Shown here: positions 1 to 64,000 of the stretch, one piece after another | How the letters are laid out: every line of letters begins with the position of its first letter | Position numbering within the stretch: position 1 is the stretch's first letter | Virus record (IMG/VR): IMGVR_UViG_3300045988_112906 | Length of the DNA: 64,000 bases | Direction: 5' to 3' (one strand) | From: a virus | Translations under genes and position numbers: made by a program | The notes under the pieces: generated by a model | Seen by the model: only the letters and a program-made list of their open reading frames with translations | What the model was told of the DNA's origin: nothing | Databases searched by the model: none

Positions 1-121
1 TTGCATTGGAAAAGGAAGTGTCTGAAACAGACTATGTTAGAAATTTTGTTGTATGACCCCTAAGGGTGTACCAAATTAAGAAAATAAGGCGTAATCACAG
101 CTTAAATTTCTAGAAGTAGAA

Positions 122-163
122 CGGATGTAACTTCCTATTAATTAGGTAGTTATATCCGTTTTT
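122..163 (+). terminator. Hairpin plus T5 run (rho-independent terminator-like)
   Basis: cGGATGTAACTTCCTA-ttaat-TAGGTAGTTATATCCg (13/15 arm match) followed by ttttt. Confidence 0.45.
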
Positions 164-340
164 GCATTTATTGGCTGATAACAGATTGATAACATCGGAA
201 TATAGACGTGTCGTAGAATCGTTTACGTGGCAATCTCTGCAATAAGCTGATACATAGTTCGTTCGGCATTCCTTTAGAAATGTTAAATCGAAGTGGGTTA
301 CTAATATGTTATCACCTGCTTGTAAAAATGTTATCAACTT

Positions 341-1477
341 ATGGGCGTAATTAATTTAAGTGTTATTCACAATCGTCTCCACCGAGGTACTGCACAGAAG
401 GCAGTTTCGGTAGAATTGAGGTTCACTTGTGGAGGTAAGCGAAAGTACTTCTCTACGGGTGTGAAAGTGTGTCCGGCTCAATGGTCGGATAGCAGTAAGC
501 GTGTCATTCGCTGCAAGGAGTCTGACTTGTACAACAAGCAGATTGATGCCATACTGGAGAGGGCAAACGATGTTGTCATCAAGATGAACTCCAAGGGCAT
601 TACTGATTTGGATCAGATTCCTGCCCTTATGCAGGGTGCTGCCAACAAATCCCTAGACTTCATTGCCTACTGCGAGAAGCGCTCCCGAGAGCGCAAGGTA
701 AGCGACCATACCAAGAGAAGATACAAGGTCTTCACCGACTTCTTGAAGACGTATGGCAAAATCAAGGAGTTCTCCGACATCAATATTTCCAAGGTTCGTG
801 AGCTTGATGAGTATCTTCACAAAAAAGGATTGGAGCAGAGTACCGTATATTGCTATCACAAGTACTTGAAGCTGTTCGTGCGTGATGCCTGCATAGATGA
901 TTTGATAGACAAGAATCCGTATAACCATCTGCCTTTCAAGATTGAGAAGGGCGATAAGCAGTTTGTTGACTGCCTGCCGATAGACAAGTTCGAGAGCATC
1001 AAGCGCCTTCACTTGCAGTACGACTACCTTGCAAAAGCTCGAGACCTCTTCTTGATGCAGTGCTATACCGGCTTGGCTTACTCCGACTTGATGGCATTCG
1101 ATTTCACCAAGTGCAAGCAGGCAGACGGCAAGTACTACTACCACGCCAAGCGTGTGAAGACTGATACAGACTTCACCTTCCAGCTACTGGCTGGAGCGGT
1201 CTCCGTGCTCAAGAAGTACAACTTCAAGCTGCCCTGCATCAGCAATCAGAAGTACAACGAATATCTGAAGGTAATCGGAATGATGGTCAACGTGCCAAAT
1301 CTGCACTCCCACATGGGCAGGGCTACGGCTGCAACCTTGTTTCTCTCGTTCGGAATGCCGCTGAACGTGGTGGCTAAGGTGCTCGGGCATACCAATATCC
1401 GACAGACCCAAAGATATGCCCGAACGCTCAACAAGGACGTTTACTCAGCATTTGATAACATAGATGGCAAATTCTGA
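341..1477 (+). CDS. int: Tyrosine recombinase / phage integrase
   Basis: 378 aa. The C-terminal HSHMGRATAATL...LGHTNIRQTQRYA fits the H-x-x-R...Y catalytic box of tyrosine recombinases. Length and N-terminal region are typical of Bacteroidota phage/CTn integrases. Confidence 0.9.
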   Translation: MGVINLSVIHNRLHRGTAQKAVSVELRFTCGGKRKYFSTGVKVCPAQWSDSSKRVIRCKESDLYNKQIDAILERANDVVIKMNSKGITDLDQIPALMQGAANKSLDFIAYCEKRSRERKVSDHTKRRYKVFTDFLKTYGKIKEFSDINISKVRELDEYLHKKGLEQSTVYCYHKYLKLFVRDACIDDLIDKNPYNHLPFKIEKGDKQFVDCLPIDKFESIKRLHLQYDYLAKARDLFLMQCYTGLAYSDLMAFDFTKCKQADGKYYYHAKRVKTDTDFTFQLLAGAVSVLKKYNFKLPCISNQKYNEYLKVIGMMVNVPNLHSHMGRATAATLFLSFGMPLNVVAKVLGHTNIRQTQRYARTLNKDVYSAFDNIDGKF

Positions 1478-1528
1478 TATCATCCTTGATAACATCACTC
1501 TATCTAACTCGTTGTGCTGCAAATGAAT

Positions 1529-1556
1529 AAAGGGTAGCCATTTCTGACTACCCTTT
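1529..1556. terminator. Bidirectional hairpin between convergent int and the 1548..1958 gene
   Basis: AAAGGGTAG-N10-CTACCCTTT, followed by tgctgtttt on the + strand. Confidence 0.5.
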
Positions 1557-1958
1557 GCTGTTTTCTTCTCGCTCTCGCTTCTCTCTGATGGCTTGTCTTA
1601 TCCATTCAGCCTTGTTTCTTCCTAGAGACTCGCAAAAGTCGAAGGTTTCTTCATTCACATGCAGTACTACCCGATTCGTAAGGGCTTCAGCGCCCTTGCT
1701 CGGTGCTCCTGCTCGGTCTCTCCGTCCGCCCCACCCTGGATGCAGATTCTTAGCTGGTACAATCTTGTGCTTGCGGTTGTACTCGAACTTCATCACAAGT
1801 TTGCTGCCTGCCCATACTTCCACCATTTCTGCATCTAGGGTTTGGTTTAGGTTCTGCTTGGCGATTCCTGCGAGCTGCTCCTTATCTTCGAAAAGGGTAT
1901 CGCTCTCGTCAAGTATTCCCACATCGTCATACACGATGATTCTTGCCTTCTTTTCCAT
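1548..1958 (-). CDS. Hypothetical protein (136 aa)
   Basis: ORF track. An AGGAAGGAG-like sequence precedes the ATG. First gene after the convergent terminator. No motif recognised. Confidence 0.6.
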   Translation of the reverse strand: MEKKARIIVYDDVGILDESDTLFEDKEQLAGIAKQNLNQTLDAEMVEVWAGSKLVMKFEYNRKHKIVPAKNLHPGWGGRRDRAGAPSKGAEALTNRVVLHVNEETFDFCESLGRNKAEWIRQAIREKREREENSKG

Positions 1959-1970
1959 ATCTCCTTCCTC

Positions 1971-2039
1971 TTATCCTAGTATTGCCATCAGTATTGTAAA
2001 CAGAAAGATGAAGAGCACAAACCATTCCTGCTTTGTCAT
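1971..2039 (-). CDS. Possible 22-aa hydrophobic peptide (MTKQEWFVLFIFLFTILMAILG)
   Basis: Hand-translated; below the ORF-track cut-off. ATGA overlap with the stop of the 2036..2308 gene. Fills the gap to the next gene. Confidence 0.3.
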   Translation of the reverse strand: MTKQEWFVLFIFLFTILMAILG

Positions 2040-2308
2040 TTCTTACCTCCTTCCTCGATTACTCCTATCGGCTTGATGTCGTTAACTGTCTCATCCTCGG
2101 TGAAGAAAGAAACCTTCATGCTATCGCTAACATAGCCCATAGCAATCACGTTCTCTCGGCTATCCTTGATGATGCAAATATCACCTCTCACCTCGTTCTG
2201 AGTCTTCAAATACTTCACTGCGGCATCCTTCACCGCCAAAGGATTCATTTCCTTTGTAATCGTCTCCCCTGACTGAGGGAAGACGAAATAAAATAACTGC
2301 TTGTTCAT
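2036..2308 (-). CDS. Hypothetical protein (90 aa)
   Basis: ORF track. 4-nt overlap with the upstream gene on the same strand. Confidence 0.6.
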   Translation of the reverse strand: MNKQLFYFVFPQSGETITKEMNPLAVKDAAVKYLKTQNEVRGDICIIKDSRENVIAMGYVSDSMKVSFFTEDETVNDIKPIGVIEEGGKK

Positions 2309-2670
2309 ACTGCTATCTGTTTCTGTTTTGTTTGAAATCTGATTAATATGCTGCGTGTGTCCAAATCGAAGTAGGCATCTTTCTGCTCATTAAAGCTGAC
2401 CCAGCCTTCTTTTCTGTACTTCACACCATCGGTCTGCATAAGTGCGTTGCAAATGGTGTCGCTCCACTTGTAAGTTAGAGCAAACTGCTCTTTGCGCATT
2501 ATCACGATACAAGCTCCCAAGAAGGTCACTTCTGTTACTTCTCCACCAACATAACCGCAATAACTTTGCTTCTCATCGCCAATTTTGCTAACACAATTCT
2601 TGCCGAATATACGTGAGAGGGCTACTTCTTTCGTCTCCTCATCAAGCATTTCCAATTTTCTCTTTGCCAT
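2305..2670 (-). CDS. Hypothetical protein (121 aa)
   Basis: ORF track. Start overlaps the stop of the upstream gene. Confidence 0.6.
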   Translation of the reverse strand: MAKRKLEMLDEETKEVALSRIFGKNCVSKIGDEKQSYCGYVGGEVTEVTFLGACIVIMRKEQFALTYKWSDTICNALMQTDGVKYRKEGWVSFNEQKDAYFDLDTRSILIRFQTKQKQIAV

Positions 2671-2939
2671 TACTTCACTTCTTTTTCTGTTAATACTAAC
2701 TCATCGAACATTGGGCTATCCTTGCAGGAGCAGCACCACGATGCTTCTTCCTCGTCTTCGGTCACCTCATAGTTATCGGGATATTCTTCCTTGTAGAAGC
2801 CTAGGATCTCATCCTTTTTCTCCTGCATTCTCTCTTTTGCTGCGGTCTTGGTGTGGAAGACTCCGGCAACATCAACGCTAGAATAGTCTTGGTTGTCGTT
2901 GCCGTGCTGAACCAATACGAATACTTTCTGCTTTTTCAT
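2670..2939 (-). CDS. Hypothetical acidic protein (89 aa)
   Basis: ORF track; tight packing. Confidence 0.6.
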   Translation of the reverse strand: MKKQKVFVLVQHGNDNQDYSSVDVAGVFHTKTAAKERMQEKKDEILGFYKEEYPDNYEVTEDEEEASWCCSCKDSPMFDELVLTEKEVK

Positions 2940-2940
2940 A

Positions 2941-3114
2941 TTACTCGCCCTCCTTCTCTTCTACGTCAAATATAACACTTTCCAACTCGCCATTCTCCAA
3001 AGCACCCAAATCGTACAAACGTCTTGCGGCATTCTCTGCGTCTTCGGATGATGCTGCGTCTAGCGAAACCTTGTAGGTAATTTTCTCTACAATCTCTACT
3101 ACATACTTTTTCAT
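2941..3114 (-). CDS. Hypothetical small protein (57 aa, MKKYVVEIVEKITYKV...)
   Basis: Hand-translated. ATG start preceded by AAAGGAAAGGA. Its stop abuts the next start codon by 1 nt. Replaces the implausible 2966..3166 track ORF. Confidence 0.5.
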   Translation of the reverse strand: MKKYVVEIVEKITYKVSLDAASSEDAENAARRLYDLGALENGELESVIFDVEEKEGE

Positions 3115-3220
3115 ATAAAATCCTTTCCTTTAAAATTAATACTAGGGGGCGGATGGTACTTTGCAACCATCTGTAGCGGCTTCTACCGCATTCGCCCTAT
3201 ATAAACAACTAGCAACAACT

Positions 3221-3391
3221 TCACTTGATGCGCTCTAGGCAAGTACTCTTGCTTGTCAGCTTCCCATTCGTAAGATAATAGCTCTCACGGAATGGGGTCT
3301 GTCTGATTACAAATGTTGTCTTGGCTCTGTACATATTGCCGAACCTATCAACATACGTTGCTCCCTTGAAGAATTTGATTACTATTACCAT
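3221..3391 (-). CDS. Hypothetical small protein (56 aa, MVIVIKFFKGATYV...)
   Basis: Hand-translated. The ATG lies 4 nt after the stop of the 3396..4034 gene. Confidence 0.4.
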   Translation of the reverse strand: MVIVIKFFKGATYVDRFGNMYRAKTTFVIRQTPFRESYYLTNGKLTSKSTCLERIK

Positions 3392-3395
3392 ATCC

Positions 3396-4034
3396 TTAGT
3401 CCTGCATTAAGTTAGCTACAAGTTCATCCGTGGTTGCGAATATCTCTTCGAGGTCTCTAGTCAGATAGCCACCTTTCTTCGTCTTCAGCACTACGTGAGC
3501 GTGCATCTTCAAAGAATTGATTTTTTTGATAATCTGTTCTCTTTGAAATCCTATCTTTGGTGTTCTGCCGTTTGTGAAGTAGTACCCAATGTTGTAGTAC
3601 AACTGCTCTGCAATATCACCATAGAGAGCGTTTGCCGCATCGTCTCCCAAACTTCCTTGTGCTAGGGAAAGATAGACGATTTCGCCTTCCACTATCTTGT
3701 TTTCGTGCATAGTGTAAACGTGCTGATGGAGATAGAAATCGCATAGTAAGTTCGTCTTGGCATTTCTCTGCACACACCAGTCGTTTGCGAGGGTCATACA
3801 AGCGTAAACCTCCTTGCCATCTGCGAGGTCTTTGGCGATGCGGTCGAACATTTCCTGCTCGGTTGGCTCTCGCTCTTCTCCGCTCTCTTCATTTATTACC
3901 TCATATTCGTAACCTAGTCCGTCTTTGTTCAACAAATTAAGTCCTGCGGCTTGCGCCTTTACAACATCTTGGATAGTATGAACCTCAATACCTACCAAAT
4001 TGTCACTCATTCTAACTGCGTTCTCTGCTTTCAT
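3396..4034 (-). CDS. Hypothetical protein (212 aa)
   Basis: ORF track; no motif recognised. Confidence 0.65.
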   Translation of the reverse strand: MKAENAVRMSDNLVGIEVHTIQDVVKAQAAGLNLLNKDGLGYEYEVINEESGEEREPTEQEMFDRIAKDLADGKEVYACMTLANDWCVQRNAKTNLLCDFYLHQHVYTMHENKIVEGEIVYLSLAQGSLGDDAANALYGDIAEQLYYNIGYYFTNGRTPKIGFQREQIIKKINSLKMHAHVVLKTKKGGYLTRDLEEIFATTDELVANLMQD

Positions 4035-4061
4035 AATCTTATCTCCTATTCTTTAAATTTG

Positions 4062-4355
4062 TTACTTGTTCTTGCTAATAATCTTGTCTATCTCTGCCTG
4101 CTGCGGATAGTCGGTGCAGTCGGCAAAATCTTCCTGCTCCTCATAGAAACGTGCTGCGTTCTTCAATTCGTGAAGGCTGGCTTTGGTGTAGTCCTTTGCC
4201 GGATTCACTTGGCGAAGATTCTCGCAAGTTCTGCAATACTCGATGAAGTCCACAAGCGATTGTTTCTCCTTGCTATCGTCCTGCGTTCCTGCTGCCATAA
4301 GTGGTAGGGCAACTATCGCTGCCACTACCAAAGCTATCTTAATGCTCTTCTTCAT
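4062..4355 (-). CDS. Small secreted protein (97 aa)
   Basis: N-terminal signal-like MKKSIKIALVVAAIVALPLMAAG. Confidence 0.6.
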   Translation of the reverse strand: MKKSIKIALVVAAIVALPLMAAGTQDDSKEKQSLVDFIEYCRTCENLRQVNPAKDYTKASLHELKNAARFYEEQEDFADCTDYPQQAEIDKIISKNK

Positions 4356-4362
4356 TGTCTTA

Positions 4363-4701
4363 TCAGTTTTTATATGTTATGTCAACGATATAGGGTAAAG
4401 CGTGTTGCGGCTTGTTGTCCTCGTTTGTGTACTCGAATTGATGAGAGACCTTTAAGTAGCAAGAATTGTATTGTGAATAGTACTTCTTGATGGTCTTCTC
4501 TATCATATCTTTGCCTATCTGTTCACTACGCTCTATCTTCCAATAGTGGATGAATTTCTTATCCCATACGTTGTTTGCTGTGTCATATCTGTTAGCAATT
4601 GCCACAAGTCCGAAATCGGGATTGAAGAAGAACATCTTACTACCTGTAAAAATAGCGTCTATTCGGTTGCGTGCCGTCTTTGTTACTCTTATTACTTCCA
4701 T
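4363..4701 (-). CDS. Hypothetical protein (112 aa)
   Basis: ORF track. Confidence 0.6.
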   Translation of the reverse strand: MEVIRVTKTARNRIDAIFTGSKMFFFNPDFGLVAIANRYDTANNVWDKKFIHYWKIERSEQIGKDMIEKTIKKYYSQYNSCYLKVSHQFEYTNEDNKPQHALPYIVDITYKN

Positions 4702-4702
4702 A

Positions 4703-4792
4703 CTACTCGTCCTCCATATCTTTAGCGTCTCTGATTCTGTACCCTGCTAATGCTCCAAACAAGGCGCATAGCAAATAAATTGTAATGTCCAT
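4703..4792 (-). CDS. Possible 29-aa membrane peptide (MDITIYLLCALFGALAGYRIRDAKDMEDE)
   Basis: Hand-translated. Preceded by the same AAAGAAAGGA leader seen before the 3114 start. Its stop lies 1 nt before the next ATG. Confidence 0.3.
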   Translation of the reverse strand: MDITIYLLCALFGALAGYRIRDAKDMEDE

Positions 4793-4882
4793 AACTTAAA
4801 TCCTTTCTTTTAAATGTTTATACTAGTGCGGTCTCTAGACTTGAACTAGATGTGCTCCTCTATTCGCTGACCGCTACCAATT

Positions 4883-5128
4883 TTACTTCTTGCCAAAGTT
4901 GAAGATTCTAACAAACTTGTAGAACGTCTTGAGGTCGCAAAGGTAGAAGAGATCTTGCAAGATGTATTCCTTGCACTCTCTGTTACACTCTCTGTAGGTC
5001 TCCTGCATCTGCTTTGCGGTCTCGTTGCCACATTCAAGCCAATACAGAAAGATGGCTCCTAAACTCTCATAGTCGTTACTACCATCATAGTACTTCTTCT
5101 GCTGCTCGTAAGTCTTGTTCTTTCTCAT
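4883..5128 (-). CDS. Hypothetical protein (81 aa)
   Basis: ORF track. Confidence 0.55.
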   Translation of the reverse strand: MRKNKTYEQQKKYYDGSNDYESLGAIFLYWLECGNETAKQMQETYRECNRECKEYILQDLFYLCDLKTFYKFVRIFNFGKK

Positions 5129-5167
5129 AATCTTGTAGTATTGTGGTGGGGATTGCTCCCCACCTAG

Positions 5168-5425
5168 TTAGTTACTCTTCTTCTCTTCTAACTCAAAGCC
5201 CTTCTTGATTCCTTTGAGATACATTTCTGCTTGCTCAAAGGTGTAGCTAGTCCACGTCTCCAATCCGTCCTCGTAAATGTCAATACATTCGTCCTCGGCT
5301 TGTGGAGTGCTCTTAAGCGATATGAAATCATATCCAACGTGGGTGTTGATTTCCTTAACTGATGTATTCAAGTAGTTAATGTCCTGCTCGCTTACATCTA
5401 CCATATTCTCGTTATACTTCAACAT
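5168..5425 (-). CDS. Hypothetical acidic protein (85 aa)
   Basis: ORF track. Confidence 0.55.
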   Translation of the reverse strand: MLKYNENMVDVSEQDINYLNTSVKEINTHVGYDFISLKSTPQAEDECIDIYEDGLETWTSYTFEQAEMYLKGIKKGFELEEKKSN

Positions 5426-5436
5426 AATCGTATCTT

Positions 5437-5622
5437 TTAATTATTCAACCATCTAGTATCTGTGATTCTCGTTTGTGCGCCTGCAACTCTGTATTCAGCC
5501 GCATCTTTCTTCACTTGGGAGTATGATGTTTCCTTTTTGTCGTAAACACTCTCCTGTTCCCATCCATAGCCGTAGTTAGTCCAGATTGCCCAACCATAGC
5601 AGTATTTATTCTTCTTTGCCAT
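5437..5622 (-). CDS. Hypothetical Trp/Tyr-rich protein (61 aa)
   Basis: ORF track. Confidence 0.5.
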   Translation of the reverse strand: MAKKNKYCYGWAIWTNYGYGWEQESVYDKKETSYSQVKKDAAEYRVAGAQTRITDTRWLNN

Positions 5623-5628
5623 AATCTC

Positions 5629-5802
5629 TTAATCATTAATCTTGTTAACTAATTCTTGCATGCTAGCAAGTTTGTTTAATGTCTGCGAAGATAGGTTAAT
5701 ACCGCATATCTTCGCTGAGTTCTTGATATTCATCGCCTTATCTAGTAAAGCGAGAGTGATGATGCAAATCTCATCGCTCGTTAGTGTTATTGTCTTGTCC
5801 AT
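5629..5802 (-). CDS. Hypothetical small protein (57 aa, MDKTITLTSDEICII...)
   Basis: Hand-translated. Same strand as its neighbours. More plausible than the antisense track ORF 5642..6016. Confidence 0.45.
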   Translation of the reverse strand: MDKTITLTSDEICIITLALLDKAMNIKNSAKICGINLSSQTLNKLASMQELVNKIND

Positions 5803-5820
5803 TGCCTCGAAATGTTTGGC

Positions 5821-5870
5821 GTGGGGAGGGGCGTTAGCCCCGTGGGGGCGCTGCCCCCTTATCTCCCCGA
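5821..5870. repeat. GC-rich structured element, copy A
   Basis: GGGGAG-[GGGC gtta GCCC]-[GGGGGC gct GCCCCC]-ttat-CTCCCC. A second copy lies at 7291..7340. Confidence 0.7.
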
Positions 5871-5874
5871 GTTA

Positions 5875-6042
5875 TTACTTTGTCCTTTCACTCATTTCAA
5901 ACACCCAGTGTAACAATCCGAACTGGTTACTCTTATTGCAGAGTTTAGCAAATGTATCTGCATCTTCCCATTTGTCGAATTGTCCGACAACATCGGGGGT
6001 GAAATTATTGCGATAATCCTTGATAACTAAAAATCTTTTCAT
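5875..6042 (-). CDS. Hypothetical small protein (55 aa, MKRFLVIKDYRNNF...)
   Basis: Hand-translated; ATG start; same strand as its neighbours. Confidence 0.45.
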   Translation of the reverse strand: MKRFLVIKDYRNNFTPDVVGQFDKWEDADTFAKLCNKSNQFGLLHWVFEMSERTK

Positions 6043-6133
6043 TGTGTTGTTGCTATTAAATTGTTAAACATTAAAGTGCAGGTGTACGTTTGCTCCCAAC
6101 GTTCACAAGCTATATGTGACCTAGCTCCCTCAC

Positions 6134-6379
6134 TTAACGTTCGTGGGTCAACGTGTTTCGATATTTCTCTAGTCTAACACGACTAGCGTTTTTCCATCTT
6201 GCGTGATGAGTGTTTGAGGCTCCTTTGCCTTTGTGCTTTGAGAGTGCCACTAACTCGGTGTACGTTGTCCTCGGTGTGTTACAGAGTTCTACCTCTCCGT
6301 ATTGCTGACTAACACTATTTATATAGCGGTTGTTTCTCATCAATTCACTAATGTGCCATCGCTCCGCTTTGGAAACCAA
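6134..6379 (-). CDS. Possible small basic protein at the switch (start uncertain: TTG at 6379, or first ATG 13 codons in)
   Basis: ORF track. Lies downstream of the minus-strand TACTTTTG box at 6399..6406, divergent from the XRE gene. Confidence 0.35.
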   Translation of the reverse strand: MVSKAERWHISELMRNNRYINSVSQQYGEVELCNTPRTTYTELVALSKHKGKGASNTHHARWKNASRVRLEKYRNTLTHER

Positions 6380-6398
6380 ACCAACTTGATTTCGAGTG

Positions 6399-6406
6399 CA
6401 AAAGTA
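6399..6406 (-). promoter_or_regulatory. Bacteroidota -7 box TACTTTTG (leftward switch promoter)
   Basis: Exact TAnnTTTG match on the minus strand, about 20 nt upstream of the 6379 start. Confidence 0.5.
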
Positions 6407-6440
6407 GTGTTTTATTGTTACACTACAAAATTTTAAGGTA

Positions 6441-6473
6441 GTATTTTAACACTTCAAGTATGTATTTTAACAC
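6441..6473. promoter_or_regulatory. Direct repeat GTATTTTAACAC x2 (candidate operators)
   Basis: Copies at 6441..6452 and 6462..6473, 21 bp centre to centre, in the divergent intergenic region. Confidence 0.45.
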
Positions 6474-6560
6474 AATTAACATACCATTACATAAAAATCA
6501 TATAATTAGTACTATAACATTACTTTTCTCTAAAAATTTGGTAGTATCAAAATATTTATG

Positions 6561-6568
6561 TAACTTTG
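6561..6568 (+). promoter_or_regulatory. Bacteroidota -7 box TAACTTTG (rightward switch promoter)
   Basis: Exact TAnnTTTG match 33 nt upstream of the 6601 ATG. The 11-bp repeat TATAACATTAC (6513..6523 and 6579..6589) has its second copy between this box and the ATG. Confidence 0.55.
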
Positions 6569-6600
6569 CAACGAATATTATAACATTACATTGAATATTT

Positions 6601-6897
6601 ATGGATATAGCTAAGGTAATAAAGCAAAAGGGCTTTACACAAAAGCAAGTGTCTGATGCCCTCGGCATTAATAGGGTAAACCTAAATAATATGATTAATG
6701 GCAACCCAACGTATAAGACTATGCGCCAAGTTGCTGACGTGATAGGTGCAAACGTGAGTGAGTTCTTCGAGGATGAAGTAAAGAGACCTAACGAGGATTT
6801 CGCTAGCTTCATCCGTTACAAAGGCATTCACTATACTGCCGACACTTTGGAGGAGTTCTTTAAACAAGTTGAAGAGATAAAAACAATAGCAAGATGA
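6601..6897 (+). CDS. XRE/Cro-CI family helix-turn-helix regulator
   Basis: The N-terminal GFTQKQVSDALGINRVNLNNMINGN is a classic HTH_3-type motif. Divergent arrangement around an AT-rich operator region. Confidence 0.85.
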   Translation: MDIAKVIKQKGFTQKQVSDALGINRVNLNNMINGNPTYKTMRQVADVIGANVSEFFEDEVKRPNEDFASFIRYKGIHYTADTLEEFFKQVEEIKTIAR

Positions 6898-7271
6898 AGA
6901 AAGGATGTTGTATAGCTTTCTCTATAGGCTTTATTCCCTTGGCTCTGCTATTCTGGGGATTGCTTAAAGATGTGGAGGAAAATGGCGCAGTTTATGGCTT
7001 ACTAGATATAGCGGAGGGAGTTCTCGTTATATTTGTGATTATATTAGTACTGGCTTTATTTGGGTTGTTCGTTGGGTATATCCCTCATAGGGCAGGTAAA
7101 TATGTAAAGAAACTGCCAACGTGGTTGCAAAATTTAATAATTGTAGCTTATACTGGGTTAGTTCTATACCTTGCCTATTTATTCGTTAATGGTGTTGGCT
7201 CTTCGGAAGAAACCTATAGAAACTATAAGTTTCAAAAGAAGTTTGAGCACAAGTATAATGTAGATCTCTAG
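6894..7271 (+). CDS. Small integral membrane protein (3 predicted TM), translationally coupled to the XRE gene
   Basis: ATGA overlap with the regulator gene. Three long hydrophobic stretches. Position is analogous to repressor-linked exclusion genes (inference). Confidence 0.65.
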   Translation: MKKGCCIAFSIGFIPLALLFWGLLKDVEENGAVYGLLDIAEGVLVIFVIILVLALFGLFVGYIPHRAGKYVKKLPTWLQNLIIVAYTGLVLYLAYLFVNGVGSSEETYRNYKFQKKFEHKYNVDL

Positions 7272-7290
7272 GGCGCCAGCCCCACACGGC

Positions 7291-7340
7291 ATGGGGAGGG
7301 CGCTTGCGCCCGTGGGGGCGCTGCCCCCTTATCTCCCCCG
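7291..7340. repeat. GC-rich structured element, copy B
   Basis: Same outer stem and second hairpin as copy A. The first hairpin differs in sequence (GGCG cttg CGCC) but is still self-complementary. Confidence 0.7.
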
Positions 7341-7693
7341 AGGATTTTACTCTCCCTTCTCCATCCACCTACAGAGAGACACACACATAAGAGAGAAGAG
7401 AGAGAAGAACACACCACATAACACATCACGCAACACTCACACAACACGACACAACACCTTTGCCTGCAAACCTTGCAAATCCTGCACGAAACCTCGAAAA
7501 CTACGAAAAACCCACAAAATCAGCCCTAAAATGCCACAAAACGGCTCTTATATGGCTCAAAACTCACGAATTTGGGAGAAATCCCGACCATCTGCCCGAA
7601 AATCGCAAAAATCAGCGAAAATGTATTGAGTTAGCCTTGATTGTACCTGCATAACATTCAAATACAGCGTTAAATCTTCTTAAAGCCTACCTT

Positions 7694-7709
7694 GTGCGCA
7701 CGTGCGTAC
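7694..7709. promoter_or_regulatory. Near-perfect 16-bp palindrome GTGCGCACGTGCGTAC
   Basis: 14/16 symmetric. GC-rich, within an AT-rich non-coding region. Confidence 0.4.
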
Positions 7710-7964
7710 CTATTAATGCAAATGGGATTTTTGTTTGCAAAGTAACTTTATTTGTAAAATAAGAAATAACTTTACTCTTGTCTTTTATTCACCCTCGGAA
7801 ATAACTGAGGCTAAAATCCACAATATCAATCACTTGTAGTTTTATTACATTTAGCACTATTATTTACAAAATGGGTGGTTTTTGGAGGTGCGAGGGAAAA
7901 TGGTTTGGGGTGGATTGCGCCCCGACAAACAGACTAGTGGGTTGGAGGGATAAATTTCCTTGAC

Positions 7965-8005
7965 CGGAAACACGGCAAAACGTATCGCCAAATATTATAT
8001 ATTTG
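7965..8005 (+). promoter_or_regulatory. Late promoter L1: CGGAAACACGG-N22-TATATTTG
   Basis: Same element and identical spacing as L2-L4. The -7 box ends 26 nt before the 8032 ATG. Confidence 0.65.
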
Positions 8006-8031
8006 CCCTCGTAAATCAAATAATTGCAATT

Positions 8032-8829
8032 ATGAGTGATATTTTAGTAAGAATCCCAAAGAATTTGACCTCTTCCCCAGTGCTTGGGGAGAAGAAGGAG
8101 TGGATATTGGGTGCTGCATCCTTGGCGCTTGGTGTTGGCTCATCTCTGTTTGGTGCTAACAAGGCGAAGAAGGCGGCTAGACGAGCACAAGCCGAGAATC
8201 AGTACAGAACGAACGCTGAGAAGGCTTGGTACGACAAGAACTACAACACGGACTACCTTGATACGAAGGCAGGTTCTAACCTTTTGAGAAGGGCGCAGGA
8301 AGTGCAGGACGAGTATATTCGCAAGGCTGATGGCGCTGCTGCCGTTGGCGGTGGAACTGCTGCAAGCGTGGCACAAGCGAAGGAGAGTGCTAACAAGGCG
8401 ATGGGTGACACGATTGCCAATATCGCAGCGCAGGACACTTCACGCAAGCAGCACGTTGAGGATGCTCACCTTGCCAACACTCAGCAGTTGTCTAGGGAAC
8501 GTCAGCAGATTGAGCAGCAGAAGGCGCAGGCAACGAGCGATGCAGCCCAAAATGCGTCAAATGCGATGTTCAATTTCGGTGTGAACCAATTGGGGTCAGA
8601 ACTTGAAGGGGCTAAGTCACAGAATAACAGTAAGTTAGCAAATTCAACGCCAACACTTGATAACAAGAATGTAACAGACATCAGCACTGGGCTATCACAC
8701 AAGGCTGATGCGAACGGACTTTTGAACCCGAACGCATCCAATAACCAGTTGGCTGGTGGCACGATGCTGGATGAAGCGGTAGGCAACCTCAACAAGAAGA
8801 AGCCGAAGGTTCCTCACCTAGGAGTGTAG
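8032..8829 (+). CDS. Putative virion-internal protein (265 aa; one TM-like segment, Ala/Gln-rich)
   Basis: The ATG at 8032 lies downstream of promoter L1; the track's TTG start at 7960 lies upstream of the promoter. First gene of the late operon that ends in the giant gene. Confidence 0.65.
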   Translation: MSDILVRIPKNLTSSPVLGEKKEWILGAASLALGVGSSLFGANKAKKAARRAQAENQYRTNAEKAWYDKNYNTDYLDTKAGSNLLRRAQEVQDEYIRKADGAAAVGGGTAASVAQAKESANKAMGDTIANIAAQDTSRKQHVEDAHLANTQQLSRERQQIEQQKAQATSDAAQNASNAMFNFGVNQLGSELEGAKSQNNSKLANSTPTLDNKNVTDISTGLSHKADANGLLNPNASNNQLAGGTMLDEAVGNLNKKKPKVPHLGV

Positions 8830-9061
8830 GGCTGGGAAGGTGAGGAGCGAGCGACTGGCGAGGCAAGGGCAGGCAAGGCATAGAGGGACACCCCAAGACC
8901 CCCACCCCCTTTGACCACCGTTTGCAATTATAGTATATAAATACATAAATAAAAATCCCGCACCCCCCCACCCCCTTTTTCTGGATTTCGGTTTTCCGAT
9001 TTTCCCCACCCCTAATTTTTCGAGAAGTGTTAATGAAGTTAAATATTAAAATAATATAGAT

Positions 9062-10201
9062 ATGACATTAGAAGAAGCAAAGAAGATATTGGAGAAAGAG
9101 TTTGCAGTGATTAGTCTTCACAAGTCAACAGAGCCATTTGAGTTTGACGAGAGCAACTGGTTTGGGTATGAGAAGCCTTCTGTGCTTGAAGCTTTCCGTG
9201 TTTTATCCAAGGAAGGTTATTATATAACCATTAGCGGACATGATTACAATATGCGTGAGAAACGTTTGAAGAAGGAGTACGAAGAGAATACCAAGGCTCC
9301 CGGTTCTGCTGAGAACAGCATCAAAGGCGATTTATCTGGAAATAAATCCATTGAACATTGCGGCGAGCCTATTCCTGGTTCTCCTTTGAGCGCAGTAGAA
9401 GGCATAAAGTTGAAGCGGAAAGATAACCAAAATACAAGTGAAAACCCTGCCCTTGCAGAAGCAGCCTCCCAGTTTAACGATGCCTTGTTGGATGAGCAGG
9501 CAAAGAAGATTGCAGAGCTTACTAAGGAGAATGAGCGCCTGGAGAGAGTCAGCAAGACAACGACAGACGAGTTCAATAAGCTTTACTACAGGATGATTAC
9601 AAAGAGCGACAAGATTGAGGCTTTGGGCAAGGAGATTGCCAGACTCAACAAGATCATCCACAAGAAGAACCTGAAGATTGAGGAGTTGAGGAAGGAAAGC
9701 TCTAGACACCTAAGAGGAAAGATGAAGATGTTCGGCGAGAATTTTGATTTTGAACAGAAGTTAAAGGATAAGGACGCAGTTTTGGCTGACGTTGCAGAGG
9801 AACTTCGCCTTTCAAAGATTCGTGAGAAGAATCTGACCGAGGTGTGCCAGAAGTACATGAAGGAGAATGAGGAGTTGAAGAAGGAGCTTGCAGACAAGGT
9901 TGTTGACAAGATTGATGCTCAGGCTTTGAAGAGTGCAGAGAGTGCTCTCGCTTATAAAGAGAAGGTGATTGCCGACTTGACTCACAAGTTGAAGGATAAG
10001 CACAAGAGATATGTATGGTACAAAGGCGCATACTTAGCTGCCCAGCAGATTCTCAACACCATTGCAGATTATGCAGCCAAGCATCCTGATAAGAAATTCA
10101 GCGACCAGATGATTCAAGACGCTCATGTAGAGTGCGGCGCTAAGGTTTTGGTTGACAAGAGTGTTTTTGAACAGATTATGAAAAAGGCTTATGGCAAATA
10201 A
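9062..10201 (+). CDS. Coiled-coil protein (379 aa)
   Basis: ORF track. Long heptad-like Lys/Glu-rich C-terminal half. Confidence 0.65.
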   Translation: MTLEEAKKILEKEFAVISLHKSTEPFEFDESNWFGYEKPSVLEAFRVLSKEGYYITISGHDYNMREKRLKKEYEENTKAPGSAENSIKGDLSGNKSIEHCGEPIPGSPLSAVEGIKLKRKDNQNTSENPALAEAASQFNDALLDEQAKKIAELTKENERLERVSKTTTDEFNKLYYRMITKSDKIEALGKEIARLNKIIHKKNLKIEELRKESSRHLRGKMKMFGENFDFEQKLKDKDAVLADVAEELRLSKIREKNLTEVCQKYMKENEELKKELADKVVDKIDAQALKSAESALAYKEKVIADLTHKLKDKHKRYVWYKGAYLAAQQILNTIADYAAKHPDKKFSDQMIQDAHVECGAKVLVDKSVFEQIMKKAYGK

Positions 10202-11645
10202 TAATCAGAATCCACAGCAGCAGAAAAGGGTACCTGTCTCCATTAATGGGTACCCTGAGGCTGTACATGATATGATGAGGGCTAAGTACCCTGATTATGA
10301 TCAGGTGATGGGATTGGGGAACCAGACTATGCAGGGTGGTCCTAGTGGGCAGATTCCAGCGGTCGCTCCCCAACCTATGAATATGAACGTGTTTCAGCAG
10401 AATGGCGGCGTTACCGGTAAACTGGAAGCTCCTGCTGTTCAGACTCAGCAGGCACAGACAGCAGCTTCTTCTGTACAGACTCCCTATCTTGGTGATGCAG
10501 CAGAGAAGACTCAGCAGCCTCAGACTAGTTTCGAGGGAATGCAGCAGCCTACAGGCTGGAATGAGGACGGCACACCTAGCTATGATGCGCTTTCTTCCGC
10601 ATTGAACGGTTCAGTAGCCCAGCAGAGGCAGGTTCCAGAGTTCCAGGCAGACCCTTCACAGAGGGATGGCGGCTTCTTCGGGTGGCTGGGCAAGCTGATT
10701 CCCAAGAGCCGACCGGGTATGCGTGAGGGTGAGACTCCTGATGAGTATGACCGCAGGATCACCACCAACCGGGAGCGTATTGCGGCATTTGCTGATGCCA
10801 TACGTCACATGGGCAACATCGTGAATACTTCCAAGGGTGCGCCTTTGCAGGTGTTCAACGACCCTACCGCCATGATGGAAGAGGGCTATCAGAAGCGAAA
10901 GGTTCAGAGACAGAAGCAGGATGCCATTGATGCGGATGCGGCTTACAAGCAGGCGAATCTCAGCTTGAAGGAACGAGCAGCAGAAGCACAGAGAGCTTAT
11001 CAGCAGGCTACGCTCGGCTACAAGCAGGCTGAACTTCAGCAAAAAGCCGACAAGGATAAGAGCGATTTAGCTAAATGGAAGGCTAAGTTTGAGTTCGATG
11101 CTGCCAAGGATAATAGAGACTTCGAGTACAAGAAGATTCGTGACAAGATAAAGGACGGACAATGGCAGGCTGGATATGGAATCAAGATTGCTAACCTCAA
11201 CCTATCAAGAGCAAGATTTGCGCATACTGTTGCAAAGGATGCAAGGGGACGTGGTAAAGCCGTCGGCTATGCGACCCCATACGGTAGCCTATACTCCAAT
11301 AAGGAGTTGACACGAAATCAGGAAAACCAGTTATGGGATTTCATGATCAGGAACAAACAGATTACGCCGGCAAAGCTCAGAGAGTATCAAGCAGCCTTGA
11401 ATGATGCAGAGACAGAGGTGAACGGAAAAATCATAAAAGGTTCTTCCTCAAAGGCAAGAGGAATCATTCAGAAGGCTATTGCTTACGGATTCATGGATGC
11501 GACTCCTAAGGGTGATAGGCTTAGAAAGTTCTGTACTACCCAGCTTGGAATGGGTGAAGACAGAGTATATAAAACTCCCCAGAACGCTACGACTTGGGTT
11601 AAAGGTAGCGTGAAGCAGGGAAAGACAGGTAATTGGTCAATTTAA
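10191..11645 (+). CDS. Gln-rich / coiled-coil protein (484 aa)
   Basis: ORF track. Overlaps the upstream gene by 11 nt. Confidence 0.65.
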   Translation: MANNNQNPQQQKRVPVSINGYPEAVHDMMRAKYPDYDQVMGLGNQTMQGGPSGQIPAVAPQPMNMNVFQQNGGVTGKLEAPAVQTQQAQTAASSVQTPYLGDAAEKTQQPQTSFEGMQQPTGWNEDGTPSYDALSSALNGSVAQQRQVPEFQADPSQRDGGFFGWLGKLIPKSRPGMREGETPDEYDRRITTNRERIAAFADAIRHMGNIVNTSKGAPLQVFNDPTAMMEEGYQKRKVQRQKQDAIDADAAYKQANLSLKERAAEAQRAYQQATLGYKQAELQQKADKDKSDLAKWKAKFEFDAAKDNRDFEYKKIRDKIKDGQWQAGYGIKIANLNLSRARFAHTVAKDARGRGKAVGYATPYGSLYSNKELTRNQENQLWDFMIRNKQITPAKLREYQAALNDAETEVNGKIIKGSSSKARGIIQKAIAYGFMDATPKGDRLRKFCTTQLGMGEDRVYKTPQNATTWVKGSVKQGKTGNWSI

Positions 11646-11657
11646 TACATTATATAT

Positions 11658-14600
11658 ATGGCAGACAAAGTAACATCACTTTATAACGCATTAAAGGCGG
11701 ATGGATTGTTCAAGCAGGCAAGAAGCCTGAATGACTTCAAGGCGAAAATGGCTTACCAGGGCTATCGTTCGCAGATTTACAAACTGGCTAGGGATAAGGG
11801 CGCAAATGTCGGCACGTTTTCCCAGTTCACCAATGCGCTTGGTTACAGCAGCGGTAGCCCGAAGCCCAGACAATCTTATGGTAGCTACCATACTCAGCAG
11901 CATAAGCCAGCAGAGAATAAAGCTATGACTACCGCACAGAGGGCAATGCAGGTGGCGCAGGAATATCAGCAGACTCATCAGCCTACTGATTACCTTCACA
12001 GACCGCAGAACCAGATGGGCAGGGCACGGAGAAATGCGCCGGGCAAGGCTTCTCCTTTCGTTCAGTCTCTCTATGAGATTGACAATGCACAGAAGGGACC
12101 TGATTATTCAGTTGACTATACATCACCAAAGGCTACACAGCAGGTGTATCAGCAGAATCAGCAGTTAAGAAGACAGGCGGCTAAGACTGCAGGCGACCAT
12201 ATTGTAAATGATGAGTACCGCAGACAGAGTCAGCCGATGATTGACAACGGAACCGTCGGCGTGATGAAGCCTATGGGCGAGATAGAGCAGGAAATGAGCG
12301 ATGCAGCTGATAGCCTCGTTGCAAGTAGCGGTGACTTCATCAAGAACAGTATCAACAATGAGTATAAGCAGGCAACTCTTAACGCAGAGAAGGAGATTCG
12401 CAGCAATGATGCTATGGGAAATCCTTTCATGGGGTCTAGTGCAGGTCTTATCAGCACTCAGATTGCTAATAAATATGAGTCTCCAGACAAGATAATGGCA
12501 AGCTTGCAGAACAGTATCAAGAAAAATATTGCAAATATTTTGCCTCGGGCTAGAGAACAGGCTATTCGGCTTGGTGTTTCAGAAGACTACTACATCAACA
12601 ATATGGTCCTTCCGAAGATGGTAGAGAAAGCTGTCGGGGATTTCAGAGAGACGGAAGTTGCAAGACGAATGCCTAAGAATGATCTGGACTATTTCGTTCA
12701 GGAGGCTACCAGTTCAAACTATCTTGCAAAACTCGGAATGATGCTCCTGAAAACAAAGAGCCAAAGACAGTTTGACGAGGAGGCGTTGGCTCGCACCAAC
12801 GAAGGAATGAATCCGAATTACAAGCCAAGCACGGCGTTGAGAGTTGGAGCAGACGTAGTAGGTATGGTTTCAGATCCTATTTTCGGTGCATCGGCTAAAG
12901 CGGGCGGACTTGTTGCTGGTAAGCTGATTGGTAATAGTACCAAGCTAGCGGCATTGATGGCTAACGGAAACCTTGCGCAGAGATTGATGGCAAAGGGAGC
13001 ACAGGCTGTGACAAGCGGCGGTGTTACCGGTTTTGTATTCGACTCTACAGGCTCTGTGATTCAGAACTACTCTACCGGTGAAGACACTTCTCTGGGGAAT
13101 ACCTTAAAGGTTGCAGCAAAGGGCGGTGCGACAGGTGCGGTGAACTTTGCTACTATGAGTCTGGCAGGCATTCCTCTAAGTGAAGTTGGAAGAAGCGTAG
13201 GACTGACAGGTATAAAGGGCGGTTCATTCTGGGGAAATGCAGGAAGAGCTACTGCCAAGGTAGGCTTGGAATCAGGAAAGACCTATATGGAAGCTATGGG
13301 TATGTATCTTGGTGGATATGTATCAGGAAAACTTGAAGGAAGAACGGATGCCAACGGAAAACCTATCGAGTTTGATTTGTGGAATGGCACTATGGAGAGT
13401 CTTCCTACCGCCATCGGTTTCAGATTGCAGCATGCCGTGGAAGGATTGAGAGGCGGAAGAAAGAACGAGAAGGGTGAAGATATGGGCTGGTTTGGCTCTA
13501 CCATTGCCAACTTCAAGGATTTCCTCACCTCAGACAAGGCTAAGGAATCAAGATTCCTGATGACGGAGGATGAGAGAAACATGATATTTTCTTCTGGTGC
13601 CATGAACGGCTTGATGCCGGACGGCGAGAATATTGTCAGTTACGCAAAGAGAACCAAGAACAAGAAGGTAAGCTATGATGATCCATATCTGGAAACAGAT
13701 GCTTCCATGATCAAGAACACCTATGACCAAATCATGGCAGATTCTAAAGTTTCTTGGGATGCCAAGGCTAAGTTCTCAGCTATGGTTACAGGAATCATGC
13801 CATCGGCTCGCCCGATGATGGACTATATTACATTCTCTAATGAGGACTATGTAAAGGATGGGCTGCTGAGAGGAAAGCGCAAATACGTGAACGAGTATTC
13901 TGCTAACGGTGAGCTGTTATCAAAGATTCCTTATGACAACAAAGAGGATAGGGATAATGTAGTCTATACCCACAATATCAAGAGGGAGAATCTACGTCTG
14001 TATAACGCAATGGGCTTGCTCGCAAGACAGGATAGAAACAACTATGAGCTACAGAATGACTTCTTTGTGGAAAACATGAAGAAGCCAGGCGCCGATGTCA
14101 ATACCCTTGTAACAAATATGGGTAATGAAGGTTCTGATGTTTTCAGAGATTTTTCACTCTTTGCCTTGAACTCAGAAAAAGGAACTGTTCTGAAAACCAT
14201 TGATTCTGTAGCCGTCCGTAACGGAATGAAGAGTGAGGATCTAATCAAAGCCATGAGAAAGAATCCGATGAAACGAACAGATTTCGAGCAGAATGTATGT
14301 GTAGAGCTTCGCCGTGCATTGGAATCAAAAGCTTTTCCTTACGGTAAGGTTCATGTGGAACAGAGCAATCTCAATGGTAAGGATGTTGCCGAGGACAATA
14401 ACCTTGGAACCGAGCAGCCAAACGGCGATGCAGTAAAGCAGGAACTGAATGGTCTGAGGCAGGCAGAGGAAGAAGTGGAAGTGCTGATGCGTGACAATGA
14501 TGTGTTCAGCCAGAACTTCAAGAAGCTACAGAGCCAAGGCTTAACGAATCCTCAGATTTATGACTGGATGGTCCAGCAGGGCGGCTTGACCGTAGAGCAA

Positions 14601-17600
14601 CTTGAACCATTTGCCCATTATATTAATGCGAACGCTAGAGTGCAGGGTATGCAGGAAGCTACCAAGCAGAAGATTGAAGAAACTGTATCAGCCTTTGTTC
14701 AAGATTGGAGCTATCACGGCACATTTAACGGTCAGCCAATGAATGGCGAACAGGCTCTGTATGTACAGGATAGCAACGGAAGAACCCTTCTTGTGGGTTC
14801 GGGTGATGTCACATTCGACCAGACCAACGGCAGAGCTAAGGAAGGTGTCGGCGATATGCTCGTATGCTTCGACCCTAACACTAAGGAAATGGTCTATGTG
14901 AAAGCTGACGAGGTTACTTTCTTCCAGAATCAGCCTATCGACCAGTTTGCTGCTGAGTATCGCCAGAGATTGCAGATAAAGAACTCTGAGCCTTACAATC
15001 AGGCGGCACAGGAACAGGCGATGCAGGATGCAGCCAAGCCTCAGCAGGAGCAGGAAGCTCCGCAAGATAATACCACAAAATCGGAAGATAGTACCACAAA
15101 ATCGGGTGAAAATGGCAAAGATGATACCACATCTGACACCACATCGGGCAAAAATAATACCACAAATGAGGACTTAGTACCACAAGAGCAGCCACAGCAG
15201 GAAAGCGAGGGTATGAAGCTCGAAGATGGCACTCCTGTTCCTTTTGATGCAAACGGAGATCCTGATTTCATGAAAATGACTCCAGAGCAGGGGGCTGAGG
15301 TCTATAAGATGCTGTTTGAGGAAGATGCGCCAATGCAGATTGACAGCGACATCAAGACCTTGGAGAAAGACTTGGAGAAGGTAAAGGCTTCCAAGTATGA
15401 AGGCGCTTCTGTTATGGAGAGAGCCGCAGCTCGTAAGAAGGTGAAGGAAGCTATCGCACTGGCTGAGACTCAGGTGGAGAAAGCCAAGGCTATCAAGACT
15501 GCCATGGAAAAGAAGCCTGAGGCAGAGAATACCGGTGTAGGTACGGCTGAAAACGCAGGACAATATGAAAAGGAACGTAAGCAGGGCTATCGTGAAGGTG
15601 AAGGCGGCGTTATCTATCATCGTCAGAAGCCAGAGGATGTTGGAGGTGTACGAGGCAAGGAAGTAACAGTAGCCTTCTCCCCTACCGAGAAAGTTGCAGG
15701 TCATGTTAAGCTGGTTGAGCTTGATTCTGTTCAGGCTAGCCACAACAACGGTCAGCTGAATCTTCTTCATTTCGGTCCAGACTGGCAGCCTAAGGACAGA
15801 AGCAGCCAGGCATCAAGAGTTGAGGCTGAGAAGATTGCAGGCAATATTGACCCAGAGCAGATTACTGGCAGCAACAATGCCTTCATAGGTTCGGCGCCGA
15901 GTGTGAACGAAAGACATGAAACCATCCAAGGCAACAACCGTGTGGATGCTTTGAAAGAAATGTATGCCTCTCACCCTGATCAGGCAGCCAAGTACAAGCA
16001 GTGGTTGATTGACCACGCAGCTGAGTTCGGCTTGAATGCTGAGGACATCAAGAAGATGAAGAAGCCTGTGATTGTAAACGAATTGCCTGTAGATGATGCT
16101 ACTGCAAAGAAGCTGGGTCAGATGATGGCTAGCGGATTCGAGAGTGGCGGCAAGCGTATTCCTGAGGTTAGCGCTACCATCAACAAGCTTGGTGACAAGA
16201 TGGAGAATCTGGCAAACGTTCTTCTTGCCGAGGGAACTCTTGGTGAGGATGCCAAGCTCAGCGACTTGATTAACCAGAACTCCAAGCGAGCTTTGGAATA
16301 TCTCAACAAGAACGGATTCATAGACAATACCGAGTATGAGAATCTGGCTACCGATGTTGTTACCAGAAGACAATGGTTAGAGAATGTGTTGAAGGCTAGT
16401 CTGTTTGATGGAAACAGAAAGACAGAAGCCGCATTCAACCGATTGCCAGGCAACGCTCAGAAGGCAGTATTGGCAACCTTCATGCGTGACAGAAACAGCA
16501 AGGCTGAGGATAGGATCAAGGAGAATATTCAGAAATCCTTTGAGGCTTACAATGAATTGAACCAGATTGCAGGGTTCAAGAATGCCAAGAATATCGAGCA
16601 GGCAAGGGCTGCAATACAGGCGGAACTGTTAAATGGTTCTAATAATGTGTTTGGAGAGGCTTCAATTCGAGAAAAATACACTAACTTTGAACTCGAATTA
16701 GCAGCATTATACAAGGGTTTGAAAGACCAGAAGAGCCTGACAGGATTGTTTGGCGAGTTCTACAATGCCGTTCAAGGCAAGATTGGTAAGCAGCTGGATG
16801 CTTTCAGTCAGGAAAATGCTGAGCCTTTAGGTAAGGACGAGGCTATAGAAAAAGTCTTTGGAATCAATAACAAGCAAGATTATGACAGACGAAGAGAAAC
16901 TGAATCTCCTTCTGAATCTGGAGGAGAAGATGGGGCTGAACCAGCAGGAGACAGACCAGCAGAAGCAGGAGAAGGAAGAGTAAATTCTGAGGATGAAGAC
17001 AAGCCAAATTCAGCAGGCTTTACTCCAAAGGAAATTAGAGATCATCAGGAAAAACTTGATAGAGCTAAGGAAAAATACGTAAAGGCTTTAAAAGAAGCCA
17101 AGAGTGAGAAGGAGATCAAAGCAGCGGAAGGTGAATTTGAGTTTGCGTATAAAGATCACCAGAATATGAACGGTGTTCTTGACGAGGCATCTGTGGCTGA
17201 CATGTGGAATAAAGAACTTGAATCAGCAAAGGATTCCGTTAAGAAAGACTCAAAAGAACCGTCCGCAGATCCTATGGAAGGTTTGAAGCAGGCTGCTGAC
17301 GCATTCCATGAAGAGCAGAAGCAGAAAGGTGAATTTGCCATGAACTTGAAGATTGGCAAGGCTCGACAAGATTATGCTGCCGCCAAGGAAAGCGGTGATG
17401 CAGAGCGGACCACCACGGCTGCCAAGGAATTGAAGCATCTCTTAGACGACAGATTGAAGCAAGAGGGTAAAGGTCTTGCTGAGAGACAGAAGATTATCGC
17501 CGAAGAGATAGGAAAGGCTGAGGCTGAGATAATCGACAAGCCTTGGGAACAGATGGACTTGGAGGAACGAGAAGCTGTTTCTTCAAAGAACCCTCTCACG

Positions 17601-19580
17601 GAATCAGAGATTAACGAACTGACCTCTGAGGAAAATAAAGAATTGATACCTGCCGCACTCGCATATTTGCGTGGTGACAAGAGCAATATCATAAACGCAA
17701 TATCTTACTTTAAAATTTGGAACGATGTTAGAAATAGACATGAGAATGTTTCCGACAATAGCGGAACAGAAAACGGAACACAGCTGGATGCTGCCGATAC
17801 TACAGGCGGCGAAGGATTGGGACTGGGACGAGGACGAGAAAGCGGAAGACCTGATGGACCAGTGGATAGAGGAACAGGCAACGAAGCTGCACCCGGAGAG
17901 CGAAATGGCGGAGAGAGTAATCAGAACGACACTACTCTATCTGCTGGAGAACAAGGCAATAAGCAAGGTGAAGGAAATTCATCCGGAGTGGGCGCAGTAC
18001 CTGCCGGAGGTTCTGACACCAACGGAGGCGGTTCAGCTAGCGGAAATGGACATGTATCTGGAGGAAGTGGACGTGAAAGCAGCAACAGACCTGCTGACAC
18101 GAATGCAGGACGGAAGCCTACAGCCAAGCAAGGAACTACTTTCCCAGATAGCACAGCAGAACGGCTAAAGCAGGAAAGAGCTGACTATGAGAAGAAGAAG
18201 AAAGACTTCTGGGCTAGATGGAAGAAGGCAGGGCAAGGCTATGCCAAGATTGCCCTGACTCCTTTCAAGAAGCTCAACCTTACACCAGAGCAAATAGAAA
18301 TGCTGCCTGAGTTGGTAAAGATGCACCTTAACGGTGCTGTCTTGAAGATTAAGGAGGGTATCTACAAGTTCAACGAGTGGAAAGCTGCCATGCTTGCCGA
18401 GGAAGGCGAGGAGCTGAAAATGATAGGTCTTAGTGATGATGATATTGACAGATTCATTGAAGACTATTGGAACACTCCTTACGAAATGGATGGTGAGACC
18501 CATACAATCAGGGAGTGGAGCAGCATCTATGGAAACCAGCATCTGAAAAAGAAGCTAAAAGAACCTCTTGAAGAGAAGTACAAGAGACAGATGGAAGCCG
18601 AACCTATCGAAGTGAAGGTGGGCGACATGAAGAACATCGAGGAGACTTTGCCTTATCTCTTGCCTCAGCAGCAGGAAGACGTATTGAAGGCTGAAACTCA
18701 GTTCTTCGGAAAGGAACATACAGACCGTGAACATGCTTACGGTAAGGGCTATCTGTTTACCAATGGAACTGGTACTGGAAAAACATACACAGGTCTTGGC
18801 ATTGCTAAGCGATTGGCTAAGCAGGGCAAAGGCAGAATACTCTTTATTACTCCTAGCCAGAAGAAGGTTTCCGACTGGATAAAGGACGGAAAGAATCTTG
18901 GTCTGGACATTAAGGATCTTGACTCCTGGGCAAAAATGCGTGGAACCACTGCTACTACAGAAAGTGGTGAAGGTATGGTAATTACTACATTTGCAAACTT
19001 TGGTCTGAATAAGAAACTTCTTGAAACAGAGTGGGATGCCGTTATCTATGACGAGTGTCACCGTATCATGGAAAACAAGAAGGGTACTGAAACAGCCAGA
19101 AGTATGCAGCACTACATGGTTACCAATCGTGACGAGAATCATTGTTTCCAGAGATTGCAGAGCATCAACCCTGAGTATCAGAAAATGAATGGTGCTGCCG
19201 AAAAATTCGATGCGTTGCGACTAAAGGAAATCGAACGCATAAAGAAAGAGTACAAGAATAGCCATCCAAGTGCTACAGACAGAGATGTGGATAATGCTAC
19301 ATTAAAGAGCCTTCCTAGAGATTTGAACAGCTTTGCCTCTGCCGACGGAATGACTTTCCCTAAGCTTGGAAAAGCATATCAGGATTTCATCAAGGCAAGG
19401 GAAGCATATAATAAGGTAGAGCCTAAACTGAAAGAGCAGGCAAAGAGTTCGTGGAAACACACAAAAACCATATTCCTCTCCGCTACACCTTTCAATACTA
19501 GAGAGAATCTTGATTATGTTGAGGGCTATATCTTTAAGTATCCGGAAAAGGACGAGAGAGGAATGGGTGGAAGAACCTAG
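11658..19580 (+). CDS. Giant polyvalent protein, part 1 (2640 codons): unknown N-terminal region, ParB-like motif, SF2 helicase motifs I-III. Ends at an in-frame TAG.
   Basis: Gly-rich hydrophobic stretch (about aa 395-560). IQGNNRVDAL at 15930..15953 resembles the ParB/Srx box. GTGTGKT at 18765..18785 is Walker A. DECH at 19050..19061 is motif II. LSATP is motif III. Confidence 0.85.
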   Translation: MADKVTSLYNALKADGLFKQARSLNDFKAKMAYQGYRSQIYKLARDKGANVGTFSQFTNALGYSSGSPKPRQSYGSYHTQQHKPAENKAMTTAQRAMQVAQEYQQTHQPTDYLHRPQNQMGRARRNAPGKASPFVQSLYEIDNAQKGPDYSVDYTSPKATQQVYQQNQQLRRQAAKTAGDHIVNDEYRRQSQPMIDNGTVGVMKPMGEIEQEMSDAADSLVASSGDFIKNSINNEYKQATLNAEKEIRSNDAMGNPFMGSSAGLISTQIANKYESPDKIMASLQNSIKKNIANILPRAREQAIRLGVSEDYYINNMVLPKMVEKAVGDFRETEVARRMPKNDLDYFVQEATSSNYLAKLGMMLLKTKSQRQFDEEALARTNEGMNPNYKPSTALRVGADVVGMVSDPIFGASAKAGGLVAGKLIGNSTKLAALMANGNLAQRLMAKGAQAVTSGGVTGFVFDSTGSVIQNYSTGEDTSLGNTLKVAAKGGATGAVNFATMSLAGIPLSEVGRSVGLTGIKGGSFWGNAGRATAKVGLESGKTYMEAMGMYLGGYVSGKLEGRTDANGKPIEFDLWNGTMESLPTAIGFRLQHAVEGLRGGRKNEKGEDMGWFGSTIANFKDFLTSDKAKESRFLMTEDERNMIFSSGAMNGLMPDGENIVSYAKRTKNKKVSYDDPYLETDASMIKNTYDQIMADSKVSWDAKAKFSAMVTGIMPSARPMMDYITFSNEDYVKDGLLRGKRKYVNEYSANGELLSKIPYDNKEDRDNVVYTHNIKRENLRLYNAMGLLARQDRNNYELQNDFFVENMKKPGADVNTLVTNMGNEGSDVFRDFSLFALNSEKGTVLKTIDSVAVRNGMKSEDLIKAMRKNPMKRTDFEQNVCVELRRALESKAFPYGKVHVEQSNLNGKDVAEDNNLGTEQPNGDAVKQELNGLRQAEEEVEVLMRDNDVFSQNFKKLQSQGLTNPQIYDWMVQQGGLTVEQLEPFAHYINANARVQGMQEATKQKIEETVSAFVQDWSYHGTFNGQPMNGEQALYVQDSNGRTLLVGSGDVTFDQTNGRAKEGVGDMLVCFDPNTKEMVYVKADEVTFFQNQPIDQFAAEYRQRLQIKNSEPYNQAAQEQAMQDAAKPQQEQEAPQDNTTKSEDSTTKSGENGKDDTTSDTTSGKNNTTNEDLVPQEQPQQESEGMKLEDGTPVPFDANGDPDFMKMTPEQGAEVYKMLFEEDAPMQIDSDIKTLEKDLEKVKASKYEGASVMERAAARKKVKEAIALAETQVEKAKAIKTAMEKKPEAENTGVGTAENAGQYEKERKQGYREGEGGVIYHRQKPEDVGGVRGKEVTVAFSPTEKVAGHVKLVELDSVQASHNNGQLNLLHFGPDWQPKDRSSQASRVEAEKIAGNIDPEQITGSNNAFIGSAPSVNERHETIQGNNRVDALKEMYASHPDQAAKYKQWLIDHAAEFGLNAEDIKKMKKPVIVNELPVDDATAKKLGQMMASGFESGGKRIPEVSATINKLGDKMENLANVLLAEGTLGEDAKLSDLINQNSKRALEYLNKNGFIDNTEYENLATDVVTRRQWLENVLKASLFDGNRKTEAAFNRLPGNAQKAVLATFMRDRNSKAEDRIKENIQKSFEAYNELNQIAGFKNAKNIEQARAAIQAELLNGSNNVFGEASIREKYTNFELELAALYKGLKDQKSLTGLFGEFYNAVQGKIGKQLDAFSQENAEPLGKDEAIEKVFGINNKQDYDRRRETESPSESGGEDGAEPAGDRPAEAGEGRVNSEDEDKPNSAGFTPKEIRDHQEKLDRAKEKYVKALKEAKSEKEIKAAEGEFEFAYKDHQNMNGVLDEASVADMWNKELESAKDSVKKDSKEPSADPMEGLKQAADAFHEEQKQKGEFAMNLKIGKARQDYAAAKESGDAERTTTAAKELKHLLDDRLKQEGKGLAERQKIIAEEIGKAEAEIIDKPWEQMDLEEREAVSSKNPLTESEINELTSEENKELIPAALAYLRGDKSNIINAISYFKIWNDVRNRHENVSDNSGTENGTQLDAADTTGGEGLGLGRGRESGRPDGPVDRGTGNEAAPGERNGGESNQNDTTLSAGEQGNKQGEGNSSGVGAVPAGGSDTNGGGSASGNGHVSGGSGRESSNRPADTNAGRKPTAKQGTTFPDSTAERLKQERADYEKKKKDFWARWKKAGQGYAKIALTPFKKLNLTPEQIEMLPELVKMHLNGAVLKIKEGIYKFNEWKAAMLAEEGEELKMIGLSDDDIDRFIEDYWNTPYEMDGETHTIREWSSIYGNQHLKKKLKEPLEEKYKRQMEAEPIEVKVGDMKNIEETLPYLLPQQQEDVLKAETQFFGKEHTDREHAYGKGYLFTNGTGTGKTYTGLGIAKRLAKQGKGRILFITPSQKKVSDWIKDGKNLGLDIKDLDSWAKMRGTTATTESGEGMVITTFANFGLNKKLLETEWDAVIYDECHRIMENKKGTETARSMQHYMVTNRDENHCFQRLQSINPEYQKMNGAAEKFDALRLKEIERIKKEYKNSHPSATDRDVDNATLKSLPRDLNSFASADGMTFPKLGKAYQDFIKAREAYNKVEPKLKEQAKSSWKHTKTIFLSATPFNTRENLDYVEGYIFKYPEKDERGMGGRT

Positions 19581-22500
19581 TTCTACCTTAATCACTTTGG
19601 TGCAGCATACAAGTTCCGCTACCATCGTCTGGAGCAGAGTATCAGTAACCCGGATGCCGTAGCCAAGCAGGAGGTTGCCTTCTCTGATTACTTGCAGAAC
19701 ACACTTGGCACGATGAGCGGAAGAATTATTGATAGTCCTTACGACTATTCTAGAGACTTTCCTACCGTGGCTCCTGATCATGCCGAGAGTTTCAATAATG
19801 CGGTGCAGGACACATTGAAGACAAAGTATCTGCATGATGCGTACAGCAAGACCATCGGTGATTACAACTATGGTAGTGCCCTTTTCGAGACTATGAAAGT
19901 GTCTGCTGCCATTGACAGAATCAAACAGCACTTGGATATGGGCAGAAAGGTTGTTATCTTCCATCGCCGTGTTGAGAGCAAGGAACCTTTGGAGGCTCCA
20001 TTTGCTTACATGCTTAGAGTTGCCAACGAGCAGATCAAGATGATGAAACCAGGCAAGGAGCGTGACGAATACATCAAGGAATGCACCGAGTTCCGAAACA
20101 AGTATGCAGACCTTCTGGAATGGGAGAAGACTCTTGACTACAGTATGCCAAGAGAACAGATTGCCAAGGTGTTTGGCGAGAAGAATGTGTTGTTCTTCAG
20201 CGGAAAGGAAAGCAAGAAGGTGAAGGATAAGGCGGTTGATACATTTAATGATGATGATAGCGGCAAGAATATCATCGTGATTCAGGAAGCTTCAGGAAAG
20301 GAAGGAATCTCACTTCATGATACCACAAGCAAGCACCAGCGTGTCTGCATCACTCTCGCATTGCCTCAGAGTCCTATCACAGCCTTGCAGATTGAAGGTC
20401 GCATTTACCGTATCGGTAATATGAGCAATGCCATCTTTGAGTACCCTATCTTGGGTCTCAACTCTGAAATGATGCTTTTTGGAGAAAAGTTCAATAATCA
20501 GGTAAGTACTACCGAGAACCTTGCATTGGGCAGTCAGGCAAGAAACTTGCGTGACAGTTTCGCTAATGGTATCTTGGAACATAGCGGTATTGTACCGGTA
20601 GAGAACCAGGGTGTAGGCGGAAAGGAGTTTGACGCAGCAACACCAAGTGAGAATGACCCATTCGATAATGCGGTGCTTGATTATTACAGCAATCAGAAAC
20701 TTAATAAGAACAATCGTGAAGGTAGCGACTACTTCCCTACTCCTGAACCTCTTGGCTACAAGATGGTAGAATGGGCTGGCTTGGGTGAAGGTGACTCTGT
20801 ATTGGAGCCTAGTGCCGGTCATGGAGCCATCGCAAGATACGTGCCTAAGACTAACGAAATGGTAAGCATCGAACCTAGTCAAAGTCTCTTCACGAAGTTG
20901 CAGTTGAAGGCTGGCGGTTTGGGTAGAAAGTTCTTAAACAATACGTTTGAGAACTATGCGCTGAACAACAAGCACGATGTAATTGTAATGAATCCTCCTT
21001 TCGGCAAGGCTGGTGCATTGGCTATCCAGCATGTTGACAAGGCTTTCAAGCACTTGGATGAAGGAGGTCGTATCGTAGCAATCATACCTAGAGGCTCAAC
21101 AGACAAGAAGTTTGACAAGTGGTATAACGAGCAGAAGAACGTTGCCATGCGTGCTGAGGTAAATCTGCCTGATATCCTTTTCCAGCAGGCAGGAACCAGA
21201 GTTGCATGCCGAGTAGTTGTATTGGATAAGATTTCCGATGCTGCTTTGAGAAGCAAGGCAGGTTATCCTGAAAAGATTGATCTGAGCGGTCATTACGATA
21301 AGATTGAAGATTTCTTCAATGACCTCCGAGATATTGAAATGCCTGAGCGCATCATTGATACGAATCTCAAAATGCAGAAGAAAGCCAAGGCTGCTGTCAA
21401 GGATATTATGGAAATCAAGGGCGTGAAAAACGTTTCTTATGGTAAGACTGGTATTGATGTTTCTTTGACTGGTTCTTGGATGAACTACGGAATATCTTTC
21501 ACTGGTAGTGACAAACCGAACTACTGGAGAGATAAGATGGCTAACTATTATACCAAATATGATGAGCTTCAAAAGCTGGAGTATCAGGAAAACAAGCAGT
21601 CGGTGTTTGATGAGTTGAAGAAACTGTCTTGCAAGCTTGCCGGTATGACAGAGGATGAAATGCAGAGATATATCGCATCAAAGACCAACGGCAGCACCCA
21701 CTTCCGTATGGAACTAGGCAAGACATTCTCAGACTCCAAGGAGAACTTTGATGGAGTAAGAGACAGAGCAGTAGAGGAAAAAGGCATTGTCATGCCTAAC
21801 CTGAATAAGGAAAGCGTTAATGTTGTGCCGGTGGAAAAACATAGCTTTGGAGTTACCGAGAATGAGATATTGACAAATGCAAAGGCATGGGCGAAAGATA
21901 ATCTTGTAACTACAGGAAAATCGGAATTGCCTACAATGCGTGATGGAACGCCTTATACTATTAGTAAAAAGGCTGTTGAAAAATACTTGTCTGAGAGTGC
22001 TGTAAAGAAGAGCGATGGTCTTGATATTCATCTTTCCGTTCTTCCAAAGCTTACAGATGTTATTCATGAAAGCATTGAAGCTGAGATTCATCCAGACTAC
22101 AATAAGGACGAAGACGGAAATCGCAGCATCGAAAATGGGCACGGTGACAATATTTTGGTCCATCGTTTGTATGGTGCTGTACAATTGGACGGTAAGACGT
22201 ACCGAGTAAAAACAACCATGCAAGAGTTCAGAGGTGGTGAAGAAAACAAGCCTCATAGTTATGAGGTAACAAAAATAGAGTTGCTGGAAGGCTCCAAGAC
22301 AGCGAACGAATCCGACAGTCTCCCTTTGAGCAGTGCAACCAACAACTCTGAAAATGAGTTACTTGGCTCCCCTGGAGAGCGAGAGAATCCCGACAAACCA
22401 CATTCGGATGCACCAAGCAACTCTATTTCTGTTGCAAAGTTACTAAATGGAGTTGAGAAATCATACGATTCTGGGAAGAAATTGCTTGAAGAAAGCAAAA

Positions 22501-25500
22501 ATTTAACAGATGAAGATACTTATTTTAGAAATGATAACGATTCACCCGTATCAATTTCTAAGGATGCTCCTGTTGTAGTAAAGCATGTGGCGAAGGTTGC
22601 AAAGGCTACTGGCGGCAAGGTGAAGATGTTGCAAAGTGTCGAAGAAGTTACCAATGCCGAGGCTAAGACAAGACTTGAAAAGGGTGAAAAGGTAGAAGGA
22701 TGGTACGATGAACGCACAGGTGAAGTTGTGCTGTATATGCCAAACGTACATGACAGCTACACAGCTGAGAAAACGGTATGGCATGAAATCGTAGGTCATA
22801 AAGGCATGCGTGAACTGTTCGGTAACGACAACTACGACAAATTCCTTGATGATATTTACTTCAATCTTGATAAGCCGGAATACGCCGATCTTAAAAAGCT
22901 CGTCATGAAGGAACTACAGTACAATCCATTCGATTACAGAAATGCCATCGAAGAGGCTATTGCTAGAATGGCGGAAGAGGGACATGGCGAGCATGGTCTT
23001 TGGAATAACCTGAAAAACAAGGTAGCAAATATCTTTAGAGAAATCGGCTACCGTGTGGCGCCGAACACAAAGGACATTAAGTATCTCTTATGGCTCGCCA
23101 AGAATTACTCCAAGCATCCTGAGAGTGATGGTTACTTTGCTATCAGAAGAAATGCCTTGCTGCATAAGTTAGAGAAAGATAATACGCCTAGCATCGTGGA
23201 TAGAAACGGAATGTACTTTGATAATGATGGAAAGAACCATGATTATCTGCTAGACTTGAACCATAAGGACTTCGAGGAGGCTACCGATGGAAAAGTGCAT
23301 TTCCGCACCTCCCCTATGACTGCATCTAAGATTGAGGAGTATAACCGCAGACTCGGAACAAAACTCTATGCTTTCAAGGAAAGTTCCGTTGATAATATGC
23401 AGTCTTTGCAAGAGGCTATGGAAATAATCTCTGGTGAAAAGAATGCGTGGACGGATATTCCTTCTGCCTTCAATCCATTGCAGGCGCAGAACCGCATTGA
23501 TAGTATCGTACAGCAAAAGGCAGAAGAGTATGACGATAAATACACGAAGCCTCTTGATGATTCTTTCAAGAAAGTTGTATCTACCATGAGCGGTAGCGAT
23601 AAGGATGAGCAGTTGAGAAACGCACAGATCTATATGATTACCAAGCATGGTTTGGAGCGTAACCGTGTATTCTTTGTTCGTGACGCAATTCGGGATATGA
23701 TGAATGGCGATGTTACGAAAGCAAAGACATTGATGAAGGACTGGAACGACAAGCAGAAGGATTTGGCTGACGAACTAGAGAAAGGCAACATCAGATTTGA
23801 TGAGTACCTGGAGCAAATGGACGAATGGATTCGTAGCAACGTGGACGTTAACTTTGTTGCTGACGAACACGATTATTCTGGATTCCATGGTATGCAAAAT
23901 ATAGCCAAGACCTCTGATCCATACGACGACAAGCTTGCCATTGACAACGTGATGAGTGCAGAAAGCCAGATGGGTAGCGATTTGGCAAAAGACTTCTGGA
24001 TAAAGAAGAAGGCTGCAACAGATTACGTTATCGACCAAGAATACTACAACGGCTTTATTGATCAATCTGATAGAGATTATCTAAAGGGAATGTTCCAATG
24101 GTATGTGCCTCTTAGAAAGTTTGATGATACAACCGCAGAAGATGTGTATGGTTATATCGGAGAAAAGGGAGATCCTTCCAACTTTGTTGGTCCTGTATTG
24201 GCAAATGCAAAGGGAAGAAGCAGTCTGAGCGACATTAATGTTATGGCTCAAATATCCGCCATGGCAAAGTCTTCGCTTATCAATGGTGGAAAGAATGTAG
24301 TAAAGCAGTACTTTGCCAGATTTGTTTCTGCCTATGAAACTGGTAATACAAAAGATAAAATCTTTGTTGAAGTGAATCCTTGGCTAGAGAAGCACGTGGT
24401 AGATGGTAAAGAAGTTTGGGAAGAGGTTACACCTCAAATTCCGGAGAACGCCACACAGCAGCAAATAAGCGATATACTGCAAAACTTTGAGGACAGCATG
24501 CAGGCGAAGAAAGCAACTGGTGATGCAAAGCTTTCACACAGAAAGCCTAACATTGGCTTTAAATTCCAGCGTGCCAAGGATAAGTCTGAACATATCATTG
24601 ATGTGTATATCGCAGGAAGGAAAAGAAGCTTTGTCTGTCAGGGTAACCCAAGAGCAGCCCAAGCACTCAATGGTCTTTTGAAAGATTCAGGAACCAGAAA
24701 TGCGGTAACGCAATTTGATGCGAAGGTTACGAGAAAAATTGCCCAATTCAATACATCGCTGAATCCAGACTTTATGATGTCTAATATGTTGCGTGACTTA
24801 ACTTTTGCATCAGCCAATGTTACCAAGGAAGGATTTAGCTACACCAAGGACTTCTTGAAAGAATATGCAGGAAACATGATTTCTATCAAGAACGGAAAAG
24901 GTAGTGGAAACTATCTTACTATGTTCCGCAAGTATAGAGACGGTAAGCTTGATACAAATAATGAACGAGAAAGAATGTTCAAAGAGTTTATGGACAATGG
25001 CGGTCAGACTGGTTTTGTTCAAATCAAGAAACTGGAAAGCCTGATTGAGGAATATGATAACCTGATCAAGAAAGGAAGTAAGGATGCAGACGGATGGTTT
25101 GTCAAGAAAATCAAGGAAGGTGGAACCTTTATTGAGACTGCCAACGAGATTATTGAAAACGTAGCTCGCTACTCTACTTACTGTACTTCACGAAAGCACG
25201 GAAGAAGCGTAGGACGAAGTATCTATGATGCCAAGGAGGTTTCAACAAACTTCAACCGGCACGGTTCTGGAGATGCCATCAAGACCTTGAAAACTTCAAA
25301 TGATAGCAATATTGATAAGAAATTCCGTGGTACTCTCGGTTTCTTCAATAGCTGGATGAAGAATCATACGCAGTTCTATAACGCCGGCGTGCAAGGTGCA
25401 AATCTGTTTTTCAAGAACTATAAGAGTGCATGGAAGACTTCTGCCGTTTCATTCGGTATGTTACCTTTAGGACTCGGTATTGCTCAGGCGTTAATCAATC

Positions 25501-26600
25501 AATACCTGATTAATAATGAGGACGAGAAGGACAGAAAGGGCGTGAAGGATCCATACGCAGAGTTACCAGAATGGAAACGCAGAAATAATATCTGTATCTA
25601 TACTGGGCACGGAAACTTTAAGACTATTCCTATTGCCATCGAGTTAAGAGCGTTCTTCGGGTTGGGCGATATTGCGGCTGGCTATGTTGTGAATGATAAG
25701 TTGAAGAGTAGTACGCCTATCGGTTATGATATTTTGGGACAGATGGCACAATTAGTACCAGCCTCTGATTTCCTTGGACACCATTCGCCAAGCAACAACA
25801 TTAAGGAACTTGGAGAGGATGCAATACTTGCAGTAACTCCAACAACCATATCTCCTGCTATGGAACTTGCCTTCAATCGAGACTGGACAGGCAGACCTTT
25901 CTATCGTGATTATGACTATCTTGATAAGGCTCCAAGATGGAAGAGGGCATACGATAACACCAATAGTATTTATATGAGTATTAATAAATGGGCTAACCAA
26001 GGCACAAATGGTATTGATAGTTCTAATGCAGACATGAAGGGAAATGAAACTCTTGATTATCTTACTGCACCTTACGCTTGGCAACATTTGATAGATAGTT
26101 ACACCGGTGGCATGGGTTCAACTATTGGCAGAACTTACAAAACGTTAGAAGCTGTTGGTAAGGGCGTTGTATCTGGAGCAAAGAACAAAGAAGGATTCAG
26201 CAAGGGCTTCTCTGATGAATTTGAAAAGTTTGATAAAAATCAAATCCCTCTTTACAGGGTGTTTAACTATACTCCTAAAGAGGGGCAAGACATGCAGCGA
26301 ACTAGATCGAAATGGTATAACTATTCCGACGAGTTGAAGCAGACGGAATATAATATTAAGCAGTTGAAGACTAACACGCCTGATGTTTTGAAGAACATGG
26401 AGAACAATGCCAAGAAGTTCAACTTTACTCATAGCAAAGAAGGAAAGGCGTATAATATATGGAATGCAGCAGATAATTATATCCAGAAGAAGAAAAAAAT
26501 CTTAAAAAGAGTATCTGATCCGGAAGTAATCAAGTCAATTAACGAAGACATCAATCGAAAGATGCAAGAAGCGGTGAATGATTTGGATAAGCTAAATTAA
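19581..26600 (+). CDS. Giant polyvalent protein, part 2 (same frame, directly after the TAG): helicase C-lobe, N6-adenine DNA methyltransferase, HExxH metallopeptidase, long C-terminal region with TM-like segments
   Basis: The frame is open from 19581; the first ATG is only at 19713. QIEGRIYRIGN at 20388..20420 is helicase motif VI. VLEPSAGHGAI at 20799..20831 is the SAM motif. NPPF is at 20991..21002. HEIVGH is at 22782..22799. Confidence 0.8.
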   Translation, partial: FYLNHFGAAYKFRYHRLEQSISNPDAVAKQEVAFSDYLQNTLGTMSGRIIDSPYDYSRDFPTVAPDHAESFNNAVQDTLKTKYLHDAYSKTIGDYNYGSALFETMKVSAAIDRIKQHLDMGRKVVIFHRRVESKEPLEAPFAYMLRVANEQIKMMKPGKERDEYIKECTEFRNKYADLLEWEKTLDYSMPREQIAKVFGEKNVLFFSGKESKKVKDKAVDTFNDDDSGKNIIVIQEASGKEGISLHDTTSKHQRVCITLALPQSPITALQIEGRIYRIGNMSNAIFEYPILGLNSEMMLFGEKFNNQVSTTENLALGSQARNLRDSFANGILEHSGIVPVENQGVGGKEFDAATPSENDPFDNAVLDYYSNQKLNKNNREGSDYFPTPEPLGYKMVEWAGLGEGDSVLEPSAGHGAIARYVPKTNEMVSIEPSQSLFTKLQLKAGGLGRKFLNNTFENYALNNKHDVIVMNPPFGKAGALAIQHVDKAFKHLDEGGRIVAIIPRGSTDKKFDKWYNEQKNVAMRAEVNLPDILFQQAGTRVACRVVVLDKISDAALRSKAGYPEKIDLSGHYDKIEDFFNDLRDIEMPERIIDTNLKMQKKAKAAVKDIMEIKGVKNVSYGKTGIDVSLTGSWMNYGISFTGSDKPNYWRDKMANYYTKYDELQKLEYQENKQSVFDELKKLSCKLAGMTEDEMQRYIASKTNGSTHFRMELGKTFSDSKENFDGVRDRAVEEKGIVMPNLNKESVNVVPVEKHSFGVTENEILTNAKAWAKDNLVTTGKSELPTMRDGTPYTISKKAVEKYLSESAVKKSDGLDIHLSVLPKLTDVIHESIEAEIHPDYNKDEDGNRSIENGHGDNILVHRLYGAVQLDGKTYRVKTTMQEFRGGEENKPHSYEVTKIELLEGSKTANESDSLPLSSATNNSENELLGSPGERENPDKPHSDAPSNSISVAKLLNGVEKSYDSGKKLLEESKNLTDEDTYFRNDNDSPVSISKDAPVVVKHVAKVAKATGGKVKMLQSVEEVTNAEAKTRLEKGEKVEGWYDERTGEVVLYMPNVHDSYTAEKTVWHEIVGHKGMRELFGNDNYDKFLDDIYFNLDKPEYADLKKLVMKELQYNPFDYRNAIEEAIARMAEEGHGEHGLWNNLKNKVANIFREIGYRVAPNTKDIKYLLWLAKNYSKHPESDGYFAIRRNALLHKLEKDNTPSIVDRNGMYFDNDGKNHDYLLDLNHKDFEEATDGKVHFRTSPMTASKIEEYNRRLGTKLYAFKESSVDNMQSLQEAMEIISGEKNAWTDIPSAFNPLQAQNRIDSIVQQKAEEYDDKYTKPLDDSFKKVVSTMSGSDKDEQLRNAQIYMITKHGLERNRVFFVRDAIRDMMNGDVTKAKTLMKDWNDKQKDLADELEKGNIRFDEYLEQMDEWIRSNVDVNFVADEHDYSGFHGMQNIAKTSDPYDDKLAIDNVMSAESQMGSDLAKDFWIKKKAATDYVIDQEYYNGFIDQSDRDYLKGMFQWYVPLRKFDDTTAEDVYGYIGEKGDPSNFVGPVLANAKGRSSLSDINVMAQISAMAKSSLINGGKNVVKQYFARFVSAYETGNTKDKIFVEVNPWLEKHVVDGKEVWEEVTPQIPENATQQQISDILQNFEDSMQAKKATGDAKLSHRKPNIGFKFQRAKDKSEHIIDVYIAGRKRSFVCQGNPRAAQALNGLLKDSGTRNAVTQFDAKVTRKIAQFNTSLNPDFMMSNMLRDLTFASANVTKEGFSYTKDFLKEYAGNMISIKNGKGSGNYLTMFRKYRDGKLDTNNERERMFKEFMDNGGQTGFVQIKKLESLIEEYDNLIKKGSKDADGWFVKKIKEGGTFIETANEIIENVARYSTYCTSRKHGRSVGRSIYDAKEVSTNFNRHGSGDAIKTLKTSNDSNIDKKFRGTLGFFNSWMKNHTQFYNAGVQGANLFFKNYKSAWKTSAVSFGMLPLGLGIAQALINQYLINNEDEKDRKGVKDPYAELPEWKRRNNICIYTGHGNFKTIPIAIELRAFFGLGDIAAGYVVNDKLKSSTPIGYDILGQMAQLVPASDFLGHHSPSNNIKELGEDAILAVTPTTISPAMELAFNRDWTGRPFYRDYDYLDKAPRWKRAYDNTNSIYMSINKWANQGTNGIDSSNADMKGNETLDYLTAPYAWQHLIDSYTGGMGSTIGRTYKTLEAVGKGVVSGAKNKEGFSKGFSDEFEKFDKNQIPLYRVFNYTPKEGQDMQRTRSKWYNYSDELKQTEYNIKQLKTNTPDVLKNMENNAKKFNFTHSKEGKAYNIWNAADNYIQKKKKILKRVSDPEVIKSINEDINRKMQEAVNDLDKLN

Positions 26601-26607
26601 AAGTAAA

Positions 26608-26630
26608 GGAGCGGGCATTAAGCTCGCTCC
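26608..26630 (+). terminator. Hairpin after the giant gene
   Basis: GGAGCGGGC-attaa-GCTCGCTCC; weak T tract downstream. Confidence 0.4.
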
Positions 26631-26671
26631 TATCATTATACTATAACGAAACTTCCCATTGTAGTGATATA

Positions 26672-27106
26672 TTACTTTTTGACAGGAGCTTTGTTCTCTT
26701 CATTAATTGTATTGTTATCAAACAGAACATCCCATCCGCTTACACCATCTGATTTTAAGAAAAATAGACAGGCAAACAAAATAGCTACTTGAAAAGCATT
26801 TACTGTCATCTGATGAAAGGCAATACGGTATTCGCCATCACAGAGAATGAATGATGCAATGATGTTAACGACAACCATAGCCAAATATCCATACAAGCCT
26901 ATCTTCTTGGCAGAGCAAAGCATGATCAGGAAATAAACCACAGCTGCTCTTGCTATAATTTCATACACTCCAGCAGCAAGCGACACCTCATCTTGACTGA
27001 TATTCATTATGCTTAAGAATATACCTAAGCCACTGTTGAGAATACCGAGTATAAGGATGCATTCTGTAAACCCATTTAAACGAGCTGTTTTCTTTTTCTG
27101 TTCCAT
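26672..27106 (-). CDS. Integral membrane protein (144 aa, about 4 TM)
   Basis: ORF track; four long hydrophobic segments. AT-rich cassette gene. Confidence 0.6.
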   Translation of the reverse strand: MEQKKKTARLNGFTECILILGILNSGLGIFLSIMNISQDEVSLAAGVYEIIARAAVVYFLIMLCSAKKIGLYGYLAMVVVNIIASFILCDGEYRIAFHQMTVNAFQVAILFACLFFLKSDGVSGWDVLFDNNTINEENKAPVKK

Positions 27107-27117
27107 AATTCTATATT

Positions 27118-27555
27118 TTAAAAATTCAAATATGTTAAATAAAATGTTCCAAAAACTAATCCGTTAGCATCTATATAATTGTATTTAAATTTAAGACCTA
27201 CTTGTTTCATAAACCATCTAAATTCGGAGCGCTTCATATTATAAGCACCAGAGTCTATCATCTTTCTCTGTTCTTCGTTCATGTCGTCCTTAACTTCGCT
27301 CAATATTTCATTTCTTTCTTGCAGTGAATAATCATTCCTGTCTAACGTCAGATGGAAATTGTATGTCCAAACCCAATTTAGAAAGACCACCGATGTTAAT
27401 GTCGTGTAATCATCTATGTACATTGGGAGCTGCTGGTTGAATTCCCTTGCAGTCTTTATAAATAAATTTTTTGCTCTTTGCTTTTCTTGTACTGTCTGTC
27501 CAAAAGAAAACAGGCTTGCAAAAAGCAAAGCGAGTGCTAATGCAAATTTCTTCAT
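27118..27555 (-). CDS. Secreted protein (145 aa)
   Basis: Signal-like MKKFALALALLFASLFSFGQT. Confidence 0.6.
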   Translation of the reverse strand: MKKFALALALLFASLFSFGQTVQEKQRAKNLFIKTAREFNQQLPMYIDDYTTLTSVVFLNWVWTYNFHLTLDRNDYSLQERNEILSEVKDDMNEEQRKMIDSGAYNMKRSEFRWFMKQVGLKFKYNYIDANGLVFGTFYLTYLNF

Positions 27556-27687
27556 ACCGTTATTTTTTTATTCGTTAATCTTCGTGCAAAAATACTAAAA
27601 ATATTAATAGGGTGTATCTTTAAAGTGCAACTTTCTTTATAGTTTAGACAAAAACAAAATAAGGTGAGCACCTGCCCACCTTATTTA

Positions 27688-28419
27688 TTATATAACCTTC
27701 AATAACTCTTCAAACTTATCATCATACCATCGTGGCTGCGTCTCACTCTGGTTCTTTGGAGATACCTGGTTCTCTCCATAAGACTTACCCTTCTCGGTAA
27801 TCACCTTGAACTTGTGAATCCTTGTGGTTCCCTGTCGGGTCTCCTCTTTCAAGAAGCCAAGCTTAACCATCTGCTGGTTGAACTTCAATGCCGACATCTT
27901 GGATCCAAAGCGTTTCAACAGTTCTGATGCCGAGTGCATCACTCCCTTGCTAGCAACATAGTCTGGGGATGGCAAGCCAAGAGGTTCTGCTACCTTCTGC
28001 ATCAATGCAAGCGTTGATGAATCGCTGAGGTTAAGGATTCGCTTGCAGCCTTCCACCCACATCATACCAGCCTCTACTCTATCCTTGATTACATTCGTGA
28101 CAGAATAGCATCCTGTGCGGCGGATAGACTTCAAGATTTCCTTCACTCCCTTCTTGAACTGCTTAGCTTGCGGTTTACGACTCTGCATCAAAACTTCGTA
28201 AAGACCATCCTCGGTGAGGAACCAAGTCTCACCCTGACGCCCTAAGTTGAACTTAGACCGTTCATCCTCATCAACTCTTGTGATCATGTCGGAAACATTC
28301 GAAAGTTCCAACCACTCTGCAACATCGTTTGCCTTAAACAATGGGTTCTCGGCGTTACCATACACATCAATCTCCTTACCAAGGAAAGTTGACTTGCTAA
28401 TCAAACTGATTTCGTTCAT
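27688..28419 (-). CDS. BRO-N / KilAC-type antirepressor-like protein
   Basis: The N-terminal FLGKEIDVYGNAENPLFKANDVAEWLELSNVSDMI...WFLTEDGLYEVLMQSRKPQAKQFKKGV fits the Bro-N pattern. Start chosen at the ATG of MNEISL; the track start at 28473 is also possible. Confidence 0.8.
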   Translation of the reverse strand: MNEISLISKSTFLGKEIDVYGNAENPLFKANDVAEWLELSNVSDMITRVDEDERSKFNLGRQGETWFLTEDGLYEVLMQSRKPQAKQFKKGVKEILKSIRRTGCYSVTNVIKDRVEAGMMWVEGCKRILNLSDSSTLALMQKVAEPLGLPSPDYVASKGVMHSASELLKRFGSKMSALKFNQQMVKLGFLKEETRQGTTRIHKFKVITEKGKSYGENQVSPKNQSETQPRWYDDKFEELLKVI

Positions 28420-28573
28420 AATAATATATTTTAAAATTCTACTTCCAATGAAAGGGCATAAGAAATGCCCCATCCGCTAGTGTGAGAGGTGCAGACAGGG
28501 CATTATATTTTATATGATGAAATCCATTGATTCTGTGTCTGTTTGTGCCTCTCACCTCACGAACTTACGAGTG

Positions 28574-28581
28574 CAAAGATA
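28574..28581 (-). promoter_or_regulatory. -7 box TATCTTTG for the Bro cassette
   Basis: Exact TAnnTTTG match on the minus strand. An imperfect 17-bp inverted repeat (28482..28498 / 28539..28555) lies in the leader. Confidence 0.45.
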
Positions 28582-28753
28582 GTACGATTTTTCGGGATAA
28601 GCGCAATTTTAAAAGTTAAGAAATCCATACGATATAAACCAGTCAATAACTGTTCGACGACAGTTCTATGTATTATCTCAAAAATCACCTTTATTTATCG
28701 GTACTTCACATCATTTAACAGTTTCAAAAATTCATATTTTAGTCGTATGGTGC

Positions 28754-29608
28754 TTGGCGGCTGGATTGACCTTCTCGCCTAACGTGAGCGGACAGAAGAA
28801 TCCTTACTTAGATGCCGTGGGCTGTATGTCGCAGCTTGTGCCGGTGATGGACTATCTCGGCAACTCTTCGGCTGGTAAGGAGCCATTGAACGAGACGATC
28901 AAGGCTTTCTCTCCTTCTGCCCTATCTCCTTTCGTGGAATGGGAGTTAAATACCGACTGGAAGGGTGCGCCAATTGAAAGACGTGGTGACTGGAATGAAA
29001 ATTCCCCTGCTTGGCAGAGAGCCTACAAGGGCACGCCTGACGGATATATGGCTGTGAATAAATGGGTGAATGCCCAGACCAACGATGTAGCCAAGGGCAA
29101 CGAGGATATGCTGGGCAACAGTTTCCTGGATATGGCAACGAACCCTAGTATGCTGAATCACTACATCGGTGGTATCGGTGGCGGTGCTGCTACGTTTACA
29201 GAGCGACTTATCGGTGTTATCAAGCATGGAAACGATACGGAAACCAAGGATATTCCTTTCCTTCGATCGCTGCTTTATACGCCTAACGAGCAGAGCAGTT
29301 TGCAGAGAACCAAGAGCAAGTGGTATAACTACAAGGATGAAATGGAGAAGACGATGGCGAACGTGGACCGCCTGAAATCGAAGAACGTTCCGCTGGATAA
29401 GAGAATCACAAATATCGGTGAGTATTATCAATTCCAGAACTCCAAGGAGGCTGCCAAGGTTAGGGTGATAGAACTGGCTGAGAAGCAGATGAAGCGATGG
29501 AAGAAGATGAGGGATAAGGCGAGCGATACCGAAAGCATCAACTTCGCCAATCAGAATATTGATAGGATCATGATGGATGCGGTGGATGAGCTGGATAGGC
29601 TGGAATAA
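28754..29608 (+). pseudogene. Orphan, diverged copy of the giant gene's C-terminal ~280 codons (no ATG, no promoter)
   Basis: Collinear with the last ~290 aa of 19581..26600. Shared strings include QLVP, W.G.P, AP.W.RAY, NKW.N, QRT.SKWYNY.DE and AV..LD.L. About one third of residues are identical by eye. The frame opens only with an alternative start codon, exactly where homology begins. Confidence 0.6.
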
Positions 29609-29617
29609 TATGAAATG

Positions 29618-29652
29618 AGGAGTGGGCGCTTGAGTGCTCACTCCTTCTTTTG
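29618..29652. terminator. Hairpin terminator after the orphan fragment
   Basis: AGGAGTGGGCGC-ttga-GTGCTCACTCCT (12-bp stem, 2 G:U pairs) followed by tctttt. Confidence 0.55.
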
Positions 29653-29684
29653 GGGACTCAGCATGGAATGCTGAGGAACGGGGG

Positions 29685-30071
29685 CTAGAGGGAGCTTTTC
29701 TTGCTGGCGGCGGCTTGGCAGAGGGAGCCTAAGAGATAGCAGGGTTCTTCGGTGTACATATTTATCAGGAACTGCTCGGATATGTGCTGAACTACATGGA
29801 GCATTTCGTGGGTAAGGCTATTCGTATACTCCCCTTTTGAGGTGGTCCAGCTTATTACTACTATCGTTTTTCTAGTGTCTATGTTGGAATAGGTGATGCC
29901 TTTGTTGGGTTCACCTTCGAGCACGAGATTACAGGCATCTTCGAGAGGAATGCCGCTGCATCCCAAATCCCGAAGATGCCTTCTTACCTTCATGGCATCC
30001 TTTGAGTGAACATCGTACATTACGTGTACGGTCCAGTCGTATCTATCTATGTAAATCTCCTGCTCTGTCAT
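29685..30071 (-). CDS. Small protein with an HExxH motif (128 aa), possible metallopeptidase
   Basis: SLTHEMLHVVQH contains HEMLH; there is no other support. Confidence 0.55.
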   Translation of the reverse strand: MTEQEIYIDRYDWTVHVMYDVHSKDAMKVRRHLRDLGCSGIPLEDACNLVLEGEPNKGITYSNIDTRKTIVVISWTTSKGEYTNSLTHEMLHVVQHISEQFLINMYTEEPCYLLGSLCQAAASKKSSL

Positions 30072-30074
30072 ATT

Positions 30075-30500
30075 TTACAAAATGTCTTCCCAAGGAATGC
30101 CTATGCCATTGAATGACGTATCTGCATAGAAGCGGTTGAAGATGAATCCGTCCTGCTGGTCCTCATCATCCACGTAGTCTTTGATGAACTGTGCCATCTG
30201 TTTTTCCTCTGTGATGGATGATCCGTAGAAATCGGCGAGGCACATGTGTGCGATGTAAACAGCATCGTAGCCCACATTATTCTCCAGCACGATATTATTC
30301 TTCTTCAGAATGTCCTCAATATCATCCTTACTCATGATGCGGATAGATTTTCCATTCTTCCGCATCTGCTTGATTGCCCACTCGCACATCTTCTTATTGA
30401 AGTGCCAACCATTGTAGCGAAGATAAGCCTTCATTTCCTCTGGCTGATAATCGTAGGCATTTAATGATTGTCTGTATTTTCTTCCCATAATCTCAATCAA
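30075..30500 (-). CDS. Hypothetical protein (141 aa)
   Basis: ORF track. Confidence 0.6.
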   Translation of the reverse strand: MIEIMGRKYRQSLNAYDYQPEEMKAYLRYNGWHFNKKMCEWAIKQMRKNGKSIRIMSKDDIEDILKKNNIVLENNVGYDAVYIAHMCLADFYGSSITEEKQMAQFIKDYVDDEDQQDGFIFNRFYADTSFNGIGIPWEDIL

Positions 30501-30545
30501 TTTAAGAAAGGGGTATGCCCACTTTTGAGCACACCCCCAAACTAG

Positions 30546-30821
30546 TTAGTAATCTTCTCCGTAATCACTTCTGTAATCACGTCCACGGTCTTCACGTTGG
30601 CGCATGTCTTCGTACTCCTCATGCTCTCGCATACCACTTCTGCCTCCACGACCTCTGTAATCGGGCATGCGGTTGCGCTCGCCGTATCGGTCACGTCTGC
30701 CTTCACGCTTCATTTCGCCCAGGCAGTTCATTGCCTTATCCAAGTAGCGCAAGCCCTTCTCCACGTTCTCATACAAGCCATCAAACTTGTCTTCTGTAAT
30801 CTCAACCATTATCATAATCAT
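30546..30821 (-). CDS. Small protein with an Arg/Asp/Glu/Tyr-rich disordered tail (start uncertain among MIMIM)
   Basis: ORF track; low-complexity RGG/RD-rich C-terminus. Confidence 0.45.
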   Translation of the reverse strand: MIMIMVEITEDKFDGLYENVEKGLRYLDKAMNCLGEMKREGRRDRYGERNRMPDYRGRGGRSGMREHEEYEDMRQREDRGRDYRSDYGEDY

Positions 30822-30849
30822 AAGATTTTAAAAGTGAATAGATAGGAGA

Positions 30850-31350
30850 TTACTTATTGATGCTCTGTTGGAGCCATCCCATCATTTTGTCAATCTTGCC
30901 CTCAATGCCGGAAACCTTGCCTTCCAGCTTGTTGATCTTCTCAGTCTGTTCCCTATCCTTGGCTATCTGGGGGTTGAGTTGCAGTAGCATTCCCTCACAA
31001 GATTTAACGACTCTCTCATGGTAATCTACGCTCTCCAGTATCGCCTTGGATTGTCTCAGCATTGCATCGACCTCTGCACTCATGGCTTCCTTGCTATCGC
31101 TTACCACAAGATTCTTGTCGTTCGCTATCTGTCCGTTAGCAGGTAGCTGCTTGAAATCCGCCTCTTCGTCACCCAGCTTCACCCTAACGTCCACCACAGT
31201 CTCCATAGGTTGAGGGGTGAAGCCATTGTTGAAGGATGGGTATCTCGTCTGAGGGTTGCTAACCGAAACAACCTGACCGATCCTCAAGCTAGGGTTTTCG
31301 CCCTTGTCGAGCACATAGAATAAAGAATTTGTTCGTAGTCCTTGAAACAT
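30850..31350 (-). CDS. Hypothetical protein with a C-terminal coiled coil (166 aa)
   Basis: ORF track. Confidence 0.6.
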   Translation of the reverse strand: MFQGLRTNSLFYVLDKGENPSLRIGQVVSVSNPQTRYPSFNNGFTPQPMETVVDVRVKLGDEEADFKQLPANGQIANDKNLVVSDSKEAMSAEVDAMLRQSKAILESVDYHERVVKSCEGMLLQLNPQIAKDREQTEKINKLEGKVSGIEGKIDKMMGWLQQSINK

Positions 31351-31380
31351 AATGTAATCTCCTATTATCTATTCTGTTTG

Positions 31381-31725
31381 TTAAACAATACCCGTCATCA
31401 GCTGAAGGGTGTTAGTATCTCGCTCGAACCAGAGCTGAACCACTCCAGTTCCCGGCACATCTGCAACCGTCAATGGTTCGCCATTGAACTTGCTCACAGC
31501 TTGTGTCGCTCCGTTTGTCTCGAAAAGGATAGGCAGCGTACCAGTCGTTCCAGTCGGAATAGCCTGCATCAGGTTCACGAAAATCGTCCCCCTGTAGCTG
31601 GCATTCACGAAGGCGTGGTTTTTGAACGAGAAAATAACATTTTCGGTGTTCACCGCCACGCCTGTAGAAGCGATAGCCGCCGAACCGTTACGATTCACCC
31701 ATGTATAAGGTCTTAACCATAACAT
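31381..31725 (-). CDS. Small beta-rich protein (114 aa)
   Basis: ORF track. The Thr/Gly/Val-rich pattern suggests an all-beta fold (inference). Confidence 0.55.
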   Translation of the reverse strand: MLWLRPYTWVNRNGSAAIASTGVAVNTENVIFSFKNHAFVNASYRGTIFVNLMQAIPTGTTGTLPILFETNGATQAVSKFNGEPLTVADVPGTGVVQLWFERDTNTLQLMTGIV

Positions 31726-31740
31726 AGCAGCCTCCTTTCT

Positions 31741-32745
31741 TTAACCCCAGAATCCTGCACCGTTGGCAGCATTCAGTCCGTACAAACCTGCCTGATAAGC
31801 CACGCAGTTAGGAACCGCAGTAAATGGGCTGTAAGGAGTGGTTACAGTCTCAGGCAACTTACACTTGATGCCAGCTACCTCGCTCTGAAGACCGGCAAGT
31901 ACCGCATTGATAGGTGCTACTGCCTGACCCACAATCTGAGAGGTCATTGCCGAAGACTTGAAGGTGCTATTCTCCTCACGCAGAGAATCAATCTTGTTCT
32001 GCATCTCACGCATCTCTGCCTGCTTCTGACCGTCAACGATGGTCTGAGTGCTTTCCTTGATAGCGTTGTGCAAATCACAAGTCTGGTCCTTAGTAGCATA
32101 AGCAAGAGAAGAAGCTGCTCGCTCCTGACCTACTGCCACGTTGTTGATGGCATTCTGCAAGGTTCCAGTCTGCTGACACATCGCCAACTTGATATTGCCG
32201 TCCATGGCGGTAATGTTGTTGTTGGTCTTGCAGCAGCATTCTGCCAACTGGGTAGCGATTGCGTTGTTACCCTGCATGATGGCAGTCAATACCTGATTAG
32301 CTGTCATGCCCATCTGGTTGCCGACACCACAAATCTCATTGCTTACACCATTGATGGCAGCGATAACGTTACCGGTAGTGGTGTTGAGAGCTGTAGCGAG
32401 AGACTGAACATCGTAGCCATTGCGCTGAACTGCCTGCATGATAACAGCCGTATTGGCATCGTTGTTAATCATAGGAGCAACACCGCCCTGTCCGTTAGGC
32501 ATGAAGCCACCACCGTTGGCACCGCCGAAGAAGTTGCCTCTACCCATGATAATGAAGAGAAGCAGGATGGCAAACAAATCATTGCCCCATCCGCCACCAT
32601 TGCCCTTGCCGTTACAGAGAGCAATCAAACTTGGATCTACACCCTGCTTCTGCATGAGTGCTGGGAGCATAGCGAGAATGCTATTCAAACCGCCGCCTTG
32701 GCTGGTTCCGTTCTCCCCGAATACGTAAGTTTTCGATTCTGACAT
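31741..32745 (-). CDS. Gly/Asn/Ala-rich protein with one TM segment and a CCC motif (334 aa)
   Basis: ATG at 32745; the track start at 32775 is GTG. Features include GNGGGWGNDLFAILLLFIIMGRGNFFGGANGGG and a C-terminal coiled coil. Confidence 0.55.
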   Translation of the reverse strand: MSESKTYVFGENGTSQGGGLNSILAMLPALMQKQGVDPSLIALCNGKGNGGGWGNDLFAILLLFIIMGRGNFFGGANGGGFMPNGQGGVAPMINNDANTAVIMQAVQRNGYDVQSLATALNTTTGNVIAAINGVSNEICGVGNQMGMTANQVLTAIMQGNNAIATQLAECCCKTNNNITAMDGNIKLAMCQQTGTLQNAINNVAVGQERAASSLAYATKDQTCDLHNAIKESTQTIVDGQKQAEMREMQNKIDSLREENSTFKSSAMTSQIVGQAVAPINAVLAGLQSEVAGIKCKLPETVTTPYSPFTAVPNCVAYQAGLYGLNAANGAGFWG

Positions 32746-32789
32746 AATAAATGATAGATTAATCGTTTCGTTCACTATTGAACTTGGTG

Positions 32790-32797
32790 CAAAGTTA
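32790..32797 (-). promoter_or_regulatory. -7 box TAACTTTG for the 32745..29685 operon (lacks the late upstream element)
   Basis: Exact TAnnTTTG match on the minus strand, 45 nt upstream of the ATG. Confidence 0.5.
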
Positions 32798-32964
32798 CGA
32801 AGATGTTAGCGTCCTGCCTAACTATGCTCAAAATAAAGTTTTTGCTAGTTAGAATGCTGTTTTTCAATGATTTACGATGAGCAAGTTGATGCTCATTAAT
32901 TTAGCATTTTTCTAAACTAGGAAGAAAACGAGCTTCTGTCGGTACAACCTATCGTATTTTTTCG

Positions 32965-32972
32965 TACTTTTG
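32965..32972 (+). promoter_or_regulatory. -7 box TACTTTTG for the Zorya-like cassette
   Basis: Exact TAnnTTTG match 22 nt upstream of the 32994 ATG; no late upstream element. Confidence 0.55.
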
Positions 32973-32993
32973 CAGGAAAAATCGCTTAAAATT

Positions 32994-34502
32994 ATGACTG
33001 AACAAGGAACGAATATCGCAACATTGATTTGCTGCATCATTATCGGTGGCGCATTCTTAGTCTTCTTTTATATCACCAAGACAGCGAAAGAAGACTTTCT
33101 ATTGAAACACAAGAGAACGGTTGATGCTTTCCCTTCAATCATTTCTACTCTTGGAGTTTTGGGAACATTCTTAGGAATCACAATAGGATTATCAGGTTTT
33201 GATGTGAACGACTTAACACGTAGTATTCCTATTCTTCTTGGTGGATTGAAGACAGCATTCTACACTTCGCTTGGCGGTATGTTAGGTTCCCTTATTCTAC
33301 GTCATTTCTGTACAGATATTAAGTTTGACAAAGAAGATGGAGGTGTCTCTTCTACTGATGCAGCAATCAGAGAGTTGGGAAAAGGTGTGCGAGAAATGAG
33401 TTCTACCCTAGTTACTACCTTAATCCAAAACAGAAACGAAATGAAGCAGATGGGTATGGCGCAGGCATCATTCTTTAATCAGATTTTAGAGATAAACAAA
33501 TCGCTTGTTGGCTCTGCAACTAATATTGATACCAAGCTAGCTCGTATCTCTTTGGTTGAAGGAGAACAGACTGCCACACTTAACACGCTGGCTTCTCATG
33601 CTTCTAATTTTGAAGCCAGCAATAAGCGCCTTGAGGAATCCTTGGGAGAAATTGTTGATGCACAATCGGCAAACACTTCTACATTTGACGAAATGAACGA
33701 GGAACTTAAGAAGTTCAGCCAGATTTTACGTTCAGAGGTAGATGAAATCGAAGATAAGATGGAAAGTACCAATAAACTTCTTACCAACAAGTTTGACGAG
33801 TTCAGCGAACTGCTTAAGAAGAGCAATACAGAAGCTTTGGTTAATGTCATGAAGAAGGTAACAGAAGAGTTCCAGAAGCAGATGAACGACCTTATCAGCA
33901 GATTGGTACAAGAGAACTTTGCTAAGCTGAATGAAAGTGTTGAGAAGCTGAACACATGGCAGGAAGAAAATAAGACTATGATAGAAAGCTTGACTAAGCA
34001 GTATCACCAGATGGAGCAGGACTTTGAAGGTACATCTACTGTGATGCTTGACGTTTCCAACTATGCAAACCAACTTGTTGGAAACGGTGGAAAGTTGGCT
34101 CAGTTGGTATCAGTTCTTAAAGAAGTAATGGTTGACGATCAGAAATTTATAGAAATTTCTAGAAACCTTTCCGAGTCTGCTTCGCTTGCTAAAGACGGAA
34201 TGGAGAAACAGGATGCTATTACAAATAAGCTCAATGAATGGGTTCAAGGTGTTCAAGTTTTCAAGGATGATGTTCAGCGCCTTATCAATAAGCTCGAAGA
34301 GTTGGATAGAATAAGAAACTACAACGAACAGTTCTGGCAAGGCACAAAGAAGAGCTTGGAAGAAGGTGTCGGTATTATTCAGAGCGGAAGCGAAGAGCTG
34401 AATAAGCAAATTCTGAATATAGATAAGAGTTTCTACAATAGATTAAGTGCAACATTGGCTAGTCTTGATAACTTGATTGCAACGATGTTAGATAGACACT
34501 AA
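32994..34502 (+). CDS. zorA: ZorA-like MotA/ExbB-family channel protein with a long coiled-coil tail (502 aa)
   Basis: Three N-terminal TM segments. STLGVLGTFLGITIGL and LKTAFYTSLGGMLGSLIL match the MotA/TolQ/ExbB signatures. The remaining ~370 aa are heptad-rich. ATG at 32994; the track start is TTG. Confidence 0.8.
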   Translation: MTEQGTNIATLICCIIIGGAFLVFFYITKTAKEDFLLKHKRTVDAFPSIISTLGVLGTFLGITIGLSGFDVNDLTRSIPILLGGLKTAFYTSLGGMLGSLILRHFCTDIKFDKEDGGVSSTDAAIRELGKGVREMSSTLVTTLIQNRNEMKQMGMAQASFFNQILEINKSLVGSATNIDTKLARISLVEGEQTATLNTLASHASNFEASNKRLEESLGEIVDAQSANTSTFDEMNEELKKFSQILRSEVDEIEDKMESTNKLLTNKFDEFSELLKKSNTEALVNVMKKVTEEFQKQMNDLISRLVQENFAKLNESVEKLNTWQEENKTMIESLTKQYHQMEQDFEGTSTVMLDVSNYANQLVGNGGKLAQLVSVLKEVMVDDQKFIEISRNLSESASLAKDGMEKQDAITNKLNEWVQGVQVFKDDVQRLINKLEELDRIRNYNEQFWQGTKKSLEEGVGIIQSGSEELNKQILNIDKSFYNRLSATLASLDNLIATMLDRH

Positions 34503-34513
34503 ACAGAATCATT

Positions 34514-35212
34514 ATGGCAAAAAATAATATATGGATGTCTGTTTCTGACCTTATGACAGGATTGATGGTGATATTTTTGTTTGTTGCCATTGCCTATATC
34601 AGTAAGGTTCAGGAACATTCGGTAACGCTGAAAGATTACGTGGAGGTGAAAGAAAATCTTCACGACAAACTGGTAAGCAAGTTTGAAGGAGATACTGCTA
34701 AATGGCAAATGACCATTGGTAGCGATTTGTCAATGAAGTTCAAGAATGCTTCTGTACTTTTTCAGCAGGGTTCAGATCAGCTTTCTCCTGAGTTCAAAAA
34801 GGTTCTTGCGGACTTCTTGCCAAGGTATTTTGATATACTTTTGAATGACAGTTTACGAAACCATATAACAGAAATTCGCATCGAGGGGCATACGGACGAC
34901 TGGGGTTATCCACAGCTTGATAAAGACCCTTATATTGCAAATGTTATCCTCTCGCAGAAACGTGCACTGAATGTCCTTCGCTTCTTCCGTTCTCTGCCAG
35001 AGTTTCAGAAATACACTCCAAAAGAGAAGGCGTTGCTGGAATATTGGTTTACGGCAAATGGTCTTTCATACGGCAAGGCTTTGGATTCAAAAGGTGAATA
35101 CATTCATGACAGCCATAACAAAATCGACTTAGCTAAGTCTAGACGAGTAGAGTTCAGAATTATTACTGATAGCGAAAAGCTTCTGGAGAATTTTGTTGGC
35201 AAAAACAAATAA
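34514..35212 (+). CDS. zorB: ZorB-like MotB/OmpA-family protein (232 aa)
   Basis: The N-terminal TM carries a conserved Asp (SVSDLMTGLMVIFLFVAI). The OmpA-like peptidoglycan-binding box is IRIEGHTDDWG...LSQKRALNV...SRRVEFRI. Confidence 0.85.
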   Translation: MAKNNIWMSVSDLMTGLMVIFLFVAIAYISKVQEHSVTLKDYVEVKENLHDKLVSKFEGDTAKWQMTIGSDLSMKFKNASVLFQQGSDQLSPEFKKVLADFLPRYFDILLNDSLRNHITEIRIEGHTDDWGYPQLDKDPYIANVILSQKRALNVLRFFRSLPEFQKYTPKEKALLEYWFTANGLSYGKALDSKGEYIHDSHNKIDLAKSRRVEFRIITDSEKLLENFVGKNK

Positions 35213-35225
35213 TTAAATAATTATT

Positions 35226-36068
35226 ATGGAAGAGGAACCATTGATTAATTTTAGTGCACTTAGAGATAAACTAATAGCATTGGGATTTCATATAAAGGAG
35301 CCAAAAGGAAAAGGCGGCTATAGCGAGGTTGAATCACAAGATGTTACTCTTGGAGATATACAAAATGGAACATTAAAGATTGATAAAACCGGTATCTTTA
35401 ATATTGATCCTGACACAGGAGAAGAACAACGTATTTTTCTGTATAAAAGAAAATACAATCTCAAAAGGTTTGGAAAGCCAAGATACCATATTTGCAAATG
35501 TCAAACCATAGAAGATTTTATGAATGCTGCTGGTGCCATCCCAGAATACAGGAAAGCAAATAAAATGCCCGTGTGGGTTATTGATACTAGTGACAATAAC
35601 AAAGATAAACAGATAGATAATCTACCTCTTTGTAAAAATTGTGCAGCCATTTTAGGCAACATTAATAAAAACACTACTTCAAATGAATTTGTTGAAATTT
35701 TAAAAAAGGCATATAAAGCTCCTAGTAAACCGGGAGAAAAGATAGAAGTCGATGTTAATGGCTATACTAGAGATTGGAGGGAGATCAGTAAAAAGTATCG
35801 AGAGAAGCATAACTACACATGTGAAAGATGTGGTGTAAAAGTTATGAATCCGTTCGAAAGTGAGTTTATGCAGACTCATCATCGAAATGGCAACAAGACT
35901 GACAATCGTGAAAACAACCTGGAGTGTCTTTGCATTAAGTGCCATTCCGAAGTTGATGATACCCATAGAAGAAATTTCAACACTCTAGCCCAGCAAGGTA
36001 TCATCCAAGAGTTTCTGCTGAAATATGGTACGGAACGCTTTAAAGGAAAAAGTGGGGAGTTGTTTTAA
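35226..36068 (+). CDS. zorE: ZorE-like HNH endonuclease (280 aa)
   Basis: HNH box THHRNGNKTDNRENNLECLCIKCH at 35877..35945. Additional CxxC pairs (CKC, CKNC, CERC). Confidence 0.75.
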   Translation: MEEEPLINFSALRDKLIALGFHIKEPKGKGGYSEVESQDVTLGDIQNGTLKIDKTGIFNIDPDTGEEQRIFLYKRKYNLKRFGKPRYHICKCQTIEDFMNAAGAIPEYRKANKMPVWVIDTSDNNKDKQIDNLPLCKNCAAILGNINKNTTSNEFVEILKKAYKAPSKPGEKIEVDVNGYTRDWREISKKYREKHNYTCERCGVKVMNPFESEFMQTHHRNGNKTDNRENNLECLCIKCHSEVDDTHRRNFNTLAQQGIIQEFLLKYGTERFKGKSGELF

Positions 36069-36085
36069 CGCCCCCACTCTTTTAT
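36051..36085. terminator. Bidirectional hairpin terminator between zorE-like and the fibre operon
   Basis: AGTGGGG-N14-CCCCACT followed by cttttatt. Confidence 0.55.
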
Positions 36086-36120
36086 TATAAAGTCAGCGAC
36101 TTAGAGTTCTTTTTTCTCAA

Positions 36121-37107
36121 TTACTTATATTTATTCATTTCAATATTATTGACAATGATATTAGTCAATCCTTTTTTGTAAAGTGTGCGGATGGCAGCTT
36201 GAGCATCAGTAGATGGAATGTAACCATTAGGGCATCTCACAACAATCTTCTTAACTTTATTGTCATGTTGAGAACTTAAAGAATCTGCATCCAGTGTACA
36301 AGTAGATTGGTCAATAAACATATTATCCACATCAGAATGTGAAGCAAATCCTAACTGGTCTAATGTGGTATCTATAGCAAGAAGATACGCATTGGTTCTT
36401 TTCCCCTTTGTCCAAGTTAGTTTTGGATAAGGAACTGTTACATAACGAACAGAGGATGGGACATCTGCTAGGTCACCTGATATTCCACTATTGCGAATAG
36501 TAAATGCCCAGTCTTTATTCTCTGTCAAATTTAACTTTGCTACATCTGCTATTTTTCCAGTAATATTCTTGCAAGATGCAATCTGCATAGTTGTGGTAGA
36601 ACTTGGAAGGTTGCTGATGTCAAGATATAAGTCTGGACATGAACCTATAATCAAATCTGTTACCTGCGAATGTTTTACCAAATCGTTAATATCTCCTTTG
36701 AAGTTAGACGAAATTCTTAATTTCTTTAGCCCTGTAAGCCATGTCAATTTTGACAAATCCATCTTGTCTTTATCTGAGAAAAGGCAAGAACCGTCATTTT
36801 TAATATTTAAAACAGTCACTGATTCCTTTGGAATTATGCTTAGCGTAAATTTCTTATCAGACAGAATATTCTTAGTTTTTTCAGTCTTTACATCCAAGGT
36901 TGTACTTCCATCAATGAAAGTTACTCCATCTGTACTAATTATTTTTATAGTCGCATTGCTGTTTGTGTCAACAATCCCCCATTCACTACCACAAACTCTA
37001 AACTGCTCATCGCTTTTTCCATAGCAATGGAGCTTTATTTCATTGAACTTTAAAAGTTTGTCGTTGCCAACTAAATGTGTCAACGTTTTTTTAAGACATT
37101 TATTCAT
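36121..37107 (-). CDS. Putative receptor-binding / LRR-like protein (328 aa)
   Basis: Last gene of the fibre operon. Irregular Leu-rich repeats (LTWLTGLKKLRISSNFKGDINDL...). Very AT-rich. Confidence 0.6.
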   Translation of the reverse strand: MNKCLKKTLTHLVGNDKLLKFNEIKLHCYGKSDEQFRVCGSEWGIVDTNSNATIKIISTDGVTFIDGSTTLDVKTEKTKNILSDKKFTLSIIPKESVTVLNIKNDGSCLFSDKDKMDLSKLTWLTGLKKLRISSNFKGDINDLVKHSQVTDLIIGSCPDLYLDISNLPSSTTTMQIASCKNITGKIADVAKLNLTENKDWAFTIRNSGISGDLADVPSSVRYVTVPYPKLTWTKGKRTNAYLLAIDTTLDQLGFASHSDVDNMFIDQSTCTLDADSLSSQHDNKVKKIVVRCPNGYIPSTDAQAAIRTLYKKGLTNIIVNNIEMNKYK

Positions 37108-37109
37108 AA

Positions 37110-39302
37110 TTATTTGATTTTTATTAATTCAAAATTTCTATGTTTACCTTCTGTTGACCATTGATTTCCAAGTCGATTGAGAATCAAGGAGTCTTTTCTA
37201 AATGTCACAACTGTTAGAGCATCAAATGCTAACGAGTTAACATCATCCACATTAGGAATGTCTGCTGCATGTCTTTGTTGCTTGTTGTTTGATGCACACA
37301 CAGGATTGATGGAATATTGTTTGCCATACGAGTTGTGCTTAAAGACCAAATCACGATGGCTATGCCCACCTATATATGCAATGAAATTTGCTTTCACATT
37401 TGTAAAGTCATAGTCTAATGAGTAAGCGTATTTGTCCGAATCTCCATTGACATTAAGATAGGAAGCATCCGCAGTATGCCATCCAGAATGGCACATCTTT
37501 ACCTTAATATTTCCTGTTGTCTTATTGTTAAAACCATTAATCAGCTCAGAAAACAAGTCTGTTTCCATTGCATACATGCCATCGTCTTTAGCATTTAAAT
37601 CCGAGCTTACGGCAAACTTATAATCCTTCACATTTGAGCTGTTTATCATCGCAGGATTGTGAGTTGCAACAACAATCCCATAACCTTCCGGAGTAGAGTT
37701 TAAGGTATCAATAAACCATCTAGCTTGTTCCGCCATGATAACCCTTGTTGCTCTTCCGCATTTATAATATGGAAGTGTATGAAGCGTATAATCAGGGTTC
37801 TGAGTATTATCAATAGTCACGACATTTTTTTTGCAGACAAAAGAATGATCTTTATATCCACCGCAGTTAATCTTATCGCCAACTGAATATGATGCTCCAG
37901 GTTTTACCATAGCAGCAGTAGAATCGTATTCTACTACATTCCAATAATCATTGTCTGCAACATCTAGAGGATTATCATACTCATACGGAACTATAAGCCT
38001 GATTTTTCTTTCTTTGAAGTCGTGATAATAATAATTTTTTCCATAAGTATATTCACCTTCTTTAAGGATGCCCGATTCTATCATTGGTAGTATGAAATCC
38101 ATAAAGATTTCATCATGAGTTGCAGCTGTATTTAAATATAAGGTGTTACCAACATCATGATTTCCGACAACAATAAACCACGGTTTTACACAAGATGACA
38201 TAACCTTAATTGTAGATTGTACTTCACTACGGTCATAGATATAATTACAAATATCTCCACAATGAATAATCGCATCTATGGAAGCGAAATTACTTGTTAG
38301 CTTAACTGCATTTTCTACTGGTGTAGTTTCTCCATGTGAATCTGTCACTATACATAATTGTAAATCTTTCCCCTGTGCTTCCAAAGTGTTATATCTGCAA
38401 GCACTAAACAAGGCATCAGTATTTTGTTTGTTTCGTAAAACGACATTGCTTCCCGTGATTATTTCTTTTTGCAACTTTTCAATTTTCTCACTGAGATACG
38501 ATGATAGTTTATCTATCGTCTCAGACTTCATATTGTGAGCATAGTGACTTCCGTCTTCATACGTGCCGGCAAGAACCTTGCCATCTGCATCCGTCTCCAC
38601 CTCTATAAACTCGGGGTTGTCAATTACCGAATGGGCTGCTGCAACTTCGGAATCAATCAGGGATTTGCCTTCCTCCTTGTCAACCTTAGTATCGTTCAGT
38701 TCATCAATCGTCTCAGACTTCATATTGTGAGCATAGTGACTTCCGTCCGCATACGTACAAGCAAGCACATTATCGTCCGCATCGGTCTCAATATTCATGA
38801 ACTCTGGGGTGTTGACATAAGAAAATGGATTTTTAATAATATTATTTTCCGTGTCTCTAATTTCTGTATTGTCTGCCAAGTTGCTGAGTTTATCACTCAC
38901 CGCCTTCTGACTCATTACCTTATCTTCTGCTTCACCAGACTCCTGCAAGATTGATGTCTTGTCAATTTTAGCCCCTTGCAGTTCATCGACTGCACCTTGG
39001 ATATTTGCCGAGGTAAGTTGGGAAGTGGTGTTGTCGTAAGTAACAGCACTTGCAACACTGGCACCACCAGTGGCGGCGATATTCTTCAAAGTCTCTGTAA
39101 TCTGATCATCACGAGTGTTGAGCTTTTTCATATTATCATCCAGCGAGGCGTTCTTTGCGTCTTGGGCAGATTTGTTGGCGGTAATCTGCTGCTGCTTGTC
39201 ATTAATCTGACCCTGCAAGGCGTCTGATACGGACTTTGTGTAGGATTTGATTTTACCCCAAAAGTGCATGAGACCAGAATCGTTTAAATATTTCTTTTCC
39301 AT
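37110..39302 (-). CDS. Tail fibre protein fused to a calcineurin-like metallophosphoesterase domain (730 aa)
   Basis: The N-terminal YLNDSGLMHFWGKIKSY is shared with the neighbouring fibre gene. MPE motifs are present in order: DSHG, GD, GNHD, ATHN, GGHSH (about 37325..38390). Confidence 0.8.
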   Translation of the reverse strand: MEKKYLNDSGLMHFWGKIKSYTKSVSDALQGQINDKQQQITANKSAQDAKNASLDDNMKKLNTRDDQITETLKNIAATGGASVASAVTYDNTTSQLTSANIQGAVDELQGAKIDKTSILQESGEAEDKVMSQKAVSDKLSNLADNTEIRDTENNIIKNPFSYVNTPEFMNIETDADDNVLACTYADGSHYAHNMKSETIDELNDTKVDKEEGKSLIDSEVAAAHSVIDNPEFIEVETDADGKVLAGTYEDGSHYAHNMKSETIDKLSSYLSEKIEKLQKEIITGSNVVLRNKQNTDALFSACRYNTLEAQGKDLQLCIVTDSHGETTPVENAVKLTSNFASIDAIIHCGDICNYIYDRSEVQSTIKVMSSCVKPWFIVVGNHDVGNTLYLNTAATHDEIFMDFILPMIESGILKEGEYTYGKNYYYHDFKERKIRLIVPYEYDNPLDVADNDYWNVVEYDSTAAMVKPGASYSVGDKINCGGYKDHSFVCKKNVVTIDNTQNPDYTLHTLPYYKCGRATRVIMAEQARWFIDTLNSTPEGYGIVVATHNPAMINSSNVKDYKFAVSSDLNAKDDGMYAMETDLFSELINGFNNKTTGNIKVKMCHSGWHTADASYLNVNGDSDKYAYSLDYDFTNVKANFIAYIGGHSHRDLVFKHNSYGKQYSINPVCASNNKQQRHAADIPNVDDVNSLAFDALTVVTFRKDSLILNRLGNQWSTEGKHRNFELIKIK
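38511..38810. repeat. Internal duplication in the fibre gene (two ~108-bp units, 38511..38618 and 38703..38810)
   Basis: The units encode NPEFIEVETDADGKVLAGTYEDGSHYAHNMKSETID and TPEFMNIETDADDNVLACTYADGSHYAHNMKSETID. The 39-nt string cgtctcagacttcatattgtgagcatagtgacttccgtc is identical in both. Confidence 0.85.
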
Positions 39303-39312
39303 ATTATGTTTA

Positions 39313-39837
39313 TTATGTTAAACCATTAATATATTCGTCTGAAATTGCAGTGAAGTCTAGGTTTGCCAGCTTCTGTTTTTCAGCCGTAGTATAATCGTTT
39401 TCCGAAAGCCCTTTACCTTCCACCTTATCTACCTTTTTCGAGAGAGCAGCATTTACTGTTTCAGTCTTAGCGTATGACGTAAGATCAACGTCCGACTTAT
39501 ATTCTCCGATTTTCTCCCATTTGGTTTCATCATAAGTTTTGCTTGTATCGCCAGTATAGAGATACTCGGCATAGATATTTTTGGATGAAGTGGAAGAAGC
39601 TTTAATGAGGTAGATTCTGTTTGAAAGGATATTGCTTGTAGGCAAATACTCAACAACCTTGAACAACGACATATCAAGATTGCCAAGCTGTGTCAGCGGT
39701 ATTTTTCCATTCGCATCGAGTGAAGCTAATCCGTTGGCTTTTCCTTTTTCTGAACTTGGTATAAAGTTTTTTTCGTTGATATACGATTTTACTTTGTTCC
39801 AAAGTGTAGATAGTCCGAGTTTATCAAGATATTCCAT
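39313..39837 (-). CDS. Tail fibre protein (174 aa)
   Basis: The N-terminal MEYLDKLGLSTLWNKVKSY parallels the start of the 730-aa fibre. ATG at 39837; the track start is TTG. Confidence 0.65.
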   Translation of the reverse strand: MEYLDKLGLSTLWNKVKSYINEKNFIPSSEKGKANGLASLDANGKIPLTQLGNLDMSLFKVVEYLPTSNILSNRIYLIKASSTSSKNIYAEYLYTGDTSKTYDETKWEKIGEYKSDVDLTSYAKTETVNAALSKKVDKVEGKGLSENDYTTAEKQKLANLDFTAISDEYINGLT

Positions 39838-39844
39838 ACGCAAA

Positions 39845-40708
39845 CTATATTAATACTTCTTTTACCTCATTTGGTTTCATATTAGACTGCTTGATGTTGT
39901 CAATCTCGTCTTCTACATTTCTGACTCTTGACTCTAAGGAAGCAGACGGCTGAACTGGCACAGGAACATACGTTCCGTCAATAACCTTATCTATATCTGC
40001 ATCAGAAATAGAAACAAACTCATTTACCTGATTTTGAATATTCTGAATAGATTTATCAATGTTCTGAATCTTCTCTACAAGATCTTCCGGCAAGCCAATA
40101 GCTGCAAGGAGAAGCTTCCTTAATTCCTCGGCGAGCTTGTCTAGTGTAACGGAACATTCTGCAAGCTTATCTCTTGTAACACCTTCTGTAGCTATCTTGT
40201 CCGTTGTTACCGCATCGTTTGCGATGATGTCAGACGTTACGCTGCTGTCTCGAAGTACTCTTGTATCAACAGAAGAATCTCCCAACTTTCCATTGGTTAC
40301 ATTCTTATCGGCAATCTTCTCAGCGGTAACACTGCCATCCTTGATTTTCCGTGTTATGACAGCATCATCTTGAAGCTTATCATAGCTTACGGATGAAAAA
40401 TCTAACTTTCCGTTAGTTACAGACCGATCATCAAGCTTTTCTTCTGTTACAGATCCATTATCAAGCTTAGATGTAGAAACAGCACCTTCAGCTAACTTCT
40501 CGGTCGTGATATTCTCATCCGCTATCTTCGAAGCCTTGATTGCTCCGTCAGGTAGCTTATCCGTAGAAACTGCACCATCAGCGAGCTTCTCGGTCGTAAC
40601 ATTGCCGTCACGAATCTTTTCTTTCGTGATGGCTTGGTCGTTGATGTCGTCTGTTTTCATCATCGGCACCATGCAACCTAATTTTGGATCATCTCTAAAT
40701 GTAGGCAT
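39845..40708 (-). CDS. Fibre/collar protein with 17 tandem decapeptide repeats (287 aa)
   Basis: The repeat D-G-[AS]-V-[TS]-x-x-K-[LI]-x occurs 17 times (aa 24-193), followed by a coiled coil. Confidence 0.7.
   Translation of the reverse strand: MPTFRDDPKLGCMVPMMKTDDINDQAITKEKIRDGNVTTEKLADGAVSTDKLPDGAIKASKIADENITTEKLAEGAVSTSKLDNGSVTEEKLDDRSVTNGKLDFSSVSYDKLQDDAVITRKIKDGSVTAEKIADKNVTNGKLGDSSVDTRVLRDSSVTSDIIANDAVTTDKIATEGVTRDKLAECSVTLDKLAEELRKLLLAAIGLPEDLVEKIQNIDKSIQNIQNQVNEFVSISDADIDKVIDGTYVPVPVQPSASLESRVRNVEDEIDNIKQSNMKPNEVKEVLI
40130..40639. repeat. 30-bp coding repeat array (17 imperfect units)
   Basis: Encodes the decapeptide repeats of 39845..40708. Confidence 0.75.
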
Positions 40709-40973
40709 ATTTGATTTCTTTTGGTTCTGATGAAGTGAATATCTGAATCTTTATGGTTTCTGGAATCACCCGAAGACGAAGTTTGAACTCACTGGTGTTC
40801 TTGTGGGCACGGATGGGAACTCTCGGTTTCTTGCCATCGCCCCTATCCTGTCTGATTACCAGTTTTCCTGGGCGCTTTAGCTTAATCATCAGGTAGATGT
40901 CACGCTGCAAGGTTATCTCTGGGGAGACCCATGCCAGTTCTTCTTCGCTATAATTCGTAGATACATACTCCAT
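40695..40973 (-). CDS. Hypothetical virion-module protein (92 aa)
   Basis: ORF track; lies in the late operon. Confidence 0.5.
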   Translation of the reverse strand: MEYVSTNYSEEELAWVSPEITLQRDIYLMIKLKRPGKLVIRQDRGDGKKPRVPIRAHKNTSEFKLRLRVIPETIKIQIFTSSEPKEIKYAYI

Positions 40974-40980
40974 GATTTCA

Positions 40981-41637
40981 TTATTTTGATGTTTGACTAA
41001 CGCCTAGCTGCTGCAAGGCTATCGTGTACATTTGCGTAGCCTTGGTATCATCGTAGGCTGAAAGCAATAAGAAGGCGAGATAGTAGATGAAGGCATTCTT
41101 CAAGCGGTCTGGGATAGCTACATCTGTAGAATCGGACGTGCTTACGTTCTTCGGAACACCCACATAGGAAATAACCGCTTCCGTAGGCTTGGGCTGCAAG
41201 AGGATTTTCAGAGGATTCTCACGCATGATAGCCGCTTGTGGTCGGTCGATGGTTCCCTTTGCCGTATCATCAAACATCATGACAGCCTCATCTTGGGTAT
41301 CTTCTATAGGCACTACTGCCTTGAACCAGCCATTGCCCCGAATGCGAGAGATATTGATCACCTCGGTATTGGCATCCATCGTAATGATACCGATGCTTTT
41401 CTGAGCATCGTAGTCCTGCACTTGGAGGGTGGCGGAAGAAGTACCTATCTTCTTGGAATCAATCAATGCAGCAGAGGATGATGCGGTAACGGCAATCCAA
41501 TGCAGGGCATCGTTGATTTTTGCCTTGATGATGTTGTCCATATACAAATCATCCTTCTCATCTGTGATTGATGAGAAGTTGTTGGATTCCTCGTCTATGC
41601 ACCAACGAACTGCCTTTATGATGTCTTCTACCTTCAT
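40981..41637 (-). CDS. Putative head-tail connector/adaptor (218 aa)
   Basis: Call rests on position after the MCP gene only. Confidence 0.5.
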   Translation of the reverse strand: MKVEDIIKAVRWCIDEESNNFSSITDEKDDLYMDNIIKAKINDALHWIAVTASSSAALIDSKKIGTSSATLQVQDYDAQKSIGIITMDANTEVINISRIRGNGWFKAVVPIEDTQDEAVMMFDDTAKGTIDRPQAAIMRENPLKILLQPKPTEAVISYVGVPKNVSTSDSTDVAIPDRLKNAFIYYLAFLLLSAYDDTKATQMYTIALQQLGVSQTSK

Positions 41638-41655
41638 TTCACCTTATTATATATG

Positions 41656-42102
41656 TTACTCCTTCATGTAGTTCGGGAAGTCATAGTTGTGCTTCTTCGC
41701 CCATTCCATAGCACTTGATGCGGTCTTGAACATTCTTGAACCCTCACGATTGTCTTCCTCGTTGACGAAAGCAAGGAGATCTGATGCCGTGACTACAGAA
41801 GTTACCTCAATGACAGAACCCTTGGTCTTGGCTAAAGAAGCTTCCTTTTCCTTCTCCTCATTCTCCCTCAGTCTGTCTTCGATGGTCTTCTCAGAGCGAA
41901 CGAGAGTAACAAGCCCCTTCTGGAACAATTCACTGTTTTCGAGCAGATTCTGAGCATACTCATTCTTCAAGATAAGCTCGGGTTTCTGCTTGGTGATTAC
42001 ATTACCTCGCTCGAAGTTATAGCGAACGGTTACGCCATTCTTACCCTGTAGGATATGACTTACCGTGTTTCTATTTGCGTTATATCTATAAGTCTTAATC
42101 AT
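41656..42102 (-). CDS. Hypothetical virion-module protein (148 aa)
   Basis: ORF track; immediately downstream of the MCP gene. Confidence 0.6.
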   Translation of the reverse strand: MIKTYRYNANRNTVSHILQGKNGVTVRYNFERGNVITKQKPELILKNEYAQNLLENSELFQKGLVTLVRSEKTIEDRLRENEEKEKEASLAKTKGSVIEVTSVVTASDLLAFVNEEDNREGSRMFKTASSAMEWAKKHNYDFPNYMKE

Positions 42103-42170
42103 ATTGCTAAAAGTTTAGTTTGAATAACAGGTGACCGGCATTAACCAGTCACTTGTTATTCTGTGCATTA

Positions 42171-43892
42171 CTAGGCAGCTACCAGCTGACCCGAGAAGAG
42201 TTCCCATTTACCACCCTTGTAGATGTAAACATTCTCCTTCTCGTACTTGGTTGTACCTTCGCCACCAGCATTGGTAACCTCGTAATCGGCAGTCAAAGCG
42301 ACGATCATACCCTCATGTGGAGTCTCAGGCAACCTGCTCATGGAGATAATGTTGTTGATAACGCCAGATGCGCCAAGAGCAGAAATCTTCGCCTCTGGAC
42401 CGACAAGAATACTGTTGTAGCCACGGAGTGCTATGCAGTCTGCCTCCCAGTGCATGTAGCGCTTAGCCAGACGTGGGTCGTAAGCATCCTTAGACAAGTC
42501 GTTGGTGCGCTCTTTGCTCTTCTCCTTGACGTAGTGACGAGCACCCTTGAAGTCAGCACCAATCATGCAGTCTTCCAAATCCATGTAGTCGAGTGTGCTG
42601 TCCCAAACGAAGTTGAGTGTACCATAGCTGCACTTGAACTGGTTGAAGGTGATATCGAACTCCTTGACGGTAGAGAACATAACATCACGACCCTTAGGAA
42701 GCTCAATCTTCATCAGGCGCTCGATAGCGTTCTTGCCGCAGAAGAGATACATTTCATCAGACTCAGCAAAGTCTGTAAACATCAGTTTGGCGATAGCGAT
42801 AAGGTCAGCGAATGTATAGGTGTCACCGATACCATAGGAGTTGGTCAACTGATTGATGATACCCTCGGCAGAGTAAGCGTACTCCTGGGCGCCATCCTTG
42901 GTTTCCATCAGGAATTTGAGCTTAGTACCATAGAGGTAGCTTCGCTCCTGACGGAGCAAGAACTTGGTGAGAGCATCTTCCTTCATGTCGGCAACAGTAT
43001 GAGGAGCCTTCCTCTTGATCTTCTCGAACTCCTCGGTGAAGATGATAGAGAATGCACGCTTCTGCAAGTAAACCTCCTCAGAACGAGGCTGGTAGTTCTC
43101 TGGCGGAACATTCATCTGGCTCTCAGAGAGGATGGTGGAAGCGCAGAGAATACGACTATTGGCAGGGATAGCAGGGCAACCCATCGTATCGAGCGTTTCG
43201 CCAATAGTGCCCTCTGTCTCAGCTGGACCATTGAGCGCCTGCAAAGTAACCTCGTCCTTTGTCTTCTCAACAACCAGGAGATTCAAGCGACCATTAACCT
43301 TGGTCTTTGAACCACGCTCGTAACCAGGCACAGAAGGAACGATCACGGTGCTACCCTTGTAGAGAGGAAGAAGCGAACCGGAGAAGTTTGCCTTGGTAAG
43401 CTTGATTGTGCCGCCAGCCGCAGCTGCCTCAATCGCCTTGGTAGTCATACCATCAAGAGTATCACCACCAACACGAGCGTGCTTCTTCTCGTAGCTGTTA
43501 CAAGGAACACTCTTGGTAACCTTGCGGATAATCTGCAACAAAGGAGTGCGGAAAGGGCGATACTTCTCTACCTCACTATCCCAATCCTCTTCGGCAAGAC
43601 CACCCTTGCGAATCTGGGTAGCAGAAGCCTGTGTGCCGGTTAAGTCCTGACCTTCGGCTTTGCCGCCTGGCGCCAATCGGTCTGATACGTTTGGATCAAC
43701 AGGCTCGGTTGCAGCATCAGCCTTAGATGAAGGCTCATGACCCTCGTCACCAATCTGTGTAGTCGGTTCAGCCGTATCTGCCATAGCAAGAACGCCGCCG
43801 CCAGTTACCACGGCAAGAAGCATCAGAATCATCTTGAAGACGAACTGAGCACTTGTGAAATTCTTAATACAATCTTTCTTCATTTTATACAT
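42171..43892 (-). CDS. Putative major capsid protein (573 aa)
   Basis: Follows an acidic scaffold-like gene. Core strings such as EDALTKFLLRQERSYLYGTK and DEMYLFCGKNAIERLMKI resemble conserved HK97-fold MCP segments (judged from memory). The stop is TAG immediately followed by TAA. Confidence 0.7.
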   Translation of the reverse strand: MYKMKKDCIKNFTSAQFVFKMILMLLAVVTGGGVLAMADTAEPTTQIGDEGHEPSSKADAATEPVDPNVSDRLAPGGKAEGQDLTGTQASATQIRKGGLAEEDWDSEVEKYRPFRTPLLQIIRKVTKSVPCNSYEKKHARVGGDTLDGMTTKAIEAAAAGGTIKLTKANFSGSLLPLYKGSTVIVPSVPGYERGSKTKVNGRLNLLVVEKTKDEVTLQALNGPAETEGTIGETLDTMGCPAIPANSRILCASTILSESQMNVPPENYQPRSEEVYLQKRAFSIIFTEEFEKIKRKAPHTVADMKEDALTKFLLRQERSYLYGTKLKFLMETKDGAQEYAYSAEGIINQLTNSYGIGDTYTFADLIAIAKLMFTDFAESDEMYLFCGKNAIERLMKIELPKGRDVMFSTVKEFDITFNQFKCSYGTLNFVWDSTLDYMDLEDCMIGADFKGARHYVKEKSKERTNDLSKDAYDPRLAKRYMHWEADCIALRGYNSILVGPEAKISALGASGVINNIISMSRLPETPHEGMIVALTADYEVTNAGGEGTTKYEKENVYIYKGGKWELFSGQLVAA

Positions 43893-43903
43893 ATATTTAT
43901 GGA

Positions 43904-44707
43904 TTAATTATTGTAAGTGATACCTTCGAAGAAACCGCTCTTTGGAGCCTTCTTCTGCTTTACAGGCTTGTTGCCAGCGCCCGAAGTAGATAATGCAGGA
44001 GGAATACCCTCGTTTGCGGAAGAGCGGACCTTATTCTGAATCTTCTCGTTTCTAGCCTGCATAGCCGCCTCGTCTCGGGCAGAGGAAATATCAGAATCGT
44101 AGTTGTTGGCATTGTGAAGCATCTTCCAAACGTCATCTGGGATGTCACCGCTCTCCACCTTGTCGTGAATCTCGTAAATCTGCTTCCACATATCCTGAGC
44201 ATCATCTGGGTAAAGCTTAACCAAGCGTTCGATAGACTTGCGCATATTTTCCGTAACCCTTTCGGTTGCTTCATTCTGCTCGGCAACTTCCTCATTGTGC
44301 TTTGCAAGAATCTCGGCGAGCTTCTTGCCGCCCTCTGGATCTTCGAGCAGAGCCTTGATGTCGATACCAAAGCGAGCCATCGCATCAAAAGGATTATCCT
44401 CTGGATTCTTCTCCATGTCCAATACCCATGCAGCGAGCCACTTATGCTTATCGAACACCTTAGACAACGCCTTTCCGCTCTCCTCGTATCGTCCGAGCGT
44501 ATCAGCATCATCGTTCATAGCCGCATAACGAGCTTCCTTGTCCTCGAAATCAATGTCGGTATGACGCTTCTTGAATCGGTCGGAGAAAGCCTTACGGTTA
44601 GGGCGCTCCTCTACCGGGGGAGTCTCTTCCGCAGCCTGTTCGGGTGAAGGAACCTGCTGTTCAGATTCTCCACCTGCATTCATCTGTTCTAATTCTTCCT
44701 TTGTCAT
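43904..44707 (-). CDS. Putative scaffolding protein (267 aa, acidic, helical)
   Basis: Composition, and position directly upstream of the MCP gene. Confidence 0.55.
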   Translation of the reverse strand: MTKEELEQMNAGGESEQQVPSPEQAAEETPPVEERPNRKAFSDRFKKRHTDIDFEDKEARYAAMNDDADTLGRYEESGKALSKVFDKHKWLAAWVLDMEKNPEDNPFDAMARFGIDIKALLEDPEGGKKLAEILAKHNEEVAEQNEATERVTENMRKSIERLVKLYPDDAQDMWKQIYEIHDKVESGDIPDDVWKMLHNANNYDSDISSARDEAAMQARNEKIQNKVRSSANEGIPPALSTSGAGNKPVKQKKAPKSGFFEGITYNN

Positions 44708-44733
44708 ATTTTAAACTGTTTGAAACGTTGCCG

Positions 44734-44774
44734 CAAAGATGCAAAGAAAATGCAATTATATTTCCGTGTTTCCG
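44734..44774 (-). promoter_or_regulatory. Late promoter L4: CGGAAACACGG-N22-CATCTTTG (scaffold/MCP/fibre operon)
   Basis: The minus-strand copy of the element forms a perfect 13-bp inverted repeat with L2 (44764..44776 / 44791..44803). Spacing is identical. The -7 box has one mismatch. Confidence 0.6.
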
Positions 44775-44792
44775 TGACAATAGGCAAACGCA

Positions 44793-44833
44793 CGGAAACA
44801 CGGCAAAGAAAAAGGGATTTAAGACTATTTTTG
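44793..44833 (+). promoter_or_regulatory. Late promoter L2: CGGAAACACGG-N22-TATTTTTG (portal-terminase operon)
   Basis: Same element and spacing as L1, L3 and L4. The -7 box ends 30 nt before the 44864 ATG. Confidence 0.65.
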
Positions 44834-44863
44834 CGCCTATAAATTAATAATGTGTAAACAAAT

Positions 44864-46888
44864 ATGGTTAAGGCGAAATTATTAACACTTAGCAAGGTGA
44901 TGCCTCAGCGCAACAGATACGATTCCGTGAAGGCTCGAAAGAAGCGGCAGGAGCACGGAAAGGACTGGGAACTGCTGACCCGATGCAAGAATGCCTGGAA
45001 TAATCTGAGCGGCGTGAGGGAGACCCGAGCAAGAACGATGAGATACTGCAACGGAGACCAATGGAGCGACACCATCAGGGTGTATCATCATGGCTACTGG
45101 GAGGAAATGACGGAGCGCACCTATATGGAGCGGCGCAACCAGACCCCTATGAGCAACAACATCATGATCAGTATCTTGGAATCCATCGCAGGACTCTATG
45201 CCAAGCAGGGTACGGAGCCAGTATGCTTCGCTAGGGACAGCAATTCCCGGCAACTGAGCGACATGATGAGCGCCACGATGCAGTGCAACTGGCAGAACAC
45301 CTATATGCAGGACGTACTGAACCACGCTATCAAGGACTATCTGATAGGCGGTCAGATGTTCGTAAGAGAGTGCTGGGAAGACAGAGACCTTGAAATGCCC
45401 GATTCGTGGACAGATGCGATGGAAGCAGACCACATGTTCTTTGAATGCGGCAGCGACCCACGCCACAATGACGTGAGTCTGATCGGTGTGCTGCACGATG
45501 TAAGCAAGGAAGACCTTTATCAGAAATTCGCGCGACAAGAATACGGTTTGACGGAAAACGACCTAGACACCATCTTCGATATTCAGGATATGGATGATAG
45601 CGGCTACGGCTACGAGTTCAACGAGGAGAAGGCTCTGGAGAACCTCAGCTTCGACTACAGCAACAAGGGCAAGCACTACGTGAGGGTGATTGAGGTGTGG
45701 ACCACTGAAACCAAACACAGACTCCAATGCTACGACCCGATTGCTACCACAGGAACCAGCGCTTACTTCCGGGTGGATATGGAAGATACCGCCATGATAG
45801 AGAAGCTACGCAAGGACAATATCAAGCGAAAGCAGCAGTATGATGAAATGGGCGTGGCAGAAGAAGATAGAGCCTACATTACCAGCAAGGAAATCGCCGA
45901 TAAGTACTGGTACTTTACCTATATGGCGCCAGACGGAACAATCCTCTGCCAGGGGGAAACTCCTTATGACTACAAGAGCCATCCATTTACGATGAAACTC
46001 TATCCGTACATCAACGGAGAGATTCATCCGTTTATGGCGAACGTAATAGATCAGCAGAGATACATCAACCGACTGATTGTAATGAACGACATGGCTATCA
46101 GAAGCAGCTTCAAGGGATTCAAGATGATTCCGACAACCGTACTGAACGGCAAGACCAAAGAACAGTTTATGGAAGATGCTATTGAATACGATGGATGGAT
46201 ATTCTATACACCAAAGCGCACGATGCCGCAGGTGAAGCCAGAGATTATCACATCGAATGCGGTGAATATCGGAACCAACGAACTCTTGCAGATAGAGCTG
46301 AACCTGATACGAGAGGTTACCAACGTGAGCGGAGCTTTGCAGGGCAAGACCCCTTCGGCAGGAACATCGGCTGCAAGATATGCGCAGGAGAGCCAGAACG
46401 CCACCACTTCGCTCTATACCATTCTATCGGATATGGACGTGTTTACGGAGAAGCTGGCAACCAAGAAGTGTATGACTATCCAGCAGTACTACGAAGACGG
46501 AAGAAAGGTTTACGACCGAAACTTCACCCAAGTCTATATGTACGACCGCCTTTCTGCCCGAGACATCCATTTCAAGATCAGCATCAAGAATGCGGCAGCT
46601 ACGGCAACCTACAACACGATGCAGAACGATACACTCGACAAGCTTCTTGACAAGGGCGCTATCAACGTAGTACAGTACTTGCAGAACCTGAATGCACCAT
46701 TTGCCGACAAGCTTCTTGCCAGCGTGCAGGAACAGCAGGCACAGCTTGAACAGATGTACCAGCAGCAACAGGCGATGGCTCAGCAGCAGGGCGGCGGACA
46801 GGTAGAGAACGGCATCGTACAGGGTGCAGACCAGAACGCAGTGGCTCAGGCTATGAGCATGAACAATCAGTATTATCAAACAGCATAA
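44864..46888 (+). CDS. Putative portal protein (674 aa)
   Basis: Size, position at the head of the packaging operon divergent from scaffold/MCP, and a Gln-rich C-terminus. No motif-level proof. Confidence 0.6.
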   Translation: MVKAKLLTLSKVMPQRNRYDSVKARKKRQEHGKDWELLTRCKNAWNNLSGVRETRARTMRYCNGDQWSDTIRVYHHGYWEEMTERTYMERRNQTPMSNNIMISILESIAGLYAKQGTEPVCFARDSNSRQLSDMMSATMQCNWQNTYMQDVLNHAIKDYLIGGQMFVRECWEDRDLEMPDSWTDAMEADHMFFECGSDPRHNDVSLIGVLHDVSKEDLYQKFARQEYGLTENDLDTIFDIQDMDDSGYGYEFNEEKALENLSFDYSNKGKHYVRVIEVWTTETKHRLQCYDPIATTGTSAYFRVDMEDTAMIEKLRKDNIKRKQQYDEMGVAEEDRAYITSKEIADKYWYFTYMAPDGTILCQGETPYDYKSHPFTMKLYPYINGEIHPFMANVIDQQRYINRLIVMNDMAIRSSFKGFKMIPTTVLNGKTKEQFMEDAIEYDGWIFYTPKRTMPQVKPEIITSNAVNIGTNELLQIELNLIREVTNVSGALQGKTPSAGTSAARYAQESQNATTSLYTILSDMDVFTEKLATKKCMTIQQYYEDGRKVYDRNFTQVYMYDRLSARDIHFKISIKNAAATATYNTMQNDTLDKLLDKGAINVVQYLQNLNAPFADKLLASVQEQQAQLEQMYQQQQAMAQQQGGGQVENGIVQGADQNAVAQAMSMNNQYYQTA

Positions 46889-46891
46889 GGT

Positions 46892-47386
46892 ATGGCAGTA
46901 ACAGAACAGACAATAACAATAGGGTATGCCGACATCAAGAGCAAGGTGAAGAAGCATTTCTCCATCATCGGAAAAAGACTTTCCGACAAGCAGGGAAACA
47001 TTCTCTTTACTGGCGTTACCCTATCCTCGACCGAGGAAGACATCTTGAAGCAGTATGTGAAGGATGCAGCAGAGACATTCGTGGGTAACTTCGCTCCACT
47101 GATAGCCGGCTACACGGACAACACCGATGATGTAATATTCACCTACCAGCAGAACAGAGTGAGCGAGAGCAAGGCAAACGCATTCTGTAGTCTCTTCAAA
47201 AGCTATGTGGTAGATTACGTAGCCTATTCTGTGCTATCCATGACCTATGCTGATTCTGCAAGGAAGTATGCAGACGATATGACGAATCATGTGAACTCTG
47301 CATTGAAGCTGATCTTCCAGAAGGATGCGCCGGCATCTGTAATCGGAAACCTGACTGATATGACAGGAGAAGTAATTTTGAACTAA
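46892..47386 (+). CDS. Hypothetical head-module protein (164 aa)
   Basis: ORF track. Confidence 0.6.
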   Translation: MAVTEQTITIGYADIKSKVKKHFSIIGKRLSDKQGNILFTGVTLSSTEEDILKQYVKDAAETFVGNFAPLIAGYTDNTDDVIFTYQQNRVSESKANAFCSLFKSYVVDYVAYSVLSMTYADSARKYADDMTNHVNSALKLIFQKDAPASVIGNLTDMTGEVILN

Positions 47387-47398
47387 AAAGATAAAACT

Positions 47399-48190
47399 AT
47401 GATTATAAAATTTCAAATTGTAAAGTCGGTGGTGATTGGAGCTGTGAAGAGAGCCACCTACCTGAAGGCAAAGGTGGATAGTGCGGCTGACGAGAAGGCT
47501 ATCAAGTTGGGATTCAATGAGGCTGCTGGTGATGATGAGGTTCACGAAGCAACGCTCACCCATGATTTTGATACGGCACTGGAGATTGTGAAGACACTTC
47601 TTGCCGAGTATCTGGTACCGAATGCGCAGACCATCGGTGACAACATTATCTACTACGACTCCAAGACGGATGATGTGGTAGAGTTTATCATCAATGCCTC
47701 CAGAAGATGCAACGGAACCTTGACCGATACACTTGCCCGACTGGTGTCAAAGTATGTGGAAGATTATGTAATTTTCCAGTGGTGGTTAAAGACTACCAAT
47801 CTGAAACAGGCAGAACCTTATCAGGCTTCGCTCAGCATAGATGAACAGAGCATCCGCAGATGTTTCGTACTGAGTGGTCCAGTAGTTCCAACCGTTCCTT
47901 ATACCCAGCATCTTACTGCCAAGGTGGATGGAAGCTGTGGTGATGGAGCTATCACGATTGCCCTGGAGGAAGAGGACGTGAATATCTCCTACTCCATTGA
48001 TGATGGCGCCATTGATGATATTGAGGCGAGAAGCAGCGACCCTAGCATCGTTGAGATCCAGCGCAGCCCAGACCCTTATACCTTCGCCCTGAAGCCAAGG
48101 AATACCGGTGTGGCAACCGTTATCCTCTTCTCCCGACACAGCGACAACTTGAAGACAGAGGTAGAAGTAACCGTAGCAAAGGAGGTGTAA
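47399..48190 (+). CDS. Head-module protein with a C-terminal Ig-like (Big_2-like) domain (263 aa)
   Basis: The C-terminal SSDPSIVEIQ...NTGVATVILFS...VEVTV pattern is typical of bacterial Ig-like domains. Confidence 0.6.
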   Translation: MIIKFQIVKSVVIGAVKRATYLKAKVDSAADEKAIKLGFNEAAGDDEVHEATLTHDFDTALEIVKTLLAEYLVPNAQTIGDNIIYYDSKTDDVVEFIINASRRCNGTLTDTLARLVSKYVEDYVIFQWWLKTTNLKQAEPYQASLSIDEQSIRRCFVLSGPVVPTVPYTQHLTAKVDGSCGDGAITIALEEEDVNISYSIDDGAIDDIEARSSDPSIVEIQRSPDPYTFALKPRNTGVATVILFSRHSDNLKTEVEVTVAKEV

Positions 48191-48191
48191 A

Positions 48192-48800
48192 ATGGAGTTC
48201 AACGCATTACACCCAACACATTTTATTCGTGAGAGAGGATGGAAGCCCGAGCCGAATCCTTTTCTTCCGAAGCCTCCACGCCCGGCACACAAGTATTACA
48301 GCAAGCACATCTTCATCTATGCCAACCAACTCTGGTATGACATTGATGCAGCTACGAACATGGTGGGCAGGGCAAGACGAGGCAACCAGACGAATCAGGA
48401 AGACATCATCCCAACCAGTGAGAACGATAAGGAAAGACCCCTCTTCTACCGCTGGTTTGACAAGTACCTGAAAAAGGCAGAAGGAATCCTCTCTGCCTAC
48501 GTGATGAAGCCGCAGGGAGTGGTAAGAGACAATGCCCTGAAGGAGTGGGATGAGAAGGAAATCTGGCTTAACATGCCCGACTACTGGGATGATACACGGT
48601 ATGACGAGCTGGTGAAGCACATCCACAGCTACATCGTGGCTGGTGCTCTCTACGAATATTTCCTGCTTATACTTACCAGCAAGGACCCGCTTACCGTCTC
48701 AAAGCAGGAGGAAATGAACGATGAAGAACTGGAGATACTGGATGCAGCGAGTGCCAGCAAAGCAGGAATGCTGGTTCATACACTAAAGCCATTTGGATAA
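48192..48800 (+). CDS. Hypothetical head-module protein (202 aa)
   Basis: ORF track. Confidence 0.6.
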   Translation: MEFNALHPTHFIRERGWKPEPNPFLPKPPRPAHKYYSKHIFIYANQLWYDIDAATNMVGRARRGNQTNQEDIIPTSENDKERPLFYRWFDKYLKKAEGILSAYVMKPQGVVRDNALKEWDEKEIWLNMPDYWDDTRYDELVKHIHSYIVAGALYEYFLLILTSKDPLTVSKQEEMNDEELEILDAASASKAGMLVHTLKPFG

Positions 48801-48819
48801 AAAAGAGAAGGAGAAGCTT

Positions 48820-49242
48820 ATGGGAGAGTTTGATGATCTTAAGTCGGTAAGAGAAATCATGCAGGAGAAGCGAGAGAAGGCGAAGAAGATTCTGCCAGTG
48901 AGCAAGAGCGCACAGAAAGAATTTATCCGTGACTTCCTAGCCCGACATCAGGATAAGTTTGAGGATTGTATGAACCAGTTGGCGGAATACGATCCAAAAA
49001 CATACGTTACCATCTATGCCCAGCTTACCAAGCACATGATACCTAAGCAGAGCGAGATGAGCGTGACCCACGGACTTGACGATGACTTTAAACAGCTCAT
49101 GGCATTGGGCATGACAACCGTAGAGGACGAAGATGAAGTAAATGTACTAGATATAAGAAAAGCACCCGAGATACAGGATGCGGAATTTGAAGAACTAGAC
49201 GACTGGGTAGATGGCACAAGTGACAGAAAAGGAAATAGATAA
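48820..49242 (+). CDS. Possible small terminase subunit (140 aa)
   Basis: Call rests on position immediately upstream of, and overlapping, TerL. ATG at 48820 preceded by GAAGGAGAAG. Confidence 0.4.
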   Translation: MGEFDDLKSVREIMQEKREKAKKILPVSKSAQKEFIRDFLARHQDKFEDCMNQLAEYDPKTYVTIYAQLTKHMIPKQSEMSVTHGLDDDFKQLMALGMTTVEDEDEVNVLDIRKAPEIQDAEFEELDDWVDGTSDRKGNR

Positions 49243-51325
49243 TCTCGTAACTGAGAATCAGAAGCGTTACGATGAAATTTATGGCACCTATGACCCTATT
49301 ACTGGCGAAGGGTGTTATAACTTCGAAAATCGTGTTCTGATAGAGTTGGACGATTTCTTCATTCCCAAGATGTGGGTTCCCAAGAAGACAGCCAAGTCTG
49401 TTCTGTACAGGGGACTGAGAAAGATGGGTAGTTTGAAGGATTACAATAAATATGTTCTACACAAGAAGGATGATGCCCAACATTTCAAGACATTAACCTT
49501 TGCCATCTGTAGAACCAGATTTATGGAAGACCCAGAATTTGCACTGTACATGACCGACAAGATTGAGGATAAGGTGACGGGTGACATGATTCCGTTTAAG
49601 CTGAACTATCCACAAAGATTGCTTCTGAAGATATTTGAGGATTTGCGAACCAACAGGAAGGCTATCCGAGTAGTTATCTTGAAAGCCCGTCAGTGGGGAG
49701 GCTCTACTTTAACTCAGCTCTATATAAAATGGCTACAGGATTTCCGCAGAGATGGCTGGAATGCCATTGTGCTTGCCCAACAGAAGAATACGGCTAAGAA
49801 GATTAAGGCGATGTACCGAAAAGCCTTGGAGCATCAGCCGGGCTGGACCATCGGAAGACCAGGAGTCAAGTTACAATTCTCTCCTTACGAGAACTCGCCT
49901 GATGATTTCCAGGTGACAGACGGAATAAGGGCTATAAGAAGAAGTACGCTGACCGTGGCATCCTTCGAGAACTTCGATTCCGTGCGTGGTAGCAACTTCC
50001 ACTGTGCCCACTATTCTGAGGTTGCCTATTGGAAGAAGACCCCAGAGCATGATCCTGAGGGTGTGATTTCCTCTATTTCGGGTGGTATCAGAAACCAAGA
50101 GGATAACTTGGAGGTATTCGAGAGTACCGGCAAGGGTAACTCTGGCTTCTTCTATGAGAAATGCCAGTTGGCTATGGACCCAAAGAACAATGATGCCTAT
50201 TCCTTCCTATTTATCCCTTGCTTCTTCATCGAGCACGATATGGAGGAAGTGAAGAGTGAACGAGCCTTTGCCAAATGGCTTTTGGAAAACAAGGATAAGA
50301 GTACCAACCCGAAGGGCTACCGAGAGACCGGAAAGTTCTTCTGGCGTATGTGGGAGAAGGGAGCCTGCTTCCAAGCTATCGAGTGGTACAGAAACTTCCG
50401 CAACAAGTTTACCACCCATTCCTTCTGTGCTACCGAGGCACCAGTGGATGAGGAAGATGCTTTCCGTAACTCTGGTAATCTGGTCTTCAACCCCTACTCT
50501 ATTGATGATTTACAGAAGAAGTACAAGCGTGAGCCAATCTATACCGCCGACATCATCATTGACGGCAACAAGAATGAGTCTTCCATCGAAAAGTCGAAGA
50601 TAAGTATCCGAACAGATGGTGATGGAGACTTGAAGATCTGGGCAGTACCGAACTGTCTAAAAGTGGAGAACAGATACTTGGTGAGTGTGGATATTGGCGG
50701 TAAATCCTCGACTTCCGACTATACCGTGATGACGGTGATAGACAGATTCGACATTATGCCTACCATCAAGGGAAAGCCGAAGGTGGTGGCAAGATGGAGA
50801 GGACACGTAAGACACGACAAGCTGGCGTGGATGGCGGCAGCATTGGCGCATTACTACGATGATGCACTGCTGGTAATCGAGAGCAACACGGCAGATAGAG
50901 AGAAGAACAACAATACGGAAGGCGACCACTTCGGAAGTATCTTGAACGAGATTGCCGACTATTACGACAATCTGTATCAGCGCACCACAAGCCCTGAGGA
51001 CGTGAGCGATGATGTGCTTGCCAAGTATGGATTCCAGACCAATAAGTTGACGAAGGGTTGGGTGATTGATAATCTAGAGCAGTTCGTGGATGATATGCTC
51101 TGGGATGAGCCAGACCGGGAGATGTATCATGAGCTGAGAATCTACGAGCGGCATGATGATGGAAGTCTTGGCAATATCGTGGGCAACGGAAACCATGATG
51201 ATGTACTGATGAGTACTGCCATCGGGTTGTGGGTAAGCGCCAACGATATGGAGAAGCCGAAATGGAAACAAAAGGAAAGAACAAGCAGCGGTGGCGACGG
51301 CGTTCACTCTGCTGCGAAAATTTAA
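49211..51325 (+). CDS. terL: Terminase large subunit
   Basis: KARQWGGSTLTQ is a Walker A-like terminase ATPase motif. VSVDIGGKSSTSDYTVMTV and NGNHDDVLMSTAIG match nuclease-domain acidic motifs of TerL proteins. Confidence 0.85.
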   Translation: MAQVTEKEIDNLVTENQKRYDEIYGTYDPITGEGCYNFENRVLIELDDFFIPKMWVPKKTAKSVLYRGLRKMGSLKDYNKYVLHKKDDAQHFKTLTFAICRTRFMEDPEFALYMTDKIEDKVTGDMIPFKLNYPQRLLLKIFEDLRTNRKAIRVVILKARQWGGSTLTQLYIKWLQDFRRDGWNAIVLAQQKNTAKKIKAMYRKALEHQPGWTIGRPGVKLQFSPYENSPDDFQVTDGIRAIRRSTLTVASFENFDSVRGSNFHCAHYSEVAYWKKTPEHDPEGVISSISGGIRNQEDNLEVFESTGKGNSGFFYEKCQLAMDPKNNDAYSFLFIPCFFIEHDMEEVKSERAFAKWLLENKDKSTNPKGYRETGKFFWRMWEKGACFQAIEWYRNFRNKFTTHSFCATEAPVDEEDAFRNSGNLVFNPYSIDDLQKKYKREPIYTADIIIDGNKNESSIEKSKISIRTDGDGDLKIWAVPNCLKVENRYLVSVDIGGKSSTSDYTVMTVIDRFDIMPTIKGKPKVVARWRGHVRHDKLAWMAAALAHYYDDALLVIESNTADREKNNNTEGDHFGSILNEIADYYDNLYQRTTSPEDVSDDVLAKYGFQTNKLTKGWVIDNLEQFVDDMLWDEPDREMYHELRIYERHDDGSLGNIVGNGNHDDVLMSTAIGLWVSANDMEKPKWKQKERTSSGGDGVHSAAKI

Positions 51326-51337
51326 AGATATTGAGTT

Positions 51338-54088
51338 ATGGAGAGAAACTTGGATAGAAAGACTTTGAGTTTCAGCAAGGGTATGACGAACGTACCGAGT
51401 GACTTGCTGAGTGAAGATAGCGAGCTTGCCTATTCGCAAAACATCATATATAGGAATGGTGAAATGGTCCCGATTCAGAAGATGAAGCCTTTCGGAACGG
51501 TGGGCGGCACGATTCTGTTTGTCCATAAAATGGCAGACTTCGAGAATATCATTACCTATGACAAGTATGTTGGGGATAGTGGCGAGAACAAATATACCAT
51601 CAGATGCTACAAGAAGAGCGACCTAAGCGCTCCGATTGGAGAATTTGAGGGAGAAGGAGAAGTGAAGGATGCACAGGCGGTGGGGAATACTCTGGTACTG
51701 GCTACAGATAATGGACTGAGATACATCCTTTATAAATCAGATACCTACAAGGATTTGGGAATGAATATCCCTAACCTGAAATGCAACTTCACCTTCGAGA
51801 AGCCAACCAACAACTACATACCAGAAGAGAGCGAAAGAACTCTGATGAATATTTCCAACGATGTTGATGGACCTGATGCCTGGAAATGTTATTATGATGC
51901 GAATGGAAAATTCCTACATGCTGCTGGAGATGAACCTAGCGGAATATTCCAACAAGGTACGTATCACCATTTCTCCATCAAAGTATCTACAGACGGCTCA
52001 CACGAAAAAGGCTTTCAGGAAACAGTTCAAGGGCATGTTGCCCAAGCTATCAACTGGGTAAAAAGCAAGAATATGTTTGCGTTCCCTTTCTTTATCAGGT
52101 GCGCATTCAGACTCTTCGATGGCTCTTATGCCAAGATTACTACCCCATATATCTGCTATCCTACCATTAACAGAAACTGCCGTTTCAGCTCTGCGACTTT
52201 CGACCGTACCCATAACACATATATGGATCTTAGGCAAATGACAGGAAAAGAAAGTATCTTTTACTTCATCGAGTATAGCGAACTGAAATTCAAGTTTGAA
52301 CCGATAAGCAATGATTGGAGAGGCATTATCAAGGAAATTGTAGTCTTTGCCTCTGATCAGGTCCTGCCATTCCGTTTAGATAGCGGTTGGAAATTAGTTT
52401 CCCCAAACGATACCTACATGAAGCCTTCCGCTAATTTCGGCTACGACAAGTATAGAGAGCTTCCGTTTGACTACGACAAGCAAGCGATGGCTTCCCATAC
52501 CATCACGGTACACAGCGAAATTCAGCCGGAATATAAAACGGACCAGGAAATCATAGATGAACTGCTGACAAAATCACAGTTCTACAAACTGTTTTCTGTA
52601 AAGGCATCGGATAAGGTTATGGATGGAAACTGGCATTACTCGGTTAACGGAATAAAGGACGGAGATAGAACGTTCATTGCGAAAGGAGTTGTTGAGAATC
52701 TTACGACACAAACCCAACTGAATGTTGATGATTATTACGGATGGGCAAAGGCTACAGCAGAAAGACTGTACACCTATAACGGCAGACTTCAAGCTATCGG
52801 ATTGTTGCGCTATCCATTTGGTGGTTTCTCGAATTTTACAGGAAGAGACTTGACTGGCGATGATTATTACTATATGTACACCCATATCGTGACGAACACT
52901 TCTGATACTTGGGCGATGAATATCGCTTCGGTGAATAAGTCGTTCCTGCGTGGATGGATTTATTATCCAGACCCAAACGCTACGGAAATCATTCTTTATT
53001 CGGGCGAGAAATATCTTAGAATTCCATTAACCATACACCCAATGTTGAACGGCTCCTATTCGTTCACCAATCTTCCGTCAGCTGAAGGTGATGCGGAATT
53101 TGAAAGTATCACCGAAGATGAAATGATAGAACTGGTCAAGAACCTTAACCAGCCCGAATATCTTGATTCCCAGATTTTCACTTCTGTAGTGAACAATCCG
53201 TTTGTATTTGAGGCATCGGGCGATAACACCGTGGGTACTGGTAAGATTCTTGGTATCGTGGCTAATACGGAGGCGGTAAGTCAGGGACAGTTCGGTCAAT
53301 ATCCTCTGCTCGTCTTTACCGATGAAGGCATCTATGCCATGAGCGTGAATGCAGAGGGTCTTTACTCCAGCATACACCCTATATCCAGAGAGGTTTGCAA
53401 TAATGCCGATTCCATCACCCCTACCGACAAGGTGGTTTACTTCACTTCCGAGAAGGGATTGATGGCTACATCGGGCGGCGAGGCGATTTGCGTATCGGGG
53501 CAGTTGAGCGGTGGAAAGAACAAAGGATTGCCAAGCGACTTCCTGCCTTTCAAGACTTTCTTGGAGAACTGCCTGATAGCCTATGACTACAAGGCTTCGC
53601 TGCTGAGAATATTCAACAAGAAGACCAGCTATCACTATGTATATAATATGGTGGATAAGATTTTCTCTATCTCCCACAACTATACAAGCAGCAAGATTTT
53701 CTGTAGAACGGTAGCCAACAACTATCCCGACAATCTTGTGCAGTTTGATGATAGTACCGTTTATTCCCTTGCCAACATTCCATTGGCAGAGGATGATGCC
53801 AACGACTATTACTGCGTAATAACTACCCGACCCCTGAAACTGGGCGGCTCTACCATTCTGAAATCATTGAGGGGCTTGAAGCATCTTTTCGATTCTGATG
53901 CCGGCACGGTAAGTGTAACGGTCTATGGCTCCAACAACGGCAAGGACTGGGTTGCGCTGCAGAGCCTCTTCGGCAAACCGTGGAAATACTTCAAGCTGGA
54001 GTATTCTTTCAAGAACTTCAAGGCAAGCGATTCCTTTGCCGGGTCCATCATAGAGACCCAGAGCAGAAGAGAAGACAAGATAAGATAA
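51338..54088 (+). CDS. Large structural protein of unknown role (916 aa)
   Basis: ORF track. Last gene of the portal-TerL operon. Beta-rich composition. Confidence 0.65.
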   Translation: MERNLDRKTLSFSKGMTNVPSDLLSEDSELAYSQNIIYRNGEMVPIQKMKPFGTVGGTILFVHKMADFENIITYDKYVGDSGENKYTIRCYKKSDLSAPIGEFEGEGEVKDAQAVGNTLVLATDNGLRYILYKSDTYKDLGMNIPNLKCNFTFEKPTNNYIPEESERTLMNISNDVDGPDAWKCYYDANGKFLHAAGDEPSGIFQQGTYHHFSIKVSTDGSHEKGFQETVQGHVAQAINWVKSKNMFAFPFFIRCAFRLFDGSYAKITTPYICYPTINRNCRFSSATFDRTHNTYMDLRQMTGKESIFYFIEYSELKFKFEPISNDWRGIIKEIVVFASDQVLPFRLDSGWKLVSPNDTYMKPSANFGYDKYRELPFDYDKQAMASHTITVHSEIQPEYKTDQEIIDELLTKSQFYKLFSVKASDKVMDGNWHYSVNGIKDGDRTFIAKGVVENLTTQTQLNVDDYYGWAKATAERLYTYNGRLQAIGLLRYPFGGFSNFTGRDLTGDDYYYMYTHIVTNTSDTWAMNIASVNKSFLRGWIYYPDPNATEIILYSGEKYLRIPLTIHPMLNGSYSFTNLPSAEGDAEFESITEDEMIELVKNLNQPEYLDSQIFTSVVNNPFVFEASGDNTVGTGKILGIVANTEAVSQGQFGQYPLLVFTDEGIYAMSVNAEGLYSSIHPISREVCNNADSITPTDKVVYFTSEKGLMATSGGEAICVSGQLSGGKNKGLPSDFLPFKTFLENCLIAYDYKASLLRIFNKKTSYHYVYNMVDKIFSISHNYTSSKIFCRTVANNYPDNLVQFDDSTVYSLANIPLAEDDANDYYCVITTRPLKLGGSTILKSLRGLKHLFDSDAGTVSVTVYGSNNGKDWVALQSLFGKPWKYFKLEYSFKNFKASDSFAGSIIETQSRREDKIR

Positions 54089-54115
54089 GTCCTTCCATAA
54101 GTTTGATAACATCAA

Positions 54116-54148
54116 GAAGGCGGCTACTCGTGATGAGCAGTCGCCTTC
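54116..54148. terminator. Bidirectional hairpin between convergent genes
   Basis: GAAGGCGGCTACTC-gtgat-GAGCAGTCGCCTTC (12/14 paired). Confidence 0.5.
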
Positions 54149-54169
54149 GACATTAAAACACTAACAAAC

Positions 54170-54655
54170 TTATGCTGAACGTCTCCGTTCTATGTAGATT
54201 ATAAACCATTCCATCAAATAACCTATGACGAAGCAATAAAGGTGGAGGCATCCGTTCACGTTATTCAACAGCATCGTGAAGAGGATGAAGGGTCCAGCCT
54301 TTCTGATTGCATCTTTCCATCGTCCTGTCCTGCCCCACATCACACCGAAGACGGCGAAGAGGAACCCAGACAAACCCATCGTTGGCTCGGTGACGAACAT
54401 CGGCAGATAACTGGCTGCTACGGCTACCGCAAAAGCCTTGACAGGCGAAATCCTGCCCTTGATCTGCCAGAGTACCAGCAGATTGATGGCAAGATGAAAG
54501 CCATTGACGTGGAAGAAGCTGTACAGTAGATGATTCTCCCAGGGGCATCCGTGATAGAAGCCTATGTGCCAAGTGCAAAGAATGATGCAGATGAGCGACA
54601 GAAACGCCTTCAATCTGAAACTATTCGTGCTTACCATCCCTGTAACCTTTCCCAT
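54170..54655 (-). CDS. Minimal rhomboid-family intramembrane serine protease (161 aa)
   Basis: FFHVNGFHLAINLL fits the H..H...N motif of TM2. TMGLSGFLFAVFG fits GxSG with the catalytic Ser. NGCLHLYCFVIGY supplies the catalytic His in the last TM. About 6 hydrophobic segments. Confidence 0.7.
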   Translation of the reverse strand: MGKVTGMVSTNSFRLKAFLSLICIILCTWHIGFYHGCPWENHLLYSFFHVNGFHLAINLLVLWQIKGRISPVKAFAVAVAASYLPMFVTEPTMGLSGFLFAVFGVMWGRTGRWKDAIRKAGPFILFTMLLNNVNGCLHLYCFVIGYLMEWFIIYIERRRSA

Positions 54656-55046
54656 ATCGCTTGCAATTATAGAAAATATCCTCTGCAGAACGAGGAGACA
54701 GGAAGAATTCGGGGGCTGGCTCTCCTACCAGAAACTGGCAGATGAAATGGAGCGACTGCCCGATAAACTCCTTCTTCTGAGATACTGCGTTCAATCTATC
54801 GAACAGAGAATAGTACATTCTCCTTCTCGGTTCCGTCATGGCATCCACCTCAGAGAAATCGCCTACCACCATTTTTCTGAGCTTCTCGAATGCCTGCTTC
54901 GGATTCACATAATATCTCGGTGCGGGATGAGATACTATCTTCGCCCACGCCTCCTTTGCGGTGTGGCAGGTGGGTGCTACCTCACGATAAGTCTTCATCA
55001 GGTCTTCCCGTTGCTTTTCCGTCAAGCTATAATTGGTTTTCGTCAT
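54621..55046 (-). CDS. Hypothetical protein (141 aa), first gene of the rhomboid operon
   Basis: ORF track. ATG in a TAAAGCGTATG context, downstream of the -7 box at 55066..55073. Confidence 0.6.
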   Translation of the reverse strand: MTKTNYSLTEKQREDLMKTYREVAPTCHTAKEAWAKIVSHPAPRYYVNPKQAFEKLRKMVVGDFSEVDAMTEPRRRMYYSLFDRLNAVSQKKEFIGQSLHFICQFLVGEPAPEFFLSPRSAEDIFYNCKRYGKGYRDGKHE

Positions 55047-55065
55047 ACGCTTTACTCGTTAAATC

Positions 55066-55073
55066 GTACTGCA
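55066..55073 (-). promoter_or_regulatory. -7 box TACCTTTG (rhomboid operon)
   Basis: Exact TAnnTTTG match on the minus strand, 20 nt upstream of the ATG. Confidence 0.5.
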
Positions 55074-55160
55074 AAGGTACGAATAATCTAGAATACGTCC
55101 AAATAAATAATATATTTTAATATTTTGCTCATTTTTTATGGTTTTGTGCAGGAATATTTT

Positions 55161-55168
55161 TATCTTTG
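55161..55168 (+). promoter_or_regulatory. -7 box TATCTTTG (55248 operon)
   Basis: Exact TAnnTTTG match; a TTTG lies 14 nt upstream. Confidence 0.45.
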
Positions 55169-55247
55169 CACCGACTAAAACATTTAGCTACCGTTTTCTA
55201 ATAAACAGCAACTAGATCAACGATATCAACATAAAATTGAAACAAAA

Positions 55248-55811
55248 ATGAAAAAGAGTATTAACAACGCTCTTTCAGAAGAAGAGCAAGAGCTGGTTCT
55301 GCAAGGTTTGCTGAGCCGCAAAATTTGGAGATTCTATGAACTCCTGGCAAAATGGGCACCCATACCGCTGATGCTAGGGCACTGGTATGGAGTTTGGGAC
55401 TATGGGCGTTACCCAAGACCTACCGTACTTGATACGGCTGATAACGGAAATTGTATCATCTGGATTTACTTTCTGGCATACGTGTATATGCCAATCTGCA
55501 TGATACCAGTGAGCTTCTTCTTCAGATACTGCTGGATTTTCCGCATCCCATTCTTCTACTTCATTGGCATCAATGCCATCAGACTGTATTATCGGCACTG
55601 GCTCATCACGCCAGACCAACTGGAGACGCACCATGTATTTATCATTTTTACATTAATATTATATGCCTATGGATTTATCAAGATCGCTATCACACGTAGC
55701 AAATGCCGCATTTCAGATGTTTCAGAACGGAGAATGCGGTTTTTCGGAAGAAGAAGAGAGAATCGTACAGAGAAACCTTCTGTACTGGATGGAAAGAAGA
55801 CATCACTTTGA
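55248..55811 (+). CDS. Integral membrane protein (187 aa; 3' end uncertain)
   Basis: ORF track; several aromatic-rich hydrophobic segments. Overlaps the next ORF by about 95 nt. Confidence 0.5.
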   Translation: MKKSINNALSEEEQELVLQGLLSRKIWRFYELLAKWAPIPLMLGHWYGVWDYGRYPRPTVLDTADNGNCIIWIYFLAYVYMPICMIPVSFFFRYCWIFRIPFFYFIGINAIRLYYRHWLITPDQLETHHVFIIFTLILYAYGFIKIAITRSKCRISDVSERRMRFFGRRRENRTEKPSVLDGKKTSL

Positions 55812-56130
55812 TGAGAAGCTGGGAAGAGCCTGCATCGCCAACATCTACTATTTCAAGGATGATGTGACCAAGGAGTATGCTCCATTCTTCGGTTACGAGG
55901 AAATGAAGGAGGAGTACGACAAGCAGGCTTGGATGATTCCCGACTACACGATGTGGGATTTTGCCGTGACCATGAACAAGATGTTTGCAGAAAACATTGA
56001 TGTGATTGGCAAATGGTCGAGAAGCAAGGAGACCCTGAAGAAGAGAATCTCCGAACTATCAGTGAGTTTCCTCTGCGACGAGTCAACCAATCACCCCACC
56101 GATAAAATTTGGTGGTACATGAACAGTTAG
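55717..56130 (+). CDS. Hypothetical soluble protein (137 aa; start chosen at ATG 55717)
   Basis: ORF track 55663..56130, trimmed to the MFQNGE start. Confidence 0.45.
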   Translation: MFQNGECGFSEEEERIVQRNLLYWMERRHHFDEKLGRACIANIYYFKDDVTKEYAPFFGYEEMKEEYDKQAWMIPDYTMWDFAVTMNKMFAENIDVIGKWSRSKETLKKRISELSVSFLCDESTNHPTDKIWWYMNS

Positions 56131-56131
56131 A

Positions 56132-56172
56132 CGGAAACACGGAAAAAGCTATCTGAAAACCCCTTATCTTTG
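56132..56172 (+). promoter_or_regulatory. Late promoter L3: CGGAAACACGG-N22-TATCTTTG (lysis cassette)
   Basis: Same element and spacing as L1, L2 and L4. Confidence 0.65.
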
Positions 56173-56190
56173 CGCCATTAATCAATATTA

Positions 56191-56649
56191 ATGGTATATA
56201 TGGCAGAGATTATTCATACATTTTTGCAAGAGCACCTGTACAGATCGGCATTGGTTATTGCCATCTGCATGGGTGCTCTTATCATTTCTATGGGCGTGGA
56301 CCTGTTCTTTGGCATCAAGAAAGCGAAGGAGAACGGACTGGCTACGACAAGTACAGGATTCAAGAAGACTTGCGACAAGGCGAGGAAATACTTCTCTCCC
56401 TTCATGGTGACGGTCTGCATAGACCTGATAGCCTGTACGGTTCTCCCCTTCCCTGTCTTCTCTATGATATGGGCAGGCTATTGCGTGTTCTGTGAATTTG
56501 TAAGCGTAAGAGAGAAGAGCTGGCAGAAGGCTGAGATACGGAAGCAGGAGAAAACGGTAAGCATTCTTCTGGAGAACAAAGAAGACTTGGCTAGGGCTTT
56601 TGCCGAGATTATGAAGGAACTGGAAAAGGAGAAGGAGGGCAAGGTATGA
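56191..56649 (+). CDS. Holin (phage_holin_4-like)
   Basis: TM segments plus FGIKKAKENGLATTSTGFKKT and CEFVSVREK resemble the toxin-secretion/phage-lysis holin family. 4-nt overlap with the amidase gene. Alternative ATG at 56200. Confidence 0.65.
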   Translation: MVYMAEIIHTFLQEHLYRSALVIAICMGALIISMGVDLFFGIKKAKENGLATTSTGFKKTCDKARKYFSPFMVTVCIDLIACTVLPFPVFSMIWAGYCVFCEFVSVREKSWQKAEIRKQEKTVSILLENKEDLARAFAEIMKELEKEKEGKV

Positions 56650-57068
56650 GACTGATTGAGAGAATTTTCGTTCACTGTACTGCCTCTTCTCAGAAATGGG
56701 GCGTAAAGGAGCTTTGGGATGAGTTTAAGCGCAAGGGCTGGAAGAACCCCGGCTATCACTATGTAATTACCAAGGATGGTGGCATACACCAGATGCTGCC
56801 GGTAGAAATGGTTAGCAACGGTGTGAAGGGATATAATTCTACTGCCATCAATATTGCCTATGTGGGCGGTATCGACTCGAAGGGAAAGGCTGTAGATAAC
56901 AGAACCAAGGAGCAGAAGGATGCTCTGGTTACCCTGCTTAGACAGCTGAAAAAGAAATATCCGAATGCGGCGATTATGGGGCATCGTGACATTTGGGGGG
57001 CAGACAAGTCGAAGTGGAAGAAGATGTGCCCTTGTTTTAATGCGAAAGAGGAATATAAAAATCTATAG
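56646..57068 (+). CDS. N-acetylmuramoyl-L-alanine amidase endolysin (Amidase_2/PGRP, T7-lysozyme-like)
   Basis: IFVHCTAS, GYHYVITKDGGIHQ, STAINIAYVGG and GHRD...CPCF match the zinc amidase signature. Confidence 0.9.
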   Translation: MRLIERIFVHCTASSQKWGVKELWDEFKRKGWKNPGYHYVITKDGGIHQMLPVEMVSNGVKGYNSTAINIAYVGGIDSKGKAVDNRTKEQKDALVTLLRQLKKKYPNAAIMGHRDIWGADKSKWKKMCPCFNAKEEYKNL

Positions 57069-57071
57069 CGT

Positions 57072-57512
57072 ATGAAGTGGTATGACATAAAATTTTGGAA
57101 ATGGACTTGCATCGGTTTAGTGGTTGGAGTTATCCTACTGGCATTTACTAGCTGCAAGACCAAGGAGTATGTGAAGGTTCCCGAGTATCATACTGAGTAT
57201 ATTGTGAGAAGTGATACTATCGCCAAAATGGATAGTGTGTATGTGAAGGATTCGGTTTATGTGTATCAGAAGGGTGATACCGTGGTTATAAGCAAGATTG
57301 CCTATCGGGACCGATACCGCAATATATATAAGGTGAAGCTTGATACCATCTTCAAGCATGATTCAGTTTCCGTGCCAGTACCAGTTGAGCGGCAACTTAC
57401 CAAAAGTGAGCAGAGATTAATGACACTGGGAAGATGCTATATCGGATTTCTTTTCCTGTTGGCTGTATGCGCCATCGGCTTTGCCTTCTGGTATCACAAT
57501 AAAAAGTGCTAG
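57072..57512 (+). CDS. Putative unimolecular spanin (146 aa)
   Basis: N-terminal lipoprotein-like signal ending LLAFTSC, a beta-rich middle, and a C-terminal TM (YIGFLFLLAVCAIGFAFWY). Lies directly after the endolysin gene. Confidence 0.55.
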   Translation: MKWYDIKFWKWTCIGLVVGVILLAFTSCKTKEYVKVPEYHTEYIVRSDTIAKMDSVYVKDSVYVYQKGDTVVISKIAYRDRYRNIYKVKLDTIFKHDSVSVPVPVERQLTKSEQRLMTLGRCYIGFLFLLAVCAIGFAFWYHNKKC

Positions 57513-57515
57513 CTT

Positions 57516-57827
57516 ATGGGAAAGATTAGCGAAGAACTCCAAATGATAGACTCGCTCCTGATGGAATTTCATGAGCGGATTCAGTCGGGGCGATGCCTTA
57601 CCAATAAGCTTCAGAACAAAATGATGCTGAATTTCCTGCATCAGATTGCCAACAAGGATGAGCCGATCAGTAAAGCTGAGGCTTGCGGTTATGTCAAAGT
57701 TTCCAGGGCTACCTTTGACCGGCTGGTGAAAGAAGGAAGGCTTCCTAAGGGACGGAAGCGCAAGGGCTGGACCGAACTTGTTTGGTATGAAAAGGATTTG
57801 GATAAGTACATAGATAAGTTGATTTAG
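57516..57827 (+). CDS. Excisionase/MerR-like HTH DNA-binding protein (103 aa)
   Basis: EACGYVKVSRATFDRLVKEGRLPKG resembles the Xis/AlpA-type HTH_17 motif. Confidence 0.6.
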   Translation: MGKISEELQMIDSLLMEFHERIQSGRCLTNKLQNKMMLNFLHQIANKDEPISKAEACGYVKVSRATFDRLVKEGRLPKGRKRKGWTELVWYEKDLDKYIDKLI

Positions 57828-57885
57828 GTATAATTTTAGGTTTTTGTTTTTATAGGTTAGACGTTTGTTTATTTAGCTAAAAATC

Positions 57886-57911
57886 CCCACCCGGCTGTGA
57901 AGCTAGGTGGG
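57886..57911. terminator. Hairpin between convergent genes
   Basis: CCCACC-N14-GGTGGG. Confidence 0.35.
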
Positions 57912-57920
57912 AATTGTAGT

Positions 57921-58262
57921 TTACTCTCCAAGAATATCCTTGATTTTCTTTTCGATGAACTCATTAGAAGTGAGTTTCTTAATAAGTTCATCTATATCAG
58001 GTAACTCTGCATCAACTCCGACTTCCTGATTTTTGGAGGAAACATATTCCTTTAGTGCTTTCATCCAAGAACTATTAGCCATGTCTGCCAACGAATCTTT
58101 TTTGCTCTCGTAGGCTTTCTTCACCTCTCCGTTATCTCGGAAATATCTGAGCACTTCCGTTAATGCAACAATGAAGTTCTTGTCTATCATCGGGTTGCTC
58201 TTTGCCTCTTCCAGTTTAAGCATCAGGAAGAGCAATGATGAATGTAAATCTGTTTTGTTCAT
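57921..58262 (-). CDS. Hypothetical helical protein (113 aa)
   Basis: ORF track. Confidence 0.55.
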   Translation of the reverse strand: MNKTDLHSSLLFLMLKLEEAKSNPMIDKNFIVALTEVLRYFRDNGEVKKAYESKKDSLADMANSSWMKALKEYVSSKNQEVGVDAELPDIDELIKKLTSNEFIEKKIKDILGE

Positions 58263-58395
58263 AATTTAATCCTTTCTTCTACGATTTTTGATATGTAATG
58301 CTAAAGCGCAAAACGACAACAATAGCACTAATAATTGTCCTGCTTCCATATTACTTTTCCTCCATTATTTTCTTTGCCAATCTAATCTTCATACG

Positions 58396-58572
58396 CTAAT
58401 TAATTCCCTCCTCAATCGTTTTGAGATAGTAAAGTGTATTACCGATACATGTAAGTTCCTTGCAAGGACTTTTATAAGTCTCATAGATTTGTTCCAAATC
58501 CTTGATAAATTGTTGTAGCTTAATTTTATCCTCCCAATCGAGAACTACTACTTTTCTTGTTTCTTTTTTCAT
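58396..58572 (-). CDS. Hypothetical small protein (58 aa, MKKETRKVVVLDWEDK...)
   Basis: Hand-translated. The start lies in a TAGCGTATGAAA junction. Confidence 0.4.
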   Translation of the reverse strand: MKKETRKVVVLDWEDKIKLQQFIKDLEQIYETYKSPCKELTCIGNTLYYLKTIEEGIN

Positions 58573-58575
58573 ACG

Positions 58576-58716
58576 CTAAAAGATTAATTGTTTGTTTCTA
58601 CTGAGAACATGGAGATATTTTCTTCTCCAAGCTAAATTGTTTTCTACTTTAATATGCCCGTCTGGGAATTGATGTACTCTATCCCAATAAGCAAACATAG
58701 AGAATATACTTTTCAT
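58576..58716 (-). CDS. Hypothetical small protein (46 aa, MKSIFSMFAYWDRV...)
   Basis: Hand-translated. The start lies in a TAGCGTATGAAA junction directly after the YopX gene stop. Confidence 0.35.
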   Translation of the reverse strand: MKSIFSMFAYWDRVHQFPDGHIKVENNLAWRRKYLHVLSRNKQLIF

Positions 58717-58719
58717 ACG

Positions 58720-59091
58720 CTACTTCTCCTTATCGAATTTATTACCTACAATCGTTACTGATAGTCCACTTTTCACCAAATTACAAAGCAGACATTCTGT
58801 ATATTTTCCAAACTTAGCATAGAAAGCTCCGTCTTTAAATACAACTTCACCTTCGCCATCAAAGCCAATAATGTCACCTTCAAAAATAGGCACATCGTTG
58901 GTGTCTTTCAGTCCTGTGAATTGGCAGACTGTAGAAGGGTCAACTTCATAAGTGATATTTCTGTTGAACATACTTTCTTTCTGACAATTTTCGATGATGT
59001 AGGCATTACCACATTCGGAATAAAAGTAACCTTCTACCCAAGTGTTGTCATCAATACGTTTAGCCTTGAACTTGATATTTTCTACTTTCAT
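58720..59091 (-). CDS. YopX-family phage protein (123 aa)
   Basis: FTGLKDTNDVPIFEGDII...TIVGNKFD fits the YopX pattern (G.kD.nG..I.EGDi ... GNi.d). Confidence 0.7.
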   Translation of the reverse strand: MKVENIKFKAKRIDDNTWVEGYFYSECGNAYIIENCQKESMFNRNITYEVDPSTVCQFTGLKDTNDVPIFEGDIIGFDGEGEVVFKDGAFYAKFGKYTECLLCNLVKSGLSVTIVGNKFDKEK

Positions 59092-59103
59092 AAGCTATAA
59101 TTC

Positions 59104-59394
59104 TTATTTTTCCATTTCAACACGCATCAGAAAATTGTCAGCAAAGTTTTCAAAATCAAACTTGCCACCTATTGTTCCATGAAAGCGATACTTAGTGAAG
59201 CACTTTTTGCACTCACAGACCATCATATAGCCATGAGGAGTATCACACCACCCAATAATATTTCTAGCGTGATAACTACAACTTTTATTATCACACTCCT
59301 CATTAGGACAATTAAGTCCCTCACTATACTCTATAGACTCCCAATTACTAATCTTCATCGGGAGCATTTCTTCCATTAAGCTTTTGTCTGCCAT
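59104..59394 (-). CDS. Cys-rich zinc-ribbon-like protein (96 aa)
   Basis: CPNEEC...C, WC and CECKC clusters. Confidence 0.55.
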   Translation of the reverse strand: MADKSLMEEMLPMKISNWESIEYSEGLNCPNEECDNKSCSYHARNIIGWCDTPHGYMMVCECKKCFTKYRFHGTIGGKFDFENFADNFLMRVEMEK

Positions 59395-59642
59395 ATTCTC
59401 TTCTTTTTACCCTCCCCATGATGTTATCAAAATAATAACGGATTGGAGTCTTTATGAGCCTTTCACTCATTAACGTTCTTCGATGTGTACTAAATGCTTG
59501 ATACCTTTTCCACATAAGAGTGCTCTGAGGTGAATTGTCAAGCGGTAATTGATATTTTACGGCTACACCTAATGCCAACCAATCTAATTCGAGCACGGCT
59601 TTTTCATTATTATCTTAATTTCACCAAGGTGAGGGTGGTTAG

Positions 59643-59792
59643 TTACTCTGTTATCACTACATCAAAATCTTCAAATTCACAATTCTGTTCTACAATATCT
59701 TCTTTAATAGCATTTTTGATACTATAAAGATATTCTTCCGCCTTGTCTAATTCTTTACCTCTCAGAATTACTTTAAAAGAAATTTCTTCCAT
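59643..59792 (-). CDS. Hypothetical small protein (49 aa, MEEISFKVILRGKEL...)
   Basis: Hand-translated. Preceded by the conserved intergenic unit also found before 60679. Confidence 0.4.
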   Translation of the reverse strand: MEEISFKVILRGKELDKAEEYLYSIKNAIKEDIVEQNCEFEDFDVVITE

Positions 59793-59827
59793 ATTACTTC
59801 TATTTATATCCTTTACAGGATGGTTAG

Positions 59828-60679
59828 TTACTCATTAACTTCAACAAACTTTCCGTTTTTAAGTTGATACCAAGTATCAGCCTTGATATTCTCTCCATCA
59901 ACGTACTCTGTCTTAACACATACTGGAACATTACGTTTCTTTTTATCGCTCCATTTCCATTCTGCCAGCGTTATCCATGAGCCAACCTTTGCTTTCGCTA
60001 TTGAACTGTTGCCAGCACACATAATAACGGAATCTTCTCCAGTGCTACCAATCTTAGCAGAGTAGCCCGATGAACCAATCTTAGCATAGTCGCCCGATGA
60101 ACCAATCTGAGCATAGTAGCCCGATGAACCAATCTGAGCAGAGTAGCCCGATGAACCAATCTGAGCAGAGTTGCCCGATGAACCAATCTGAGCAGAGTCG
60201 CCCGATGAACCAATCTGAGCAGAGTCGCCCGATGAGCCAATCTGAGCAGAGTAGCCCGATGAACCAATCTTAGCATAGTCGCCCGATGAACCAATCTGTT
60301 TTCTTCGGTCTCCGTTGTCGTTCAACTCACCATCTGTCTTAACTTTAGATGTTGATGTAATATCTTTCAGCCACTCGACACCGATATTAATGATGTCAGC
60401 AAGCTTCAACTCAGCCTTAATCTTGATACGAGAAGAGCATACCTTTGTTGAATTTTCTTCTTTATCAATCTTACCAGACTGTTCTACCTCTGCATAGCGA
60501 GAGCTAAGCATATCGTAGTAGTCCCACACTTCCATTGGAGACTTGCAAGCGTGGAAACCTTGTTTGCAACACTTGATTTCTCCGTCCATTTCATACTCTT
60601 TTCCTACTTCGTACTGAAATCCATGGCATTTCATATTCTTGTCGAATCCCTTGTACGATGTGATTACATTTTCACTCAT
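59828..60679 (-). CDS. Repeat protein: Cys/His-rich N-terminal domain, nonapeptide repeat array, C-terminal beta domain (283 aa)
   Basis: The N-terminal YKGFDKNMKCHGFQYEVGKEYEMDGEIKCCKQGFHAC is followed by about 10 IGSSG[DYN][SY]A[QK] units. Confidence 0.7.
   Translation of the reverse strand: MSENVITSYKGFDKNMKCHGFQYEVGKEYEMDGEIKCCKQGFHACKSPMEVWDYYDMLSSRYAEVEQSGKIDKEENSTKVCSSRIKIKAELKLADIINIGVEWLKDITSTSKVKTDGELNDNGDRRKQIGSSGDYAKIGSSGYSAQIGSSGDSAQIGSSGDSAQIGSSGNSAQIGSSGYSAQIGSSGYYAQIGSSGDYAKIGSSGYSAKIGSTGEDSVIMCAGNSSIAKAKVGSWITLAEWKWSDKKKRNVPVCVKTEYVDGENIKADTWYQLKNGKFVEVNE
60047..60298. repeat. 27-bp tandem repeat, about 9.3 copies (accaatctgagcagagtagcccgatga consensus)
   Basis: Nine full head-to-tail units with a few substitutions each; in frame within 59828..60679. 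Confidence 0.95.
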
Positions 60680-60710
60680 ATTCTATCTATTTATATCCTT
60701 TGTAGAATGA

Positions 60711-61016
60711 TTAATCAATCTTCTTGATGCTACCAATTTCCATACTCAATAGAACAAACTCTCTATTGGAGCGAGTTCCATCTTTCTTAGTAGGATTGAT
60801 TCTTACATCAATCTCGCCAGTATAACCTTTATAACCACGCTTTGGAACAATGCTTGCAATCCAACAAACATCACATCTGGAGCAGCTAACTTTGTCTCCA
60901 ACTTTGTATGGAAGACTTTCTATGTAATCATTTACGTAAGAACAAATCTCATTGTTAGCATCATTGATAATGCTTAGTTGCTTGGCAACCTTTACTTTTA
61001 ATTCTTCCTTTGTCAT
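60711..61016 (-). CDS. Hypothetical protein (101 aa from ATG MTKEEL)
   Basis: ORF track 60711..61067 uses a GTG start; trimmed to the first ATG. Confidence 0.5.
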   Translation of the reverse strand: MTKEELKVKVAKQLSIINDANNEICSYVNDYIESLPYKVGDKVSCSRCDVCWIASIVPKRGYKGYTGEIDVRINPTKKDGTRSNREFVLLSMEIGSIKKID

Positions 61017-61176
61017 ATCTTTAAAATTTATGCCCGAAAGCGTTAAACATCTATTTGATTTGCACACTCTTCTGTTTCATCAGGAACAGATAACTGATCC
61101 CACATATCACATTTATCTTTGTCATTATAGATACAAGGTCTGTGACAGATTCCTCTAATATCTTCTCTTAACATAC

Positions 61177-61677
61177 CTACACCTCCATTTCGTGATTAAT
61201 ACCAAGACCGAAGAGAAGATGTTGGAGTTCATGGACATAATGAACTTCAAATTTTAATGTCTCTCCACGCATATCTATAACCCAACCATCCTTCTTATTT
61301 TGATAATAAAGCTGAAAACATGTATAATTGACTTCATCATTTTCATCACCTCCCATAAATGCTTCTGATAAAGAAAATACACTTCCGTCTTTTTCTTCTT
61401 TATCCCATACATTCTTCTCTAGAATCTCTGGAGTAATAGGGATAGGAACAATATCCTTAACCCAAGCACAGCAATCTCCGAAGAGATAACCTTTGTCTCC
61501 AAATTCAACACCTTCAAGATTCTCTAAGCGAACAACACCTTTCATAACCGTTCCATCGTCCAACTTCAAAGTCTTTGATGGGTCTGATGATGTTACTCGG
61601 TAAACGACATCCTGTTCTGTACCTAGTGGTGCTCCGTTTGTCATTACCAAATCTCCTGGAATATATAACTTATCCAT
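61177..61677 (-). CDS. Hypothetical protein (166 aa)
   Basis: ORF track. The start lies in a TAAAGCGTATG junction. Confidence 0.6.
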   Translation of the reverse strand: MDKLYIPGDLVMTNGAPLGTEQDVVYRVTSSDPSKTLKLDDGTVMKGVVRLENLEGVEFGDKGYLFGDCCAWVKDIVPIPITPEILEKNVWDKEEKDGSVFSLSEAFMGGDENDEVNYTCFQLYYQNKKDGWVIDMRGETLKFEVHYVHELQHLLFGLGINHEMEV

Positions 61678-61682
61678 ACGCT

Positions 61683-61961
61683 TTACTTTTCAAGTTTCTT
61701 AATCAATGCCTTAATCTTATCGCAAATCAAAGAATCGTCACATATGGTTCTAATATACTTCAAATCCTTGATTATCTCATGGTTGGTAGGTACACCATGC
61801 TTCTTTCTTACCCATTCAATGAACTCTGGAATTACGACATTATAACTTTCCAAATATCTACTTTCTCTGCCATTGTAAGACAGAAGATAGTGGTTCTTTC
61901 TTGTTAAGAGCCACCACAAAGCGATTAACTTGTTCTTGATATTTAATAATTTCTGTTTCAT
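61683..61961 (-). CDS. Hypothetical protein (92 aa)
   Basis: ORF track. Confidence 0.55.
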   Translation of the reverse strand: MKQKLLNIKNKLIALWWLLTRKNHYLLSYNGRESRYLESYNVVIPEFIEWVRKKHGVPTNHEIIKDLKYIRTICDDSLICDKIKALIKKLEK

Positions 61962-61966
61962 GTTCT

Positions 61967-62137
61967 TTACTCCTTAATACTATCTAGTTCTGACATAAAA
62001 GTTACTATAAAACCCAAAAGGGTGATGAATACAAACAGACCTATGACGTCTGTCTTGAACAGAAAGTAGCCGTACAATTCCAATACTCCGATCAATAAGT
62101 ATGTAATACTTACAAGAAGTAGCTTAAATACTTTCAT
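61967..62137 (-). CDS. Small two-TM membrane protein (56 aa from ATG)
   Basis: The ORF track start is TTG; an ATG lies 4 codons in. Two hydrophobic helices. Confidence 0.45.
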   Translation of the reverse strand: MKVFKLLLVSITYLLIGVLELYGYFLFKTDVIGLFVFITLLGFIVTFMSELDSIKE

Positions 62138-62149
62138 ATTATTATTCAA

Positions 62150-62311
62150 TTAAAATGCAATTCTAAAATCCTTACCTTTCAAAGTAGGTCTCTTTTTGAG
62201 GACGAACTTCTCTAAATCTTCAAAATCAATCGGGAAGAGCGCACAATATTTATACTTTAATGTGCAGACGAATCTTCCGTTGAGCATAACATCAAATACA
62301 AATGTTTTCAT
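62150..62311 (-). CDS. Hypothetical small protein (53 aa, MKTFVFDVMLNGRF...)
   Basis: Hand-translated; fills the gap between same-strand genes. Confidence 0.4.
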   Translation of the reverse strand: MKTFVFDVMLNGRFVCTLKYKYCALFPIDFEDLEKFVLKKRPTLKGKDFRIAF

Positions 62312-62532
62312 TGATTATCTCCTTTCCTTGAAACTTCTTCAATTAAAATCTCAGCTTCTTCTGCCGACTCTCTTGCGAGATTTCGTATATGTGCTTTACG
62401 TTCAGCATTGGAGCATGCGCCTCTATGGTCGTAATCTTCACCACATCTTCTTACTTTATTAATAAACAACTCTGATGCTGTATTAAATAAAGTTTTTGTT
62501 TTGAATCCTTCTACATTAATCTTCACTCCCAT
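62308..62532 (-). CDS. Hypothetical basic protein (74 aa from ATG MGVKIN)
   Basis: ORF track 62308..62559, trimmed. Confidence 0.4.
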   Translation of the reverse strand: MGVKINVEGFKTKTLFNTASELFINKVRRCGEDYDHRGACSNAERKAHIRNLARESAEEAEILIEEVSRKGDNQ

Positions 62533-62899
62533 ATTCTTCCTGCATTTTTTTGATTTCACTTACGAAAAGATTGACGTTGATGTCGCAATCTATCACTTCC
62601 TGGTGGTGCTTGACGGCATCTTCTATCAGATGTGTGCATGACTCGGTGAAGCCACAAATGTGATCGCCCTCTATGCTATAGAGATAGCGGTTCGTGTTGT
62701 AATAGGCACACTGGCAAAGCTTGATGCCATTTTGTGATAACACCTCTCTGACTGCGGCGTTGTTGATGCGAAGCACTACCAGCTTGCTTTTTGAGGCGTA
62801 GTACTTGTGGTATTTGATGCGGTCGTAGGCTACGACTGCGATAGCCATCAACCATAAGATAGCTGTTACGATAGCTATGTCTGTCTGTAATGTATTCAT
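62516..62899 (-). CDS. Membrane-anchored protein (127 aa, N-terminal TM)
   Basis: ORF track. The TM segment is IAIVTAILWLMAIAVVAY. Confidence 0.55.
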   Translation of the reverse strand: MNTLQTDIAIVTAILWLMAIAVVAYDRIKYHKYYASKSKLVVLRINNAAVREVLSQNGIKLCQCAYYNTNRYLYSIEGDHICGFTESCTHLIEDAVKHHQEVIDCDINVNLFVSEIKKMQEEYGSED

Positions 62900-62917
62900 A
62901 AGTTTGTTACGTTTTAA

Positions 62918-63655
62918 TTATTTCTGTTCTTTACGTCTGTCTTGGCGATAGAACTTCCGTTCTGCCATCTTCCGCTCTTCTTCGGTCTTGTAAAGCACCT
63001 GATTAACATCATGCTTGCTCATATCTACGGTATGAATGCGATGGGTGGCAGGATCCAGACCGTTCTTCTCGCAATAAATCTTCCAAGCTTCCACGCCATG
63101 TGGGTTCTTGGCTTCTTCGGCTGCTTTTCTGATTTCCTCTGCCCTTCTGCGCTCATCGTCCTGTCTTCCACGCTCTGCCAGCATATCCTGCTCGTATTTG
63201 TTGAGCGCTTCGATAATATCCTGCGGATTGATGGTCGTGTTGTTATCATCGTGCTTGTGCTGGAACAGCTTGCCGTACTTTCCATCCATGATGGTGACAA
63301 AGGCATAGTCCAGTTCGGTGGTGGTCCAATAATGATACTTGGCACAGATTCTTGCGGCAAGCATCTGAACCTGATACTCCGTAACGATGTCGAAGACTCC
63401 GAGATAGGTGAAAAGTTCTATCAGTTTGCCCTTGACCCAGCCAACAAGACTAGGCAATCCTCTCTGCATGCGGACGGAAAGCAAAGTGGTGCTGCTCTTG
63501 GTGCAGGCATCAGCGAAGGAAGTAGGACGAATATAGTCCGGCTTATCCTTGATAATCGGAACCAAGGATTCTTGCTGCCTTTGCTGCAAGATTGTTTGCT
63601 CTCTGTTGTTCATTGCTCTGTACTGGATAAATTTCATCCTCCCATCTTGCTCCAT
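62918..63655 (-). CDS. Hypothetical protein (up to 245 aa; alternative ATGs at 63637 and 63613)
   Basis: ORF track. Charged helical C-terminus. Preferred over the antisense 62942..63667 ORF because of the strand context. Confidence 0.55.
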   Translation of the reverse strand: MEQDGRMKFIQYRAMNNREQTILQQRQQESLVPIIKDKPDYIRPTSFADACTKSSTTLLSVRMQRGLPSLVGWVKGKLIELFTYLGVFDIVTEYQVQMLAARICAKYHYWTTTELDYAFVTIMDGKYGKLFQHKHDDNNTTINPQDIIEALNKYEQDMLAERGRQDDERRRAEEIRKAAEEAKNPHGVEAWKIYCEKNGLDPATHRIHTVDMSKHDVNQVLYKTEEERKMAERKFYRQDRRKEQK

Positions 63656-64000
63656 TCAGATAAGTGAGAGGGTGCATTCTATATTGTTTTCTGGAACCAT
63701 CTGATACGGAACCTGGAATAACCGTGTTCGCCACATAAGCAGGAACGGCTCTCATGCAGGCTGTCTTTTCGAAAGGTTTCAATCTATTCCACTTCTCTTC
63801 TGCTTTCTTGCGTCCCTTCTTGTACGCATAGGCATCCCAAAAGTCTTGGAAGGTTGGTATTGGAAACGTTACCTGCAAGTCCACGGTCTCCACCTCGTTC
63901 TCTTCCGGGAACATCGGCTTCTCCTTGTAATACTTGCCGGTTGCCATGAATCTTGCGCCATTCACAAATGCGTCACGCATGGCTTCGTTGTCGGGGGCAT
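63543..64000 (-). CDS. Hypothetical protein, possibly 5'-truncated by the window edge
   Basis: ATG at 63980, but the frame stays open to position 64000. Contains FWDAYAYKKGRKKAEEKW...TYLNGARWEDE. Confidence 0.5.
   Translation of the reverse strand, partial: APDNEAMRDAFVNGARFMATGKYYKEKPMFPEENEVETVDLQVTFPIPTFQDFWDAYAYKKGRKKAEEKWNRLKPFEKTACMRAVPAYVANTVIPGSVSDGSRKQYRMHPLTYLNGARWEDEIYPVQSNEQQRANNLAAKAARILGSDYQG

Follow-up and report, generated by a model that had tools for sequence, protein, structure and literature searches.

A giant polyvalent-protein gene of a temperate Bacteroidales phage, probably broken by a recent nonsense mutation

The gene studied here encodes a giant polyvalent protein and belongs to a gut Bacteroidales phage that is temperate and podovirus-like, with a genome of about 76 kb, and the evidence as a whole is probably best explained by a recent C-to-T nonsense mutation that breaks this gene. 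The phage carries genes for an integrase, a P22-type portal, an SU10-type capsid and a terminase. In the window, which is the whole stretch of 64,000 nt that was analyzed, the giant frame occupies 11658..26600 on the + strand, corresponding to 4980 codons and 23.3% of the length. A sequence-only reading of the window had described one frame of about this share (23%), which was borne out, and had taken it as an uninterrupted ORF for one giant protein, which was not, because an in-frame TAG at 19578-19580 splits it within the helicase. In relatives, the giant gene takes the form of a single ORF of 3,400-5,650 codons.

The amber codon in the giant frame

The frame is divided as follows.

11658..19580, + strand: N-terminal part of the giant frame, 2640 aa, 293 kDa, stopping at the amber codon
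19578..19580, + strand: in-frame amber codon TAG, codon 2641 of 4980, a presumed C-to-T change from Gln CAG
19581..26600, + strand: C-terminal part of the giant frame, 2339 codons, open up to a TAA stop

The amber codon falls between the N and C lobes of the SWI2/SNF2 module. A sense codon is found at this position in all 43 relatives checked, and the change is taken as a C-to-T amber mutation because the six nearest relatives (98-99% identity) have CAG there in the same context, AGAACC CAG TTCTAT. The match to phrog_10691 runs unbroken across the TAG, and dN/dS was 0.07 downstream of it (compared with L027) and 0.11-0.15 upstream. The mutation is considered recent because the 2,339 downstream codons are otherwise intact.

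With translation table 11 and public gene callers, the locus is called as 11658..19580 (2640 aa) followed by 19692 or 19713..26600 (2302 or 2295 aa). Translation of the C-terminal part in this genome would require read-through or reinitiation, for example at the ATG at 19713, which gives 2295 aa and 260 kDa. The products would then be the 293-kDa N-fragment, containing the N-terminal region without domain match, the ParB domain and half of the helicase, and at best the reinitiated 260-kDa C-fragment, which would lack 44 conserved residues. Most likely, helicase-methyltransferase function is lost or crippled in this clone.

The TAG could instead have arisen in the assembly consensus or in sequencing, or be a minority variant that the assembler fixed; the phage itself would then have CAG and encode an intact 558-kDa protein of 4,980 aa, and the rest of the explanation given here would stand. 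The sense codon in every relative, with the closest being a CAG one transition away, is consistent with this reading, as is the strong purifying selection on the intact codons past the TAG. The amber allele was seen in three assemblies (ENA ERZ1748977, Logan SRR1761719 and ENA ERZ28621585), all 100% identical to the window over 22-28 kb and probably derived from the same reads of one sample at approximately 10x coverage, and frameshifts typical of assembly noise are present in other MAG copies. However, three different assembly pipelines gave the same base, consensus substitution errors are rare at about 10x Illumina coverage, and a real nonsense mutation would likewise look like a single clean transition. 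We consider an artefact unlikely, with an appreciable residual chance.

It is highly improbable that the amber codon is in use, Gln being inserted there by a suppressor tRNA or through programmed read-through in the manner of TAG-recoded gut phages, with the 293-kDa N-terminal and the full-length 558-kDa protein both made, or the full-length protein only under certain conditions. Late-gene recoding of TAG to Gln is known in gut phages of Bacteroidales, Gln is both the aligned residue in the nearest relatives and the usual residue of TAG reassignment, the downstream frame is perfectly preserved, and the tRNA scan reached window-equivalent 70.7 kb of the ~76-kb genome, so that about 5.7 kb lay outside it. 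Nevertheless, this is the single in-frame TAG across the 18 identified genes, none being found in the 17 others; TAG terminates four other genes, namely up1 and the late genes for the capsid, the tail fibre and the amidase; and reading TAG as sense lengthened no other real gene. ARAGORN detected no tRNA in the window, in L039 up to the point mentioned, or in the loci of close relatives, and none of the 43 relatives has TAG at that position or, as far as seen, elsewhere in the gene. Recoding is set aside here because the genes for capsid, tail fibre and amidase stop at TAG and the scan over that range yielded no tRNA. Also quite improbable is that the amber codon is tolerated or exploited, the phage propagating although its polyvalent protein is naturally split, or relying on a low level of read-through that inserts Gln. 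The 293-kDa product of the N-terminal region and ParB domain may in that case be joined by traces of the 558-kDa full-length protein or by a separately initiated 260-kDa MTase-LPD3-HExxxH-LPD38 protein; if so, the halves of giants would be separable functional units and the SNF2 motor would be dispensable for propagation.

Domains of the giant frame and related proteins

Apart from the amber codon, the following features were located in the frame.

15684..16079 (aa 1343-1474), + strand: DdrB-like ParB domain with a GNNR box (Pfam PF18763, 6.8e-25, 88 bits against a cut-off of 27.6)
18708..20447 (aa 2351-2930), + strand: SWI2/SNF2-type SF2 ATPase (Pfam and profile match)
20712..21260 (aa ~3019-3201), + strand: gamma-class N6-adenine DNA methyltransferase (PHROG and profile match)
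21873..22241 (aa 3406-3528), + strand: LPD3, large polyvalent-protein-associated domain 3 (Pfam PF18798, 2.5e-8, 34.5 bits against 27)
22596..23120 (aa 3647-3821), + strand: HExxxH...E domain, candidate zincin-like metallopeptidase of the HEXXXH type
25440..25496 (aa 4595-4613), + strand: sole transmembrane-like hydrophobic segment (Kyte-Doolittle, peak 1.61)
25548..26159, + strand: LPD38 (Pfam PF18857, 1.5e-26, 94 bits against a cut-off of 27)

The N-terminal ~1,340 aa are without domain match, a charged low-complexity linker lies between the ParB domain and the ATPase, and approximately 800 aa without domain match, with the one hydrophobic segment, separate the HExxxH...E domain from LPD38. 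The motifs quoted in the sequence-only reading were all recovered, displaced by 6 nt at most: IQGNNRVDAL starts at 15924, Walker A (GTGTGKT) at ~18765, DECH at ~19050, motif VI (QIEGRIYRIG) at ~20390, VLEPSAGHG at 20799 and NPPF at 20991, and HEIVGH occupies 22782-22799. Its Gly-rich hydrophobic region at aa ~395-560 is indeed a Gly/Ala-rich stretch, and the transmembrane-like hydrophobicity was not found there. Similarly, several transmembrane-like segments had been proposed for the last ~1,200 residues, of which only aa 4595-4613 qualified in a Kyte-Doolittle scan with a 19-residue window.

The ParB-like box noted previously belongs to a DdrB-type ParB domain, which BLASTP aligned with the N-terminus of P1 DdrB (aa 35-163) over 147 aa at 30% identity (E 5e-16). 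This block is mosaic among near-identical relatives. The proposed SF2 helicase was also confirmed, with motifs I, II and III in the N lobe and motif VI in the C lobe; among Pfam families, ResIII (1.3e-12) and AAA_34 scored above their cut-offs and Helicase_C and Helicase_C_4 below. Profile A6 from this region matched SWI2/SNF2 structures, with SsoRad54-like 1Z63 at 8.7e-13 and also Rad54, RapA and DDM1. The gamma-type N6-adenine methyltransferase was likewise supported by its FPTP cap, motif I (LEPSAGHG) and motif IV (NPPF), by PHROG DNA-methyltransferase families (5.6e-28 to 2e-12), and by matches of profile A3 to M.TaqI (4e-5), HsdM (1.6e-5) and RM.BsaXI (1.6e-5); the Pfam MTS score was below the cut-off. 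The motifs of both enzymes are invariant in 30 relatives, and catalytic motifs remain invariant in relatives down to 38% identity.

Of the three enzyme assignments made from the sequence, the one that profile searches did not support was the peptidase. WHEIVGHKG, described as an HExxH motif, actually reads H-E-x-x-x-H. Pfam gave no match to this domain even at E up to 10, a PDB profile search gave none either, and the PDB fold search gave no significant match, the best being MATCAP (7z6s; E 0.35, TM 0.21). In BFVD, non-significant similarity to a crAssphage 'zincin protease' fusion (E 0.09) and to a SprT-like protein (E 0.6) was obtained, and the domain profile did not match the predicted peptidase region of P1 DdrB (hhalign probability 0.3). 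The candidate ligand residues are H3709, E3710, H3714, E3766 and E3773, and in 192 diverse segments the first three are conserved at 98-99%, E3766 at 99% and E3773 at 96%. The motif is carried by 189 of the 197 segments of the family, which comprises 2184 representative clusters, nearly all in proteins of 2-6 thousand aa. In an AF2 model (pLDDT 89.4), strands at residues 9-12, 35-38 and 43-47 are followed by helices with the motif and the Glu, so that a three-stranded sheet, an HExx(x)H helix and a distal Glu on a later helix are found, as expected of the HEXXXH variant of the zincin-like metallopeptidases of polyvalent proteins. DPP III (M49) and the MATCAP/TMCP tubulin carboxypeptidases likewise have an extended HExxxH metal-binding motif and, on a later helix, a distal Glu, although there was no significant sequence or fold similarity to them and no sign of common descent was obtained. 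The conserved motif thus marks the domain as a candidate, still unproven, peptidase.

The giant adds a new member, locally broken, to the phage-type polyvalent proteins of Iyer, Burroughs, Anand, de Souza and Aravind (2017, J Bacteriol; PMC5512222, which also gives the DarB/DdrB precedent and, in section 33, LPD38). Membership of this class had been proposed from the domain combination and is now supported by the Pfam families ddrB-ParB, LPD3 and LPD38, all defined from polyvalent proteins and all above their cut-offs; the three are specific to the class, and DdrB-ParB and LPD38 mark its phage type. Common to the class and the giant are the many unrelated domains in a single phage polypeptide (ParB, SNF2 ATPase, N6A-MTase, LPD3, HExxxH and LPD38, though amber-split here), the dyad of a SWI2/SNF2-clade ATPase fused to an EcoKI/TaqI-like gamma methyltransferase with a TP cap and NPP(Y/F), the candidate HEXXXH metallopeptidase, a late or virion gene context and strong mosaicism between close relatives. 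In contrast, its exact architecture, including the two regions of ~1,340 and ~800 aa, could be matched to nothing described; LPD36, which is said to precede the methyltransferase, gave no Pfam match in the giant frame; the order is not the canonical LPD36, methyltransferase, helicase, since here the helicase comes before the methyltransferase; and the amber codon is present.

P1 DarB, a head-packaged protein of 2,255 aa that protects DNA in cis from type I restriction, is likewise a very large phage protein in which an EcoKI/TaqI-type N6-adenine methyltransferase is fused to a SWI2/SNF2-like ATPase. Its gene adjoins the portal gene, and the giant gene is immediately followed by the portal gene in the clade that is sister to the window's phage (L016-L020, L022-L024 and L028) and in the cultured Bacteroides phage BKO1-TP3. 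Homologs of the giant in cultured phages are annotated 'DarB-like'. However, the similarity is marginal: in single-pair BLASTP comparisons the methyltransferase gave E 2e-4 (26% over 204 aa), the motif VI region E 9e-4, and the helicase N lobe only a Walker A match at E 0.11. Furthermore, the domain order is inverted (methyltransferase at aa 88-273 and helicase at ~840-1520 in DarB), the giant is more than twice as long, with ParB, LPD3, HExxxH and LPD38 domains that DarB is without, and a shared function is proposed by analogy. P1 DdrB, which is head-packaged after proteolytic processing, has an N-terminal DdrB-ParB homologous to that of the giant and a C-terminal predicted metallopeptidase, so that both proteins pair a ParB-like domain with a candidate metallopeptidase nearer the C-terminus; P1 makes DdrB and DarB as two proteins, whereas both functions would lie in one frame here.

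The cultured homolog in BKO1-TP3, gp55 (PQ571269; 5,553 aa, 'DarB-like antirestriction'), is homologous over the C-terminal ~900 aa (27-30% identity, E 1e-80), and gp55 homologs are present in BF1-TP2 and BS-TP4 as well. BKO1-TP3 is also a temperate Bacteroidales phage, with an integrase nearby, a P22-like portal and the giant as a single ORF. Its gene is a distant allele, intact and directly before the portal, compared with the amber-split gene 18 kb away from it here. The paper on BKO1-TP3 does not discuss this homolog.

Candidate late-promoter box and proposed role

The block that ends with the giant gene contains a promoter and three further genes.

7965..8005, + strand: phage-specific promoter, ACGGAAACACGG box (7965-7975), 22 nt upstream of the Bacteroidota -7 element TATATTTG (7998-8005)
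8032..8829, + strand: up1, 265 aa, A/Q/N-rich with an N-terminal hydrophobic segment
9062..10201, + strand: up2, 379 aa, K/E-rich, coiled-coil-like
10191..11645, + strand: up3, 484 aa, with a Gln-rich N-terminus

The promoter heads the block, 27 nt ahead of the up1 ATG. Three more ACGGAAACACGG boxes belong to the portal (44793, +), scaffold/capsid (44764, -) and lysis (56132, +) operons, each keeping its register with a TAnnTTTG-like -7 element, giving four matches versus 0.35 expected. The box is common only to the operons of the giant, portal, scaffold/capsid and lysis genes; it ties the giant gene to the virion and lysis operons and lends independent support to the late expression that had been suggested from the sequence. 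ACGGAAACACGG followed by the -7 TAnnTTTG is a candidate late-promoter box, which could serve as a search pattern for late genes across this phage group. The compositions of up1, up2 and up3 agree with the earlier description of three coiled-coil or Gln-rich proteins, and none of them has a family match in Pfam or PHROG. Upstream of their giant gene, L004/L027 carry an up2 homolog and L011/L012/L029 a weaker one, and an up3 homolog with at least 74% identity lies directly before the giant gene in most relatives (L004-L012, L014, L025-L027 and L029). The lack of a tail-tube or tape-measure gene, also pointed out previously, fits a podovirus-like virion with a P22-type portal and an SU10-type capsid.

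By analogy with P1 DarB and DdrB and with the model of Iyer et al. (2017), we infer that the giant would be expressed late, packaged in the capsid and injected together with the DNA. Its SNF2 motor might then move on the entering DNA as the methyltransferase fused to it modifies adenines, or, alternatively, the complex might simply occlude the DNA; by either route, the DNA would be protected in cis from restriction. The ParB-like domain would bind or nick nucleic acid, and the HExxxH domain may process the polyprotein into functional parts. The case for delivery is tempered by the helicase-then-methyltransferase order, the marginal similarity to DarB, and the distance of 18 kb between the gene and the portal.

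These same points of order and similarity would suit a giant that is not delivered by the virion and works inside the cell during infection or lysogeny, for instance as a methylase-translocase of the phage that modifies phage DNA as it replicates, or in superinfection exclusion or defence beside the lysogeny module. In fact, the giant gene adjoins the lysogeny-control region, outside the structural block; the gene block lies 1.1 kb downstream of, and co-oriented with, an HTH (Cro/CI-like) gene and its canonical promoter, with the integrase near, and free-standing helicase-methyltransferase homologs of ~850 aa are common in bacterial chromosomes and plasmids. On the other hand, the operon carries the ACGGAAACACGG box of the portal, capsid and lysis operons and not a canonical -33/-7 promoter, the portal gene directly follows in the sister clade and BKO1-TP3, and the ParB module is homologous to that of DdrB, a head-packaged protein. 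We regard an in-cell role as improbable and virion delivery as the preferred interpretation.

Turnover of giant genes and the relic copy

Gut phages are rich in polyvalent giants, with more than 2,000 sequence clusters defined by the HExxxH module alone, and hardly any of these proteins other than P1 DarB and DdrB have been studied by experiment. The domain boundaries and catalytic residues given here are precise enough for mutagenesis in the cultured BKO1-TP3, BF1-TP2 and BS-TP4. Current views of these proteins are confirmed and refined by the present results, and none is overturned. The nonsense allele, the block-wise swapping of modules and a relic 3' end suggest that giant genes are quickly broken, replaced and reshuffled.

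28754..29608, + strand: free-standing relic of the giant-protein C-terminus (LPD38 end), 34% identity (E 4e-55) to the last 308 aa of the giant

This relic lies, with an antirepressor cassette, between the giant gene and the portal. It is co-linear with the giant C-terminus to the end, and matches positions 3193-3418 of the 3427 of phrog_14770. The relic, probably left over from an allele replacement, shares 66% identity with the C-terminus proper of the L008/L009 allele; in L006, L007 and L026 it is cut to 137 aa.

Amber interruption of the giant frame

The sequence-only reading had described a single frame for a giant polyvalent protein, and this frame is present at 11658..26600 on the plus strand (4,980 codons, 23.3% of the window), with the motif positions quoted for it correct or off by only a few bases. 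It is not the uninterrupted ORF that had been assumed, because codon 2641 is TAG (19578-19580). Translation with table 11 therefore yields 11658..19580 (2,640 aa) and 19692..26600, and public gene callers split the giant likewise, into 2,640 aa and 2,295 aa, the latter from the ATG at 19713. The stop is located within the helicase, 3′ of motif III (FLSATPF, nt 19473) and 5′ of the C-terminal RecA-like lobe.

Related loci were compared at the TAG column, 34 of them on viral contigs and 12 in genome bins, and all 43 that were scorable had a sense codon. Database homologs translate through the position, with Gln in the four closest, and six relatives with 98-99% identity in this region read AGAACC CAG TTCTAT where the window reads AGAACC TAG TTCTAC. 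The giant frames of the relatives are open for 3,362-5,652 codons. The CAG of the nearest relatives, the sense codon in all 43 and the uninterrupted frames thus indicate, at the level of sequence comparison, that the giant of the window carries a C-to-T transition making an amber codon. We ruled out that the break is due to an intron, intein or insertion, since the homologs align without gaps over the TAG column and the phrog_10691 giant-protein profile spans the stop unbroken (its positions 1694-1956 match ahead of the TAG, 1978-2682 beyond). Genome-wide recoding of TAG was also rejected. When TAG was read as sense, the giant frame alone merged and no other real gene was lengthened; TAG ends four real genes (capsid, tail-fibre, amidase and up1, the first gene of the giant's block), and none of the 17 other identified genes contains it in frame (the giant frame's own stop is TAA). 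A tRNA search with ARAGORN over the window and 6.7 kb beyond its end found none. For these reasons, we regard reassignment of TAG as effectively excluded.

The frame downstream of the amber codon is in good condition: dN/dS against L027, the closest intact relative, was 0.11-0.15 upstream of the stop and 0.07 downstream, and the 2,339 downstream codons contain no other stop and no frameshift. The mutation is therefore recent, or else an artefact. The TAG allele was found in three public assemblies, and because each matches the window at 100% identity along 22-28 kb, they probably stem from one sample (~10x coverage). As encoded, the frame gives a 293-kDa N-fragment, while the intact protein would be 558 kDa, and a 260-kDa C-fragment would be made at best by reinitiation. 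Between the two fragments 44 residues are lost, including the family-conserved FxxxxFG...Y..RY block. Since the amber codon splits the SNF2 module, helicase-dependent function is probably lost in this clone.

Fragmented copies of the giant also occur among the genome bins, with internal frame changes in L045 and L046 and an end soon after the HExxxH region in L040-L042; these could reflect real decay, alternative architectures or assembly errors.

Domains of the giant protein

Three domains of the giant (plus strand, aa numbered from 11658) were delimited by Pfam.

Pfam domains of the giant protein
aa 1343-1474, plus strand: ParB domain (ddrB-ParB, PF18763, 6.8e-25)
aa 3406-3528, plus strand: LPD3, above cut-off
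aa 4631-4834, plus strand: LPD38, above cut-off

The ParB module is 30% identical over 147 aa to the N-terminal domain of DdrB, a head-packaged protein of phage P1 (E 5e-16), with GNNR against GNGR. The assignment of an SF2 helicase was borne out, as Pfam ResIII and AAA_34 scored above their cut-offs (Helicase_C and Helicase_C_4 below them), and a profile of eight diverse relatives matched SWI2/SNF2 structures, the best being SsoRad54-like 1Z63 (8.7e-13), followed by Rad54, RapA and DDM1. In relatives as distant as 38% identity, motifs I, II, III and VI show little or no variation. The gamma-type N6-adenine methyltransferase likewise held up: it matched PHROG DNA-methyltransferase families (5.6e-28 and weaker), its profile retrieved M.TaqI (4e-5), HsdM (1.6e-5) and RM.BsaXI, and the order FPTP, LEPSAGHG, NPPF is the gamma-class EcoKI/TaqI signature given for polyvalent proteins (Iyer et al. 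2017, PMC5512222). Pfam MTS remained below its cut-off on this domain. Single-sequence PDB searches with both halves of the giant gave no matches, an NCBIfam scan of the giant gave nothing beyond one sub-threshold P-loop match, and megablast of the helicase-methyltransferase DNA against phage records gave no match.

Free-standing proteins of ~850 aa (e.g. the matches P0015, P0024, P0031 and P0039), encoded on Flavobacteriia chromosomes and plasmids, contain the helicase and reach into the methyltransferase. They share 33-37% identity with the module of the giant and cover the methyltransferase as far as the query went, indicating that the helicase-then-methyltransferase unit circulates as a stand-alone gene too.

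Searches of Pfam, PHROGs, PDB and annotated phages revealed no relatives for the first 1,340 aa; among annotated phages, a tblastn query with the first 1,341 aa found no match, and a tile-by-tile Pfam scan of the giant's unmatched regions at E up to 1 gave nothing credible. Of the TM-like segments proposed for the C-terminal part, one was recovered (aa 4595-4613) and no other segment was hydrophobic enough.

The predicted HExxH zincin peptidase was upheld only in part. The actual residues are H-E-I-V-G-H, that is, HExxxH, and Pfam at E up to 10 gave no match to the region, whether in the protein of the window or in nine diverse relatives. Two PDB profile searches with the module gave nothing, and hhalign against the predicted peptidase of DdrB was negative. 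A profile search of 1.84 billion representatives retrieved 2,184 clusters with the module (E up to 1e-3); with few exceptions it sits within proteins of 2,000-6,000 aa, and a third of those listed have two to three copies. HExxxH is present in 189 of 197 segments, and H3709, E3710, H3714, G3716, E3766 and E3773 are conserved at 96-99%. A first AlphaFold2 model from a shallow alignment was poor at the motif and uninformative; a model from a 25-sequence alignment reached a pLDDT of 89.4 and places three strands before the HExxxH-bearing helix and a later helix with a conserved Glu. This is the layout of the zincin-like MPTase core, for which an HEXXXH clade is explicitly mentioned (PMC5512222). 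A PDB fold search with the confident model gave no significant match, the best being MATCAP (E 0.35, TM 0.21), an HExxxH metallopeptidase (PMC10499314). In a viral structure library, the significant matches were confined to fragments of other polyvalent giants from phages (E 2e-10 to 7e-4), and those to a crAssphage 'zincin protease' fusion and an SprT-like protein were non-significant. Weighing the conserved motif and the zincin-like layout of the model against the missing Pfam, PDB and DdrB matches, we consider a peptidase plausible but unproven.

Promoter class and proposed role

Judged from its genes, the window is a temperate phage; tail fibre and amidase genes are present together with the following.

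Landmark genes
341..1477: tyrosine integrase, Bacteroidota-type
42171..43892, minus strand: capsid protein, SU10-type
44864..46888: portal, P22-type
49211..51325: terminase

A 76.3-kb contig co-linear with the window is probably the whole phage genome. The hosts are most likely gut Bacteroidales and probably Prevotella-like; among named proteins the closest comes from Prevotella stercorea, and the MAG bins, mixed in taxonomy, are an unreliable guide to the host.

The box ACGGAAACACGG occurs in exactly four copies in the 64 kb, against 0.35 expected.

Copies of the ACGGAAACACGG box
7965-7975, plus strand: heads the giant's gene block
44764-44774, minus strand: heads the divergent scaffold/capsid operon
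44793-44803, plus strand: heads the portal operon
56132-56142, plus strand: heads the lysis cluster

Each copy lies 22-23 nt 5′ of a TAnnTTTG-like Bacteroidota -7 element, and a start codon follows the box at 57-71 nt. The box stands in place of the usual -33 TTTG and is found within the window only at those four operons; box and -7 element together are a candidate late-promoter class of the phage. Its position before the giant, portal, capsid and lysis operons places the giant's operon in the virion/lysis class, giving the proposed late expression support at the sequence level, short of proof. Canonical promoters (TTTG, 17-23 nt, TAnnTTTG) form a divergent pair at 6399-6429 (minus strand) and 6537-6568 (plus strand) that flanks a 98-aa HTH_3 gene (6601..6897), with ~14 small minus-strand genes on the other side; this region looks like the lysogeny switch.

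The LPD3, LPD38 and ddrB-ParB matches are defining features of phage-type polyvalent proteins, and the membership proposed for the giant in this class is thus supported: LPD3 and LPD38 were defined from polyvalent proteins, and LPD38 and DdrB-ParB are listed as phage-type only (PMC5512222). By analogy, the giant may work like DarB, another head-packaged protein of P1. It does not appear to be a DarB ortholog, because its domains come in the opposite order, it lacks LPD36 and its sequence similarity to DarB is marginal (E 2e-4 and 9e-4). In cultured phages, homologs already carry the annotation 'DarB-like antirestriction', and the paper on cultured Bacteroides isolates does not discuss the giant protein. 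Following the P1 precedents and PMC5512222, an intact giant would be a late product that is packaged and then ejected together with the DNA, and its SNF2 motor and N6-adenine methyltransferase would jointly act on the entering DNA, shielding it from restriction. The ParB-like domain would bind or cut nucleic acid, and the HExxxH domain may process the polyprotein.

Neighbouring genes and block exchange

In the sister clade (L016-L020, L022-L024 and L028) and the cultured Bacteroides phage BKO1-TP3, the portal gene lies directly 3′ of the giant on the same strand, as darB abuts the portal gene in P1. The immediate upstream neighbour of the giant, a 484-aa protein (10191..11645, plus strand) with a Gln-rich N-terminus and no family match, is kept in most closer relatives; it may serve as a partner or chaperone, like the helper proteins on which DarB depends in P1.

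The nearest relatives show 95-97.5% nucleotide identity, yet whole blocks differ. In L004 and L027 another sequence stands in place of the ParB block (gene nt 3543-5281, window ~15200-16940), and in L005, L006, L007 and L026 in place of the N-terminal block (the gene's first ~1,200-3,500 nt). Downstream of the giant lie two further features.

Features 3′ of the giant
26672..28473, minus strand: cassette of three genes, one an antirepressor (Bro-N/Ant), between the giant and the 284-aa ORF
28754..29608, plus strand: free-standing 284-aa ORF, a copy of the giant's C-terminal LPD38 end

The 284-aa ORF shares 34% identity with the last 308 residues of the giant, in co-linear alignment through to the C-terminus, and 66% with the actual C-terminus of the L008/L009 allele; L006, L007 and L026 have a version of it cut to 137 aa. 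On these alignments, it is probably what remains of the 3′ end of a former allele after its replacement. This kind of protein is already known, and we take the amber interruption, the relic 3′ end and the promoter box as useful details, not surprises.

Elsewhere in the window, a 916-aa protein (51338..54088, plus strand; phrog_32516, 1.2e-76) directly follows the terminase, an HNH endonuclease gene (35226..36068, plus strand; PHROG HNH families, best 1.8e-10) lies between genes with no assigned function and the tail module, and a 730-aa protein in the tail-fibre region (37110..39302, minus strand) carries a calcineurin-like metallophosphoesterase domain.

What the first reader, a model, noticed from the sequence alone, without database searches (positions are those of the whole stretch)
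19560..19715. A single in-frame TAG splits the SF2 helicase core of a ~4,980-codon gene
ORFs 11658..19580 and 19692..26600 share one reading frame. They are separated only by the TAG at 19578..19580.

The 37 codons after the TAG (FYLNHFGAAYKFRYHRLEQS...) contain no stop and no ATG. The first ATG is at 19713, and no promoter box is visible there.

The helicase motifs fall on both sides of the stop:
- Upstream: motif I (GTGTGKT, 18765..18785), motif II (DECH, 19050..19061) and motif III (LSATP).
- Downstream: the C-lobe and motif VI (QIEGRIYRIGN, 20388..20420).

A functional helicase therefore needs translation through this TAG. Possible explanations:
- suppressor-tRNA or programmed read-through, perhaps used for timing or dosage control;
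- a recent nonsense mutation or an assembly error;
- two polypeptides that reassemble.

TAG-to-Gln recoding is documented for some Bacteroidota phages. Here, however, TAG also ends several ordinary genes (the MCP gene as TAG-TAA, the amidase gene, the YopX gene, 6894..7271 and 8032..8829). Genome-wide reassignment is therefore not supported by this window.
Basis: partly seen in the sequence, partly recalled or inferred. Interest (0 to 1): 0.7.

Follow-up and report, generated by a model that had tools for sequence, protein, structure and literature searches.

The report
Private amber mutation in giant phage gene
The in-frame TAG is real, but it is a one-base CAG-to-TAG nonsense change seen only in this one assembled phage genome, while every relative examined keeps glutamine there in one unbroken giant gene, so it is an ordinary mutation or read-level error, not programmed recoding.

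Summary
A single TAG at 19578..19580 splits a roughly 4,980-codon frame. SF2 helicase motifs I, II and III lie upstream; the C-lobe, motif VI, a methylase, a zincin, LPD3 and LPD38 lie downstream.

The gene is a phage-type polyvalent protein with a DdrB-ParB domain and a DarB-like SNF2–methylase pair. It sits in a temperate tailed phage of about 76 kb.

Every relative examined carries a Gln codon at this position:
- 12 IMG/VR genomes: CAG in 11, CAA in 1.
- 4 metagenome contigs: CAG.
- 8 proteins at least 93.7% identical, plus three relatives at 55–66%: Q.

All 12 relatives with enough DNA carry one uninterrupted ORF of 4,938–5,684 codons. In the six closest, that same gene ends in TAG.

The TAG allele occurs only in contigs 100% identical to the window. 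These are probably re-assemblies of one sample.

No CUA-anticodon tRNA, read-through context, RNA structure or start-like signal is present. TAG terminates at least 13 other ORFs in the window. The downstream half shows no relaxed selection, so the change is very recent.

Verdict: a private amber mutation, or less likely a read-level artefact. Low interest.

The parts
19578..19580 (+). In-frame amber codon TAG. The ancestral state is CAG (Gln), so this is a single C-to-T transition at 19578.
   Evidence: Searches show the TAG; 12 of 12 IMG/VR relatives carry CAG or CAA; 4 of 4 metagenome contigs carry CAG; 8 of 8 close cluster members carry Q.
11658..19577 (+). N-terminal 2,640 codons of the polyvalent-protein gene: mosaic N-terminal modules, a DdrB-ParB domain and the SNF2/Sbno-like helicase N lobe.
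   Evidence: The exact product is NCBI DAU30927.1.
15684..16079 (+). DdrB-like ParB domain (aa 1343-1474).
   Evidence: PF18763, E = 6.8e-25.
18708..19103 (+). Helicase N lobe (ResIII/AAA_34/DEAD), with motif I at 18765..18785 and motif II (DECH) at 19050..19061.
19581..26600 (+). C-terminal 2,339 codons plus TAA of the same gene: helicase C lobe, N6-adenine-type methylase (NPPF), LPD3, HExxH zincin and LPD38.
   Evidence: dN/dS against the intact relative L002 is 0.071.
19593..19631 (+). HFG..Y(K/R)..RY..L segment, conserved in nearly all of the 119 homologues aligned. It lies between the TAG and the first possible restart codon, so any reinitiated product would lack it.
   Evidence: alignment; coordinates.
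19713..19715 (+). First in-frame ATG after the stop. Gene callers use it as the start of the second ORF, but it is a conserved internal Met of the helicase, not a start-like site.
   Evidence: Met is conserved across homologues; the upstream 25 nt is 52% A+T, against 72% for real starts and 54% for internal ATGs; gene callers start at this ATG.
20133..20417 (+). Helicase C lobe (Helicase_C/Helicase_C_4), including motif VI at 20388..20420.
20868..21092 (+). Methyltransferase domain (MTS) with NPPFG at 20991..21005. Together with the helicase it forms the DarB-like helicase–methylase pair.
21873..22241 (+). LPD3 domain.
22782..22799 (+). HEIVGH zincin (MPTase-like) motif.
   Evidence: One search finds the motif. 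Its role is inferred from PMC5512222.
25548..26159 (+). LPD38 domain, which is specific to phage-type polyvalent proteins.
   Evidence: PF18857, E = 1.5e-26..

Best explanation
The TAG is a lineage-private, very recent nonsense (amber) substitution. One C-to-T transition turned a conserved Gln codon (CAG) into TAG. It lies inside a gene that is normally a single ORF of about 5,000 codons.

That gene encodes a phage-type polyvalent protein of a temperate gut phage of about 76 kb, probably infecting Prevotella. Its modules are a DdrB-ParB domain, a DarB-like SNF2 helicase–adenine methylase pair, a zincin, LPD3 and LPD38.

The stop is not programmed. Translation is expected to end at codon 2641. 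That yields a 2,640-aa fragment with half a helicase. The C lobe, methylase, zincin and LPD38 modules would be lost, apart from trace near-cognate read-through or fortuitous reinitiation.

Shown:
- the ancestral state of the codon;
- the uniqueness of the TAG allele;
- normal use of TAG as a terminator;
- absence of suppressor or read-through signals in the sequence examined;
- absence of relaxed selection downstream.

Inferred:
- The variant persists because the gene is an accessory counter-defence factor, by analogy with the non-essential Dar proteins of phage P1.
- Alternatively, the genome sits as a prophage, or is complemented by wild-type genomes.
For: **Ancestral state.**
- 12 of 12 IMG/VR relatives have CAG (11) or CAA (1) at the exact position, within an otherwise near-identical context. 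Their helicase N lobe is 76–98% identical at the protein level.
- 4 of 4 metagenome contigs with the same local context have CAG.
- 8 further cluster members at 93.7–97.9% identity, four of them full-length at 4,983–4,984 aa, have Q.
- Relatives at 55–66% identity (P0001–P0003) also have Q.

**Gene integrity in relatives.** All 12 loci carry one uninterrupted ORF of 4,938–5,684 codons.

**TAG works as a stop in this clade.**
- The six closest relatives end this very gene with TAG.
- In the window, 13 ORFs of at least 80 aa end in TAG. Several are followed within 2–3 nt by the next gene's ATG (TAGCGTATG, TAGCTTATG, TAGGTATG).
- Treating TAG as a sense codon fuses only this one long gene pair.

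**The allele is private.** The TAG allele was found only in contigs 100% identical to the window over 22–28 kb:
- ENA ERZ1748977 NODE_37 (coverage 9.9);
- Logan SRR1761719;
- ENA ERZ28621585, a scaffold of SAMN03283292;
- the GenBank TPA protein DAU30927.1.

**No suppression machinery or signal.**
- ARAGORN finds no tRNA in the 64-kb window, in 7.7 kb beyond its end in the same genome, or in the corresponding remainder of four relatives.
- The only Rfam tRNA hit has no CUA triplet in its anticodon arm, and it is equally present in the relatives.
- RNA after the stop folds no better than shuffled sequence (z = 0.03).

**No start-like features downstream.**
- The 25 nt upstream of ATG 19713 are 52% A+T. 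Real starts average 72% and internal ATGs 54%.
- No TAnnTTTG box occurs in 19300..19712.
- That Met is a conserved internal residue, and the conserved HFG..RY..L segment would be lost on reinitiation.

**Recency.**
- Downstream dN/dS against L002 is 0.071. An intact–intact pair gives 0.069.
- Window-branch changes downstream are 27 synonymous to 9 non-synonymous. The probability under neutrality is 2e-12.
- There are no further stops or frameshifts.
Against: - Reads could not be inspected, so a read-level or consensus artefact is not excluded. The concordant assemblies probably share one read set.
- Strong purifying selection downstream is also what continued expression of the second half would produce.
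- The last ~4.6 kb of this genome was checked for tRNAs only in relatives, and the host genome is unknown. A host amber suppressor cannot be excluded.
- Dispensability of the gene is argued by analogy with phage P1 Dar proteins (PMC5512222). It was not tested.
Confidence: 0.76

Rival explanations
1. Sequencing, consensus or within-sample-variant artefact. The phage population in the sample really carries CAG, or a CAG/TAG mixture, and the assemblies fixed a T.
For: Every relative has CAG or CAA. Coverage of the ENA contig is only about 10-fold. All TAG-bearing contigs are 100% identical, so they probably derive from one read set. There are no signs of gene decay.
Against: At least three different assembly pipelines (a SPAdes-style NODE contig, Logan and a scaffolded ENA assembly) plus the GenBank TPA protein record give the same base. 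The site is not in a homopolymer or repeat. A substitution error in the consensus at 10-fold Illumina coverage is uncommon (general knowledge).
Confidence: 0.12
2. The TAG is translated, so full-length protein is still made. The route could be a host or phage amber-suppressor tRNA, near-cognate read-through by tRNA-Gln, or incipient code-15 use. This might lower the protein's dosage.
For: The ancestral residue is Gln, which is what TAG encodes in code-15 phages of Bacteroidota (bioRxiv 10.1101/2021.08.26.457843; PMC9523058). The downstream half is still under purifying selection on the window's own branch. The genome carries an odd tRNA-like gene.
Against: - CAG to TAG is also simply the commonest route to an amber codon.
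- The stop is absent from all relatives, so nothing is conserved or programmed.
- TAG terminates at least 13 ORFs in the window, and terminates the same giant gene in the six closest relatives.
- No CUA-anticodon tRNA was found in the genome parts examined.
- The tRNA-like gene has no CUA triplet and is equally present in four relatives whose junction codon was not sampled.
- There is no downstream RNA structure.
- Only one in-frame TAG occurs in 64 kb.
Confidence: 0.06
3. A functional two-piece helicase. The 2,640-aa N fragment and a reinitiated C fragment, starting at TTG 19692 or ATG 19713, reassemble non-covalently.
For: Gene callers and GenBank annotate a second ORF from ATG 19713. The break falls between the two RecA-like lobes, where split helicases are conceivable. 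The downstream half is intact.
Against: - No homologue is split here.
- The ATG is a conserved internal Met without start-like upstream composition and lies 133 nt from the stop.
- No promoter-like box is present.
- The 45 skipped residues include the HFG..RY..L segment conserved across nearly all homologues aligned.
- The mutation is too recent for any adaptation.
Confidence: 0.04

Closest known systems
Classical amber (nonsense) mutants of phage genes, arising by CAG-to-TAG transition
   Same: A single C-to-T change at a Gln codon gives an in-frame TAG in an otherwise intact gene. The allele is private to one genome, and all relatives keep CAG or CAA.
   Different: It was found in a metagenome assembly, not selected in the laboratory. 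Whether the carrier is viable, complemented or a resting prophage is unknown.
Phage-type polyvalent proteins (Iyer, Burroughs, Anand, de Souza, Aravind 2017, PMC5512222), e.g. the phage P1 DarB and DdrB virion proteins
   Same: One giant polypeptide combines a DdrB-ParB domain, an SNF2-type ATPase fused to an adenine methylase, an HExxH zincin, LPD3 and LPD38. The context is a tailed phage with portal, terminase and integrase genes.
   Different: Here all modules sit in one ORF of about 5,000 codons, whereas P1 spreads them over several proteins. The copy in the window is interrupted by a stop. Packaging into virions and anti-restriction activity were not tested.
Genetic code 15 (TAG read as Gln) in gut phages such as crAss-like and Lak phages (bioRxiv 10.1101/2021.08.26.457843; PMC9523058)
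   Same: An in-frame TAG at a position where relatives have Gln, in a phage of a Bacteroidota host.
   Different: There is one TAG rather than dozens. TAG is the normal terminator of many genes here, and of the same giant gene in relatives. No suppressor tRNA-CUA was found. The TAG is not shared by any relative.

Membership tests
Stop-codon-recoded (code 15, TAG=Gln) phages | Many in-frame TAG codons in (late) genes; ORFs lengthen genome-wide when TAG is read as sense | tested here: not met
   Only the giant gene pair fuses. Other long ORFs are intact under code 11 with tight gene spacing.
Stop-codon-recoded (code 15, TAG=Gln) phages | TAG avoided as a terminator of the recoded genes | tested here: not met
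   13 ORFs of at least 80 aa end in TAG, several followed directly by the next ATG. L001–L006 end the same giant gene in TAG.
Stop-codon-recoded (code 15, TAG=Gln) phages | Phage-encoded suppressor tRNA with a CUA anticodon | tested here: not met
   No tRNA by ARAGORN in the window, in L026 (7.7 kb further into the same genome) or in relatives' remaining regions. The single Rfam tRNA-like hit has no CUA triplet. The last ~4.6 kb of this genome was seen only in relatives.
Programmed stop-codon read-through | Stop codon conserved among relatives, with a coding continuation | tested here: not met
   None of the 12 genomic loci, 4 contigs or 8 close proteins has a stop here.
Programmed stop-codon read-through | Read-through-promoting RNA structure downstream of the stop | tested here: not met
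   The 120 nt from the stop fold no better than shuffled sequence (z = 0.03).
Naturally split helicase genes | Homologues split at the same point, with a genuine start codon on the second half | tested here: not met
   All homologues that reach the site read through it. ATG 19713 is a conserved internal Met with an internal-like upstream composition.
Phage-type polyvalent proteins (PMC5512222) | Several unrelated effector or enzymatic domains in one very large polypeptide | tested here: met
   Pfam finds ddrB-ParB, ResIII/AAA_34, Helicase_C, MTS, LPD3 and LPD38, plus an HEIVGH motif. Relatives encode it as a single ORF of 4,938–5,684 codons.
Phage-type polyvalent proteins (PMC5512222) | Presence of phage-specific hallmark domains (DdrB-ParB, LPD38) and a phage genomic context | tested here: met
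   PF18763 at E = 6.8e-25 and PF18857 at E = 1.5e-26. The paper lists both as phage-type only. Integrase, portal and terminase genes are in the window.
Phage-type polyvalent proteins (PMC5512222) | Packaged in the virion and delivered into the host, where it counters defence | not testable with these tools
   Needs virion proteomics or genetics.

The most novel reading that the evidence does not exclude
The amber codon is a tolerated or even selected allele that is partly decoded as Gln. Decoding could be by a host amber suppressor, by near-cognate tRNA-Gln, or by the phage's unusual 110-nt tRNA-like RNA with its extended anticodon arm. The phage would then make mostly the N-terminal fragment and a little full-length polyvalent protein. 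That would be a first step toward the TAG-to-Gln recoding seen in other Bacteroidota phages.
Probability: 0.04. Interest if true: 0.7.

Novelty: already known. Interest (0 to 1): 0.1.

Why it matters
It matters mainly as a negative result. This site should not be counted as stop-codon recoding, programmed read-through or a split helicase.

It shows that a single in-frame TAG at a Gln position in a Bacteroidota phage is not evidence for code 15 when relatives carry CAG and use TAG as a terminator.

The two GenBank ORFs, DAU30927.1 and DAU30926.1, are better annotated as one interrupted polyvalent-protein gene.

The gene family itself may deserve study independently of this stop codon. It consists of mosaic polyvalent proteins of about 5,000 aa in temperate phages of about 76 kb, probably infecting Prevotella.

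Tried and rejected
- **Megablast of 18400..20800 against GenBank phages:** no match, so annotated relatives were not available.
- **Exact-pattern scan of IMG/VR with the window's local sequence:** 0 hits. Relatives differ at a nearby synonymous site. The protein-guided scan worked instead.
- **Full-length MAFFT of 60 homologues:** timed out. It was replaced by a segment alignment.
- **Scan of species-representative bacterial and archaeal genomes (genome contigs):** returned only a chance match in a high-GC MAG. No host or prophage copy was found that way.
- **Exact look-up of ORF 62918..63655:** failed, probably because the called start differs. ORF 61177..61677 was used instead to reach beyond the window.
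- **Literature search for the run and sample accessions:** nothing found. That the TAG-bearing assemblies come from one sample remains an inference from their 100% identity.
- **Code 15 recoding, programmed read-through and a split helicase:** each was considered and rejected on features tested (see the membership tests).
- **Dcm-type 5-methylcytosine hotspot:** considered by eye from the ancestral context. That context is ACC-CAG-TT, not CCWGG, so it is not supported.
- **The tRNA-like gene as a suppressor:** rejected because it has no CUA triplet in its arm and is equally conserved in four relatives.
Full report
**1. The observation**

The sequence reads ...GGA AGA ACC TAG TTC TAC CTT..., with TAG at 19578..19580. 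ORF 11658..19580 (2,640 codons) and the stretch 19581..26600 (2,339 codons, ending in TAA) share one frame, and this is the only stop in 4,981 codons.

The first in-frame start codons after the stop are TTG at 19692 and ATG at 19713.

Pfam finds these domains:
- Upstream of the stop: ddrB-ParB and ResIII/AAA_34/DEAD.
- Downstream of the stop: Helicase_C/Helicase_C_4, an MTS methylase, LPD3 and LPD38.

An HEIVGH zincin motif lies at 22782..22799. Homologues align across the stop with E-values down to 1e-273. The two ORFs are therefore one interrupted gene.

**2. What the gene is**

The domain set matches a phage-type polyvalent protein as defined by Iyer et al. 2017 (PMC5512222). It comprises a DdrB-like ParB domain, an SNF2/Strawberry-notch-like ATPase fused to an adenine methylase (the DarB-like pair), a zincin, LPD3 and LPD38. 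That paper lists DdrB-ParB and LPD38 as restricted to phage-type members.

The window belongs to a temperate tailed phage:
- a tyrosine integrase at 341..1477;
- portal and terminase genes;
- HTH repressor-like genes, Bro-N, an amidase and YopX.

Complete relatives are 75–76.5 kb long. One homologue is labelled Prevotella stercorea.

**3. What relatives have at the site**

A protein-guided scan of IMG/VR gave 12 loci. Six are 92–98% identical and six are 76–77% identical in the helicase N lobe. At the exact codon, eleven have CAG and one has CAA.

All twelve encode the gene as a single uninterrupted ORF of 4,938–5,684 codons. In the six closest, that ORF ends in TAG.

A degenerate DNA pattern with N at the variable base found four more metagenome contigs, all with CAG.

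The 90%-identity protein clusters of the two window ORFs hold eight further members that reach the site. They are 93.7–97.9% identical, and four are full-length at 4,983–4,984 aa. All read ...GRTQFYLNHFG.... More distant relatives at 55–66% identity (P0001–P0003) also have Q.

The ancestral state is therefore Gln (CAG), and the window differs by one C-to-T transition.

**4. Where the TAG allele occurs**

An exact-product look-up found the 2,640-aa truncated protein on five contigs. Three were returned:
- ENA ERZ1748977 NODE_37 (76,317 bp, coverage 9.9);
- Logan SRR1761719 (32.6 kb);
- ENA ERZ28621585, a scaffold named after SAMN03283292 (68.4 kb).

All three are 100% identical to the window over 22–28 kb.

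The same protein is GenBank TPA entry DAU30927.1, and the second ORF is DAU30926.1. They are annotated as two separate genes.

Perfect identity over tens of kilobases suggests repeated assemblies of one sample. I could not confirm the sample links. The allele is therefore private to one genome, although several assemblers reproduce it.

**5. Tests of the interesting readings**

*Recoding*
- Reading TAG as sense fuses only this one gene pair among the long ORFs.
- Thirteen ORFs of at least 80 aa end in TAG. Several are followed within 2–3 nt by the next gene's ATG.
- The closest relatives terminate this very gene with TAG.

*Suppressor tRNA*
- ARAGORN finds no tRNA in the window, in the 12 relatives' loci, in 7.7 kb beyond the window end in the same genome (L026), or in the corresponding remainder of four relatives.
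- Rfam finds one 110-nt tRNA-like gene outside the window. A 51-nt hairpin without any CUA triplet replaces its anticodon arm.
- That gene is almost invariant in four relatives. It is not specific to the amber-carrying genome.

*Read-through signal*
- The RNA after the stop folds no better than shuffled sequence (z = 0.03).
- Nothing about the stop is conserved, because relatives have no stop there.

*Split gene or reinitiation*
- ATG 19713 encodes a Met conserved across the whole family.
- Its upstream 25 nt are 52% A+T. Internal ATGs average 54% and genuine starts in this genome average 72%.
- No Bacteroidota-type TAnnTTTG box lies in 19300..19712.
- The 45 skipped residues include the HFG..Y(K/R)..RY..L segment, conserved in nearly all of the 119 homologues aligned.

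**6. Age of the change**

The gene is mosaic among relatives, so comparisons used the well-aligned parts.

Downstream of the stop, dN/dS between the window and its nearest relative L002 is 0.071. The intact–intact pair L002/L004 gives 0.069.

Changes were polarised with outgroups. The window's own branch carries 27 synonymous and 9 non-synonymous changes downstream. The L002 branch carries 65 and 18. With 80% of sites non-synonymous, the probability of 9 or fewer out of 36 under neutrality is 2e-12.

There are no further stops or frameshifts. So either the nonsense change is very recent or the second half is still expressed. Given section 5, recency is the simpler reading.

**7. Most likely mechanism and consequence**

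I conclude that a private CAG-to-TAG amber mutation truncates the polyvalent protein after 2,640 residues. That removes half of the helicase and all downstream modules.

By analogy with the P1 Dar proteins, which are dispensable anti-restriction cargo (PMC5512222), such a loss could be conditionally neutral. It could also ride along in a prophage or be complemented by wild-type genomes. These last points are inference.

Other lesions in this large gene do occur in public data:
- a frameshift about 14 codons before the same site in scaffold L021;
- an in-frame deletion of about 645 residues covering the helicase C lobe and the methylase in P0005 and P0006.

Of these, P0005 lies on contig L020 next to bacterial chromosomal genes.

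A read-level artefact remains possible at about 0.12, because I could not see the reads.

**8. Verdict**

This is an ordinary nonsense mutation, or an error, in a known kind of phage gene. Interest is low (0.1). The residual novel reading is partial decoding of the amber codon as a first step toward recoding. I put it at about 4%.

Noticed in passing
Outside the window, same genome: L026 1402-1511 (+). This is about 6.3 kb past the window end, on the window's minus strand. Also L022 3623-3732, L023 3656-3765, L024 3751-3860 and L025 3656-3765.: A 110-nt tRNA-like gene scores 47 bits against Rfam RF00005. Its acceptor stem, D arm and T arm are normal. Its anticodon arm is replaced by a 51-nt extended hairpin with an 11-nt loop (AACCCUUAACA). 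ARAGORN misses it. It is almost invariant in four relatives and has no CUA triplet. Its role is unknown.
   Followed up: partly
P0005 on L020 2905-5046, and P0006; the deletion corresponds to window aa ~2641-3288 of the giant gene (about 19578..21520).: A related lineage at about 57% identity carries an in-frame deletion of about 645 residues. It removes the helicase C lobe and the methylase. Its left breakpoint lies within about 3 codons of the window's TAG, at an SGK/SDK microhomology. In L020 the remnant lies next to bacterial chromosomal genes (MoxR, carbonic anhydrase, RND efflux). The P0006 cluster has 26 member sequences.
   Followed up: partly
L021 (ENA ERZ28615431 scaffold_15616), ORFs 318-1703 and 1700-4834.: In a 68–76% identical relative, the giant gene is broken by a frameshift about 14 codons before the position of the window's TAG. 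There is a further break near its position 282-318. Whether these are assembly errors or decay is unknown.
   Followed up: no
window 11658..26600 compared with L001-L012.: The giant gene is strongly mosaic. Blocks such as aa 1-1130, 1136-1760 and 3228-3660 switch between about 97% and 25-50% identity among otherwise close relatives. This indicates frequent module exchange within the polyvalent protein.
   Followed up: partly
window 28754..29608 (+).: A second, separate ORF of 284 aa also carries an LPD38 domain. It matches the C-terminal end of a 3,427-position PHROG (phrog_14770).
   Followed up: no
window 341..1477 (+).: The tyrosine integrase (Arm-DNA-bind_5, Phage_int_SAM_5, Phage_integrase) has an exact protein sequence listed in 187 blocks of the public collection. 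This phage group is therefore widespread in gut metagenomes.
   Followed up: no
window 26598..26600 compared with L001-L006.: The giant gene ends in TAA in the window but in TAG in the six closest relatives.
   Followed up: yes

What the first reader, a model, noticed from the sequence alone, without database searches (positions are those of the whole stretch)
32965..36085. Type II Zorya-like cassette (MotA-like + MotB/OmpA-like + HNH) carried inside the phage's virion-gene block
Three co-directional plus-strand genes interrupt a run of minus-strand late genes.
- Gene 1 (502 aa) has three N-terminal TM helices with MotA/TolQ/ExbB signatures (STLGVLGTFLGITIGL, LKTAFYTSLGGMLGSLIL). A tail of about 370 aa rich in heptad repeats follows.
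- Gene 2 (232 aa) has a MotB-like TM with the conserved Asp (SVSDLMTGLM). It also has an OmpA-type peptidoglycan-binding box (GHTDDWG, LSQKRALNV, SRRVEFRI).
- Gene 3 (280 aa) has an HNH box (HHRNGNKTDNRENNLECLCIKCH) and extra CxxC pairs.

This gene content equals the published ZorA/ZorB/ZorE composition of type II Zorya.

The cassette has its own non-late TACTTTTG promoter and a bidirectional hairpin terminator. By eye it is more AT-rich than the flanking capsid genes.

A phage-borne Zorya splitting a late operon suggests phage-versus-phage defence expressed from the lysogen. It also makes this an unusually compact Bacteroidota variant.
Basis: partly seen in the sequence, partly recalled or inferred. 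Interest (0 to 1): 0.75.

Follow-up and report, generated by a model that had tools for sequence, protein, structure and literature searches.

The report
Type II Zorya defence cassette in phage
A human-gut Bacteroidales phage that is probably temperate carries a complete, well-conserved three-gene type II Zorya anti-phage defence system as optional cargo beside its tail-fibre genes; this is a clear example of a known system in a known kind of place, not a new mechanism.

Summary
Window 32994-36068 encodes three tightly packed plus-strand genes. All three give full-length matches to the type II Zorya profiles: ZorA2 E=3.7e-172, ZorB2 2e-76, ZorE2 2e-82.

Functional residues are intact. ZorB Asp12 aligns with the critical Asp21 of the solved type II ZorB. 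The ZorE HNH residues and two zinc sites are invariant. dN/dS among phage-borne copies is 0.004-0.13.

The window is 100% identical to a 76-kb gut metagenome phage contig. That phage has an SU10-type capsid, a P22-type portal, giant polyvalent proteins, an integrase and an anti-repressor.

The cassette is accessory. It is absent from most of the more than 600 related viral stretches. In those relatives the same slot holds small envelope-type genes.

- The TACTTTTG promoter is real and invariant, but it belongs to the slot and is shared with the other cargo.
- AT-richness holds only against the core virion genes, not against the adjacent tail-fibre genes.
- The cassette is not unusually compact.
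- Only the right flank is shown to be virion genes.
- Lysogeny is predicted, not shown.

Similar Zorya II cassettes sit in at least five other Bacteroidales viral backbones and in Bacteroidales chromosomes. A survey preprint already lists Zorya in gut phages. Verdict: new member of a known kind, moderate interest.

The parts
32899..32993 (+). Conserved ~95-nt promoter segment of the cargo slot. It contains the Bacteroides-type -7 box TACTTTTG (32965-32972).
   Evidence: TACTTTTG and the flanking T5 and GxAAAA are invariant in 12 of 12 aligned relatives, whatever the cargo. The segment travels with Zorya in L001, L003, L004, L005 and L038. A second copy lies at 27553-27670 on the minus strand. 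Function as a promoter is inferred.
32994..34502 (+). zorA: 502 aa, with a MotA/ExbB-like three-helix membrane core (residues ~4-104) and a ~385-aa helical heptad tail.
   Evidence: PADLOC ZorA2 PDLC00635, E=3.7e-172, residues 6-500 on profile positions 10-499 of 505. PDB 8vvi_F (type II ZorA), E=4.4e-14. 3.5-residue periodicity reached by 0 of 1000 shuffles. The AF2 single-sequence model is all-helical but low confidence, pLDDT 52. No Pfam MotA_ExbB hit.
34514..35212 (+). zorB: 232 aa, with an N-terminal TM helix carrying Asp12 and an OmpA-like peptidoglycan-binding domain.
   Evidence: PADLOC ZorB2 PDLC00641, E=2e-76, full length. PDB 8vvi_A, E=1.8e-40 over residues 3-230, with Asp12 aligned to the critical Asp21 (PMC11890865). 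Pfam OmpA 28.5 bits against a 27.2 cut-off. dN/dS 0.004-0.014.
35226..36068 (+). zorE: 280 aa, N-terminal DUF8245 plus a C-terminal HNH nuclease. It is the short form, lacking the C-terminal nuclease-like extension of some E. coli ZorE.
   Evidence: PADLOC ZorE2 PDLC00644, E=2e-82, full length. PHROG HNH families down to 1.8e-10. Homologues carry PF26739 (DUF8245) and PF13392. H218/H219, N227/N231, H240, C199/C202/C236/C239 and H88/C92/C136/C139 are invariant in 39 sequences. The AF2 model (pLDDT 81) has a beta-beta-alpha unit at 215-241. The Foldseek PDB search gave no significant hit, though many weak hits are HNH nucleases.
36052..36085 (.). Terminator-like hairpin between the convergent zorE and g36121, with T-runs on both strands. 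It overlaps the zorE stop codon.
   Evidence: Folds at -15.7 kcal/mol (plus strand) and -22.4 (minus strand), z-scores -2.4 and -2.2. It lies inside the cassette homology, which ends at 36105-36115 in L001 and L003-L005. The simple terminator scan did not list it, because of its long loop. Function is inferred.
29685..32775 (-). Left flank: a conserved six-gene block of unknown function (context, not part of the cassette). It has its own TAACTTTG box at 32790-32797.
   Evidence: All PHROG hits are 'unknown function', and the only Pfam hit is DUF7841. The block is present in more than 600 IMG/VR stretches. It occurs in both orientations relative to the tail module.
36121..44707 (-). Right flank: the virion module (context). 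It holds variable tail-fibre/receptor-binding genes (36121-40708), an SU10-type adaptor (40981-41637), the SU10-type major capsid protein (42171-43892) and a 267-aa gene.
   Evidence: PHROG tail-fibre hits. Metallophos domain in the 730-aa protein. SU10_adaptor and SU10_MCP on the identical contig L151.

Best explanation
The cassette is a functional type II Zorya anti-phage system (zorA-zorB-zorE). It is carried as an accessory 'moron' in a dedicated cargo slot of a ~76-kb Bacteroidales podovirus-like phage that is probably temperate.

Inferred mechanism, taken from the characterised E. coli and Sulfuricurvum type II systems (PMC11890865, PMC11946911, PMC13192584). ZorA and ZorB assemble as a 5:2 ion-driven motor in the inner membrane. 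The ZorB OmpA-like domain anchors the motor to peptidoglycan. When an incoming phage perturbs the envelope, ion flow through the Asp12 site drives ZorA. The long pentameric ZorA tail then recruits the soluble ZorE HNH nickase, which nicks DNA at the entry site and stops the infection.

Transcription is inferred to start from a host-type (TAnnTTTG) promoter conserved at this slot, and to stop at a hairpin shared with the convergent tail-fibre gene. That would allow expression independently of the virion genes, including from a prophage.

The likely benefit to the phage is exclusion of competing phages from the cell it occupies. A sensor triggered by entry would not be set off by the resident phage's own induction.

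Shown here: the identity, completeness, residue conservation, purifying selection, accessory status and boundaries of the cassette. Inferred: stoichiometry, trigger, nickase activity, timing of expression and the protective phenotype.
For: Identity. All three proteins match the type II profiles over their full length. ZorB matches the solved type II ZorB at E=1.8e-40, with the critical Asp aligned, and ZorA matches 8vvi_F. The ZorA tail has heptad periodicity. The ZorE catalytic and zinc residues are invariant and sit on a beta-beta-alpha unit. Homologues carry DUF8245, the domain published for ZorE (PMC13192584). Gene order is A-B-E with 11- and 13-nt gaps.

Functional maintenance. dN/dS is 0.004-0.13, with synonymous sites near saturation. 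ZorB is 100% identical in contigs whose DNA is only 86-89% identical.

Phage carriage. Portal, terminase, tail-fibre, SU10 capsid and adaptor genes lie on the same contig. The same junctions appear in 23 independent contigs.

Accessory status. The cassette is absent from most relatives, which carry small signal-peptide, lipoprotein or TM genes in the same slot behind the same promoter. A divergent Zorya II occupies the slot in L055 and L056. The same cassette sits in a distant backbone, L003.

Temperate indicators. Tyrosine integrase, Ant and HTH genes. The nearest cultured relatives are reported as temperate Bacteroides phages (PMC12694917).
Against: There are no expression or phenotype data. 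No integrated prophage copy or host junction was recovered: the integrase is surrounded by phage genes in every contig, and the 153.6-kb contig is about twice 76.5 kb, so it is probably a concatemer. Pfam MotA_ExbB does not hit ZorA, and Pfam HNH_3 is below threshold for ZorE. Foldseek gave no significant PDB match for ZorE. The ZorA model is low confidence. Some related copies are decayed (L038, L154, L156), so carriage is not always maintained. All mechanistic detail is transferred from Proteobacterial and Campylobacterota homologues that share only about 30-40% identity.
Confidence: 0.85

Rival explanations
1. The cassette works mainly during lytic growth, not in a lysogen. The infecting phage expresses it early, to shut out co-infecting or superinfecting phages or to damage host DNA. 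The phage may be effectively virulent.
For: All recovered contigs are non-integrated forms. A promoter recognised by the host sigma factor would also fire immediately on infection. Published work shows that ZorE can nick the host chromosome (PMC11890865).
Against: An integrase, an anti-repressor and HTH repressor-like genes are present. The alternative cargo in the slot looks like classic lysogenic-conversion genes. The two modes are not mutually exclusive.
Confidence: 0.1
2. The phage has co-opted the three genes for its own life cycle. Examples would be an HNH nuclease that assists the terminase, or a MotAB-like envelope complex that assists lysis or DNA entry. On this reading they are not a defence system.
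For: HNH endonucleases often assist phage terminases. In the L007 lineage a related cassette lies next to the terminase and capsid genes. PHROG gives a weak small-terminase hit for ZorE, E=8.8e-4.
Against: The cassette is missing from most members of the same lineage, which nevertheless keep all virion genes. It sits at different places in different phages: next to an integrase, helicases or a terminase. Homologues lie among housekeeping genes in bacterial chromosomes. All three proteins match the Zorya II profiles end to end, including the ZorE-specific DUF8245.
Confidence: 0.03
3. The cassette is an assembly artefact (host DNA joined to a phage contig), or a decaying non-functional remnant.
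For: The source is a metagenome contig. Decayed copies exist in relatives: L038 has lost ZorB, and ZorE is split in L154 and ZorA in L156.
Against: The same junctions are seen in 23 contigs from independent samples and in IMG/VR contigs. All three ORFs are intact with conserved catalytic residues, and dN/dS is 0.004-0.13.
Confidence: 0.02

Closest known systems
Type II Zorya (ZorA-ZorB-ZorE) of E. coli and Sulfuricurvum kujiense (Doron 2018; Mariano 2025, PMC11890865; PDB 8VVI)
   Same: The three-gene content and order are the same. ZorB matches 8vvi_A over its full length, with the critical Asp conserved. ZorA has a MotA-like core and a long helical tail. ZorE has DUF8245 plus HNH with two zinc sites.
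   Different: The host phylum is Bacteroidota and the carrier is a phage. ZorE lacks the C-terminal nuclease-like extension seen in the Druantia-III-associated E. coli variants (PMC13192584). No Druantia or other known defence genes were found in the neighbours scanned. Sequence identity to the solved proteins is low, apart from ZorB.
Type I Zorya (ZorABCD; Hu 2024, PMC11946911)
   Same: It has the same kind of ZorAB 5:2 motor, with a peptidoglycan-binding domain and a cytoplasmic tail. The type I ZorA and ZorB profiles also hit, but much more weakly.
   Different: There is no ZorC or ZorD, and the effector is the HNH ZorE. The ZorA tail is shorter: about 385 aa against about 500 aa in EcZorA.
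Prophage 'moron' and defence hotspots, for example the P2/P4 hotspots and BstA in lambda-like prophages (Owen 2021; Rousset 2022, both from memory)
   Same: An accessory, independently transcribed cassette occupies a fixed slot whose content varies among related phages. It has its own promoter and terminator.
   Different: The slot lies between an unknown-function block and the tail-fibre genes of a Bacteroidales phage. The slot promoter is a repeated ~95-nt element. The other cargo at the slot matches no PADLOC family.
Survey-level detection of Zorya in Gut Phage Database genomes (bioRxiv 10.1101/2024.10.26.620412)
   Same: It reports that gut phage genomes carry many defence types, and names Zorya among them.
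   Different: The survey gives no locus-level description. It names Zorya explicitly only for phages with Desulfobacterota hosts. Here the cassette, its slot, its boundaries and its spread across Bacteroidales phage lineages are resolved.

Membership tests
Zorya type II | ZorA: a MotA/ExbB-like membrane core followed by a long C-terminal helical tail. | tested here: met
   PADLOC ZorA2, E=3.7e-172, full length. 8vvi_F, E=4.4e-14, over the TM core and part of the tail. Heptad periodicity reached by 0 of 1000 shuffles. Caveats: no Pfam MotA_ExbB hit at E<=0.01, and the AF2 model is low confidence.
Zorya type II | ZorB: an N-terminal TM helix with the conserved ion-coupling Asp, plus an OmpA/MotB-like peptidoglycan-binding domain. 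| tested here: met
   PADLOC ZorB2, 2e-76. 8vvi_A, 1.8e-40, with Asp12 aligned to Asp21 (PMC11890865). Pfam OmpA is above its cut-off. The motifs GHTDD 125-129, NVILSQKRA 143-151 and SRRVEF 209-214 are present.
Zorya type II | ZorE: a soluble HNH nuclease effector (DUF8245 + HNHc). | tested here: met
   PADLOC ZorE2, 2e-82. DUF8245 and HNH_3 on homologues and on the identical protein in L151. The HNH and zinc residues are invariant. The model has a beta-beta-alpha unit at 215-241. The whole-chain Foldseek search was not significant.
Zorya type II | The operon is zorA-zorB-zorE, co-directional and contiguous, with no ZorC, ZorD, ZorF or ZorG. | tested here: met
   The gaps are 11 and 13 nt. Neighbours match no Zorya or other defence profile convincingly.
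Zorya type II | ZorA5B2 stoichiometry and ion-driven rotation. | not testable with these tools
   Inferred from homology to 8VVI only.
Zorya type II | Protects cells against phage infection, and ZorE has nickase activity. | not testable with these tools
   This needs cloning and phage challenge in Bacteroides, and a nuclease assay.
Prophage-encoded defence moron | The cassette is accessory: present in some members of a phage lineage and absent from others, at a fixed slot. | tested here: met
Prophage-encoded defence moron | The carrier is a temperate phage, and the cassette is expressed in the lysogen. | tested here: inconclusive
   An integrase, Ant and HTH genes are present, and a host-type promoter box is conserved. 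No integrated copy was recovered, and there are no expression data.

The most novel reading that the evidence does not exclude
Gut Bacteroidales phages may be a major, overlooked vehicle and diversification ground for type II Zorya. The cassette sits behind a portable ~95-nt promoter element that defines interchangeable cargo slots. Within the phage-borne cassettes ZorB is frozen (97-100% identical). The ZorA tail varies, including a natural variant about 130 residues shorter in L056, and the DUF8245 half of ZorE is swapped or evolves fast (60-95% identical). That pattern would fit an arms race at the tail-effector interface, or with phage-encoded Zorya inhibitors. If so, these natural variants would map the still-unknown ZorA-tail/ZorE recruitment interface.
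Probability: 0.2. Interest if true: 0.6.

Novelty: new member of a known kind. Interest (0 to 1): 0.42.

Why it matters
Zorya has been studied almost entirely in Proteobacteria, as a chromosomal or island-borne system. Four things follow from this locus:
- It gives a resolved example of a complete, selectively maintained type II Zorya riding on a prevalent type of human-gut Bacteroidales phage.
- Together with at least five other viral backbones that carry related cassettes, it suggests that phages help move Zorya II among gut Bacteroidales and use it against each other.
- It offers compact natural variants (tail length, ZorE alleles) and a defined promoter and terminator for functional tests in Bacteroides.
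- It identifies a conserved cargo slot and promoter element that could be mined for new exclusion genes.

It does not reveal a new mechanism.

Tried and rejected
- Megablast of the 10-kb region against GenBank phages found only a short, unrelated-length match. tblastn of ZorA against GenBank phages found one unannotated 4.6-kb fragment.
- No tRNA was found, so there was no attachment-site clue.
- The sigma-70 and terminator consensus scan was uninformative. The promoter type does not apply to Bacteroides, and the scan missed the hairpin.
- I looked for inverted repeats flanking the invertible left block in window 28400-37200 and found none convincing. The repeated promoter element was found later, outside that range.
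- The ZorE sequence search against the PDB found nothing. The Foldseek search found nothing significant.
- The single-sequence ZorA model was too low in confidence for anything beyond secondary structure.
- Integrase look-ups gave no host junction, so the host species and the integrated state remain unknown. The GTDB scan returned only relatives at 43-54% identity, so no host could be assigned from it.
- Pfam and PADLOC gave nothing useful for the left-flank block or for the alternative cargo.
- Literature searches found no locus-level report of Zorya on Bacteroides phages.
Full report
**Observation**

The three plus-strand ORFs are exactly as described: 32994-34502 (502 aa from the ATG; an upstream TTG would give 510 aa), 34514-35212 (232 aa) and 35226-36068 (280 aa). 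They are separated by 11 and 13 nt. Minus-strand genes run on both sides, at 26672-32775 and 36121-44707. All quoted peptide motifs are present. TACTTTTG is at 32965-32972, 22 nt upstream of the ATG.

A hairpin at 36052-36077 overlaps the zorE stop codon and has T-runs on both strands. It folds at -15.7 kcal/mol on the plus strand and -22.4 on the minus strand, with z-scores of -2.4 and -2.2.

**Identity of the cassette**

Against PADLOC-DB, the three proteins match the type II profiles over their full length:
- ZorA2 PDLC00635: E=3.7e-172, residues 6-500 on profile positions 10-499 of 505.
- ZorB2 PDLC00641: E=2e-76.
- ZorE2 PDLC00644: E=2e-82.

The type I and type III profiles score far lower. 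Pfam is much less sensitive here. Only OmpA passes its cut-off for ZorB, HNH_3 is below threshold for ZorE, and MotA_ExbB does not hit ZorA at all.

Against the PDB, ZorB matches chain A of 8VVI at E=1.8e-40 over residues 3-230, and ZorA matches chain F at E=4.4e-14. 8VVI is the Sulfuricurvum kujiense type II ZorAB 5:2 motor (PMC11890865). The ZorB aspartate that the paper calls critical (D21) aligns with Asp12 here.

The ZorA tail (residues 119-501) has no proline. Its hydrophobic periodicity peaks at exactly 3.5 residues, which 0 of 1000 shuffles reach. A single-sequence AlphaFold model is all-helical but low confidence (pLDDT 52), so I use it only as weak support.

ZorE homologues, and the identical protein on contig L151, carry PF26739 (DUF8245) with a weak HNH_3. 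That is the architecture published for E. coli ZorE, without the optional C-terminal nuclease-like extension (PMC13192584). In an alignment of 39 homologues the following are invariant: H218/H219, N227/N231 and H240; the CxxC...CxxC site (C199, C202, C236, C239); and a second site (H88, C92, C136, C139). An AlphaFold model built with that alignment (pLDDT 81) places these residues on a beta-beta-alpha unit at 215-241.

Foldseek against the PDB gave no significant whole-chain match (best E=0.04). At least 20 of the 50 weak hits are HNH nucleases, including McrA, the Gme nicking HNH, Cap5 and HNH-Cascade. I count the fold search itself as inconclusive, and the HNH assignment as met on the other evidence.

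**Is the cassette maintained?**

Among phage-borne copies, dN/dS is 0.004-0.014 for zorB, 0.07-0.13 for zorA and 0.05-0.11 for zorE, with synonymous sites near saturation. ZorB is 100% identical in contigs whose DNA is only 86-89% identical. Variation is concentrated in patches of the ZorA tail and in the DUF8245 half of ZorE, which is 60-95% identical among cassettes whose ZorB is 97-100% identical.

Some related copies are decayed. L038 keeps only the ZorA N-terminus and the ZorE C-terminus. ZorE is split in L154, and ZorA is split in L156.

**Context**

The window is a phage. It has a portal (phrog_156; P22_portal), a terminase, tail-fibre proteins, an SU10-type major capsid protein (42171-43892), an SU10-type adaptor (40981-41637) and an Ant/Bro-N anti-repressor. 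It also has two giant ORFs with polyvalent-protein domains (LPD3, LPD38; in relatives ddrB-ParB, AAA_34 and Helicase_C_4). A Bacteroidota-type tyrosine integrase lies at 341-1477.

Window 24514-45212 is 100% identical to ENA contig ERZ1748977 NODE_37, which is 76,317 bp long. The nearest cultured phages by portal (30-36% aa identity) are Bacteroides phages reported as temperate (PMC12694917).

Every contig that carries the integrase has phage genes on both sides of it. The one 153.6-kb contig is about twice the genome length, so it is probably a concatemer. No integrated copy or host junction was found. Temperate growth is therefore a prediction.

The right flank is a real virion module. The left six-gene block (29685-32775) has only 'unknown function' PHROG hits plus DUF7841. 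It has its own TAACTTTG box at 32790-32797. It occurs in both orientations among relatives. 'Splitting a late operon' is therefore not established.

**Accessory status and boundaries**

The left-flank gene is found in more than 600 IMG/VR stretches. Among the 80 best of these, only L082 carries this Zorya, and L055 and L056 carry a divergent type II Zorya in the same slot. The ZorA of L056 is 368 aa and lacks about 100 profile positions of the tail.

In all other window-like relatives, the slot holds one or two small plus-strand genes of 139-213 and 72-92 aa. Most start with signal-peptide, lipoprotein or TM-like N-termini, and none matches a PADLOC family.

Cassette homology spans window ~32899-36115 in the close relatives that carry it (L001, L004, L005). 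In L003, whose backbone is only distantly related, it spans 32943-36105. The promoter box and the hairpin therefore move with the cassette.

Relatives that lack Zorya share the left flank up to 32980-32989. In a 12-sequence alignment, TACTTTTG and its flanking T5 and GxAAAA are invariant whatever the cargo, and homology breaks about 10 nt before each cargo ATG. A second copy of the same ~95-nt element lies at about 27553-27670 on the minus strand, in front of a two-gene module. So the promoter belongs to the slot and is shared. It is not specific to Zorya.

**Composition and size**

The cassette is 38.1% GC. The left block is 47.6% and the capsid block 48.0%, but the adjacent variable tail-fibre genes are 37-40%. 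The window mean is 43.6%, and 12% of 3.2-kb windows are as low as the cassette. The AT-richness claim is therefore only partly right.

The 'unusually compact' claim is not supported. All three proteins match their profiles end to end, and the solved type II ZorA chain is shorter, at 378 aa.

**Wider distribution**

IMG/VR holds 38 loci with relatives of this ZorA. Besides the window's own lineage, they fall into several unrelated backbones. In these the cassette lies next to terminase and capsid genes (L007 group), an integrase (L035 group), or replication helicases (L010, L016).

In representative bacterial genomes, homologues at 43-54% identity occur across Bacteroidales genera. On long contigs they sit among housekeeping genes such as a TonB receptor, UvrA/UvrB, RtcB and RibBA. 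The clade is therefore both chromosomal and phage-borne.

**Mechanism**

By homology to the characterised systems, ZorA5B2 is an ion-driven motor anchored to peptidoglycan. It senses envelope perturbation at phage entry and uses the ZorA tail to recruit the ZorE nickase (PMC11890865, PMC11946911, PMC13192584). None of this was tested here.

A system triggered by entry suits a resident phage, because its own induction would not trigger it. That is my inference.

**Novelty**

Prophage-borne defence systems are well known. A survey preprint already lists Zorya among the systems found in Gut Phage Database genomes. I found no locus-level description for Bacteroidales phages. I rate this as a new member of a known kind, of moderate interest.

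The slot promoter element, the ZorA tail-length and ZorE allele variation, and the invertible left block are the parts most worth following up.

Noticed in passing
window 29685-32775 (and L004, L038, L040, L083, L086 versus L005, L046, L049): The six-gene block left of the cassette occurs in both orientations relative to the tail and portal module among closely related phages. In the inverted genomes that carry Zorya (L004, L038), copies of the ~95-nt promoter segment flank the block as inverted repeats. This suggests inversion by recombination between promoter copies. The first gene (g31741) is also mosaic: 92-97% or about 63% identical, while its neighbours stay near 90%.
   Followed up: partly
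window 27553-27670 (minus strand): A second copy of the ~95-nt promoter element (TATTTTTG at 27587-27594) lies upstream of two small genes of unknown function (27118-27555 and 26672-27106). The 23-nt core pattern has 2 hits in the window against 0.2 expected. This looks like a portable promoter that marks cargo modules.
   Followed up: partly
window 19692-29608: The giant polyvalent-protein gene appears to be split. In relatives (L148, L149, L152) one ORF of about 5,800 aa carries ddrB-ParB, AAA_34, Helicase_C_4 and LPD38. In the window a 2,302-aa ORF ends at 26600. A three-gene minus-strand module (26672-28473, including Ant/Bro-N) follows, and then a separate 260-284-aa LPD38 ORF (28754-29608).
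   Followed up: partly
L056 8659-9765 and L055: A divergent type II Zorya occupies the same slot (ZorB 59% identical, ZorA 33%). Its ZorA is only 368 aa and lacks about 100 profile positions of the tail. This is a natural tail-length variant.
   Followed up: partly
L038 9900-11050; L154 10707-11550; L156 2784-4305: Decayed cassettes occur in relatives. L038 has an internal deletion that removes ZorB and joins the ZorA N-terminus region to the ZorE C-terminus. ZorE is split into two ORFs in L154, and ZorA is split in L156.
   Followed up: partly
L150 11680-12408 and L155 3476-4204: An extra plus-strand GDSL/SGNH-hydrolase gene (242 aa) sits directly after zorE in some otherwise similar phages. 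It may be additional cargo, or it may be related to receptor modification.
   Followed up: no
window 35226-36068 versus L005, L004, L148, L152: ZorE comes in distinct allele groups (60%, 75% and 94% identity to the window), while ZorB is 97-100% identical. The differences concentrate in the N-terminal DUF8245 half. This suggests effector swapping or fast evolution within the cassette.
   Followed up: partly
window 37110-39302: The 730-aa protein in the tail-fibre region contains a calcineurin-like metallophosphoesterase domain (residues ~315-414). It also gives a weak hit to the PADLOC candidate family PDC-S10 (E=1.8e-5). This gene and g36121 are replaced by unrelated genes in L005 and other relatives.
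   Followed up: no
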